A stretch of DNA of 42,120 bases from Pirellulales bacterium (GTDB taxonomy: Bacteria; Planctomycetota; Planctomycetia; Pirellulales; UBA1268), in NCBI GenBank assembly GCA_040880915.1, contig JBBEEF010000041.1:1-42120 (forward strand), written 5' to 3'. Every line of letters begins with the position of its first letter. Within the stretch, counting starts at the first letter, position 1. Made by a program: the position numbers and the translations under genes. Positions 1 through 42,120 of this stretch are shown in pieces. The notes under the pieces were generated by a model. It was not told the DNA's origin, did not search any database, and was given only the letters and a program-made list of their open reading frames with translations.

Positions 1-974
1 TGGACGTGGTAGACGACGTCGTTGGCGTATTCCTGGAGGCTGTAGTTGACGCTCGACTCGAAGTTCGTCTGCGAGCCATCGTAGTCGACGCCCAGCCCGC
101 CCCCGACGTCGAGATACCGCAGGCCCGCGCCCCGCTTAACCAGCTCCGTGTAAATCCGCGACGCCTCATTGAGGGCGGTCTTGATGTGCCGGATGTTCGT
201 GATCTGGCTTCCCTGATGGAAGTGGAGCAGTTGGAGGCAGTCCTCCATGCCCCGCTCGGCGAGCAGTTCGAGTCCCTTGACCAATTCACTGGCTGTGAGC
301 CCGAACTTGCTGCGAAATCCCCCCGACGACTGCCAGCGGCCGCTGCCCCGGGCCGCGAGCTTGACCCGCATCCCGATCCGGGGCCGCACACCCACCTTCT
401 CCGCATAGTCGAGGATCAGTGGGAGCTCTGAAAACCGCTCCACGACCGGGATGATCTGCCGCCCGATCTTCTGGGCCAGCATCGCCGTCTCGATGAACTC
501 GGCGTCTTTGAACCCGTTACAGATGATCGGGGTGTCGTTGTCGGCCAACGCGATCACCGCCATCAGTTCGGGCTTGCTGCCGGCCTCGAGCCCGAACTTA
601 AAGGGCCGGCCGAAGCGGAGCACCTCCTCCACGACCTGCCGCTGCTGGTTGACCTTGATCGGATACACACAGCAGTAGTCGCCGTGATACCCGCTCTCCT
701 TCATCGCCGTGGCAAAGGCGCCGTGAATCTCTCCCAACCGGTGCTCGAGAATTTCGGCAAACCGCAGCAGGATCGGCAGGTCGATCCCACGCACCTGGAG
801 GCGGTCGATCAACTGTTTGAGATCGATGCTCCGGGTGGGGTCCCGGTGGGGATGGACCAGCAGGTGGCCATTGGGGCCGACCGAGAAGTATCCGTTGCCC
901 CAGCGGGCCACCTCGTAGAGGTCGGCCGCATCGGCGGTGGTCCAGTGCTCGACGTCCAGATCGACGGCAGCCAT
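1..974 (-). CDS. speA: Biosynthetic arginine decarboxylase, N-terminal portion (gene runs off the left edge)
   Basis: Hand translation of the minus strand from ATG at 974..972 gives MAAVDLDVEHWTTADAADLYEVARWGNGYFSV...DYCCVYPIKVNQQRQVVEEV...YLDVGGGLGVDYDGSQT, the typical SpeA N-terminus and PLP-fold motifs. It is absent from the ORF track because it has no stop inside the window. The listed + ORF 6..431 is its antisense shadow. Confidence 0.85.
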   Translation of the reverse strand, partial: MAAVDLDVEHWTTADAADLYEVARWGNGYFSVGPNGHLLVHPHRDPTRSIDLKQLIDRLQVRGIDLPILLRFAEILEHRLGEIHGAFATAMKESGYHGDYCCVYPIKVNQQRQVVEEVLRFGRPFKFGLEAGSKPELMAVIALADNDTPIICNGFKDAEFIETAMLAQKIGRQIIPVVERFSELPLILDYAEKVGVRPRIGMRVKLAARGSGRWQSSGGFRSKFGLTASELVKGLELLAERGMEDCLQLLHFHQGSQITNIRHIKTALNEASRIYTELVKRGAGLRYLDVGGGLGVDYDGSQTNFESSVNYSLQEYANDVVYHV

Positions 975-1092
975 CGATGGCCCTCGGGGCGACACGGGGG
1001 AAATCCGCCATGTGACGAAAGTGTATCGCGGACAAACCGGCTGACCATGCCAAATCTGGCCCCTCGCCCGCTGCCCGTCACCACTGGGGTGC

Positions 1093-2508
1093 TCAGACGG
1101 CGACCCGCGACCAGGCGGCGCGGCGAAAAATCACGAGCATCGCCAGGCCGCGGGCCGCGAGGTCAGCGGCCATCGCCAGCCAGGCGCCGTACACGCCCAG
1201 ACCCCAGCCGGCGACCGAGCCCCAGCCCCCCGGCAGTTCGATCATCGGCCAGGCCAGCCAGACCGCCAGCGGCAGCCTGATCGCGATCAATCCGGCGAAG
1301 TTGACGAGGAGCGGGGGCCGCGTGGCCCCGGCCCCGCGCAGGCCGCCCGAAAGCACCATCAGCAGGGCCAGCGGGGGCTGGACAAAGGCCACGATCCGCA
1401 CGAGCGACGCGGCCAACGCTGCCACCTCGGGCTGGCGGCCCGCCCCGCCGGTGAACCAGGCGGCGAGAGGGTCGGCCACGAGCAGGAATCCCAGGCCGGC
1501 GAGGGTCATGAATGCGGCCGCGATCACCGCCGCCAGCCCGACACTTCGGCGGGCTCGCCGCTCGTCCCCCGCCCCGAGGAACTGACCGGCCAGGGTCGCC
1601 GCCGCCACGCCGAAGGCGCTGCCCGGGAGGAAGGCGAGCGATTCGATGGTGATGGCCACGGCGTGGGCAGCGGCGTCAAGATCGCCCAGCCGGTTCACAA
1701 TGCCGAGAAACGTCAGGTGACAAGCCGCGTTGCCCACCGCATCGGTGCCGGCCGGACCTCCCACCCGCGCGATCCGTCGCAACATGTCGGCCCGGGGTCG
1801 CCAGTCGCTCGGGCTGGGCCGCAGGCCGCGACCGCGGCGGGCCAAAAGCAGAATCACACAGCCCGTCCCGCAGGCGTAACCGGCCACCGTGCCCCAGGCG
1901 AGGCCTTCCCATCCCAGCCGTGGCAGTCCCAGCCCGCCGGTCGCGAGCAGGAAACTTGCCGACGCGTTGACCAGATTGACCACCGACATCGCCACGAGTC
2001 CCGCCACCATGTCGCCGGCTCCCCGGAGGACGGCGACGCCGACGAGATTCACCGCCACCAGCGGCAGTGCCGGCAGCACGATCTCCAGGTAGCGGATTGC
2101 CAGCGAACTACTGCCCGCCGGAAGGCCGAGCAGTTCCACAAACCAGCTGCCCCCGACGGCCGCCAGAGCGAGCGAGGCGGCCACGAGCACGGCAGCCACC
2201 AGCATGCAGTGGGTCACCGCCCGCCGGACGGCAGGGAGATCACCTCCTCCGACGCCGCGGGCCACGAGCGCGGTGGCGGCGGCGGCCGGCATCACGAACA
2301 AAACCGGCATGAATACCAGGCAGTAGGCCACCATCCCGATCGCCGCCAGCGGCTCGGTCTCCGTGAAGAGGTTGCCGGCCAGCCACTTGTCCACGAATCC
2401 GACGGCGAGCGCGAGAAACTGTTCGAGCAGCACCGGCCCAACCAGGATCGCCAGCGGCCAAACGATGCCAGGCAGGCCGGTGATTCCGCTGCCTTCCGAG
2501 TTCGCCAC
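1093..2508 (-). CDS. MATE family efflux transporter
   Basis: 471-aa, almost entirely hydrophobic multi-pass protein. The N-terminal PVLLEQFLALAVGFVDKWLAG is MATE/NorM-like. GTG start. Confidence 0.75.
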   Translation of the reverse strand: MANSEGSGITGLPGIVWPLAILVGPVLLEQFLALAVGFVDKWLAGNLFTETEPLAAIGMVAYCLVFMPVLFVMPAAAATALVARGVGGGDLPAVRRAVTHCMLVAAVLVAASLALAAVGGSWFVELLGLPAGSSSLAIRYLEIVLPALPLVAVNLVGVAVLRGAGDMVAGLVAMSVVNLVNASASFLLATGGLGLPRLGWEGLAWGTVAGYACGTGCVILLLARRGRGLRPSPSDWRPRADMLRRIARVGGPAGTDAVGNAACHLTFLGIVNRLGDLDAAAHAVAITIESLAFLPGSAFGVAAATLAGQFLGAGDERRARRSVGLAAVIAAAFMTLAGLGFLLVADPLAAWFTGGAGRQPEVAALAASLVRIVAFVQPPLALLMVLSGGLRGAGATRPPLLVNFAGLIAIRLPLAVWLAWPMIELPGGWGSVAGWGLGVYGAWLAMAADLAARGLAMLVIFRRAAWSRVAV

Positions 2509-2531
2509 CAGCTCCGCTGCCCGGATCTTGC

Positions 2532-3854
2532 TCAGGCGAACAGTTCCTTGATCACCTTGCCGGAGTTGGCGATCTTCATCGGCCGACCGTTCTTGGCCGT
2601 AAAGGTCGTCTCGAGCCCGATGCCAAGTGCCTTGAGGACGCTCGCCATCAGGTCCTCGGAGGTGTACGGCTCGGTGATGACCTCCTTGCCGTCGGAGCTT
2701 GTCTCTCCCACGACCACACCACGCTTGAAGCCGCCGCCGCCCACCACCACGCTCCAGCTCCGGGCCCAGTGGTCACGCCCGGCACCGCCGTTGATATTCG
2801 GCGTCCGGCTGAACTCACCCATCCACATCACGACCGTGTCGTCGAGCATCCCGCGGTCGGCGAGGTCACTCACCAGGGCGCTCATCGCCTGATCCACTTC
2901 GGGAAGCTTCTGGTCGGCAAGCGTCGGGAAAATGCCGCTGTGGTTGTCCCAGCCACCGAGATCGACCTCGACGAAGGGCACGCCCATCTCCACCAGCCGA
3001 CGGGCCATCAGGCAGCCTCGCCCGAAGCCGGTGGTGCCATACTTTTCGCGAACCTCAGCCGGCTCCTCCCCGATCTTGAAGGCCTTCATCTGGGCGCTCG
3101 TCATGAGCTTCACGGTCTTATCGATCACCTTCATGTGGTCGTCGGCCGCGCCTCCGCGGCCCTCGCCGATAAACTTCTTTTCGACCGTGGCCAGCATTTC
3201 GAGCCGCTGCGAAAGCCTCGCCCGATCGATGCCCATGTCGAGATTGCGGACATTGCCGTTGGAATCGACGACGAACGGTGCCCACGTCATGCCCAGGAAG
3301 CCTGGCCCTACGCTGCCGCCCCCCACCGACACGAACGGCGGAATCTCGAGGTGCGGAACCTGATCAATGAGTTCGTGGGCGATCACCGCCCCGTAACTGG
3401 GATACTCGACGTTCGGGTTGGGGACGTAGCCGGTGTGCATGTAGTACCGGCCACGCATGTGGTCGGCTTCACGGGTGCTCATCGACCGCACGATCGCCAT
3501 GTGATGCATCTGCTTGGCCATGAGCGGCATGTGTTCGCAGATCTGGACGCCGTCGGCAGTCGTCGCGATCGGTCGGAATTGGCCGCCCGTCGGAGCGCCC
3601 GGCTTGAGATCCCACATGTCGATTGTGCTGGGGCCGCCTCCCATCCAGAGGAGGATCGCTGCCTTGTGCCGCTTCCGCATGTCGCCGGACTGCGCCAGGA
3701 TGGTGTTGGTGAAAGCCGTGGCCGGCGCCGCCAGCGCGGAGGCGCCCGCCAGGTGGCTCATGAAGTGGCGACGGCTCATACCCTCGGGCACATCGAGGAG
3801 CCGGGGGCCTCGGGCAGTGGGGAGAGAGAGCGGCGAGTGGAGCGAGGTAGACAT
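2532..3854 (-). CDS. DUF1501 domain protein (sulfatase/phosphatase-like fold) with Tat-type signal
   Basis: The ORF 2532..3905 contains twin-arginine SRRHFMSHLAGASALAAP, then LLWMGGGPSTIDMWDLKPG and GGWDNH...GRDHW, characteristic of DUF1501. I prefer ATG at 3854, which has AGGAG 8 nt upstream. Confidence 0.85.
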   Translation of the reverse strand: MSTSLHSPLSLPTARGPRLLDVPEGMSRRHFMSHLAGASALAAPATAFTNTILAQSGDMRKRHKAAILLWMGGGPSTIDMWDLKPGAPTGGQFRPIATTADGVQICEHMPLMAKQMHHMAIVRSMSTREADHMRGRYYMHTGYVPNPNVEYPSYGAVIAHELIDQVPHLEIPPFVSVGGGSVGPGFLGMTWAPFVVDSNGNVRNLDMGIDRARLSQRLEMLATVEKKFIGEGRGGAADDHMKVIDKTVKLMTSAQMKAFKIGEEPAEVREKYGTTGFGRGCLMARRLVEMGVPFVEVDLGGWDNHSGIFPTLADQKLPEVDQAMSALVSDLADRGMLDDTVVMWMGEFSRTPNINGGAGRDHWARSWSVVVGGGGFKRGVVVGETSSDGKEVITEPYTSEDLMASVLKALGIGLETTFTAKNGRPMKIANSGKVIKELFA

Positions 3855-3991
3855 GGCGGAACTCCTACAAAGCGGGGTTGGGGCCTTGAGCCGTGTCGCG
3901 GCCAATAACTGATTCGCCGGGTCAAGTGTCTCTTATTCCCGGCCCGCTTGCCACTCCGGGGCCCGGCCAGGCTGGAGGAATAGCCCTGAGC

Positions 3992-5707
3992 CTAATGATT
4001 GATGATGAACTCATTGGAATTGAGCACCGCCCACCAGACGTCTTGAAGGGCGGCGGAGACGTCCCCCTTCCGGGCAGCGAGCAGGGCCGTCGCGACCTGC
4101 CGCTCCTTCGACGACGGCACTCGGGCCAGGGCCGCCAGATAGAGCGCGTCGATCTTGGCCGCGGGCGAGTCGGAACTCCGCGCGACCCGATCGAGGAAGC
4201 CTCCTTGGCCGGTGCTCGTGGCCTGCTTCATCAGCTCCCCGTTGAACATCATGAGAACCTGGGGAATCGAGCCGTTAAAGGTCGTGGAATCATCTCCCTC
4301 GTCTGTGCCGAAGGCGATGATGAACTGCGACAGCCACGTGTCCTTTGTTTTCGCCGCGTCCTCGCTGCGACTGGTCTTGTCGGCCTGCGTCGCGGTCAGG
4401 AGCGACTCATACAGCTGCTCGGCCTGCATCTGCCGCACATAGAAGTGGGTGAACTTCGGCCGCTCGCCCAGGGCAGGATCGTCGGCCTTGTTGGCCGCGG
4501 TCTTGCGACTCGACAGGGCGTAGGGCCGCGAGAGCACGATCCAGCGGGCCAGCTCCTTGAGATCGAAGCTGTTCTCACGGAACTGCTCGGCGAGCCCGTC
4601 GAGCAGTTCGGGGTGGGACGGCGAATTGTGGTCACCGAGGTCATCGACGGGCTTCGTGAAGCCGTACCCGAGAAACTGCCCCCACATCCGGTTCACGATC
4701 GCCTTCGTGAAGTAGGGGCTGCCCTTGATCAGCTGGGCGAGCTCCTTGCGACGATTCGCACCGTAGGAGTTCCCGTCCGACATCGTGCCGGGCAGATACC
4801 CACTCTTTGAAATCTCCGTGCCGTCGATGAAAACCGGGTACGCAACCTTCATGATGCCGTTGCGGAGCTCGTAGTAGAGTTCGGCTTCCTCCGGATTGCC
4901 CCCTTCACCGGCAAAATCCTCGTCGACGAGTTCGACCCACTGCACGTCATCACCGCCGCCCCGCTTCCGCAGCGCCCGTGTCTGCCGGAAAAACGCGTTC
5001 ATCTCCCAGAACTGGTTCTGCTTGCCTTTGTTGAACGGATGGTTGTGGCACTGCGTGCACTGGACCTGAAGACCGAGAAACACCTGGGCCGTCTTGGCCG
5101 TAGCCTGCACGCCGTTCTCGACACCCATGTCCTCCATCTTGCCGCTGAGGAAATTGGTGGCGCCGTTGAATCCGGACAGATCGTTGCGGTTGGCATTGAC
5201 CCCGGTCGCCGTCACCAGATCGTCCATGAACTTGTCGTAGGGCAGGTTCTTGGAGATGGCACGCCGGAGATACTGCCGCATTCCGGGACGGCTTACCCGC
5301 TCGTTCTCGACATCCCGACCGATAAGGACCGTGGTCCAGACGTCGGTAAAGTGCCGGGCGTATTCATCCACATACTCATCCCCCAGCAGGCGAGCCACGA
5401 GGTCAGCCTTCTTGGTGGGGGATGAATGAGTGAGGAAGGCCTGCAATTCCTTGACGGAGGGCACCCTGCCGATGAGATCGAGATGGACACGGCGACACCA
5501 CTCGCCGTCGGCCGCGGGAGCCGACGGCTGCAGGCCGGCATCGGCCCAGACGGAGGCAATCTGCTCGTTGATGAACTTGACCTGCGGGATGCCGAAATGC
5601 TCGTCGCCCGCCCCCTTGCCGGCAGGCGCCGCCGCCAGGGGGATGCCTCCGCAGAAAACCAGCACGAGCAAGGCCCGGGCAGCAGATACGCAGACGGGGC
5701 GACGCAT
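3992..5707 (-). CDS. DUF1549 (PSCyt2) / DUF1553 (PSD1) domain protein, secreted
   Basis: Signal peptide MRRPVCVSAARALLVLVFCGG. DUF1549-type DLIGRVPSVKELQAF. A CTQCHNHPF motif that contains CxxCH. C-terminal DUF1553-like region. ATG at 5707 has GGAG 8 nt upstream. Confidence 0.85.
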   Translation of the reverse strand: MRRPVCVSAARALLVLVFCGGIPLAAAPAGKGAGDEHFGIPQVKFINEQIASVWADAGLQPSAPAADGEWCRRVHLDLIGRVPSVKELQAFLTHSSPTKKADLVARLLGDEYVDEYARHFTDVWTTVLIGRDVENERVSRPGMRQYLRRAISKNLPYDKFMDDLVTATGVNANRNDLSGFNGATNFLSGKMEDMGVENGVQATAKTAQVFLGLQVQCTQCHNHPFNKGKQNQFWEMNAFFRQTRALRKRGGGDDVQWVELVDEDFAGEGGNPEEAELYYELRNGIMKVAYPVFIDGTEISKSGYLPGTMSDGNSYGANRRKELAQLIKGSPYFTKAIVNRMWGQFLGYGFTKPVDDLGDHNSPSHPELLDGLAEQFRENSFDLKELARWIVLSRPYALSSRKTAANKADDPALGERPKFTHFYVRQMQAEQLYESLLTATQADKTSRSEDAAKTKDTWLSQFIIAFGTDEGDDSTTFNGSIPQVLMMFNGELMKQATSTGQGGFLDRVARSSDSPAAKIDALYLAALARVPSSKERQVATALLAARKGDVSAALQDVWWAVLNSNEFIINH

Positions 5708-5808
5708 AGCAGACTCCGGAAAGGGGCGCACGGCCGGGGTGGAACATCCCCGGCAGCAGCATTCTATTCGGAATGCCCGTCCGGGCCTATTCCCAGTCGC
5801 GTTGTCGC

Positions 5809-6378
5809 CTAGGCCCGAGCCTTTTCCGACCTGGGCGACTGGGGCCGTCCTACGGACTCCCCGCCCACAAATTCGAGAATCGCCCGGTCGCCGGCGTCAC
5901 CCAGCCGGGGTGCCGCCAGCTTGAGGATCCGTGTGTAGCCACCGGGCCGATCGGCGAATCGAGGAGCGATCACCTCGAACAATAGCCGGGCCGCCTGCTT
6001 GTCGCCAAGCAACTGCACGGTCCGCCGGCGGGCCTTGACGACCGGAGCCATGGCCTGTGCCCAGGCCTGCCACTTCGGACCGGTTCGCCACTCCTTCCAC
6101 GCAGCCGAGCCCCGGTCTGCGGAGGTGGAGTGTTCGCCGGCCTTGGCCGACGCCGCGATCCCACGGCAGGCGATGGTGATGCACCGCTCTACGAGTGGTC
6201 GAACCTCTTTGGCCTTGGGCAGCGTCGTGATGATCCGCCCCTTCACCTTGGGAGCTCCCAGCTCACCCGGCTCGACCTCTCGCTCAGTGAGCATGAGGGC
6301 CGAGGCGAGGTTTCTCAGAAGCGCCCGTTGGTGGGACGGACTACGGCCGAGCACTCGGCCCTTGCGACGATGACGCAT
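5809..6378 (-). CDS. rplQ: 50S ribosomal protein L17 (long form, 189 aa)
   Basis: MRHRRKGRVLGRSPSHQRALLRNLASAL... and ...GGYTRILKLAPRLGDAGD-like C-terminal core. ATG at 6378 is preceded by GAGGAG. The 100 codons upstream in ORF 5809..6678 overlap rpoA and are rejected. Confidence 0.9.
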   Translation of the reverse strand: MRHRRKGRVLGRSPSHQRALLRNLASALMLTEREVEPGELGAPKVKGRIITTLPKAKEVRPLVERCITIACRGIAASAKAGEHSTSADRGSAAWKEWRTGPKWQAWAQAMAPVVKARRRTVQLLGDKQAARLLFEVIAPRFADRPGGYTRILKLAAPRLGDAGDRAILEFVGGESVGRPQSPRSEKARA

Positions 6379-6484
6379 GACAATCTCCTCTTCTGACGGG
6401 GCGCCCGATGGGCAGCTCCATGAATCAAGCCTCGGCGGCCGTGGCCGCCGCCGCCGCCCGCCGCAGCCCGATTTACTGGAGGTT

Positions 6485-7414
6485 TTACTCGATCTCCAGG
6501 AGCGTGGTCTCCCCGAAGTTCCGCACCTCGAGAAGTTCCTCTCGACTGCGGCCCACAAGTTCTCGCAGCGTGGCAATACCCTCCTCGTGGAGGCAGTTGG
6601 CCGCCCGGCCGGAAAGCCGCAGATCGGACACAAGCATTCCCAGCCGACTCTCGAGCGGAGCCTCGAGCGCGAACACATCAGAGGCAGCCGGCAGCGCGAC
6701 CGCCGGGCCCGGCTTGGTATAGCCGACGAATGGATTGAGGTGCTTTCGCAGAATCTTGGCCGCCTCGACTAGCGCCATCTCGGGCGTCACCGTCCCGTCG
6801 GTCCAGATCTCGAGGGTCAGCTTGTCGTAGTTGGTCTTCTGGCCAACACGCGTCTCCTCGACCTCGTACTTCACTCGGGTGACCGGACTGAAGACCGCAT
6901 CAAGCGGAATGATGCCGATCTCCTGGGAGGCCTGGCTCTGCTCGCTGGCGGGCACGTACCCGCGGCCATTCTCGACAACCATCTCCAACTCGAACGGAAC
7001 GTCGTCGGTAAGAGTCGCCAACACAAGGTCCTTGTTGACGATCTCCACCGCGTCGTCGGTCTGGATATCGGCCGCCGTCACGGGACCACGGGTGCTCTTC
7101 TCCACCCGGATCACCCTGGTGGAGTCGCTGTGATTCTTGACGATCAGGCTTTTGATCGCGAGCACGATGTCGGTAACGTCTTCTTGGACGCCCTTGATCG
7201 TGGTGAACTCGTGCAGCGAGCCGGCGAGCTTGATCTGCGTGACCGCACTGCCCTCCAGGCTCGAGAGCAGTACCCGCCGCAGGCTGTTGCCAACGGTCGT
7301 ACCGAACCCGCGCTCGAACGGCTCCGCCGTGAACTTGCCGTATGTACCGCTCAGCGTGCCATGATCGGCACTAACCGCACCAGGCAATTCCAGACCACGC
7401 CAACGGATATGCAT
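6485..7414 (-). CDS. rpoA: DNA-directed RNA polymerase alpha subunit
   Basis: 309 aa. [22 protein letters not shown], and a C-terminal domain with LSGRAANCL...NFGETTL. Canonical position between rpsD and rplQ. Confidence 0.95.
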
Positions 7415-7433
7415 GCAATGCTCCTCCGAAAAA

Positions 7434-8060
7434 TCACTTCGAACACAACTCGATAATCAGATTGGTCTGCACGGGCAGCGACACGTCGTCGGCACCCGGG
7501 AGCCGGTCGATCCGGGCCTCGGGAATGCCGCCCTCAATCCGGGACAGGAAGTCGGGGACTTCCCGCCGGTTCTCGGCGATCGCCGCATGCACAAGCTGCA
7601 AACTCTTGACCCGGTTCTTGACCCGCACCAGATCGCCGGGCTTTACCAGGTAGCTGGGGATGTCGAGCCGCCGCCCATTGATCGTGATGTGTCCGTGCAT
7701 GACCATCTGCCGAGCAGCGGCCCGCGAGGCCGCGAAGCCGAGCCGGTGCACAATATTGTCGAGCCGTCGCTCCAGGAGCGCCATGAGCGACTCGCCGGTA
7801 TTTCCCTTGCCCCGGACCGCCCGGGCAAAATAGGTACGAAACTGCCGCTCGAGCACGCCGTAGTAGTGCTTGACCTTTTGCTTCTCCCGCAGCCGCAGGC
7901 CGTAGTCAGTCGGCTTCGGCCGCCGCTTCTGGATCACGCCCGGAGGCGTCGGCCGCCGCTCAAAGGCGCACTTGGGGGTGTCGCAGCGACTGCCCTTGAG
8001 AAAGAGCTTGAGGCCGTCGCGGCGGCAGAGTCGGCAAACAGGTCCGGTGATGCGTCCCAT
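7434..8060 (-). CDS. rpsD: 30S ribosomal protein S4
   Basis: [26 protein letters not shown]..., 208 aa, with a zinc-finger-type N-terminus. Confidence 0.95.
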
Positions 8061-8101
8061 GGCGTAGAGAGTTGCTTGGTGCTCGAAGGAAAATGGCTGG
8101 A

Positions 8102-8479
8102 CTAGACGCGACGCTTTTTCGGGGGACGGCAGCCGTTGTGCGGCAGCGGGGTGATGTCTTCAATGCTCCGGACATTCATGCCGGCGGCCTGGAGCGCCGT
8201 GATGGCGCTCTCACGACCACTACCAGGACCCTTGACCCGAACTTCAAGGTCCTTCACCCCAAACTTGGCAGCCTTCTCGGCAGCCTGCTGGGCCGCCATC
8301 TGGCCGGCGAAGGGAGTGCCTTTGCGGCTCCCCTTGAAGCCGCACGTGCCACCGCTCGCCCAGCAGAGTGTGTCTCCGCGGGCGTCGGTGATCGTGACGG
8401 TCGTGTTGTTGAAGCTCGCGACGATGTAGGCAATGCCCGACGTCACGTTCTTCTTTTTGGTCTTTGCTGTTTTCGACAT
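8102..8479 (-). CDS. rpsK: 30S ribosomal protein S11
   Basis: [44 protein letters not shown]... Start trimmed to ATG 8479 inside ORF 8102..8551. Confidence 0.95.
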
Positions 8480-8563
8480 TGCTGGAAAATTCCTGTGAAC
8501 TGTCGGCTTTGGGCGGGCAGGCCGGCCAGGCCCTGCGGGCCGGCCCCACACGACACCCGGCTG

Positions 8564-8947
8564 CTACTTCAGATCCTTGACGCCCTTCTTGCCGGCAACC
8601 GTCTTCTTCGGCCCCTTGCGGGTTCGTGCGTTGGTCCGGGTTCGCTGACCGCGGACCGGCAACCCACGGCGGTGCCGCAGGCCGCGGTAACTGGCGATGT
8701 CTTTGAGTCGCGAGACGTTTTGCGCCACCTGCCGACGCAGCTGCCCCTCGACCGTGTAATCCTTGTCGAGGAGTGCGGCCAGCCGGGCCAGTTCGTCCTC
8801 ATGCAGATCCCGAGCCCGCGAGAGCGGGTCTACGCCCGCCTTGTGGCAGAGTTCCCGAGCCACTCGTGCCCCAACCCCATAGAGGTATTGGAGTGAGTAG
8901 ACGGTCTTCTTCTCCGAGGGGATGTCGACACCCATCAAGCGCGGCAT
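8564..8947 (-). CDS. rpsM: 30S ribosomal protein S13
   Basis: MPRLMGVDIPSEKKTVYSLQYLYGVG..., 127 aa. Confidence 0.95.
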   Translation of the reverse strand: MPRLMGVDIPSEKKTVYSLQYLYGVGARVARELCHKAGVDPLSRARDLHEDELARLAALLDKDYTVEGQLRRQVAQNVSRLKDIASYRGLRHRRGLPVRGQRTRTNARTRKGPKKTVAGKKGVKDLK

Positions 8948-9005
8948 GGCATAGTCCTAGGCGAGGCGGCCGCCCCAATGAGTCCCCGGGAGATGAACAA
9001 CTTCC

Positions 9006-9119
9006 TCATCCCTGCCGCTGCTTGTGGCGGGGATCGGAGCAGACCACGAACACAACGCCTCGGCGCCGGACGATCTTGCACTTGTCGCACATGCGACGAA
9101 CGCTGGCGCGAACCTTCAT
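9006..9119 (-). CDS. rpmJ: 50S ribosomal protein L36 (Cys-containing, zinc form)
   Basis: Not in the ORF track because it is too short. Hand translation of the minus strand gives [37 protein letters not shown] followed by a stop. Confidence 0.9.
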
Positions 9120-9188
9120 GGCGACGAGCGTGACCGTGGCCGGCCACTCCTAGGAATCATGTACGGAACTGATCAGAGCGAGTCCCAG

Positions 9189-9218
9189 ATAATAGGTCGC
9201 CACGGGGTCGGTTCGCAA
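9189..9218 (-). promoter_or_regulatory. Candidate sigma70-type promoter for the rpmJ-rpsM-rpsK-rpsD-rpoA-rplQ unit
   Basis: The minus strand reads TTGCGA-N18-TATTAT in the 136-nt gap between map and rpmJ. A 12-bp palindrome GTGGCCGGCCAC (9134..9145) lies in the would-be leader. Confidence 0.35.
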
Positions 9219-9255
9219 GGGGGTGCTCGAAAACGCTGGTCTGGGGGCCTCCGCG

Positions 9256-10071
9256 TCAGGCGGCCGACCCAGCCGCCCCCACCACTTCCCCGGTCGCCGG
9301 GGGGGCCGTAAGCACCACCGGGCCGTTTTCCGTAATCGCCACGGTGTGCTCGAAATGGGCGCTCGGCCGGCCGTCGATCGTGGACTGCGTCCAGTGATCG
9401 GCGAGGCTACGGACCTTCTTCGACCCCATGTTCACCATCGGTTCGACCGCGATCACGAGTCCTGATTCCAGCTCGAAATCATGCTTCCGGCGGAACGCAG
9501 GCGTGCAGAAGTTTGGCACTTGCGGATCCTCGTGCATGCTCCGGCCGATGCCGTGCCCCACGAAGTTCTCGACGACCGTGAAGCCGTGATCCCGGACGTA
9601 GGCCGCCATCTCCGCCGCCACGTCGCTCCACCGATTACGCACCCCCATCAACTCGATCGCCAACGCCAGCACCCCGGAGGTGCAGTCGAGCAGTTTCTGC
9701 ACGTCCGGGGAGACCTCCCCGACCGCGTGCGTGAAGGCGGAGTCGCCGCACCAGCCGCCGACACTGCAGCCGGTATCGATGCTCACGACGTCGCCAATCT
9801 GCAACACCCGTGGTCCGGGAATCCCATGCACAACCTCGTCGTTGACGGAGATGCAGCACACGGCAGGGAATGGCACCTTCCCCGGCACACCCTTGAAGAG
9901 CGGCACCGCGTCATGCTCGATAAAAAACCTCTCCACTGCGGCGTCAATCTCCCCGGTCGTCACACCGGGCCGCACCAGGCCCCTTGCCACCTGATGGGCG
10001 CCCCAGACAACGAGGCCAGACCGCCTCATGAGCGAGATTTCTCGGGAAGATCGCAGATTCACCACGGGCAT
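9256..10071 (-). CDS. map: Type I methionine aminopeptidase
   Basis: [22 protein letters not shown]...[13 protein letters not shown]...DTG...[17 protein letters not shown]...IEPMV...HFEHTVAIT. Start trimmed to ATG 10071 inside ORF 9256..10302. Confidence 0.9.
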
Positions 10072-10162
10072 GCCACCACGGACGAAGGACACCGAGCCGG
10101 TCCGAACAACCGGACCGCCCTGAAGTATATACGGCTCACTTCGGCCGTTGCACGCGGCGACT

Positions 10163-10732
10163 CTAGCGAAACCGTCGGCCGAATCGCTCGACCGCCTTCC
10201 GCACCCGACTGAAGATCTCGTCAGCCGTGCCGAGGCCATCGATCGATGCGAGCTTCCCCTGCCGGCTGTAATAGTCCAGCAGTGGAGCCGTCTGGATCTC
10301 AAAACTCATGATCCGCCTGGCAAACACCTCCGGGTCGTCGTCGGCCCGCTTGCGGGCGAGCATCCGCCGCACGAGTTCGTCCCGCGGCACGGCCAGCTCA
10401 ATGACGCCGTCGACGCTCATCGCCCGCCGTTCGAGCAGATCATCGAGAGTTTCGGCCTGGGGCAGCGTCCGCGGGAAGCCATCGAGCAGGCAGCCATCGC
10501 GGCAATCGGACTCGGAGATCCGCCGACTGATCATGCCGACAATGATCGGGTCCGGAACGAGTTGGCCGCTGGCCATGGCCTGGGCCGCCTCGAGTCCTGC
10601 CGGCGTCCCGGCCTTGGCCTCGGCCCTGAGCATCTCGCCGGTCGAGAGATGCGGCACCTTGAGCAACTCAACGAGCCGCTGGCACTGGGTTCCCTTGCCG
10701 GCGCCAGGGGGCCCGATGAGGATGATCCGCAT
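10163..10732 (-). CDS. adk: Adenylate kinase (short-LID form)
   Basis: [20 protein letters not shown]...[13 protein letters not shown]. 189 aa. Confidence 0.95.
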
Positions 10733-10820
10733 GGCCGCTGCCGCCGGCTGAAGGAAAAACGAGATGTCTCCGGCCAGGCCGGCTTTACGTTGGATACCGC
10801 TGCCGAAAACCGCCAGCGGA

Positions 10821-12185
10821 TCAGTTTCGCTCGAGCAAGCCGCTGTAGTTCCGCATCACAAGGTGGCTATCGATCTTTTGGACGAGGTCGAAGACCACGC
10901 TCACGGCGATCAAGAGGCCCGTGCCGCCGTAGAAGCTGGCCGCTTGATAGGGGATTCCGAGAAAGCCCGCAGCCACGGTCGGAATCACGGCCACGAGCGC
11001 AAGAAAGCCGGCCCCGACATAGGTGATCCGCTCCATCACCCGCTCCAGATAGTCGGCCGTCCGCTTGCCCGGCCGGTATCCAGGAATGAAGGCCCCGAAG
11101 TTCTTAAGATTGTCGGCCATTTCCTTGGGATTGAAGGTGATCGCCGTCCAGAAGTAGCAGAAGAAGTAGATGAGGGCGATGTAGCCGACGTTGTAGAGAT
11201 ACGACTCGCCGCGGGTGAACGACTCATAGAGCCCCTGCAGCACGCCGCTCTGCGGGAAGCTACGGGCGAGGTACTGGAAGAGAAACTGCGGGAACAGAAG
11301 CAACGAACTGGCGAAGATAATCGGCATCACGCCGGCCTGATTGACCCGCAGGGGAAGGTACTGGCGGGTGCCGCCATAGACGCGGCGACCGCGAACATGC
11401 TTGGCACTCTGAGTGGGAATCCGCCGCTGCCCCTGCGTCATAAACACGACGCCTGCCACCACCCCGACAAACAGGGCGATCAAGACCGGAATCATCTCCA
11501 CGCCGAGCTTGCCAGTGCCGGAGCCTCCGCCGACCTCCCACGACGTGGCGCCGGCAAGTTCGAGGAGCGCTCCTGGCATGCCTGCCAGAATACCCGCCAT
11601 GATGAGCAGGCTGATCCCGTTGCCGATCCCGAACTCGTCGATCTGCTCGCCGAGCCACATCAAAAACATCGTGCCGGCAGTCATCGTCAACACCGCCACG
11701 AACTGCCACAAGAAAGGGAGTTGGCCTTCCACGAGGAAGCTTTGCTGGACGAGCGACTGCTCGCGACCGGGGGCTGCCAGAAACGCCACATAGGCCCAGC
11801 TCTGCACGAGGGAGATGACGACCGTGGCATAGCGGGTGTACTCATTGATCTTCTTGCGGCCGGCCTCCCCTTCCTTCTGCAGCCGCTCAAGCGGCGGCCA
11901 GACTGTGCCCAGCAATTGAAAGATGATTGAGGCCGAGATGTACGGCATGATCCCGAGGCCAAAGATCGTGGCCTGCGAGAGTTGGCTGGCGGAGAACACC
12001 GCCACTGTGCGGAGCAGTTCGCCCACGCCGCCAGCCTGCTTGGCGAAGGCGGTCATCGCCTCGGCATCGATGATCGGCAGCGGCACCTGCCAGCCCACCC
12101 GGTAGATCGCCAGCAGCCCGAGCGTCAGCAGAATCTTCTGCCGCAACTCCGGAATGGTGAAGATGACGCGGATCTTTTCGAGCAC
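10821..12185 (-). CDS. secY: Preprotein translocase subunit SecY
   Basis: 454 aa. MLEKIRVIFTIPELRQKILLTLGLLAIYRVG...GIMPYISASII. GTG start. Canonical position after rplO. Confidence 0.95.
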   Translation of the reverse strand: MLEKIRVIFTIPELRQKILLTLGLLAIYRVGWQVPLPIIDAEAMTAFAKQAGGVGELLRTVAVFSASQLSQATIFGLGIMPYISASIIFQLLGTVWPPLERLQKEGEAGRKKINEYTRYATVVISLVQSWAYVAFLAAPGREQSLVQQSFLVEGQLPFLWQFVAVLTMTAGTMFLMWLGEQIDEFGIGNGISLLIMAGILAGMPGALLELAGATSWEVGGGSGTGKLGVEMIPVLIALFVGVVAGVVFMTQGQRRIPTQSAKHVRGRRVYGGTRQYLPLRVNQAGVMPIIFASSLLLFPQFLFQYLARSFPQSGVLQGLYESFTRGESYLYNVGYIALIYFFCYFWTAITFNPKEMADNLKNFGAFIPGYRPGKRTADYLERVMERITYVGAGFLALVAVIPTVAAGFLGIPYQAASFYGGTGLLIAVSVVFDLVQKIDSHLVMRNYSGLLERN

Positions 12186-12227
12186 TGGATAAACTCCTCA
12201 GGGCGAGCGGCTTCCTGGCCACATACC

Positions 12228-12734
12228 CTACCCGGCGACCGGCTTTTTCCGCGACGCCTTTCCGATCTTCCGCACGAGCGGGGCCGGACCTGGAAGTTCA
12301 GTGACCGTGCCACCGGCCGCCAAGATCTTCTCCTTCGCCCGAGCACTGAAGTGGTGGGCGGAAATTTTCAGTGCCTTCGAGATTTCGCCATTGCCGAGGA
12401 TCTTGAGGTCCTGCCAGATGCCCTTGAGCACACCGGCCGCGCGGAGCGACTCGGGGGTCACCTCGCTGCCAGCGGTACAGACGGCGGCCAGTTGCTCGAC
12501 ATTGATGCTTTTGACGGTTCGAGCGAAAGCGTTGTGGAAGCCCCGCTTGGGGATCCGCCGGATGAGCGGTTGCCGCCCGCCCTCAAAGATCCCCGCGGCC
12601 GACCAGCCCGCCAGTTGCCCCTGCCCCTTATCTCCCCGGCCAGCGGTGCAGCCACGCCCCGAGCCGGGACCACGGCCCACGCGGAGCCGCTTGCGGTTCT
12701 TGTGAATGCCCTTGTTGACGTCGCAGAGTTTCAT
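12228..12734 (-). CDS. rplO: 50S ribosomal protein L15
   Basis: MKLCDVNKGIHKNRKRLRVGRGPGSGRGCTAGRGDKGQ... Start trimmed to ATG 12734 inside ORF 12228..12902. Confidence 0.9.
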   Translation of the reverse strand: MKLCDVNKGIHKNRKRLRVGRGPGSGRGCTAGRGDKGQGQLAGWSAAGIFEGGRQPLIRRIPKRGFHNAFARTVKSINVEQLAAVCTAGSEVTPESLRAAGVLKGIWQDLKILGNGEISKALKISAHHFSARAKEKILAAGGTVTELPGPAPLVRKIGKASRKKPVAG

Positions 12735-12780
12735 GATGGGGAATCCGTCGCTGGCAGGGAAATCTCGGGATGCATGCGGC

Positions 12781-13269
12781 TTAGAGGCTGACGCCCCGAA
12801 GCCGCTCTGTCTCGTCCTTCGTTCGCAGTTGCTTGAGGCCCTCGAGGGCGGCCTTGACGAGGTTGACAGGATTGGTGGAGCCGTGGGCCTTGGTGAGCAC
12901 ATCGCGGATGCCCGCGGATTCGCAGACGGCCCGCACGGCGGCGCCCGCGATGATGCCGGTGCCCGGGCCGGCCGGCAGCATGATCACCTTGGCGGTCTCG
13001 TAAATACCCTCGACCCGGTGCGGGATGGTGCCCGACTGGATCGGCACCTCGATGAGGTTCTTCATCCCGTCCTTGATCGCCTTTTCGACGGCCGGAGGCA
13101 CCTCGTTGGCTTTGGCATAGCCACAGCCAACCTTACCGCGGCCGTTGCCCACCACGACGAGGCCGGCGAAGCTAAACCGCCGCCCACCCTTGACCACGGT
13201 AGCGCAGCGTCTGACCTTCACGACCTTCTCAGCGAACTCGCCGGTTCGCGATTCTTTGCCGGTGGACAC
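12781..13269 (-). CDS. rpsE: 30S ribosomal protein S5
   Basis: ...VVKVRRCATVVKGGRRFSFAGLVVVGNGRGKVGCGYAKA... GTG start. Confidence 0.95.
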   Translation of the reverse strand: MSTGKESRTGEFAEKVVKVRRCATVVKGGRRFSFAGLVVVGNGRGKVGCGYAKANEVPPAVEKAIKDGMKNLIEVPIQSGTIPHRVEGIYETAKVIMLPAGPGTGIIAGAAVRAVCESAGIRDVLTKAHGSTNPVNLVKAALEGLKQLRTKDETERLRGVSL

Positions 13270-13320
13270 GGGTTTCGATTCTCCCTGATGCGTGCTGCTG
13301 GAACGTGCGGTAGTGAAGAC

Positions 13321-13689
13321 TTAGAACTCGAGGCCGGCGGCCCGGGCCGCGTCGGCCAGGGCGGCGACCCGCCCGTGATACTTGAAACTGCCGCGATCGA
13401 AGCAAACCTGCGTCACCCCGGCGGCCTTGGCCCGCTCGGCAACGGCCTTGCCGATCACCTCGGCAGCCTGCTTGTTGCCCCCGGAGGCGACGGATCCACG
13501 GATCTCACGATCGACCGAACTGGCCGATGCGAGCGTCTTGCCGGTCGCATCGTCGATGACCTGGGCGTAGATGTGCTTTGAGGTGCGGCACACTGACAGC
13601 CGGGGCCGCTCGGACGTGCCACGAAGCGGCTTGCGAACACGGCGGCGCCGGCGAAGCCGTTGCCTGAGGATGGTGCGGGCGTGGTCCAT
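13321..13689 (-). CDS. rplR: 50S ribosomal protein L18
   Basis: ...[20 protein letters not shown]...[26 protein letters not shown]. Confidence 0.95.
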
Positions 13690-13770
13690 GATCTATGGTC
13701 TATCGTCTGTAAATAGATGTCGGGGGGGTGGAAATGGAGGGCGGCCGGGGCCGCGGATGACTCGACGTGG

Positions 13771-14316
13771 TTACTTCGTGACCGCCTTGCCTGCCTTGCG
13801 ACGAACCTGCTCGTTCTCGTACCGGATGCCCTTGCCCTTATAGGGCTCCGGCTTCCGCAGCGACCGCACTTCCGCGGCGAACTGGCCAACCGCCTGCTTG
13901 TCGATGCCCTTGATGGAAATATGCGTCTGATCGGGGCAGATAACGGTGAGCCCCTTTGGAATCGGGACCTGGAGTTCGTTGGCGAATCCGACCCGCAGTT
14001 GCAGGACTTCCTTCTGGATCGCCGCGAGATAGCCCACGCCCACGATCTCGAGCTTCTTCTCGTAGCCCTTGGAAACGCCCTCGACCATGTTGGCGGCGAG
14101 AGCCCTGGTCAGGCCGTGTACCGAGCGGGCGATCCGCCCGTCGTCGGCCCGCGTGACCACGATCTGGCCGCTCGCCTCGTCGACCTGCACCGCCACCGCC
14201 GGGTGGATGTGCTGCTCGAGTCTGCCGAGCGGGCCCTCGACCAAGAGCGCGCTGCCGCTCACGGAGGCCTTGACGCCCTTGGGGATGGGAACGGGATTTT
14301 TGCCGATACGGGACAT
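13771..14316 (-). CDS. rplF: 50S ribosomal protein L6
   Basis: MSRIGKNPVPIPKGVKASVSG...YKGKGIRYENE. Start trimmed to ATG 14316 inside ORF 13771..14478. Confidence 0.95.
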   Translation of the reverse strand: MSRIGKNPVPIPKGVKASVSGSALLVEGPLGRLEQHIHPAVAVQVDEASGQIVVTRADDGRIARSVHGLTRALAANMVEGVSKGYEKKLEIVGVGYLAAIQKEVLQLRVGFANELQVPIPKGLTVICPDQTHISIKGIDKQAVGQFAAEVRSLRKPEPYKGKGIRYENEQVRRKAGKAVTK

Positions 14317-14335
14317 GGCTCGTGACCTTAGGGAA

Positions 14336-14731
14336 CTACCACAACTCGCAGAGAACTTCGCCGCCGAGCTTCTTTTGCCGCGCCTCGCGGTCGCTGACCA
14401 CGCCACTCGATGTCGAAAGGATCGAGATGCCGAGCCCGCCGAGAATGGGCTTGAGCCGCGCCGAGCGGCTGTACACACGCCGGCCGGGAGAGCTCACCCG
14501 TCGGATGTTGCGGATGAGTCGCTCGCCGTTGGGCCCGTACTTGAGCTCCAGTTGGAGTCGCGGAACCGGAGAGGCTTCGACCTCCCGCCAGTCCCAAATG
14601 AAACCCTCCCGCTTGAGCACCTCCGCCAAGCCCCGCTTCACCTTGGAGGTGGGAATCTCCACGGTGGCGCGTTCAACCCGAACCGCGTTGCGGATCCGGG
14701 TGAGCATATCGGCGATGGGATCGGTCATCAT
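14336..14731 (-). CDS. rpsH: 30S ribosomal protein S8
   Basis: MMTDPIADMLTRIRNAVRVERATVEIPTSK... Confidence 0.95.
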   Translation of the reverse strand: MMTDPIADMLTRIRNAVRVERATVEIPTSKVKRGLAEVLKREGFIWDWREVEASPVPRLQLELKYGPNGERLIRNIRRVSSPGRRVYSRSARLKPILGGLGISILSTSSGVVSDREARQKKLGGEVLCELW

Positions 14732-14761
14732 GTCAGCTGAGCCCTCTTCTCGATTCCGGAT

Positions 14762-14947
14762 TTACCAGCTCGCCTTTTTCACACCGGGAATGCAGCCCTG
14801 ATCCGCAAGCTTGCGGAAGCAGATGCGGCAAATGCCGAACTTGCGGTACACGGCCCGCGGCCGACCGCACAGCATGCACCGCCGGACGATCCGTGTGGAG
14901 AACTTCGGAGGCCGCTTGGCGGCCGCGATCTTCGATTTGCTTGCCAT
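14762..14947 (-). CDS. rpsZ: 30S ribosomal protein S14, type Z (zinc-binding short form)
   Basis: 61 aa. [48 protein letters not shown], carrying the CxxC...CxxC pair. Confidence 0.95.
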
Positions 14948-14986
14948 GGTCGGTCGTCTGCCTGCTCGTCCCTATCATGCGCACCG

Positions 14987-15595
14987 CTACGCTGCGGCGT
15001 CGCCCTCGCCCTGCTTCTTGAGAGGCAGCCCCATGGCCACCAGAAACTCCCGCGCCTCCTCGTCCGTCTCGGCCGAGGTGACAAAGGTGATATTCATGCC
15101 CTGCGGCCGCGTGTAGCGGTCGGGGTTGATTTCAGGAAACACCATCTGTTCCGACAGCCCAAGGCTGTAGTTGCCGTGGCCGTCGAAGGCCGTGGCCGAA
15201 AGCCCGCGGAAGTCTCGCACCCGCGGGAGCGCCACCGCCACGAGCCGGTCGAAAAACTCGTACATCCGCCGACCCCGGAGCGTCACCTTGCAGCCGATCG
15301 GCAGGTTCTCGCGGAGTTTGAAGCCCGCCACGGCAACCTTCGAGAGCGTTGCGATCGGCTTCTGCCCAGCGATCTGGGCCATGGCGCCGATGGCCTCGTC
15401 GAGGTGCTTCTTCTCGGTGGTCGCCACCCCCACGCCCATGCTGATGATGATCTTCTCGAGCCGGGGAATGGCATGCGGATTGGTGCGGGCAAGCGCCTTC
15501 GCGAGGTGCGTTCGCACGGTCGTCAAATAATGCTCGAGGAGCCGCGGCGTCGCCGCCGGTTCCAAGGTCGCTGCGGGCTTTGTTTTCTTCGCCAT
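14987..15595 (-). CDS. rplE: 50S ribosomal protein L5
   Basis: ...PRLEKIIISMGVG...FDGHGNYSLGLSEQMVFPEI...GMNITFVTSA. 202 aa with an Ala/Pro-rich N-terminal extension. Confidence 0.95.
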   Translation of the reverse strand: MAKKTKPAATLEPAATPRLLEHYLTTVRTHLAKALARTNPHAIPRLEKIIISMGVGVATTEKKHLDEAIGAMAQIAGQKPIATLSKVAVAGFKLRENLPIGCKVTLRGRRMYEFFDRLVAVALPRVRDFRGLSATAFDGHGNYSLGLSEQMVFPEINPDRYTRPQGMNITFVTSAETDEEAREFLVAMGLPLKKQGEGDAAA

Positions 15596-15645
15596 CGTGA
15601 ACAGTTCCTACCTACGTCCTATCTACGAAATTCGCTCTGCCTGCC

Positions 15646-16020
15646 TCAGCCCGTCGCCTTGGCCTTCGTGCGAGCCCGCCGAAGCACGCCATGCTCGGCA
15701 CCGCACGCCCGACAAAACCGCACCTTGGATCCATTCGCGTCGAGCTTGGACCCAAGCCGCGTCGCCTTGCCGCATGCCGAGCAGACGAACAGCACATTTG
15801 AGGCGTCGATTGGCATCTCCTTGCTCAGTCGCCCCCCCTGGGGGTTTTTCTGACTGCGACGGATGTGCCTAAAGACCCGATTGACTCCTTCCACGACAAG
15901 CTTGTCGGCCTGCACCGGTATCCCGCCCGGCTTCGCCAATTTGACGGCGAGCACCTTGGCACGTGTGCCACGGCTATTGCCAGTCCTTACCTCGACGATG
16001 TCGCCCGACTTGATCAGCAT
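15646..16020 (-). CDS. rplX: 50S ribosomal protein L24 with C-terminal CxxC...CxxC insertion
   Basis: KOW region [26 protein letters not shown]..., then [44 protein letters not shown] 16020 overlaps the rplN stop by 1 nt; a GTG at 16023 is an alternative start. Confidence 0.9.
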
Positions 16021-16388
16021 CACACCACCTCGCTCGCCAGACTCACGATCTTCATGAAATTGCGGTCCCGGAGTTCGCGGGCCACAGCTCCGAAAATACG
16101 CGTGCCTTTGGGGTTCTTGTCGTTGTCAATGATCACGCAGGCGTTGGAATCAAACTGCACGTAGCTGCCGTCTACCCGCCGCGTCTCTTTTTTGCAGCGT
16201 ACGATCACCGCCTTGACGACAGCCTTTTTCTTGACCTCGCTGCCGGGGATCACGCTCTTCACGCTGCAGACGATAATGTCCCCCAGGCCGGCGGTCCGCC
16301 TGCGGCTCCCTCCGAGCACCTTGAAACACATCACCTCTTTCGCGCCTGTGTTGTCGGCGACATTGAGCCGCGTCTGCATCTGGATCAT
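16020..16388 (-). CDS. rplN: 50S ribosomal protein L14
   Basis: [27 protein letters not shown]... Confidence 0.95.
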
Positions 16389-16771
16389 GTCGCCCGCCCT
16401 TCCGAAGCAGCCTCACCGGCCGCAGCCGTGGCTTCTGTGCCCGTCGCGGCAGCATGTTCGGCCCGGGCCGCGGTCTCCTTGAGTTCAGTCGCCCGAGCAC
16501 CGCTGCGAAGCGATGCCAGATCGACCGCCGTGCTCTTGGCGACCACCCGCACGAGTTCCCACCTTTTTGTCTTGCTCCGCGGCCGGCATTCGATGATCTC
16601 GACGAGGTCGCCCGCGGCCGACTGCTCGTCTTCGTCGTGCACGTGGCACACGGTTCGGCTATGGAGAATCCGCCCATACTTCGCATGGCGAATAATCCGC
16701 GGAATCTCCACCCGCCGCGTCTTCTTCGCCGCGGCGCTGGTCACTGTTCCTGTCTCAACTCGCTTGGGCAT
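16385..16771 (-). CDS. rpsQ: 30S ribosomal protein S17 (with about 40-aa Ala-rich C-terminal tail)
   Basis: [47 protein letters not shown]...[16 protein letters not shown] overlap with rplN. Confidence 0.95.
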
Positions 16772-16829
16772 CGTCTCGTTTCCTGTGCTAGATCCCTGAC
16801 CGGCTGCTACGCCTTCCGCCCTGCTCTCC

Positions 16830-17060
16830 CTACGCTTCCGCCCCAGCCTCGCCGACGGCGACCGGCTGGGCCGCAGCCCGCTCGGCCAGGATCGTCTGGC
16901 AGCGGGCGATCGTCTTGCGGTGCTTCCGCATTTCGGACGGGGCCGCGAGTTTCTCCGTCTGCGACTGGATTCGCAGCCGAAAGAGTGACTCGGCAGCGTC
17001 CCGCCAGACGAGCTTAATCTGCTCGTCAGCCATGTCCCTGATTTCCTTCGCTTTTGTCAT
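16830..17060 (-). CDS. rpmC: 50S ribosomal protein L29
   Basis: MTKAKEIRDMADEQIKLVWRDAAESLFRLRIQ... Position between rplP and rpsQ. Confidence 0.9.
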   Translation of the reverse strand: MTKAKEIRDMADEQIKLVWRDAAESLFRLRIQSQTEKLAAPSEMRKHRKTIARCQTILAERAAAQPVAVGEAGAEA

Positions 17061-17076
17061 TGCTCGTACCTCGCCC

Positions 17077-17493
17077 TTACATGGTCCGCCGCTTCACGAA
17101 CCGCACCCGAATCGGCATCTTGTGAGCCAGCCGGGCCATGCAAAGCCGAGCAGCCTCTTCCGGAACACCACCAATTTCATAGAGAACCATGCCGGGCTTC
17201 ACCACCGCCGCCCAGAATTCCGGCTCGCCCTTGCCCTTACCCATGCGGGTCTCGAGCGGGATCGAGGTGACCGACTTGTGGGGAAAGGCACGAACATAAA
17301 GACGTCCCTCCGTACGGAGATACTGCTGTGCCGCGATCCGGCCGGCCTCGATGGTCGCCGCAGGGAGCCATCCCGGCTGCTCGGCTTGGAGGCCGAAGTC
17401 GCCGAAGACAACCCGATTCCCGCGTGAGGCATCACCTCTTATACGACCTCTTTGGCTTTTTCGGTGCTTCACCCGTTTGGGCATCAGCGCCAT
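17077..17493 (-). CDS. rplP: 50S ribosomal protein L16
   Basis: [20 protein letters not shown]...[17 protein letters not shown]. Three in-frame ATGs at 17499, 17493 and 17484. GAGGAGG lies immediately upstream of 17499, which gives the best spacing for 17493. Confidence 0.9.
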
Positions 17494-18127
17494 CGCCATC
17501 CTCCTCGTACATGCCTTGGTTGACCCACACCTGAATTCCTATGTTGCCCTGCGCCGTGGGAGCCTCGCAGAACCCGTAATCGATTTTTGCCCGCAGGGTG
17601 GAGAGCGGCATCGAGCCGGCGATCGCCTTCTCGCATCGCGACATCTCCGCTCCGCCGAGCCGGCCCGAGAGCTGGATCTTCACGCCCCTGGCCCCGGCAT
17701 CCATCGTCGTATCGAGCGAACGCTTGAGCGTCCGCCGAAAGGCGGCCCGCTTCGTGAGCTGGTCGGCGATGTCCTCGGCCACAAGCTGGGCCTGGATCTC
17801 CGGCCGCGACACCTCCTCGACCTTGAGATTGACCTTCCGGCCGAGGAGTTGTTGAAGCTCGTCCTGGAGACGGTCCACTTCCTGACCCTTGCGACCGATG
17901 ATCACGCCGGGCCGGGCAGAGTGGAGGATCACCTTCACCTCGTCGCGGGTCCGCTCGATCTCGACCTTGGGGATCGCCGCCGCGCGATACTTTGTCTTGA
18001 GAAACTTTCGCACCTTGAAGTCTTCGAGCAGAAGCACTCGAAACTCCTTCTTGGAGGCATACCAACGGCTCCTCCAGGGCTCGGTGATCCCCGTGCGAAA
18101 CCCGATCGGATGTACTTTTTGACCCAT
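17432..18127 (-). CDS. rpsC: 30S ribosomal protein S3 (with acidic/basic C-terminal tail)
   Basis: MGQKVHPIGFRTGITEPWRSRWYASKKEF...GRLGGAEMSR... The tail [26 protein letters not shown] overlaps the rplP start. Confidence 0.95.
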   Translation of the reverse strand: MGQKVHPIGFRTGITEPWRSRWYASKKEFRVLLLEDFKVRKFLKTKYRAAAIPKVEIERTRDEVKVILHSARPGVIIGRKGQEVDRLQDELQQLLGRKVNLKVEEVSRPEIQAQLVAEDIADQLTKRAAFRRTLKRSLDTTMDAGARGVKIQLSGRLGGAEMSRCEKAIAGSMPLSTLRAKIDYGFCEAPTAQGNIGIQVWVNQGMYEEDGDGADAQTGEAPKKPKRSYKR

Positions 18128-18159
18128 GGTAGCGTGCCCTTCCTCCGGGTACCGTGCCC

Positions 18160-18519
18160 TTATTCCGCCCCGCCGGCCGCCACTGGGGCAGAGGCATCGA
18201 GCGCGACCTTGATATGGGACATCCGCCGCTTGACCCCAAACGCCATCCCGCGGGCCCGCGGGCGAACCCGCTTGAACATCGGCCCCGGATCGATCCGGGC
18301 GTCGACCACCACGAGGTCGTCGATCCCGGACGCCTGCTGATTCTCGGCATTGCCAAGCGCGCTTTTGATCACCTTCTCCAGCATCCGCGCACCGCGGTGA
18401 GGCTGGAACCGCAGGATGTCGAGCGCCTCGTCGGCAAACTTGCCCCGAACAAGGTCGGCCAACGCCCGCACCTTGCGGGGGCTGATTCGGGCGTATTGGT
18501 GCGAGGCCGTGAAGGGCAT
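18160..18519 (-). CDS. rplV: 50S ribosomal protein L22
   Basis: MPFTASHQYARISPRKVRALADLVRGKFADEAL... Confidence 0.95.
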   Translation of the reverse strand: MPFTASHQYARISPRKVRALADLVRGKFADEALDILRFQPHRGARMLEKVIKSALGNAENQQASGIDDLVVVDARIDPGPMFKRVRPRARGMAFGVKRRMSHIKVALDASAPVAAGGAE

Positions 18520-18542
18520 CGTGTCGTCTCCGCCGCCTGTGC

Positions 18543-18812
18543 CTAGGATTTTGCCTTGTTGCCGTGACCCCGGAAGGTCCGGGTGGGCGAAAACTCGCCG
18601 AGTTTGTGCCCGACCATGTCTTCGGTCACGAACACCTTGAGATGCTGTTTGCCGTTGTGAACCATGAATGTGAGCCCGATGAACTCAGGCACGATCGTGC
18701 ACGACCGCGACCAGGTCTTGATCGGATCCCGCTTGCCGCTTGCCAGCTGGGCCTCGACCTTCTCGAACACGCGGGGGTCGATGTACGGCCCCTTTTTTGC
18801 ACTGCGTCCCAT
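18543..18812 (-). CDS. rpsS: 30S ribosomal protein S19
   Basis: [19 protein letters not shown]...[35 protein letters not shown]. Confidence 0.95.
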
Positions 18813-18816
18813 GAAA

Positions 18817-19674
18817 TTACCTCAGTTTCAATTGCCCGTAGCGGCGGCTCTTGCGACGGCGGACGATCGCCGTGCCCGACGGCTTGCGGGGCTTTCTGGT
18901 GCCTCCACCCTTGGCACTCTTGCCGGTGGGGCTCACCGGGTGCCTGCCGCCCTTGGTCTTCCCCTCGCCGCCGCCGTGGGGATGGTCAACCGGGTTCATC
19001 GCGGTGCCCCGGACGGTGGGCCGAATTCCGAGCCAGCGGGAACGGCCCGCCTTGCCGAGCCGCACGTTCATGTGCTCGGAGTTGCCGATCGTGCCGATCG
19101 TTGCCCGGCAGGCCGCCGGCACCCGGCGAATTTCACCGGAGGGCAGAGTGAGTTGGGCCCAGCCGGCCTCACGGGCAACAAGCGAAGCGGCGGCGCCAGC
19201 CGAGCGACACATCCGCCCCCCGCGACCCTGCTGCAGTTCGATGTTGTGGACCTGCATGCCCAGCGGAATGGCCGAAAGCGGAAGGCAGTTGCCCACCTCC
19301 GGCGCCGCGGTCTCACCGCTCACCACCGTCCGGCCCACCACCAGCCCCTCCGGTGCGAGAATGAATCGCTTCTCCCCGTCGGCGTAGTGAATCAGGGCCA
19401 CACGGCAGGTGCGATTGGGATCGTACTGGATCGAATGCACCTTCCCTGTCACGCCATCCTTGTTGCGGCGGAAGTCGATCAGCCGGTAGTGCTGTTTGTG
19501 ACCGCCGCCCCGGTGACGGGACGTGATCTTGCCCTGGTTATTGCGGCCGCCTGTCTTGTGCTTCCGGACACGCAGCCCCTTGGGCGACTCGGCGCCGGGA
19601 GTCAGTTCGACAAAGTCCGAAACGCTGGAGTTGCGACGCCCAGCGCTGGTCGGCTTGTACTTGCGGATGCCCAT
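18817..19674 (-). CDS. rplB: 50S ribosomal protein L2
   Basis: [21 protein letters not shown]...[27 protein letters not shown]. Confidence 0.95.
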
Positions 19675-19706
19675 CGGTTCGGCTCGTGGCTTTTACGGAC
19701 TGAGAA

Positions 19707-20027
19707 CTAAAACAAGTTGATCTTAAAATCGGGCTTGAGATACACGATCGCCTTCTTCCAAGGCTTCGTCATGGTCTTTCGGACCTTGCCACGCCGGACC
19801 TTGCCCCGGCGATTCTGCACCGCAACCTTGTCGACCCTGACGGTGAAGAGCACCTCAATGGCATGCCGAATGTCGGCCTTCGTGGCCTCCGTCGCCACTT
19901 GAAAGGAGTAGGCGTTGTGGCGGTTGGCCCGGTGCAATCCCTTCTCGGTCACGAGCGGCCGGAGGATCACGTGGGCCGGCTCGAGACGGGGATTGCGGGC
20001 CGGGGCTGGAGGAACGGGAACGGCCAT
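19707..20027 (-). CDS. rplW: 50S ribosomal protein L23
   Basis: ...HVILRPLVTEKGLHRANRHNAYSFQVATEATKADIRHAIEVLF... Position between rplD and rplB. Confidence 0.9.
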   Translation of the reverse strand: MAVPVPPAPARNPRLEPAHVILRPLVTEKGLHRANRHNAYSFQVATEATKADIRHAIEVLFTVRVDKVAVQNRRGKVRRGKVRKTMTKPWKKAIVYLKPDFKINLF

Positions 20028-20030
20028 GGC

Positions 20031-20750
20031 TCAGGTCGCCTCCTTCCGGGTTGCTTTGCGACCGGCGCGACCCGCGGGCTTCGCCCGAGCGACCGACCGC
20101 TGGGCCGGCTTGGCGACCGGTCCGGAAGCCTTGACAGACTCCCGGAACGCATCGAGGGCCGCGCGAGTCATCACAATCGACCGCGGCCGCAGGATGGACC
20201 AGGCATTGAGTTCGGCCACCGGCGAAACGGAAACGCCCGCAATGTTGCGGGCGCTCTTCCAGACATTCGGGTCGTGCTTCTCGGGGGCGACAAGCACGGT
20301 GGCCTCACCCAGCCCGAGGGCGGTAAGCATCCGGGCAACTGTCGCCGTCTTGGGCGCATCGAAGGAGAGTGCCTCCACGAGCTTGACCTCGTCGTCGGCC
20401 AGCCGGGAGGCGAGCGCCATTCGAGTGGCCGCCTGGAGCGACTTGCGGGGCATCCGCCAGCCGAAGTCGCGAGGGGATTTGGCGAAGATATGGCCGCCGC
20501 CCCGCCGCGTGCCGCTCCGCCGGCCGCCGGCCCGGGCGTTGCCTGTGCCCTTCTGCCGATAGAGCTTTTTGGTCGACCCGGCAACCTCGCCTCGGGTCTT
20601 CGTTTTCTGGGTGCCCTGCCGGGCGTTGGCTTGGTACATGACCACCGCGTCATGGAGCAACTGCTTGCTGACGCGGGGGGCGAGCTCGGCCGGGTCGATC
20701 TCGTAACTGCCGACCTGCTTGCCAGCCATGTCATAGACGGCGAGATTCAT
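20031..20750 (-). CDS. rplD: 50S ribosomal protein L4 (with basic C-terminal extension)
   Basis: MNLAVYDMAGKQVGSYEIDP...RQGTQKTKTRGEVAGSTKKLYRQKGTGNARAGGRRS. ATG 20750 makes an ATGA overlap with the rplC stop. Confidence 0.9.
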   Translation of the reverse strand: MNLAVYDMAGKQVGSYEIDPAELAPRVSKQLLHDAVVMYQANARQGTQKTKTRGEVAGSTKKLYRQKGTGNARAGGRRSGTRRGGGHIFAKSPRDFGWRMPRKSLQAATRMALASRLADDEVKLVEALSFDAPKTATVARMLTALGLGEATVLVAPEKHDPNVWKSARNIAGVSVSPVAELNAWSILRPRSIVMTRAALDAFRESVKASGPVAKPAQRSVARAKPAGRAGRKATRKEAT

Positions 20751-21523
20751 TTGGCACCGCTCTTCTTCTTGCTGGTCGGCACCGGACCGCCAACCCGCTT
20801 GAACTTGTTCGTTTTGCACACCGTGACGTACGAACCGTTCGGCCCTGGAACAGCACCCCGAACGAGCAGCAGATTGTGGTCCTTGTCGACGCGGACGAGT
20901 TTGATATTTCGCATCGTTGACCGCTCGTTGCCGAAGCGACCGGCCATCTTCTTGCCCTTGAACACACGGGCCGGCGACGTGTTCTGACCGGTACCACCCT
21001 GATGGCGATGCACCTTCTTGACTCCGTGGCTGGCACGCTGGCCCTTGAAGCCGTGACGCTTCATGACGCCCGCAGTGCCACGGCCCTTGGTCGTGCCCAC
21101 AACATCAACGAACTCGACTCCCTCGAAAACGTCGACGGTGAGCACCTGCCCTACCTCGACCCCCTCGTAGGCACCGCGGAGTTCGCGAACAAATCGCTGG
21201 GGCTCGCAGTCGGCCCTGGGCGGCGTCGCCATGCCCGCCTCAGCCCGCTTCTTGGCCCGGCGACCGTCGAGTTTGGCAACCTGGCCACGCACCGATCGGC
21301 TGGCGAGCCGGCGGGGCTTGTTTAAAAAGCCGATTTGCACCGCCGCGTAGCCGTCCCGCTCAGGCGTCCGCACGGACGTGACCGGGCAGGGGCCAGCCTC
21401 GATCACGGTGACAGGAACAACGACACCTGACTCGGTGTCGAAAATCTGCGTCATGCCGAGTTTGCGGCCCAGCAGACCTGGGCGACCTGGCTTATCGGCA
21501 GCGGGTTTCGAGGTGTTGGCCAT
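20747..21523 (-). CDS. rplC: 50S ribosomal protein L3
   Basis: ...GLLGRKLGMTQIFDTESGVVVPVTVIEAGPC... and GTTKGRGTAGVMKRHGFKG. Start is uncertain: ATG 21523 (used here) or GTG 21562. Confidence 0.9.
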   Translation of the reverse strand: MANTSKPAADKPGRPGLLGRKLGMTQIFDTESGVVVPVTVIEAGPCPVTSVRTPERDGYAAVQIGFLNKPRRLASRSVRGQVAKLDGRRAKKRAEAGMATPPRADCEPQRFVRELRGAYEGVEVGQVLTVDVFEGVEFVDVVGTTKGRGTAGVMKRHGFKGQRASHGVKKVHRHQGGTGQNTSPARVFKGKKMAGRFGNERSTMRNIKLVRVDKDHNLLLVRGAVPGPNGSYVTVCKTNKFKRVGGPVPTSKKKSGAK

Positions 21524-21777
21524 GATTGTCGTCGCGGTGATGCTCGTCGACACGATTCCCACACCCGGGGAGTGACCCCCGAGGCGATAACCGCCTTCAC
21601 GCTCGAAGCCGTTGGCTGCAGGAGCACCCGAACCTCATCCACCGCCTCGCGGCGGAAGAATCACCACCCCCTGCGGGGCGGAATCGGTCGGGCCTTACCC
21701 ACGACGCCTTCCAAGCATGCAGTTCGTCGAATCTCCCGTGTCCTGTTGATCCTGCTCTTTCAATCACCTCACCGCGG

Positions 21778-22107
21778 CTACGACCGCGAAGAGGCCTTAA
21801 TCTTGATGTCGACGCCGGCGGGCAGGCTCAGCTTATTGAGAGCCTCGATTGTTTTGGCAGTTGCCTGCACAATGTCAATGACCCGTTTGTGGGTCCGAAT
21901 TTCGTACTGCTGCCGGGCCTTCTTGTCGATGTGGGGCCCGGAAAGGACGGTATATCGCTCGATCCGCGTTGGCAGCGGGATCGGGCCATGCACCTCGGAA
22001 TTTGTCCGCTTGGCCGTATCGACGATTTCCGCCGCGCTCTGATCAAGCACGGTGTGGTCGTAGGCCTCCATGCGGATGCGGATAACTTCCTGGGTGGGAC
22101 CGGCCAC
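21778..22107 (-). CDS. rpsJ: 30S ribosomal protein S10
   Basis: ...[39 protein letters not shown]...HKRVIDI. GTG start with GGAG 8 nt upstream. Confidence 0.95.
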
Positions 22108-22291
22108 AATAAGACTCCGACGAAACTAGTTCTTGTGCGACATGGTGCGTGACAAAAATCACTCGGCGAACGACGAGCTGCTCGTGTTGCCAGCGACCGG
22201 CTGGTCATCCGACATAAGAAGCCTGCCTATCCACCTCCCGGCGACACCCCCCGCTCAAGGGAGCAGAAGCGTCGCAACAGGCGAGCTACGG

Positions 22292-22320
22292 AATGTACGG
22301 TGACCGCCGAGCGGTGTCAA
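22292..22320 (-). promoter_or_regulatory. Candidate sigma70-type promoter of the S10 operon
   Basis: The minus strand reads TTGACA (22320..22315), a 17-nt spacer, then TACATT (22297..22292). It lies 34 nt after the TolC-like stop and about 185 nt upstream of rpsJ. Confidence 0.45.
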
Positions 22321-22353
22321 TGACCCCGCTACGCAGATGGCTTGAGACCTGCG

Positions 22354-24021
22354 TCAGCGGCCGGCCCGACCCGGAACAGGCCGCGGCCCCACGGGCCCTT
22401 GAACGGGGGCCAACGGCACGACCTCCGGCAGAGCTACCCCGGGAACTCGGGCTCCGCCGCGGTCGCCGGTCTGGTCGAGCGATGTGTCGGCCGCCCGCAG
22501 ATCGGCGTCGGCCCGCCAGTATTCCTGGCGGGCGGCGATCTCGAGAAGATCAGCGTCAAACTTGGCCTCCTCGCGGAGCGTGACGCGGAGGATATCACTG
22601 CGGCCCAGCCGGAACTGCTCCCGCTCGGCCTCCGCCACGAGCGTTGCCAGCTCCTCCTGCTGCACGGCCTGCTTGTGGAACTCGTAGGCCCGCTCGAGTT
22701 TCGAGTAGGCATCCTGGACCTCGGCCCGCACGCTGTCGAAGGTGAACTCGAGCCGCCGGTCGAGTTGCACGAGCTGGGAATCGACCACTTGCATCCGGCC
22801 GCGAGCATCACGCCGCTGGGCCGGCATCTGGAACACGAGGGCCGCCTGCAACACCTGCCGATCGAGGCCGTCGTTGCCCGACAGCCCGCTCTTGCCAAAG
22901 CCGGCATCCTGGTTGCCGAACACCTGGGCGTCGATCCCCGGCAGCGTCTGGTTGACGGCGAGCCTGCGCTCCACGAACAGCTTCTCCCGTTCGAGCGACA
23001 ACCGTTGGAACTCCGGCCGGGCGCCGAGCGCTCGAGCAAGCGCCGCTTCGTAGAAGCTTATCGAGAGGGGCACCGGTTCGGGGAGGGGCTGCATCCGCCG
23101 GCGGGCCGGCAGAAGCGGCTTGCCCGCCGCATCCCGCAGAAACAGCGACAGGTCGATCGTGGACTGCTGCACGGCCCGGTCAGCCCGCACCAGCAGGCCG
23201 CGGCGCAGCGCGATGTTTTTCTGGTTGTCGACCCGCTCGATGTTGGCCATCACGCCCCGGTCCACCTTGGTGGCGATCTCGCTGTCGCGGCGGACGGCCA
23301 GTTGCTCGAGCCGTTCGGCTGCCCCCTCCCGCTCGCCGCTGCCACTCCACAACCAATAGGTCAGGGCCGCTGCCCGCATGAAATCAAGCCGGGTCCTCAC
23401 GATCGTCGGTTCGGCGATCGCCCGATCGAGGCGGGCCTTGTCGCGTCCGGCTCGGGGCCCGTCGATGTCCCGATCGCGGGCCAGGGGCATCGTGATGCCA
23501 CCGCGAAACTCGCCGACGTCGGCCGTCTTCTGACTGAGATTGTAGGTGGGGAAGTCGCCGAACCCGGTCCGATAGCCGCCGAAAACCTGGACGCCCCCGC
23601 TCTGGAGCAGCTGCGAGAGGCCGAAGTTGGAGCGGTAGTTCTCGTAGGTGCCGGGCGCGAGGGCATTGCCCGACATGTCGATATTGGTATCGAAGGCGCC
23701 CATGGCGGCTGTGAGTCGGCCGGCGGTCACTCCCCGCTCCCGCTCGATCGCCTGGAGCAGCGGATAGTGCTGGCGAACGCTGTCGAGCACCTCGCCCAGC
23801 GTGAGCGGCTCGGGGCGGTCGTCGATCGCCAGGCTGCCCGGCAGCTGGGCCACGGCCGGCGGCTCGAGCAGGGGCGCTCCTGGGGCCGAGGGGGGAATCG
23901 GGGCTGCACCCTGCAGCCCGACCGGGCCCGGCAGATCAGCCGGGGCTGGCAGGGGCTCGGCGGCCCGCACCGTCATGGTGAGGCCGACCGCACAGGCGGT
24001 GAGCAAACGGACGAGCGGCAT
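22354..24021 (-). CDS. TolC-like outer membrane efflux protein
   Basis: Signal peptide MPLVRLLTACAVGLTMTVRAAEP. Two coiled-coil/beta repeat halves with a TolC-family feel (LTLGEVLDSVRQHYPLLQA..., ...LRAADTSL). ATG 24021 has GAGG 6 nt upstream and lies 8 nt after the HlyD stop. The upstream part of ORF 22354..24480 overlaps the HlyD gene and is rejected. Confidence 0.8.
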   Translation of the reverse strand: MPLVRLLTACAVGLTMTVRAAEPLPAPADLPGPVGLQGAAPIPPSAPGAPLLEPPAVAQLPGSLAIDDRPEPLTLGEVLDSVRQHYPLLQAIERERGVTAGRLTAAMGAFDTNIDMSGNALAPGTYENYRSNFGLSQLLQSGGVQVFGGYRTGFGDFPTYNLSQKTADVGEFRGGITMPLARDRDIDGPRAGRDKARLDRAIAEPTIVRTRLDFMRAAALTYWLWSGSGEREGAAERLEQLAVRRDSEIATKVDRGVMANIERVDNQKNIALRRGLLVRADRAVQQSTIDLSLFLRDAAGKPLLPARRRMQPLPEPVPLSISFYEAALARALGARPEFQRLSLEREKLFVERRLAVNQTLPGIDAQVFGNQDAGFGKSGLSGNDGLDRQVLQAALVFQMPAQRRDARGRMQVVDSQLVQLDRRLEFTFDSVRAEVQDAYSKLERAYEFHKQAVQQEELATLVAEAEREQFRLGRSDILRVTLREEAKFDADLLEIAARQEYWRADADLRAADTSLDQTGDRGGARVPGVALPEVVPLAPVQGPVGPRPVPGRAGR

Positions 24022-24029
24022 GACGGACC

Positions 24030-25424
24030 TCACCCAACCTTGATCTTGGGGGGCTTGGGCGGTTCGTCTGTCGCCTTCGGGACCGGCGCGAGCACGGGCG
24101 GGAAGCCATTGAGCCGCCGCCAGATCTCGAAGCCCAGCGGCACCCGGTTGAGGAACACCCAGCCGACCACCTGATTGCCCTGCCGGAGAAACTCCGAATC
24201 GGGCCACTGGTCGCCCAGCATGACCCGCTCGGGCTCGACGAGGATCCGGCATTGGCCTGCCCTGCCGCTGGCCGCGTCGATCTGCCGAATCTTGCCGCCA
24301 AAGGTGCCGATCGCCAGCTCCGGCCAGCCTGAGAACTGGACCGCCGGCCAGCCCTCGAACTGCAGCCTCACATGGGGCATGGCCCCTTGGCGGTCGGCGT
24401 AGGCCAGCACGATCGGCGCATCGACACCGTCGAGAAAAAGTTCCGCCACGCGGTCGCTGGTGTCGGGCACGATCGTGCACAGCTCATCGCCTTCCGTCAC
24501 GTACTGACCGCCCTGGATCAGGTTGGCCGACACCCGGAACACGACCCCGGCGCAGGGAGCCAGCACCCGGCGGGCCTTGAACCGCTCGATCCGGTTGTCG
24601 ATTTCCTGGATCTCCCGCTCGATCGAGAACAGGTTTTGCTCGGCCTTGCGGAGATTGCTTCGGGCCACGGCGATGGCCGACAGGCCCGTGGCGTCGGCCT
24701 GCACAAGCATGGCCTCTTGGGTGAGCAGAGCCGCGCGGGCGCGGGCAATCTCGGCGTCGGCCTTGTCGGTGTCGGTGAGGGCCCGATCGGCCCGCATCCG
24801 GGCCTCGTCGCGATTGAGCTTGCTTTCCAACCCACCAAACCGCGGGTTGGTAAACAGGTCATCGAACATCTCGTAGCGGCTGAGTTCGAAGTCGCGGGCG
24901 AAGGTCGCGTTGGCCTTGACCTGCTGCGTAACGGTGATGGCCTGCTGTGCCGCTTCACGATTCGCCTCCGCGGCCCTCATTGCCGCTTCCCGGGCCGCCT
25001 CCTGGGCCTTGGCAGCCGCGGCCAGTTCGGTCAGCTCCTGACGGGCGGCCGAGATCCGGCTGGTCAGAAACTCCCGCTGGGCCTCGAGCCGGGCGGCCAA
25101 CTCAGGATCGGCATCTTCAATATCGACGAGCGGATCGTTCAGCTTGACCCGGCTTCCCTCGACCACGTGCCAGGTCTGCACCTGGCCCGACACTCGGGCC
25201 GTGATCACCTGCATTCGCTCCACGGGCGAGTAGGCGACGATCGTACCCCGGCACATGACGGTCTGCTGCCAAGGGGCGAGGGCTAGGGCAAACGGGATAG
25301 CCAGGAAGACGACGAAGATCAGGCGAGCCAACCAGCTGATGGCCCGCGGCGTGAGCGTGTGCGCCAGCGAGATCCGCGTCGTGGCGTCACGTTCGGGGGG
25401 AATCGGCTTCGATGTGGCGGTCAT
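24030..25424 (-). CDS. HlyD-family periplasmic adaptor (membrane fusion protein)
   Basis: N-terminal TM WLARLIFVVFLAIPFALALAP. A lipoyl-like VSGQVQTWHVVEGSRVKLNDPLVDIE. A long Ala/Glu/Arg coiled coil. C-terminal beta-barrel region. ATG 25424 has GAGGGG upstream; GTG 25448 is an alternative. Confidence 0.8.
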   Translation of the reverse strand: MTATSKPIPPERDATTRISLAHTLTPRAISWLARLIFVVFLAIPFALALAPWQQTVMCRGTIVAYSPVERMQVITARVSGQVQTWHVVEGSRVKLNDPLVDIEDADPELAARLEAQREFLTSRISAARQELTELAAAAKAQEAAREAAMRAAEANREAAQQAITVTQQVKANATFARDFELSRYEMFDDLFTNPRFGGLESKLNRDEARMRADRALTDTDKADAEIARARAALLTQEAMLVQADATGLSAIAVARSNLRKAEQNLFSIEREIQEIDNRIERFKARRVLAPCAGVVFRVSANLIQGGQYVTEGDELCTIVPDTSDRVAELFLDGVDAPIVLAYADRQGAMPHVRLQFEGWPAVQFSGWPELAIGTFGGKIRQIDAASGRAGQCRILVEPERVMLGDQWPDSEFLRQGNQVVGWVFLNRVPLGFEIWRRLNGFPPVLAPVPKATDEPPKPPKIKVG

Positions 25425-25438
25425 GACCAGGCCCCTCG

Positions 25439-27133
25439 TCACGTCCACTCGATCACACGGTCGCAGCGGCTGCGGATGTCATCCCGGACGGTGGCGATGA
25501 CGAGCGTCCACCCGGCCGTGCGATCGAAGAGTTTGTCGAGTAGTTCGGGACAGTTTGAAAGGTCGAGGCTGTCGAGCGTGCCATCGAGCACAAGCAACCG
25601 CGGCCGGCCGACAACCGCCCGCGCGATCGCCAATCGGCTGAGCTCGTTGTTCGAGAGTGGTCGACCGTCGGGGGTCAGTTCGGTCTCGAGGGCGTCTGGC
25701 AGCCGGGCCAGCCGGTCGGAGAGCCCGACCCAGTCGAGCACCTGCCGCACCCGGGCGGCGGTGACCTCGCCGCGGCCCAGCCGGATGTTGTCCGCCACGG
25801 TGCCGGCGAACACCTCGGGCCGGCCCACGAAGGCGATCTGCTGCCGCGTGGCTGGGCGGTCGAGTCCGCGGACATCGATCCCGTCGAGTTCGACCACGCC
25901 CTGACGGGGCACACGCAAAAGTGCGAGCGTCTCGAGCAGCGGCGTCTTGCCGGTCAATCCGACGATGGCCACCCGCTCACCGGGATTGAGCTCAATCCGC
26001 TGCGGGTCGCCGCTGAAGCCGGGCAGTTCCGCCATGACGGCCAGCGGTCCGCCGTCACGCGCGAGAAATTCACCCTCGGCGGGCTCCGGCGGGAGGCGGT
26101 CGAGCACCCCCAGCTTGTCGAGCGTGGCCTGAAGGTCGTAGAAGATCTCAACGTACTTGCCGATCTTCGACAGGGACGCCAGCACGAGGGTCACAATCAA
26201 CTCGCTGGCCACGAGCTGTCCCAGCGTGAGTTGCCGGTTGATCACCAGCCAGCCGCCCAGGCCGAGCAGCACGGTGGCCCCCACCACCTCGAGCGTGAAG
26301 GCGAAAATGGTCTGCCGCCAGATAACGGCGAAGTGCCGCTTGCGGGCGGACACGTACTGGTCGGAAAGGAGGTCGGCCCGCTCGATCGCGAGCGCCGCTC
26401 CGCCGCCACTGCGAAACGTGTGCGGGCAACGGGCCACCTCCTCCAGCCAGGCGGCCACGTCGAACTTCGCATAACTCTCGGCCACGCTTGTTCGCACGCC
26501 CCCGATCCCGAGTCCGAGCAGCATGAACACGACCAGCACAGCGAGCACGATCGCGAACGTGAGCAAGAAGGGGTGATAGGACGCGAGCACGACCAGGCCG
26601 ACGAGCGTCATCATGATGATGCCGACTCCCTCCACGAGCAGCGTCGCGATCGACTTCTGACCCGAGGAAACCTCGAAGAACCGGTTCACGATGTCGGCCC
26701 GGTTGGTCCCGTCGAAGGAGGCGATGCTGGTGCGGGCCAAACGATCGGCGAACCCGAGCGCCGTGCGGACAAACAGCCGCCGCTGCAGGCACTCGGCCAC
26801 GTAGGTCTGCATCGCCCGCAGCACGGCCGCCACAAACAACAGCGTGAACATCACCGCCGCCAGCACGAAAACCGGCCAGAGCAGGATCCCGAAAGCCACG
26901 GTATTAACAAGCGCCTCGATGGCCGCCGGCGCGACCAGCGACAAGAGGCCGACGCCCAGGGCGAAGGCCAGGAGCGTGTACACGTCCGCCCACTCCAGCC
27001 GCATCAGATCGATGAGCCGTTGGCCGGGGCTCTTGCCATGCGCATGGCCAGCGGCATGGCCAGCGGCATGGCCAGCGGCATGGCCAGCGGCCGACGAGTC
27101 GTGGTGCGACGGTTGAGAGACGGCGGTCACCAT
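25439..27133 (-). CDS. ABC half-transporter (type I exporter fold, six TM segments plus C-terminal NBD) with degenerate ATPase motifs and a His-rich N-terminal tail
   Basis: The TMD has six hydrophobic segments, beginning LLAFALGVGLLSLVAPAAIEALVNTV. The NBD-like region is recognisable but reads VAIVGLTGKTPLL, LSNNE, LLVLDG and VIATVRDD at the Walker A, signature, Walker B and H-loop positions. Start is uncertain: ATG 27133 (used here) or TTG 27271. Confidence 0.75.
   Translation of the reverse strand: MVTAVSQPSHHDSSAAGHAAGHAAGHAAGHAHGKSPGQRLIDLMRLEWADVYTLLAFALGVGLLSLVAPAAIEALVNTVAFGILLWPVFVLAAVMFTLLFVAAVLRAMQTYVAECLQRRLFVRTALGFADRLARTSIASFDGTNRADIVNRFFEVSSGQKSIATLLVEGVGIIMMTLVGLVVLASYHPFLLTFAIVLAVLVVFMLLGLGIGGVRTSVAESYAKFDVAAWLEEVARCPHTFRSGGGAALAIERADLLSDQYVSARKRHFAVIWRQTIFAFTLEVVGATVLLGLGGWLVINRQLTLGQLVASELIVTLVLASLSKIGKYVEIFYDLQATLDKLGVLDRLPPEPAEGEFLARDGGPLAVMAELPGFSGDPQRIELNPGERVAIVGLTGKTPLLETLALLRVPRQGVVELDGIDVRGLDRPATRQQIAFVGRPEVFAGTVADNIRLGRGEVTAARVRQVLDWVGLSDRLARLPDALETELTPDGRPLSNNELSRLAIARAVVGRPRLLVLDGTLDSLDLSNCPELLDKLFDRTAGWTLVIATVRDDIRSRCDRVIEWT
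27042..27089. repeat. Perfect 12-bp tandem repeat x4 (gcatggccagcg), in frame, encoding (HAAG)4 in the ABC protein tail
   Basis: Four identical consecutive 12-mers read directly from the sequence. The translated tract is AAGHAAGHAAGHAAGHAHG. Confidence 0.95.
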
Positions 27134-27276
27134 GCGGCGAGTTTTGGGGGCGTCGTGCGGGCGGTGTGTTTCAGGCTCCAGAGCATGGGACGCGACTCCT
27201 GGGGAATGGGCGGCTGAACCCTCCCAACCGCTGTTATCGTAATAAATAGGCCCCCGCGATGACTTCGACAAATGAG

Positions 27277-27292
27277 ATTGTTTCGATACAAT
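27277..27292. promoter_or_regulatory. Candidate LysR-type operator (imperfect dyad ATTGT-N6-ACAAT, fits T-N11-A)
   Basis: ATTGTTTCGATACAAT lies in the divergent region between the ABC gene and the LysR gene, 31 nt upstream of the LysR ATG. Confidence 0.3.
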
Positions 27293-27322
27293 TCATCGGA
27301 AAAAGCGATGGATTTCTAGCCC

Positions 27323-28225
27323 ATGCACTGGCTCAACTACCACCACCTCCTCTACTTCTGGACCGCCGCCCGCGAGGGAAGCATCGCGAAGGCCTGCCAA
27401 CGGCTTCACCTCACGCAGCCCACCGTGAGCGGCCAGATCAAGTCGCTCGAGCGGGCCTTCAAGGCGAAGCTCTTCCAGCGGGCGGGCCGCTCGATCGCCC
27501 TCACCGAGACCGGCCGGCTCGTCTACCGCTACGCCGACGAAATCTTCGCCATCGGCCGGGAGCTCCAGGATGCGGTCGCCGGCCGGGCCACGGGCCGCGG
27601 CCTGCGGCTCGTGGTGGGCGTGGCCGACACGTTGCCCAAGCTCATCGTTCACCGGCTGCTCCAGCCGGCGCTCGACCTTGAAGAGCCAGTCGAGCTGACA
27701 TGCATCGACGGCGACCCCGACCGGCTGCTGGCCCAGCTGGCACTCCACGAACTCGACCTGGTTGTCAGCGACTACCCCGCCAACCCCCGGCTGGGCATCA
27801 AGGTCTTCAACCACCTCCTCGGCGACTGCGGGATCACGTTCTTCGCGACCGCGCCGCTCGCCCGCCAGTATCGCCGCGGCTTTCCCGGGTCATTGGCCGG
27901 CGCCCCGCTGCTCCTGCCCGCAGGGAACGCCGCTCTGCGGCGTTCCCTGGATCAATGGTTTGACGAACTGGGGATCCGGCCGGCGGTTCGCGGGGAGTTT
28001 TCCGATAGCGCGCTGCTCAAGGCGTTTGGCGGCCGCGGTGAGGGGCTGTTTGTGGCCCCGACGGCCGTCGAGAACGAGGTTCGCCGGATGTATGGCGTGG
28101 GGATCGTGGGCCGGGAGGAGCGGGTCCGCGAGCGGTTTTACGCGATCTCGGCCGAGAAGCGGCTCGCCCACCCAGCGGTGCTGGCGATCACCCAGGCCGC
28201 GCGGACAAGCCTCGCCCGCGGGTGA
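27323..28225 (+). CDS. LysR-family transcriptional regulator, NhaR-like
   Basis: MHWLNYHHLLYFWTAAREGSIAKACQRLHLTQPTVSGQIKSLERAFKAKLFQRAGR...LVYRYADEIF...GVADTLPK...LLKAFG...FVAP...HPAV follows the conserved blocks of the NhaR subgroup as I remember them. Confidence 0.85.
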   Translation: MHWLNYHHLLYFWTAAREGSIAKACQRLHLTQPTVSGQIKSLERAFKAKLFQRAGRSIALTETGRLVYRYADEIFAIGRELQDAVAGRATGRGLRLVVGVADTLPKLIVHRLLQPALDLEEPVELTCIDGDPDRLLAQLALHELDLVVSDYPANPRLGIKVFNHLLGDCGITFFATAPLARQYRRGFPGSLAGAPLLLPAGNAALRRSLDQWFDELGIRPAVRGEFSDSALLKAFGGRGEGLFVAPTAVENEVRRMYGVGIVGREERVRERFYAISAEKRLAHPAVLAITQAARTSLARG

Positions 28226-28228
28226 GCG

Positions 28229-28267
28229 GGCCGTCCGGGCTAAGGCTTGCCAGTCGGGCGGACGGCC
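28229..28267. terminator. Possible bidirectional hairpin between the convergent LysR and EF-G genes
   Basis: GGCCGTCCG (28229..28237) pairs with CGGACGGCC (28259..28267), a 9-bp stem. The loop is long (21 nt) and there is no clear T-tract, so support is weak. Confidence 0.25.
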
Positions 28268-28287
28268 TTGCGATCGCGAATCAGGGC

Positions 28288-30387
28288 TCACAGATAGGCG
28301 TCGGCCGTCTCCGCCGGGGCGGGCCCATACTTGAGCGGGGCCATCGTGAAGCTGGCCCGCCCTTGGCTCACGCTCCGCACCGCTGCTGAGTAGCCGAACA
28401 TGCTCGCCAGTGGGGCCTCGGCGGTGAGCACGGTGGCCCCGCCACGGATCTCGGTCGCGGTGATGATCGCCCGCCGCTGCTGGAGGTCGTTGATCACGTC
28501 GCCGAGATGGTTCTCAGGCACCGTTACCTCCACCCGCATGACCGGCTCGAGGAGCACCGTGCCAGCCGCCTTGAGGAGCCGCTCGATCGCATCGGCCGCC
28601 GCGATCCGGATCGCCACGTCGCCAGGCGGTGGGTCGGGGATCGGGCTCTCGAGCACGATGAGCCGCACGCCCCACAGGGGGCAGCCCTTGAGCCCACCCC
28701 GCTCAGCGCTCTCCCGCACGGCCTCGGTCATCGTCACCGCGAGCGCGGCGAGCGTGTCACCCTCGGGGAACCAGCCCTGCTCCACCGTCACCGGCCCCTG
28801 CTCGTCGGTCGGCTCGCCACGGACGGTCACCGTGGCCACGAGCGTCTGCCCGGCCACCTGCCGATTGGCCTCGCCGGCGACGGTGGCCGCCGGCCCGAGT
28901 GTCTCCTTGTAGCTCACCCGCGGCTTGTGGACGCGGCACTTGAGCTTGAAGTCTCGCTCGAGCCGGTGCCGGATCACCTCGAGGTGCAATTCCCCCATCC
29001 CCGAGATCAGCGTCTGCCCCGTCTCCTCGCTCTCGACCGCCCGGAACGTGGGGTCCTGCCGCTTCATCATCTCGAGGGTGTCGGCGAGTTTCTTCCGCTC
29101 GAGGCTCGTCTCCGGCTCGATCGCCATCGAGATCACGGTCTCGGGAAAGGTGATCGTCTCGAGCACGATTGGGGCCGCCACGTCGCAGAGCGTGTCGCCG
29201 GTGACGCTTGCCCGCGGCCCGATCACCCCCACGATGTCACCGGCCCGGGCCTCGGGCACCTGCTCGCGGCGGTCGGCCTGCACGTGCCAGAGCTGGGCGA
29301 TGTTCTCCTTTTTCTGTTTGAGCGGATTCCAGGCCCGGCTCCCCGCCTTGAGCGTGCCGGAATAGACCCGCACGAACGCGAGGTCGCCGTGCTTCTCGGC
29401 GAGGATCTTGAAGACGAGACCGCAGAAGGGCTCGGCGGCGTCGGGCCGGCGGGCGATCGGCGTGGGCGTTTTCTTCCCCGGATCGAGCCCCTCGACCGGC
29501 GGCACATCGGCCGGGCTCGGCAGGTACCAGGCCACCGCGTCGAGCACCGGCTGGACGCCGATGCAATCAAGCGCTGAGCCCCCCAAGACCGGTACACACA
29601 GCCGGGTGATCGTGGCCTGGCGGATCACCTTCCGCATCAGCTCCGGCGGGAGCGGCGCCTCGGCGAGAGCGAGTTCGGCGACCTCGTCGGAATAGTCGAA
29701 GAGCGTGGAGACGAGGTGCTCCCGCCACTCGGCGGCCAGCGCCGCCGCCTCCGGCGGAATCGGTCCCCGGATCACGGCGAGCCCCTGGCCGCCGGCGGCG
29801 AGTGCCTCGTCCTTGGGGGCGAAGGTGAGCAGCTCCATCGTGACGAGGTCGACAAGCCCCCGGAACGGATCTTTGACGTGCGGCGGGCCCATCCCCAGCG
29901 GCACCTGAAGCACGAGCGGCTTGGCCCCCAGCCGGTCTTCGATCTGCCGCACGGTCCCGAAGAAGTCGGCCCCCTCGCGGTCGAGCTTGTTGACCAGCGC
30001 GATCCGCGGCACTCCATACTTGTCGGCCTGCCGCCAGACGGTCTCGCTCTGGGCCTCCACCCCCTCCCGCGCGCTGAACACCACGACCGCCCCGTCGAGC
30101 ACCCGCAGGCTTCGCTCCACCTCGGCCGTGAAGTCGACGTGGCCGGGCGTGTCGATGAGGTTGACCGCGACGTCGTTCCAGGCGAACGAGACGGCCGCGG
30201 AGTAGATCGTGATCCCCCGCTCCTGCTCCTCGGGATCGAAGTCGGTCACGGTCGTGCCGCGATCGACCTCGCCGAGGCGGTGGCTCGTCTTGGTGAAATA
30301 GAGCATCCGCTCGGTGAGCGTCGTCTTGCCCGCGTCGATGTGGGCCACGATGCCGATGTTGCGGATTTTTTCGAGGGAGCTGGTCAT
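28288..30387 (-). CDS. fusA: Elongation factor G family GTPase (stand-alone copy, not in a str operon)
   Basis: 699 aa. IRNIGIVAHIDAGKTTLTERML, DTPGHVDF, NKLDREGADF, then EF-G domains II-V (ISMAIEPETSLERKKL..., GELHLEV). Confidence 0.85.
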   Translation of the reverse strand: MTSSLEKIRNIGIVAHIDAGKTTLTERMLYFTKTSHRLGEVDRGTTVTDFDPEEQERGITIYSAAVSFAWNDVAVNLIDTPGHVDFTAEVERSLRVLDGAVVVFSAREGVEAQSETVWRQADKYGVPRIALVNKLDREGADFFGTVRQIEDRLGAKPLVLQVPLGMGPPHVKDPFRGLVDLVTMELLTFAPKDEALAAGGQGLAVIRGPIPPEAAALAAEWREHLVSTLFDYSDEVAELALAEAPLPPELMRKVIRQATITRLCVPVLGGSALDCIGVQPVLDAVAWYLPSPADVPPVEGLDPGKKTPTPIARRPDAAEPFCGLVFKILAEKHGDLAFVRVYSGTLKAGSRAWNPLKQKKENIAQLWHVQADRREQVPEARAGDIVGVIGPRASVTGDTLCDVAAPIVLETITFPETVISMAIEPETSLERKKLADTLEMMKRQDPTFRAVESEETGQTLISGMGELHLEVIRHRLERDFKLKCRVHKPRVSYKETLGPAATVAGEANRQVAGQTLVATVTVRGEPTDEQGPVTVEQGWFPEGDTLAALAVTMTEAVRESAERGGLKGCPLWGVRLIVLESPIPDPPPGDVAIRIAAADAIERLLKAAGTVLLEPVMRVEVTVPENHLGDVINDLQQRRAIITATEIRGGATVLTAEAPLASMFGYSAAVRSVSQGRASFTMAPLKYGPAPAETADAYL

Positions 30388-30426
30388 GTGCTGGTCAGCT
30401 GGCGAGGGGCCGCCGAAAAGGGGACA

Positions 30427-32313
30427 TCACATTCTTGCCACGGTACCGATGCCGAGCAGGTCGAGGCCCTGGCGGAGCACCCGACCGGTCAGCAGGCAGA
30501 GGACCAGGCGGCTCGCACAGGTGCCCGGCTCGGCCTTGAGCACCGGCAGGGCGTCGTAGAAGGTTGAGTAGCGGCCGGCCAACCGAAAGAGCCAGGCGGT
30601 CAGCAGGTTGGGGCGGTTGTCGGTCTCGACGTCCTCGAGGGCCTCGGCGAACCGCACGAGCTCGATCGCCAGGGCCCGCTCCTCGGGGGCGGCCAGCTGC
30701 ACGCTCGCCACTGCCTCGCCCGCGGCTTCCCGGTCAACGCCCCCCTTTGTGCAGATGCCCTCGACCCGGGCCACGGCGTATTGCATGTAGGCCGCGGTGT
30801 TGCCCTTGAGCTCGAGCATCTTGTCGAAGCTGAACACGTAGTCGGTGGTGCGGTTCTGGCAGAGGTCGGCATACTTGATGGCTCCGATGCCCACCGTCTC
30901 GGCCACCTGCCGCCGCGTTGTCTCGTCCATCTCGCCGCGGCCAGCCTCGGCCACCACGGCGGCGGCCCGCTCCACCCCTTCATCGAGCAGGGCCTCGAGG
31001 CCGACGGTGTCACCCGAGCGGGTCTTGAAAGGGCGGCCGTCCTCGCCGAGCACCGTTCCGAAGGCCACATGCACGAGCTCGACGCCGCCGAGCCCCTGGC
31101 GGCGGGCCGTCTCGAAGACCTGCTCGAAGTGCCGGCTCTGCCGGTGGTCGACAACATAGATGATCCGGTCGGGCTGCCAGTGCTGGTGCCGCCATGTGAT
31201 CGTGGCCAGATCGGTGGTGGCGTAGAGAAAGGCGCCGTCGGCCTTGCGGATCAAGAGCGGGGGCTCGTCGTCGCCGGCGAGAAACACCCCCACCGCCCCA
31301 CGGCTCTCACGGGCCAACCCCGTGGCCAGGAGGTCTTCGACCACGCCGGCGAGCAGCGGCTGGAAGAAGCTCTCGCCGTGGCAGTGGTCAAAAGACACGC
31401 CCAGCCGGCAGTAGAGCCGCTCGATCTCGGCCAGGCAGACCGGCATGAACCGCTCCCAGAGCCCGCGGTTCTCGGGGTCTCCGGCATGGAGTTTGGCTGT
31501 CTCGGCCTGCACCTCGCGGCCCGCCTCGGGATGGGCCGCCGCCAGCGCCGCGGCGGCGGGATCGGCGGCGAGTTCCTCGGGCTTGTTGTCGGCCAGCTTC
31601 CGCACGAGCCGGTAGAGCCGGCCCAGTTCCGCCGTCGGGTCGGCTGCGAAGGCCGCCTCGTCGCGGCAGTGCTTCCAGCCCCAGAGAATCATGCCGAACT
31701 GGGTTCCCCAGTCGCCGAGGTGGTTGTCGGTGATCACGCGGTGGCCGCGGAACGCGAGAATCCGCGCAAGCGCGTCGCCAATCACCGTCGAGCGGATGTG
31801 ACCGACGTGCATCGGCTTGGCCACGTTGGGGCTCGAGAAGTCGACCACGATCGTGAGCGGCTTGTCAATCGGCGGCACGCCCAGCCGCTCATCCCCGACG
31901 GCGGCCAGGACGGCGGCGGCCAGGGCATCGTCGCGGACGCGAACATTGATGAAGCCCGGCCCCACGGGATCGCCCGGCGGCTCGAAAAAGGTCGCGTAGC
32001 CTGGCGCGGCCGCGAGCCGGGCGGCGATCTCGGTGGCCACCTCGCGGGGCTTGCGGCCGGCCCGCTTCGCCAGGGCCATCGCCATCGTGCCGGAGTAGTC
32101 GCCGAACTTCGCGTCGGCTGTCTCGCGAACCTGCTCGAGAAGCGGGGGGATCTCGCCGGGGTCGAGGGCCACCACGCCGTCGGCCGAGAGTTTTGTCAGG
32201 GCCGCGGCGAAGGCTTCGCGGAGCGTCGTTCGAAAGCACGTCCGCGGCGGTGCGCCCGGTCGCGCTGGACCACCCGCGGCGGCCGGCGACTCGTGCGGGT
32301 TGGCGGCCGTCAT
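30427..32313 (-). CDS. argS: Arginine--tRNA ligase
   Basis: 628 aa. VDFSSPNVAKPMHVGHIRSTVIGD (HIGH region), a C-terminal DALR anticodon-binding-like domain, and ends in ...IGTVARM. Confidence 0.92.
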   Translation of the reverse strand: MTAANPHESPAAAGGPARPGAPPRTCFRTTLREAFAAALTKLSADGVVALDPGEIPPLLEQVRETADAKFGDYSGTMAMALAKRAGRKPREVATEIAARLAAAPGYATFFEPPGDPVGPGFINVRVRDDALAAAVLAAVGDERLGVPPIDKPLTIVVDFSSPNVAKPMHVGHIRSTVIGDALARILAFRGHRVITDNHLGDWGTQFGMILWGWKHCRDEAAFAADPTAELGRLYRLVRKLADNKPEELAADPAAAALAAAHPEAGREVQAETAKLHAGDPENRGLWERFMPVCLAEIERLYCRLGVSFDHCHGESFFQPLLAGVVEDLLATGLARESRGAVGVFLAGDDEPPLLIRKADGAFLYATTDLATITWRHQHWQPDRIIYVVDHRQSRHFEQVFETARRQGLGGVELVHVAFGTVLGEDGRPFKTRSGDTVGLEALLDEGVERAAAVVAEAGRGEMDETTRRQVAETVGIGAIKYADLCQNRTTDYVFSFDKMLELKGNTAAYMQYAVARVEGICTKGGVDREAAGEAVASVQLAAPEERALAIELVRFAEALEDVETDNRPNLLTAWLFRLAGRYSTFYDALPVLKAEPGTCASRLVLCLLTGRVLRQGLDLLGIGTVARM

Positions 32314-32720
32314 GATGCCGCGGCCCCGGCGTCGGGCAGCGGCACCTGGGCGGCGTCGCTCCAGAGCCCCTCGAGATCCCAGTAGCCGCGGGCTTCGGGA
32401 TCGAAGAGGTGCACCATCACGTCTCCATAGTCGAGCACGATCCAGCGGCCCTCTTCGTAGCCCTCTGCCCCCCGTTTGCGATCCTGGAGGTCCTGCCTGA
32501 CAACCTTCTCGATCTCGTCGGCCATCGCATGCATCTGCCGGCGGCTGGTGCCGGTGGCGATCACGAAGTAGTCGACCACCGGCGTGAGCGCACGAAGGTC
32601 GAGGATCCGGACCTCAGTTCCCCGCGTCTCGCCGGCCACGCGGGCGGCCAGCAGGGCCAGCGGCAGCGCACGGTCAGCCGCGGGAGGCTGTGATCCACGA
32701 TGCGGTCGGGCGGTACTCAC
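32310..32720 (-). CDS. rsfS: Ribosome silencing factor RsfS
   Basis: ...DYFVIATGTSRRQMHAMADEI...WIVLDYGDVMVHLFDPEARGYWDLEGLW. ATGA overlap with argS. GTG start. Confidence 0.9.
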   Translation of the reverse strand: MSTARPHRGSQPPAADRALPLALLAARVAGETRGTEVRILDLRALTPVVDYFVIATGTSRRQMHAMADEIEKVVRQDLQDRKRGAEGYEEGRWIVLDYGDVMVHLFDPEARGYWDLEGLWSDAAQVPLPDAGAAAS

Positions 32721-32758
32721 GGGCGGGAGGGGGTCCGATGGGATAATAAAGATTTGTC

Positions 32759-32767
32759 ATTCTACCA
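32759..32767 (-). promoter_or_regulatory. Possible extended -10 element (TGgTAGAAT) upstream of rsfS-argS
   Basis: The minus strand reads TGGTAGAAT inside a locally AT-rich patch of the 94-nt gap between coaX and rsfS. No convincing -35. Confidence 0.25.
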
Positions 32768-32814
32768 GCACTCCCCAGGGAGGAGCACCGGCTTGGCAGC
32801 TCCAGCCAGGAGTG

Positions 32815-33675
32815 TCAGCGGCTGCAGGCCCGCGAGGCGGCCAGGGCGATCCCGCCGAGCACGAGGTCGGGCACCTCGATCGCCCCGGGCAGGGCATCCC
32901 GAACGGCGGCCCGCCAGCCGCCTGTCAGCACCGTCACGGCCCCTGGGCCCAGCGCTGCCGCGGCCTCCGCCACCAGCCGTGCGACCGCTCCGCGGATCCC
33001 GAAACCCACGCCGGCAGCGATCGCCTCCTCGGTGGATCGCCCCGGCATCGGGGGTGGCATGTCCTGCCCGAGGGCCGCGATGGCCGGCAGCTTGCTCGTT
33101 CCCTCGGCGAGCGCCCGGAACATGAGAGCCGGCCCCGGCAGAATCCCGCCGCCGAGAAACCTGCCGTCGGCTGCCACGAGATCGACCGTGGCGGCCGTGC
33201 CGCAGTCGACGACGATCGCCGGCGCCTCAGGAGGCTTGACGAGCGCGGCGGCCGCAGCGCCAGCCAGCCGGTCGATCCCCACCCGTTCCGGTGCGGGCAG
33301 ACTCACCACCAGCGGGAGATCGGCATGTCCGATCCGCCGCTGCCGCAGGGGGCGGTGCCGGGTCGCCGAGATCTCGGCAACCACAGCCTCGAGTCGGGTC
33401 GCGGCCGCCTCGGAGACGCTCGCGACAATCACGACGGCGCGGCCCGGGGCCGCCGCAAGGAGCCACCGCTCGAGGTTTTCGGGGTGGAAGTGATGACTGT
33501 CGAGATCCTGCCGATGGGAGAGCCCCGGCAGGCCATAGCTACCGGCGAGCGCCGGGTCGGCGAGCCGCGCGAGCTTGATCAGCGAGTTGCCCACGTCGGC
33601 GAGCAGAACCGTGTCGCCCGAGCAGATGCCCGGGCCCGGTGGGCCGGAAAGCCCGGGGTGAATGGTGGCGGTCAT
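32815..33675 (-). CDS. coaX: Type III pantothenate kinase
   Basis: LLADVGNSLIKLA, VVDCGTAATVDLV, GGGILPG. ATGA overlap with the obg stop. Confidence 0.85.
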   Translation of the reverse strand: MTATIHPGLSGPPGPGICSGDTVLLADVGNSLIKLARLADPALAGSYGLPGLSHRQDLDSHHFHPENLERWLLAAAPGRAVVIVASVSEAAATRLEAVVAEISATRHRPLRQRRIGHADLPLVVSLPAPERVGIDRLAGAAAAALVKPPEAPAIVVDCGTAATVDLVAADGRFLGGGILPGPALMFRALAEGTSKLPAIAALGQDMPPPMPGRSTEEAIAAGVGFGIRGAVARLVAEAAAALGPGAVTVLTGGWRAAVRDALPGAIEVPDLVLGGIALAASRACSR

Positions 33676-34673
33676 GCGGCCGGCTCCCGGCGGTCGAGCT
33701 CGGCCACCACCGCCCCCACGAGCCGGTCGAGGCCCGCGCCAGTGGCCGCGCTGGCGGCGAGGACGTCGCGGCCGAGTTCCCGGGCAAGCGTCTCCCGCAC
33801 CTCAGACGCTCCAGGCAACTCGCTCTTGCTCACGACGACGATCTCCGGACGCGTCCCCAGCGAAGCATCGTATCGCACGAGCTCCTCGCGGATGGTCCAG
33901 TAATTCACGAGCGGGTCGCTGCCGTCCACCGGTGAGGGCTCGACCACGTGGACGAGAATCCCAGCCCGCTCGACATGCCGCAGAAACTCATGCCCCAGGC
34001 CCACCCCGGCGTGCGCGCCCTCGATCAGTCCGGGCAGGTCGGCCAGCACAAAGCTCCTGTCCCGATCGACTTCCACGATGCCGAGGATCGGCCGCTTCGT
34101 CGTAAACGCATAGTCGGCGATTTCAGGACGCGCCCGGGAGAGCCGCGACAGGAGCGTGCTCTTCCCGGCATTCGGCTTGCCGACGAGCCCCACATCGGCG
34201 ATCACCTTGAGCTCGAGCAAGAGCCGACGGTTCTCGCCGGTTTCACCCGGCGTACATTCCCGGGGCGCCCGGTTGGTCGACGACTTGAAGTGGATGTTGC
34301 CCCGCCCCCCCGTGCCGCCCCGTGCTGCGACGATCTCCTGGCCGGCCACTGCAAGGTCCTTGAGCACGAGCCCCGTGGACTCGGCGATCACGATCGTTCC
34401 GGCGGGAACGAGGAGCACGAGATCCTCGCCCCGTGCGCCCGAGCGATTGGCCGGACCTCCGGCCGTGCCGTGCTCGGCCCGCCACTGCTTGCGATGGGCG
34501 AGCGGTGAGAGCGAATCGACACCCGCCTCGGCCCGCAGGATCACACTCCCACCATGGCCGCCGTCGCCGCCGTCGGGACCACCCCGCGGCACATATTTCT
34601 CTCGCCGGAAGCTACAGATGCCGCGGCCACCATTGCCCGCCGCCACTTCGATTTGGACGCGGTCGACGAACAC
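33672..34673 (-). CDS. obg: GTPase Obg/CgtA
   Basis: MFVDRVQIEVAAGNGGRGICSFRREKYVPRGGPDGGDGGHGGSVIL...DVGLVGKPNAGKSTLLS...ADLPGLIEGAH. GTG start. Confidence 0.95.
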   Translation of the reverse strand: MFVDRVQIEVAAGNGGRGICSFRREKYVPRGGPDGGDGGHGGSVILRAEAGVDSLSPLAHRKQWRAEHGTAGGPANRSGARGEDLVLLVPAGTIVIAESTGLVLKDLAVAGQEIVAARGGTGGRGNIHFKSSTNRAPRECTPGETGENRRLLLELKVIADVGLVGKPNAGKSTLLSRLSRARPEIADYAFTTKRPILGIVEVDRDRSFVLADLPGLIEGAHAGVGLGHEFLRHVERAGILVHVVEPSPVDGSDPLVNYWTIREELVRYDASLGTRPEIVVVSKSELPGASEVRETLARELGRDVLAASAATGAGLDRLVGAVVAELDRREPAA

Positions 34674-34707
34674 CCTCGTCCCTTCGCAGCGAGCGACTCC
34701 CGCCCGG

Positions 34708-34962
34708 TCAGGCCGACGGCCCAGCCACCACGTTCACGCGGCGGCCCTCCCGGTCGAACATCACAACGCCGGCGGTCAGGGCGAAAAGCGTGTAATCGGA
34801 ACCGATGCCCACGTTCGCGCCGGGATGAAACTTTGTGCCCACTTGGCGGACGAGAATGTTGCCGGCCAGGACAGACTGGCCACCGAACTTCTTGACGCCG
34901 CGTCGCTGAGCGTTGGAATCGCGACCGTTGCGACTCGAACCCTGTCCTTTTTTATGTGCCAT
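34708..34962 (-). CDS. rpmA: 50S ribosomal protein L27
   Basis: [48 protein letters not shown]... Start trimmed to ATG 34962 inside ORF 34708..35055. Confidence 0.95.
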
Positions 34963-35054
34963 CTTCGCGCTCTTGCTGTTGCTCTTGGTCCTAGTCGGCC
35001 GCAGACTGGCGACCGGCTTAAGGGGCTGGCATGCGGGCGGGCCTACTCGCCGCA

Positions 35055-35086
35055 CCCGCAGGATACTCTCTCCCGCAGGATACTCT
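35055..35086. repeat. Direct repeat, 15 bp x2 (cccgcaggatactct), spaced 17 bp apart
   Basis: Copies at 35055..35069 and 35072..35086, immediately after the stop of the 576-aa gene and about 95 nt upstream of rpmA. On the coding strand each reads AGAGTATCCTGCGGG. Confidence 0.9.
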
Positions 35087-35087
35087 G

Positions 35088-36818
35088 TTAGTCCTCGTAC
35101 CGGAAGCCCCAGGAATAGGTCTGCCCCTCGTGGACCGCCAGGGCTTCGGCAAAAAGGGTCGGGCCTTCCGGGCCAAAGAGCCCTTCCTGGATCGACTTCT
35201 GGGCCGGCTCCGGCGATGCCATGACCGCGTCGGCCGCCGCCTCAAAGGCACCCCGGGCATCAAGCCGGGCGATGGCCGCGGGGTCGGCATCGGTGGCGTC
35301 GAGCGTCGCCAGCGTGCGGGCCAGGATCACAGCGCGGCCCAGCCAGTCGATTCGCGGGGCCGCTGGGCCAAAGCAGGAAACGGCCAGCGCCCTGCGGGCC
35401 GCCATATCGGGAGCGGACTCGAGGTTCCGCGTGATCTTGGCGAGTGATTCAAGCGGCCGGCTCTCGATCTCCTCCGGCGAAAGCCGCATGGTCTCGAGGG
35501 CCTGCCGCCGCTTTTGATCACGTTCTGGATCGACCGGCCCGGCGGCGGCGCGGGCGAGTTCCTCGATCGACTGCACGCCAAGGTCGCCGAACAGGTCGCG
35601 GGCGGCCTGGCTCCGCCCGTCGGTGTCGTCAATCGCGGCGAGCTTTTCGAAGACCGCCAGCAACGGCAGCAGGCTCGCGCCGGCCGTGCCCGCGGGCTCC
35701 CGGAGGCTGGCGCTATCCCACGCTAGCCCCAGCCGCTGGAGGCCGACCTGCGGCCGGGAGGAGGTATGGCCTGGCCAACCGAGCGCCGCAAGCAGGCGAC
35801 CCCCGAGCGCCATCCGTTCAAACATGCCGCGGTGTCCGATCGCGATCTTCTCACCGGAGGCATCGCCAGGCCTCCAGAAGTCGAGCCGCAAGCTCTTGAG
35901 AGTCTGTTCGATGTGTCTGCCGGGCGGATCGTCGGGGGCGATCCGGCTCTGTTCCAGCTGTTGCCAGCGGATCGCGTTGGTCAGGCCGCGAACGTAGATG
36001 GAAAAGTAGTCGATCCGCGGATCGATCGCCTCCCAGATCGCAACGCCCCACCGCTCTTCGCCCGGGGCGATCTCCGTGGCGGAGATCGCCACGCTGTCGA
36101 GAAGTTCGCGGGCGGGGTCCTCCCGGAGCCGGATCGCGGCCATCGCCGATGGCACGACCCGGTCGAGATACGCCCGGTAGGCCGAGATGCCCTCGGCATC
36201 GGAGAGTCCCTCCCGGGTCTCGAGGACGAATTGCGGCAGGAATCGGACCGGCTTCTCGAAGCGTTCCACCGTCCGTTCGAGCGGATCAGCCTCGCCCGGC
36301 GCGTCCTGCCGCCGGGTTTCGATCCGTCGCCCGCCCAGGTTTTTCACCCGGTAGACCATATAGAGCACGTTCACTCGCCGCATCTCGCGGTTGTTGGCGG
36401 GGATGTCGACGGCGATCGTGCGGGGTGGCTTGAAGGCGAATTCCAGGCACCAGATGTCCCGGGGATATTCAAGCCGCTCGGCCCGGCTGAGGAGCGTGGT
36501 GCTGCGAGCTGCCCATGTCGGCTCCCACCGCAGGCCGGCCAAGCCCTCGGTCACCTCGACGAGCGGACCCCTCTGGATCGCATCGTCGGATGCCATGTCG
36601 GCCGGAATCACGGTCAGGACGCCGGGCGCGAGTGAGCGGAAGGCTTCCTGGTTCGCCGCCGCGCCTGCCGCCAGCCAAGCCACACCGACCGCCCCGATCA
36701 GAATCTTTGTCGCGGGCCGGGCAAGGCGGCACGCGTGGCTGGCCTCGCCGGAAAGCCACCCGGATCGGCAGCCCTTGCCGAAAACCCCCCTGAAGAGTGA
36801 TCGAAGGCATTGCGTCAT
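35088..36818 (-). CDS. Hypothetical protein, 576 aa, N-terminal signal-anchor, no family recognised
   Basis: Long ORF with normal amino-acid composition (W, Y, F, D, E and K all present), unlike the shadow ORFs. Hydrophobic segment [17 protein letters not shown] near the N-terminus. Codirectional with rpmA-obg. Confidence 0.6.
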
Positions 36819-37049
36819 GGTGCCTGAATCCTACCGTTTCGGTACAAAATAGGGCGGAAGCATCATTTTTTACCCATTTCCCCCAGAATTCCTTGATTGC
36901 CCATAGTTCCGATGCCAAAATACGGGGGCAGAAGGAATCGAGACCAGAAAACTGGCCTTCGCTCGGCGTGGCTCCGAAAAGACACTCCGGGCGCTGCAGT
37001 CAACGACCCGTCCCCGTCTCTGATTCGGCATTCGGACGAATTCGGCATC

Positions 37050-37307
37050 ATGCTTCGCTCCAACCCGCTTCAGCCGCCGCGACCGTTTTCGATTCCCGAG
37101 GGGGCAATCGGCACTTCCGGCCGCACCGCGGGGTTTGTGTCACCGGAAGATTATGACCGCACGGGCATTCTGACCGGGGTGGATCCGTGCGAATCTCGGT
37201 ATTGGTGGATGCCGGAACTGTACGGCCCAGAAACTGCGGCGGTCGACCAAGGATCGGCGAATCAGGCGACCAACCGCCCGCTGACCCGTTCCCCGGCCGC
37301 TGCCTGA
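37050..37307 (+). CDS. Questionable small ORF (85 aa), convergent with and overlapping the parA-like 3' end
   Basis: ATG at 37050 inside ORF 36897..37307. The peptide ...FVSPEDYDRTGILTGVDPCESRYWWMPELYGPE has protein-like composition, but third-position GC looks lower than in neighbouring genes and I recognise no homology. Confidence 0.2.
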   Translation: MLRSNPLQPPRPFSIPEGAIGTSGRTAGFVSPEDYDRTGILTGVDPCESRYWWMPELYGPETAAVDQGSANQATNRPLTRSPAAA

Positions 37308-38104
37308 GCGACCTCCGCGGCGAGTGCGGCGTAGTCCTCGGCCCCGTGCGACCCGGCCGCGTAGTCGAAGATCGACTGGCCAAAGCTCGGTGCTTCGGCC
37401 AGGCGGATGTTGCGGCGAATCCGGGTGGCAAAGACTCGGGCCTCGGCCCAGGCCGGATGGGCCTCCGCCGAACCGGCGAAAAAGGCCTCCACATCCCGGC
37501 CAATCTCCACGGCCAGCCGTGTTCCCGCCTCGTGCATGCAGAGCACCACGCCCAGCAGTCGCAGCCGCGGATTCACGTGCTCGGATACCAGTTCGATGGT
37601 CTCGAGAAGCTTGCTCAGGCCGTGAAGGGCCAGAAAGTGGGGCTGAAGCGGCAGGAGAACCTCGGCCGCCGCCGCCATGGCGTTGAGCGATAAGAGCCCC
37701 AGTGACGGGGGGCAATCAATGACCAGATAGTCGAAGGCTCCGGGCCCCGTGAGACCGCATCGGGGATCCGCCGCGATCCTGTCGCGAAGGATCGTCTCCC
37801 GGCCCGGCCGGCCGACCAGTGCCATTTCGACTGCAGAAAGATCGATGTGCGAGGGGACGACGGCGAGCGTTTCCGATACCTCGACCGTCGCGTCGGCCAG
37901 GGGGCGGTCGGCGGTGAGCACATCGAACGCGGACAGGCCGTTACCCCCCAGCGACACACCCACGTGGAGCGTGGCATGGGCCTGAGGGTCGAGATCGAGC
38001 AGGCAGACCCGGTGCCCGGCCCGCGACAGAGCAACGGCGAGGTTGACCGACGTCGTCGTCTTGCCCACCCCGCCCTTCTGGTTGGCGACTGCGATCGAGC
38101 GCAT
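37262..38104 (-). CDS. ParA/Soj-family ATPase (orphan: no parB adjacent)
   Basis: MRSIAVANQKGGVGKTTTSVNLAVAL carries the deviant Walker A KGGxxGKT. Also LLDLDPQ and YLVIDCPPSLG. Start trimmed to ATG 38104 inside ORF 37262..38221. Confidence 0.9.
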   Translation of the reverse strand: MRSIAVANQKGGVGKTTTSVNLAVALSRAGHRVCLLDLDPQAHATLHVGVSLGGNGLSAFDVLTADRPLADATVEVSETLAVVPSHIDLSAVEMALVGRPGRETILRDRIAADPRCGLTGPGAFDYLVIDCPPSLGLLSLNAMAAAAEVLLPLQPHFLALHGLSKLLETIELVSEHVNPRLRLLGVVLCMHEAGTRLAVEIGRDVEAFFAGSAEAHPAWAEARVFATRIRRNIRLAEAPSFGQSIFDYAAGSHGAEDYAALAAEVAQAAAGERVSGRLVA

Positions 38105-38204
38105 GGCGGGAAGATCCTCCGGGAGAAACGGCCCATGCCGCAGGGGCCGAGAGGATAGGGACCGGGCCGGACCTCTCAGAAGCCCGATTTTTCTGCTGAA
38201 AATC

Positions 38205-38783
38205 CTATTCCCACGTGGCATCGACCCACTTCCGCAGGCCGGGAGCCAACCGCCCCATCGCTACCCTGCCTGGCCGGCCGACCACCGTGAGGCTCGCCGG
38301 GGCATCGAAACCGAGGGCGAGGACGGCCGAAGGCGGGCCGGCCTCGCTGTCTTCCAGGTGCAATTCACGGTCCCAGAAGGCCAGGGCCATGCCCCACGCC
38401 GACGGGTCGAGGCGGTCTGCCACTTCTCCCCCGGCGGCCGGGTCGGGCCAGTGGTAATTGACGTCCTCGATCAGGCCGCGGCGGAGATGGACCAGGCCTG
38501 AAGCTGCCGACACGTCCTGCCGGGCGGCCACCCGCAGTCCGCTCGCGGCCGGCTCCAAACGCCAGAGTTCCACACGGCTCGCAGCCTGGATCTGCCGGGC
38601 GACCTCAGGCCCAAAAAACGCGAGGCAGCGGCGGGTCTGCCCCCATTGAAACCAGACCGCAAACACCCCCAACACCGCTGCCAGCAGCACAACACCCACA
38701 ACCACGGCGGTCCCGGTGCCGCTGACGGCAGTGGCCTTGGGCGAGGGGGCAGACGCTGCCTTCATGAACTTCGGGTCCTGCAT
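38205..38783 (-). CDS. Hypothetical single-pass membrane protein, 192 aa
   Basis: TM segment AVVVGVVLLAAVLGVFAVWFQW, followed by a soluble domain rich in W, D and E. Codirectional with, and 100 nt upstream of, the ParA-like gene. Confidence 0.55.
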   Translation of the reverse strand: MQDPKFMKAASAPSPKATAVSGTGTAVVVGVVLLAAVLGVFAVWFQWGQTRRCLAFFGPEVARQIQAASRVELWRLEPAASGLRVAARQDVSAASGLVHLRRGLIEDVNYHWPDPAAGGEVADRLDPSAWGMALAFWDRELHLEDSEAGPPSAVLALGFDAPASLTVVGRPGRVAMGRLAPGLRKWVDATWE

Positions 38784-38900
38784 GCCGGCGGGGCAGGCTC
38801 TCGATCGGCCCGGCTTTGCCGCCCGCCACAGCGGGTGCTTTGACGGCTATAGTAGCCTGGTTGTCGCTACCGTCTTTCTCTTTTCCGGGACTATTTGGAC

Positions 38901-39128
38901 ATGGCCACTTCTTTCGACTCCTACCGTGATGCGCTCGTTGTCGAGCACCACACGATTTGGTCGGCCGACTACGAGGACTGGTCGGCCAACGACAAGGCCC
39001 GCGTGGAGCACCTGCTGCACGCCAGCCCGGCCGACGCCGCCGAGGTCGAGTATCTCCGGCAGCACACAGGCTTTGCTCGGGTCATCACGGTCACTCCGGC
39101 CGATCTCGAGCGGGTGAGCGTCTCCTGA
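38901..39128 (+). CDS. Hypothetical small acidic protein (75 aa), translationally coupled to aroB
   Basis: MATSFDSYRDALVVEHHTIWSADYEDWSANDKARVEHLLH... Its TGA ends 2 nt before the aroB GTG. ORF-track start 38895 is TTG; the ATG is at 38901. Confidence 0.5.
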   Translation: MATSFDSYRDALVVEHHTIWSADYEDWSANDKARVEHLLHASPADAAEVEYLRQHTGFARVITVTPADLERVSVS

Positions 39129-39130
39129 CT

Positions 39131-40231
39131 GTGACCACGATCCGCGTCCATTTACCGGGCGATGCGGCCGACCGCTCCTACGACATCCTCTGCGGGAGTG
39201 GCGTGGTCTGTGCCATCGGTCCGCTGCTCTATGCGGCTGGGGTTCGCCGGGCCGTTGTGGTCGCCGACGCGGCGGTGGCTGCCTCGCACGGGAAGAGCGT
39301 GGCGGTGTCGACAGCCGCCGCCGGCGTCGACGTGCACATGCTCACCATTCCCGCGGGCGAGTCCTCGAAGTCGATTCGCGTACTCGGTGAATTGTGGGAC
39401 GATCTGGCCAGGCTGGCCGTTGATCGGGGCACCCACGTCGTGGCCGTCGGAGGCGGGGTTGTCGGCGACCTAGCCGGCTTCGCCGCGGCCACGTTCGCCC
39501 GTGGCCTTCCCGTCTGGCACGTGCCGACCACGCTCGTGGCCCAGGTCGATAGCGCCATCGGGGGTAAGACCGGGATCAATCTGGCGGGGGGCAAAAACCT
39601 CGTAGGCTGCTTCTGGCAGCCCCGCGGCGTTGTGGCCGACATTGACACCCTCGGCACGCTGCCGGAGCGGGAATTCAAAAGCGGCCTGGCCGAGGTCGTA
39701 AAATATGGCGTGATCCTCGACCCGGAGTTCTTTGCCTGGCTCGAAGACCATGCCGCCAGCCTTCTGGCCCGACAGGGGCCAGAACTGGCCTACGCGGTCG
39801 AGCGATCCGCTGCCCTCAAGGCTGGCGTTGTGGAGCAAGACGAACGGGAAACCTCGGGGCTGCGGGCCGCGCTCAACTACGGCCACACCTTCGCCCACGC
39901 ATACGAGACCGCCACCGGCTATGGCACGCTTCTTCACGGCGAGGCCGTGGCGATCGGAATGGGGCGGGCAGCCCGGCTGGCGGCCGCCATGGGCCGGATC
40001 GAGAGCGAGGTGGTCGGGCGGCAGGACCGGCTTCTGGCCCGGCTTGAACTGCCCATCTCCCCTGCCGGCCTTGGGCCGCTCGAGATAACTCGACTCATCG
40101 AGATCATGGGCCGAGATAAGAAGACAACCGGCGGCCGGTTGAGGTTCGTACTCCCGACCCGGATCGGCCACGTGGAACTCGTGGACGGGGTCGATAAGGC
40201 CCTGGTCCACCAGGTGTTGGGAGCTCCCTGA
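39131..40231 (+). CDS. aroB: 3-dehydroquinate synthase
   Basis: ...VVAVGGGVVGDLAGFAAATFARGLPVWHVPTTLVAQVDSAIGGKTGINL...GLAEVVKYG...LNYGHTFAHA...HGEAVAIGM. GTG 39131 was chosen because the upstream part of ORF 38957..40231 overlaps the small ORF in another frame. Confidence 0.9.
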   Translation: MTTIRVHLPGDAADRSYDILCGSGVVCAIGPLLYAAGVRRAVVVADAAVAASHGKSVAVSTAAAGVDVHMLTIPAGESSKSIRVLGELWDDLARLAVDRGTHVVAVGGGVVGDLAGFAAATFARGLPVWHVPTTLVAQVDSAIGGKTGINLAGGKNLVGCFWQPRGVVADIDTLGTLPEREFKSGLAEVVKYGVILDPEFFAWLEDHAASLLARQGPELAYAVERSAALKAGVVEQDERETSGLRAALNYGHTFAHAYETATGYGTLLHGEAVAIGMGRAARLAAAMGRIESEVVGRQDRLLARLELPISPAGLGPLEITRLIEIMGRDKKTTGGRLRFVLPTRIGHVELVDGVDKALVHQVLGAP

Positions 40232-40279
40232 GCGCTGACTCTGGGCGGCATGGCGAGCGCGGGATGGCCTTCGGACCCC

Positions 40280-40390
40280 GAGTCCCCGGGCTAGCGCCCG
40301 GGGCTTTTACGAGTCCCCGGGCTAGCGCCCGGGGCTTTTATAAGGTCCGAATCACCGGCATAAAAGCCCCGGGCGCGAGCCCGGGGACTG
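40280..40390. repeat. REP-like 30-bp hairpin element: two direct copies and one inverted copy
   Basis: gagtccccgggctagcgcccggggctttta at 40280..40309 and 40311..40340. An inverted near-identical copy (taaaagccccgggcgcgagcccggggactg) sits at 40361..40390. Copies 2 and 3 can form a roughly 30-bp super-hairpin. Confidence 0.9.
40284..40309 (+). terminator. Intrinsic-terminator-like hairpin after aroB
   Basis: CCCCGGGC-tagc-GCCCGGGG (perfect 8-bp GC stem) followed by CTTTTA. It is also the first copy of the repeat family described in the next feature. Confidence 0.55.
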
Positions 40391-40456
40391 CGGCTCGGCG
40401 CACCGCCCGGCGACGCCCAGCCACAACGCGGCGCCGACTCTAAAAACCTCCACCTG

Positions 40457-40541
40457 CGGGGGGTGGGGGTGGAGCGATTCGCTCCACCCCTGGTCGCTAG
40501 CGACCAGCGCGCTGGAGCGATTCGCTCCACCCCCCACCAGA
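40457..40541. repeat. Compound nested palindrome
   Basis: Two copies of the self-complementary tggagcgattcgctcca(cccc), at 40470..40490 and 40513..40533, flank a perfect 18-bp palindrome ctggtcgctagcgaccag (40490..40507). Outer G-run and C-run arms make the whole block an imperfect dyad of about 85 bp. Confidence 0.9.
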
Positions 40542-41022
40542 GGAGCCACCTGTCGACAGCCATGCGAAATCAAGAAAACACTTGTTTTTAAGCATTTCCT
40601 GAGGTCGCCCGATTTTTCCTTCCCGGCCGAAGAGTCTGGCACGCCACGTGCATGTCTTTGAGAACAGAGGCGGGGCGTCCCCCGTGCTCGCCGGTCGCCT
40701 GCGACCGGATCTGGCTGGGATCAAACAACACGCTCGTGACGGCCTTTCTCCCGAGAGGTCATCGCGGCCCTGGAGTCCGCTCATGAATCCGAACTCGTGC
40801 CCCACCACCGCAATGGTTCGTCGCGGCTGGTCACTGACGCAGGCCGACGTCTTGTTCTGCACCCTGCCCATTCTGTTGTTCATGTCGATCGTATCGCTCG
40901 TCTGATCCGCCTCGGGCGTCAGATGAAGGTTGTCGCATCGATTTTTAAAGCCAGTGATTCCCACTCGCCAGGTCGCCTCTCTTCTTTCAATTTTTCTTAT
41001 CCGAATATTTTGGAGTCTCACC

Positions 41023-41490
41023 ATGCGTCGCTCTCTGATTCAGCCGTGCCTTCAGGGCTTGGTGTTCGTGATGCCTGTTGTGGTGCTGGTGGCCGCCGGC
41101 CCAGCAGTCGGTGAAGAGAGTTTTTTCGGTGGCAGTGGCGGCATCGTCGAAGGGCTCGCCGTGTTCGGTGATCTCGAGCCGGCTGGAGCGATTGAGCCGT
41201 CAACCCCGTCCCTGACGCTGGCTGCAACCATTCCGATGAAGCAGGCGATGACGCGGCAGTCGGTTCCCGCCCGGGATCGGGCGGTGTCGTATCGCGGCTC
41301 CGAGGTGTTTGCCCTTTCGAAGACCGCCATGCCGCTTCTGGTCGCGGATCTCGAGCCCCGAGGGGTCTCGGTTGCACGGCCGATGTCCGGTCGTTCCGTC
41401 GGTGCCCGCCCCTCGGCAGCCTGGACCAAGTCGCTGCCGACGCTTTCTGAATCAGCAACGCCGTCCCGCGCATCGACCACGCAGTGGTAA
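41023..41490 (+). CDS. Hypothetical small secreted protein (155 aa)
   Basis: ATG 41023 has GGAG 7 nt upstream. Signal-like MRRSLIQPCLQGLVFVMPVVVLVAAGPAVG. Internal DLEPxG motif occurs twice. No family recognised. Confidence 0.45.
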   Translation: MRRSLIQPCLQGLVFVMPVVVLVAAGPAVGEESFFGGSGGIVEGLAVFGDLEPAGAIEPSTPSLTLAATIPMKQAMTRQSVPARDRAVSYRGSEVFALSKTAMPLLVADLEPRGVSVARPMSGRSVGARPSAAWTKSLPTLSESATPSRASTTQW

Positions 41491-41563
41491 CTGGTTCGGC
41501 CCGTTGTAACGCTCCTTTCAAGCTTTCACTCGACAATCCTCAGCCCCCCTCCAGGAAGTCATC

Positions 41564-42058
41564 ATGAATCTCTCCCTTCCCTCCTTCGGTGAACGCAGCC
41601 TGCGGTCAGTGGGCATCAACGAGATCGTGATTGTCGATTCGGTCTGCGACCAGTACGCCGACTTTGTGCAGGCCGCTCGGGCTGGCGACGTAGGGCTGCA
41701 CTTCTGTGTCGACGGCCGGTCGGCGGTTCGGCTGTCACGTCGGTTCCGCGCTGATGTCTGGCTTGTGGCATCAGAGCTTCCCGATATGTCGGGCTTTGAT
41801 TTGCTTGAGATGCTCTCGCCGCACGTACTGCAGGGGAGTGTTGATCCGCTGCTGGCGGGCTCCCGGATCTCGCTCGATCGGATCGGTCACGGGATGCGAT
41901 CTGGCATCTTCGTCGTGTCAGATGCCTACCGTCTCGAAGAGGAACAGCGAGCGCTGGCCTCCGGCGTGGCAGGGTATCTCGTCCGACCGATCACGCTCGA
42001 CATCATTCGCTCCACCAGGGCTCCGGCGACGGAAGAGTGCGTCACGGTTTGTTCCTGA
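41564..42058 (+). CDS. Receiver-domain-like protein lacking the phospho-acceptor Asp (pseudo-receiver), stand-alone
   Basis: CheY-like blocks: IVIVDS (beta1), DVWLVASELPDMSGFDLLEML (beta3/alpha3, with Ala or Ser where the Asp is expected), IFVVSD (beta4), GVAGYLVRPITLDII (beta5, with Arg in place of the conserved Lys). Confidence 0.55.
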   Translation: MNLSLPSFGERSLRSVGINEIVIVDSVCDQYADFVQAARAGDVGLHFCVDGRSAVRLSRRFRADVWLVASELPDMSGFDLLEMLSPHVLQGSVDPLLAGSRISLDRIGHGMRSGIFVVSDAYRLEEEQRALASGVAGYLVRPITLDIIRSTRAPATEECVTVCS

Positions 42059-42120
42059 GGTTTGCTCCTGAGGTTTGCTCCTGAGGTTTGCTCCTGAGGT
42101 TTGCTCCTGAGGTTTGCTCC
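42046..42120. repeat. 13-bp tandem repeat array (ggtttgctcctga), at least 5.8 copies, truncated by the window edge
   Basis: One imperfect unit at 42046..42058 contains the stop codon of the preceding gene. Four perfect units follow (42059..42110), then a 10-nt partial unit at the edge. The period is not a multiple of 3 and every unit contains TGA. Confidence 0.95.

Follow-up and report, generated by a model that had tools for sequence, protein, structure and literature searches.

An ABC exporter family of Planctomycetota with degenerate ATPase motifs, conserved in a three-gene envelope module and probably working without ATP hydrolysis

What can an ABC exporter do once the residues that hydrolyze ATP are gone? 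To our knowledge, ATP hydrolysis is what defines ABC exporters, every characterized type I secretion system (T1SS) and ABC-type tripartite pump included, and the "degenerate" ABC cases known to us always retain one working site. The question is raised by a locus of a Pirellulales bacterium (GCA_040880915.1), analyzed here within a window of 42,120 nt (contig JBBEEF010000041.1, forward strand, 1-42,120). Three minus-strand genes were originally predicted to encode an ABC half-transporter, a HlyD-type adaptor and an outer membrane factor (OMF) resembling TolC, and both the open reading frames and the Pfam domains agree: the adaptor matches HlyD_3 and HlyD_D23, the OMF matches OEP, and the ABC exporter, HlyD-family adaptor and TolC-family OMF are thus co-encoded as a T1SS requires. 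The ABC reading frame spans 25439..27271 (minus strand), and its start was reassigned to the ATG at 27133 because orthologues of ~556 aa begin at MVTAVSQ. The adaptor's GTG start and the ABC stop overlap by 10 nt; for the OMF, the most likely start is the ATG at 24021 (MPLVRLL...), which gives another 10-nt overlap, with the adaptor stop. The genes had been described as tightly packed with short gaps, which holds for a 14-nt gap if an internal adaptor ATG is used, but the longer starts give overlaps at both junctions. Gene and motif coordinates (Table 1) were checked by translation.

Table 1. Features of the locus, with their positions in the window.
Feature	Position	Strand	Details
ABC half-transporter-like gene	25439..27133	-	564 aa; His-rich N-terminus, six-TM type IV exporter transmembrane domain (TMD), degenerate nucleotide-binding domain (NBD)
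HlyD/MFP-type periplasmic adaptor	24030..25448	-	472 aa; N-terminal cytoplasmic tail, one TM helix
TolC-like OMF	22354..24021	-	555 aa; signal-peptide-like N-terminus, Pro-rich extensions
His-rich cytoplasmic N-terminal segment	27034..27118	-	SQPSHHDSSAAGHAAGHAAGHAAGHAHG
TMD, residues ~36-345	26099..27028	-	most conserved part of the ABC protein
NBD fold, residues ~360-564	25442..26056	-	PF00005 55 bits; pLDDT ~80-92
Walker A remnant GLTGKT	25943..25960	-	VAIVGLT--GKT; VALLGPSGAGKS in P0143
Q-loop position, Arg438	25820..25822	-	FVGRPEVF, without Gln
Signature remnant LSNNE (canonical LSGGQ)	25643..25657	-	PLSNNE; VLSRGQ in P0143
Walker B remnant LLVLDG	25580..25597	-	Asp kept, catalytic Glu replaced by Gly; LVLLDE in P0143
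H-loop position, Val549	25487..25489	-	IATVRDD; STTHDRE in P0143
Divergent LysR-family regulator, NhaR-like	27323..28225	+	NF008284 (NCBIfam NhaR equivalog) 249.7 bits vs 219
Dyad ATCG-N7-CGAT (T-N11-A LysR-box type)	27295..27309	.	lysR-ABC intergenic region
Predicted sigma-70-like promoter TCGACA-16-TACAAT	27265..27292	+	upstream of lysR; consensus match only

The ABC protein is indeed a six-TM half-transporter with a recognizable NBD. ABC_tran (PF00005) scores 55.3 bits against a cut-off of 25, above the gathering score, and ABC_membrane (PF00664) scores 22.2 bits, below its cut-off of 28, yet covers 263 of 274 profile positions. Six long TM helices are present in an AlphaFold model of moderate overall confidence (pLDDT 68.5), whose top Foldseek matches are the type IV exporters TM287/288, HlyB and PCAT1 (E about 1e-18), and the NBD aligns to those of BSEP over the whole domain. 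The His-rich segment contains a perfect 12-nt x 4.2 tandem repeat (27042-27091), and a His-rich or HG-repeat segment precedes the elbow helix throughout the family. In agreement with the original prediction, Pfam finds no C39 peptidase domain in the ABC protein, which starts ~35 residues ahead of the elbow helix; in longer relatives an additional N-terminal domain of ~160 aa is present, with no match in Pfam.

The register of the ATPase motifs was set in three ways, all agreeing: phmmer against BSEP, BLASTP against P0143 (a canonical-like relative that is 47% identical to the window's ABC protein) and the family alignments. Walker A carries a two-residue deletion relative to GPSGAGKS and departs from GxxxxGK[ST], and the hhhhDE form of Walker B, LSGGQ, the Q-loop Gln and the H-loop His are all absent from the protein; across the family as a whole, the Q-loop Gln is mostly missing. 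The five alterations reported originally are therefore real, and the BSEP and P0143 alignments reveal no intact motif in a register that had been missed. The broader statement that every ATPase motif was lost goes slightly too far, as the protein still has Gly-Lys-Thr in Walker A, Asp in Walker B and Leu-Asp in the D-loop.

This state is far from peculiar to one strain. The ABC protein is matched by 2111 protein clusters at E<=1e-10, the top 120 of which are 62-96% identical and share these degenerate motifs, and relatives are encoded by at least 581 GTDB species representatives. The best 80 relatives among these representatives all come from Planctomycetota MAGs, and the degenerate state is common to all 80 orthologous loci, which were drawn from different species-level genomes. 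The order ABC, MFP, OMF is found in each of the best 80 loci that is long enough to show it. Where the ABC protein is at least 55% identical to the window's, the MFP and OMF are 65-87% identical and thus better conserved than the ABC protein itself. More distant relatives (40-49% identity) occupy the same three-gene module and display a mosaic of motif degeneracy; one of them is a fully degenerate copy in the complete genome of Tuwongella immobilis. In an alignment of 150 representatives plus the query, the catalytic Glu is kept in only 41 of 151 sequences and the His in 29, and all four of Lys, Asp, Glu and His are present in 13 of the 150 representatives. The nearest canonical-like relatives, ~46-47% identical, belong to other, longer subfamilies. 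No published description of this family was found in the literature.

The pattern of variation indicates what selection has maintained. dN/dS is well below 1 in TMD and NBD alike: in close pairs (dS 0.09-0.4), omega ranges over 0.01-0.2 in the TMD and 0.06-0.3 in the NBD, and between the window and its closest relatives it is ~0.1 and 0.3-0.4, respectively, values that are rough because dS is high (0.5-0.8). Mean column entropy in the family alignment is 0.70 for the TMD vs 0.96 for the NBD, and the TMD keeps nearly all of the polar and charged signature residues common to canonical-like relatives. The D-loop Asp521 and Arg550, directly after the H-loop position, are invariant in the family. 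The old catalytic positions are of average to high variability (percentiles: Walker B Asp 59th, H-loop 71st, Q-loop 88th), and their decay differs by clade, in a neighbor-joining tree that carries no support values. Clade A has GxxGKT at Walker A; clade B has an intact GPSGSGKT and includes a large subclade with Walker B Asn-Gly; clade C is without the Walker A Gly and Lys and has LDPxE and Asp-Arg. The Walker B Gly is found in 68 of 77 family members, with Arg in clade C, and clades A and B still have the Walker A Lys-Thr and Gly395 (69-73 of 77 sequences).

From the sequence, no ATP hydrolysis is predicted, and catalysis was probably lost in an ancestor, beginning with the Walker B Glu to Gly change seen in distant relatives; the H-loop His and the signature were lost next. 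Decay of the nucleotide site was thereafter neutral and took a different course in each clade, while the NBD fold, the D-loop and above all the TMD remained under purifying selection. In part of the family, phosphate or nucleotides may still be bound to some extent, given the retained Lys-Thr and Gly395 of clades A and B and the full-length P-loop of clade B. The original prediction had raised conservation of the degenerate motifs among Planctomycetota orthologues, and purifying selection on them, as matters to be checked; both are borne out as regards the degenerate state and the NBD, with the qualification that the catalytic positions themselves drift apart between clades.

The surroundings of the module are sparse. 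The 42-kb window contains neither a second ABC NBD nor a candidate RTX protein, C-terminal-signal protein or GG-leader cargo, and none of the 80 loci has a second exporter gene linked to the module. With rpsJ 246 nt downstream and a divergent LysR gene on the upstream side, there is no space for a cargo gene; the original prediction had likewise found none adjacent. Apart from LysR, the module has no neighbor that is conserved across clades. The LysR protein has both expected domains (PF00126, HTH_1, 73.5 bits; PF03466, LysR_substrate, 53.7 bits), a divergent NhaR-like gene is linked in ~30 of the 80 loci, and a dyad similar to that of the window is present in 17 of 29 orthologous intergenic regions. 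These features suggest that the operon is often controlled by a divergent NhaR-like LysR regulator. The operon-linked regulator, the size of the family and the decay by clade were all beyond the view of the original prediction.

Among known systems, the T1SSs HlyB/HlyD/TolC and LssB/LssD are the closest in layout, having the same three components in the same order (ABC, HlyD-type adaptor with an N-terminal TM helix, TolC-like OMF) and an ABC protein of the same type IV exporter fold. HlyB-type transporters, however, need ATP hydrolysis, whereas the window's protein is without any hydrolytic residue; it is also without a C39 or C39-like domain, the former being the N-terminal hallmark of PCAT/bacteriocin exporters, and no RTX or GG-leader cargo is linked to it. 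Its best NCBIfam alignments are to the NHLM ABC1, LssB and HlyB models (~110-120 bits vs cut-offs of 690-850), and all T1SS ABC models remain far below cut-off (TIGR01846, 111.9 vs 725; TIGR03375, 117.4 vs 693; TIGR01842, 81.7 vs 510), as does the adaptor against TIGR01843 (39.7 bits, cut-off 208.65).

Of the three interpretations offered originally, a non-catalytic component of a tripartite complex fits best. We put at roughly 0.6 the probability that the locus encodes a conserved pseudo-ATPase ABC exporter, acting as the non-hydrolyzing inner-membrane component of a three-gene envelope pump. Because it is conserved under selection in hundreds of species despite its destroyed motifs, the ABC subunit seems to work without ATP hydrolysis, probably as a homodimer. 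In the window's clade, ATP is probably not bound either, given the truncated P-loop. The NBD would be retained as a dimerization, coupling or receptor module, and the working conduit would be the TMD-adaptor-OMF assembly, through which movement could be gated and passive, or could draw on a driving force other than ATP, with a proton or ion gradient and an extracellular ratchet as candidates. Weak hints as to the substrate point towards cations or metals, and glycoconjugates. Clade-specific Gln to Glu changes in the membrane (E73 and E282, the former present in many relatives as well) are only suggestive of an energy-coupling feature.

Partial precedents exist for this reading. In CFTR and SUR, the ABC exporter fold serves a non-pumping role with NBDs as gating or regulatory modules, although these eukaryotic full-length proteins bind ATP at both sites, hydrolyze it at one and take part in no tripartite envelope complex. 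The membrane domain of SbmA is structurally related to the TMDs of ABC exporters and draws its energy from the proton gradient (PMC13316013), and the proton-driven TMD of SbmA/BacA (SLiPT) therefore indicates that the fold can work without ATP. SbmA differs in being an importer without an NBD, adaptor or OMF, and its proton coupling is no more than a candidate for the window's family. The SecA_DEAD-HlyD-peptidase M50 module of PVC bacteria likewise combines HlyD-type adaptors and OEP with an unconventional inner-membrane or energy component, but it does so with a SecA-like ATPase, M50 and GAF proteins and no ABC protein, and is unrelated to the window's genes (Kamneva et al., 2015, PMC4452313). 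A more specific proposal, that the fold has been repurposed as the ATP-independent inner-membrane part of a tripartite conduit, either an ion-gradient-coupled secondary transporter or a gated channel, with dead NBDs serving only for dimerization, gating or reception, is tentative.

An alternative possibility is that nothing is transported and that the ABC protein anchors or scaffolds the adaptor-OMF assembly in a structural (membrane-tethering) or signaling role. The loss of the catalytic machinery, the absence of a linked cargo gene and the higher conservation of adaptor and OMF are all consistent with this, and the original wording of a "non-catalytic scaffold" agrees with the sequence as to catalysis. 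Within the ABC protein, however, conservation peaks in the TMD, an argument that this domain is functional, and the polar and charged signature residues of the TMD are nearly all kept, which is not expected of a mere anchor. Ligand-responsive LysR control also suggests an inducible rather than a constitutive structural function, and a purely scaffolding role is therefore considered unlikely.

It is also improbable that the ABC subunit is one half, the degenerate one, of a heterodimeric exporter whose competent partner, encoded elsewhere, supplies one working ATP site. Genes for known heterodimeric exporter pairs are normally adjacent. Heterodimeric type IV exporters in which one site is degenerate are common (PMC7756269; PMC8277102), and TM287/288, TmrAB, BmrCD, LmrCD and the eukaryotic TAP, CFTR, SUR and ABCC1 share with the window's protein non-consensus substitutions at the Walker B Glu, H-loop His and signature; in such exporters, the degenerate NBD has been kept and is conserved, with a presumed role in dimerization or regulation (PMC7756269). 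Several paralogues occur per Planctomycetota genome, two of the loci (L067 and L069) lie in one MAG, and the canonical-like family members (13/150) could in principle pair with degenerate ones. Known heterodimeric exporters nevertheless always keep one consensus site, formed by the intact Walker half of one NBD and the intact signature of the other, with adjacent or fused genes. No chain of a known asymmetric exporter is defective in both (PMC7756269). The window and all 80 loci have a single ABC gene with no second exporter gene beside it, the canonical-like relative examined (L004) has an MFP and OMF of its own, and neither the Walker A/B/H-loop half nor the signature is intact, so that, whatever the partner, neither composite site would match the consensus. 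Even ATP-binding elements decay, the Walker B Asp being lost in a subgroup of clade B and the Walker A Lys in clade C. The original suggestion of half a heterodimer is accordingly disfavored.

Very improbable is an ordinary ATP-driven exporter whose NBD remains an ATPase or NTPase through unconventional catalytic residues. The window's protein does keep the Walker A Lys-Thr, Walker B Asp and D-loop, and some ABC proteins tolerate a non-consensus signature or an Asp at the position of the catalytic Glu (PMC7756269). Against this, the P-loop is short by two residues, the general base is replaced by Gly, and both the H-loop His and the Q-loop Gln are absent; the would-be catalytic positions also vary freely by clade (Asp to Asn, Lys to Ser, Gly to Arg), the opposite of what is expected of an active site. 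Finally, a strain-specific decaying pseudogene of a normal T1SS ABC transporter, akin to the recently inactivated gene suggested originally, has only the degenerate motifs in its favor and is rejected, given an intact reading frame of conserved orthologue length, degeneracy in 80/80 species-level loci, omega well below 1 and canonical-like relatives no nearer than ~46-47% identity in other, longer subfamilies.

A widespread, selected, single-gene exporter family has thus lost its catalytic residues and, in some clades, those that bind ATP, which suggests that a TMD-adaptor-OMF machine can be useful without its motor. If the ATP-independent reading is true, the family would supply the first example of an ABC-type tripartite (T1SS-like) system independent of ATP, and its members would be natural intermediates, from canonical to hydrolysis-dead to binding-dead, of a primary pump turning into something else. 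The family makes concrete the roles that an NBD can have besides hydrolysis and the other ways in which a trans-envelope duct could be energized or gated. The label "ABC transporter ATP-binding protein," carried in hundreds of Planctomycetota genomes, misleads metabolic and secretion inferences. Ultimately, the gradient of decay across clades gives structural and biochemical studies a mutational series that already exists in nature.

The three co-oriented minus-strand genes described in the original prediction are present among the ORFs of the window and encode an ABC half-transporter, a HlyD-family (MFP) adaptor and an outer membrane factor (OMF) that is TolC-like. The ABC gene is assigned an internal ATG as its real start because approximately 120 orthologues of ~556 aa begin at MVTAVSQ, and the overlap between the adaptor GTG and the ABC stop recurs in orthologous loci. 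In Pfam, the ABC protein matches ABC_tran (55.3 bits) and, full-length but sub-threshold, ABC_membrane; the adaptor matches HlyD_3, HlyD_D23 and Biotin_lipoyl_2, and the OMF matches OEP. In NCBIfam, the ABC protein scores best against the exporter models NHLM, LssB and HlyB, at ~110-120 bits and far under the cut-offs (~690-850), and it therefore belongs to no curated family. Its AlphaFold model features six long TM helices (pLDDT 68.5 overall, 80-92 in the nucleotide-binding domain, NBD), and Foldseek groups this model with type IV exporters, among them TM287/288, HlyB (8dck) and PCAT1.

Features of the ABC-adaptor-OMF module and its surroundings in the window
Feature	Coordinates	Strand	Remarks
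MatE efflux gene, then DUF1501 + PSCyt2/PSD1 (DUF1549/DUF1553) pair	1093-5731		pair typical of planctomycetes, in line with the assigned phylum
rpsJ	21778-22107		first gene of S10 operon
Promoter-like site	22320-22292	minus	between OMF stop and rpsJ
Outer membrane factor	start most likely ATG 24021	minus	555 aa; N-terminus MPLVRLLTACAVGL..., signal-peptide-like
Adaptor	24030-25448	minus	472 aa; GTG start, 10-nt overlap with ABC stop
ABC half-transporter	start ATG 27133	minus	564 aa; ORF itself reaches TTG at 27271
His-rich segment	27034-27118		within ABC gene
12-nt tandem repeat	27042-27091		GCATGGCCAGCG x 4.2, perfect; ABC gene N-terminus; encodes (AGHA)n
Dyad	27295-27309		ATCG-N7-CGAT, T-N11-A type; lysR-ABC intergenic region
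LysR-family regulator	27323-28225	divergent from ABC gene	NCBIfam NhaR equivalog, 249.7 bits (cut-off 219)
EF-G-like gene + argS	28288-32313
439-aa ORF	32584-33903	plus	no Pfam match
576-aa ORF	35088-36818	minus	no Pfam match

The degenerate register that had been read for the NBD motifs is the same in phmmer against BSEP, in BLASTP against P0143 (a 47%-identical relative whose Walker A, Walker B, signature and H-loop motifs remain canonical) and in the family alignments; a missed register that would restore the motifs is ruled out by the agreement of these three independent alignments. Walker A reads VAIVGLT--GKT in the window versus VALLGPSGAGKS, the signature PLSNNE versus VLSRGQ, Walker B LLVLDG versus LVLLDE and the H-loop IATVRDD versus STTHDRE, while the Q-loop position is occupied by Arg. 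Motif coordinates were confirmed by translation. The claim that every motif had been lost is slightly overstated, as Gly-Lys-Thr of Walker A, Asp of Walker B and Leu-Asp of the D-loop are kept.

One proposal was that the ABC protein is half of a heterodimer with a partner encoded elsewhere. Asymmetric exporters known so far build their degenerate site from the Walker half of one NBD and the signature of the other, and one consensus site remains (PMC7756269). The window system differs in that both site halves are degenerate in a single gene, so the chain cannot form a consensus site with any partner. No second ABC NBD was found in the window, and when a canonical NBD served as tblastn query against the window plus 84 loci, the only matches were three weak, unrelated and distant ones several kb away, leaving no linked second exporter. 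Because both halves are defective and linkage is absent in the window and these loci, the heterodimer is unlikely.

A recently inactivated gene had also been suggested, and this reading is contradicted by the conservation of the family and by low omega in both the transmembrane domain (TMD) and the NBD. A protein search with the window ABC returned 2111 clusters at E<=1e-10, and the best 120 of these (62-96% identity) all feature a degenerate signature, a Walker B Asp/Asn-Gly and no H-loop His. With each GTDB species represented by a single genome, at least 581 genomes encode a relative; the best 80 loci all lie in Planctomycetota MAGs, mainly of Pirellulales and Planctomycetaceae. A few bins among these 80 are obviously mislabelled: the Planctomycetota-type locus occurs in MAG records titled Candidatus Kuenenia, Chitinophagaceae and Alcaligenaceae (e.g., loci L006, L012 and L023), and these titles probably stem from automatic mislabelling or from mis-binned contigs. 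The order ABC, adaptor, OMF is found in every locus of sufficient length, and in loci with an ABC at least 55% identical, identity to the window proteins is 65-87% for the adaptor and OMF versus 55-82% for the ABC. For close pairs (dS 0.09-0.4), Nei-Gojobori omega is 0.01-0.2 in the TMD and 0.06-0.3 in the NBD; for the window and its four closest relatives, the rough values obtained at dS 0.5-0.8 are ~0.1 and 0.3-0.4, respectively. The NBD is therefore constrained, less so than the TMD, and the ABC gene is a member of a conserved family and not a decaying gene. A pseudogene with canonical orthologues was likewise rejected, as none exceeds ~47% identity and the canonical-like relatives fall in longer subfamilies that have an adaptor and OMF of their own. 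One MAG (HRSG-H1-bin-26) holds the complete lysR-ABC-MFP-OMF module twice, as separate clade C copies (L067 and L069) that represent either true paralogues or strain heterogeneity within the bin.

The Walker B Asp, H-loop, Q-loop and signature are normally the most conserved positions of any ABC protein. When per-position variability was ranked within the NBD across 77 short-form sequences, the former catalytic positions were of average or higher variability: the Walker B Asp falls at the 59th percentile (Asn in 26 of the 77), the H-loop position at the 71st, the Q-loop position at the 88th and signature positions 3-5 at the 55th-94th. The D-loop Asp521 and Arg550 are invariant in the same set. 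Judging from these alignments, the catalytic site of the short-form ABC is no longer constrained. A neighbor-joining tree without support values divides the short-form proteins into three clades, with C basal, which share a background of Glu-to-Gly replacement and no His and carry lesions that differ by lineage. In clade C, the Walker A Gly/Lys is missing (ANAGST-like), and LDPxE and Asp-Arg occur; a P-loop deletion of two residues (GxxGKT) marks clade A, to which the window belongs; and clade B has an intact GPSGSGKT, with a large subclade carrying Walker B Asn-Gly. These lineage-specific lesions show the pattern of neutral decay that would follow abandoned catalysis.

To collect more distant relatives, 1.84 billion representatives were searched exhaustively with phmmer. 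At E<=1e-30 there were 1433 matching proteins, of which the best 150 (40-64% identity, bar one fragment at 85%) were aligned with the window protein. Most of the aligned sequences (124/151) exceed 650 aa and typically reach ~700-790 aa; those examined (P0124, P0127, P0135, P0143 and others) owe this length to an additional N-terminal domain of ~160 aa. Pfam gives no match to this domain even at E<=10, and by eye it appears C39-like without the catalytic Cys. Across the 151 sequences, the Walker A Lys is retained in 117 and the Walker B Asp in 145, with the catalytic Glu retained in only 41 (Gly in 69) and the H-loop His in only 29; a full motif check was passed by only 10. The ABC-adaptor-OMF module houses both a canonical-like ABC (L004) and the fully degenerate P0135, which is Tuwongella immobilis WP_162655825.1, encoded on a complete chromosome of 6.69 Mb. 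The outgroups nearest to the short-form family in the tree already have Asp-Gly and still retain His. This distribution suggests that Glu was lost first, then His and the signature, and then the binding residues.

As originally stated, no cargo gene is adjacent to the module: clustering of all flanking ORFs gives only clade-specific synteny, and the LysR regulator is the sole neighbor conserved across clades. The window module and its lysR sit between the EF-G-like gene with argS and the S10 operon, a position common to some clade A loci and found without lysR in L001. L001 also contains a 544-aa gene with no Pfam match, between a ParA-like gene and rpmA, that may be the counterpart of the 576-aa ORF of the window. 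In clade B, synteny instead comprises GT4, GlmS, Ysc84 and PyrG. The GT4 glycosyltransferase lies immediately upstream on the same strand in 21 of ~32 loci with enough flank, Ysc84, GlmS and CTP synthase (PyrG) lie downstream of the module, and in several loci (L003/L024, L028, L016 and others) a glycan-synthesis cluster of GT2, GT4, AsnB and a methyltransferase adjoins it, with a GT4-ABC gap of 77 nt in L003. This neighborhood may indicate a link to glycoconjugate export or may be mere synteny. The LysR gene is divergent from and upstream of the ABC gene in ~30 of 80 loci, with all three clades represented, and of 29 orthologous intergenic regions, 17 have a dyad related to that of the window in the corresponding place. 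A promoter-like site adjoins the dyad. The LysR linkage, dyad and promoter-like site point to an operon that is probably inducible; as to the inducer, Na+ is no more than a lead, taken from the analogy of E. coli NhaR.

The system thus presents a conserved tripartite module in which the hydrolytic residues of the ABC protein are absent, the nucleotide-site residues are drifting and the TMD and NBD scaffold is under purifying selection. The ABC protein would act as a homodimer without ATP hydrolysis and, in clades A and C, probably without nucleotide binding, with the NBD retained for dimerization, for coupling to the TMD or as a surface for docking or for a receptor role. Movement along the TMD-adaptor-OMF duct would then be gated and passive or powered by another energy source. 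There are precedents: CFTR is an exporter fold turned channel, and SbmA shows that a proton-driven ABC-like TMD is possible (PMC13316013). Two membrane Glu residues, E73 and E282, are invariant in the short-form family and mostly Gln in canonical-like relatives; when set against loss of the catalytic residues across the 150 representatives, E73 is found in 2 of 13 canonical-like sequences versus about half of the degenerate ones, a widespread and phylogenetically confounded distribution. Directly before the elbow/first helix, a cytoplasmic segment that is rich in His and often made of HG repeats is present throughout the family (proteins P0124-P0147 and loci L001-L084), with 11-19% His versus 1-2% elsewhere in the protein, in canonical-like and degenerate members alike. 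This segment is reminiscent of metal-binding loops and may bind metal. As clues to energy or substrate, the Glu residues and the His-rich segment are weak hints and not evidence of function. The relative P0001 (96% identical) has two units only of the tandem repeat, which indicates that the window repeat expanded recently in this lineage.

The window system resembles type I secretion and ABC-type tripartite pumps in its parts list and fold. It differs from them in failing the curated models, in having no C39 or C39-like domain and no linked cargo, and in apparently lacking the defining ATPase chemistry. These ABC proteins carry the generic database label "ABC transporter ATP-binding protein", and full-text literature searching found no published description of the family; the sole T1SS-like report found for Planctomycetes concerns a different module, SecA_DEAD/HlyD/M50 (PMC4452313). 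Resting wholly on sequence inference from uncultured genomes, the system is nonetheless of real interest to both the ABC and secretion fields.
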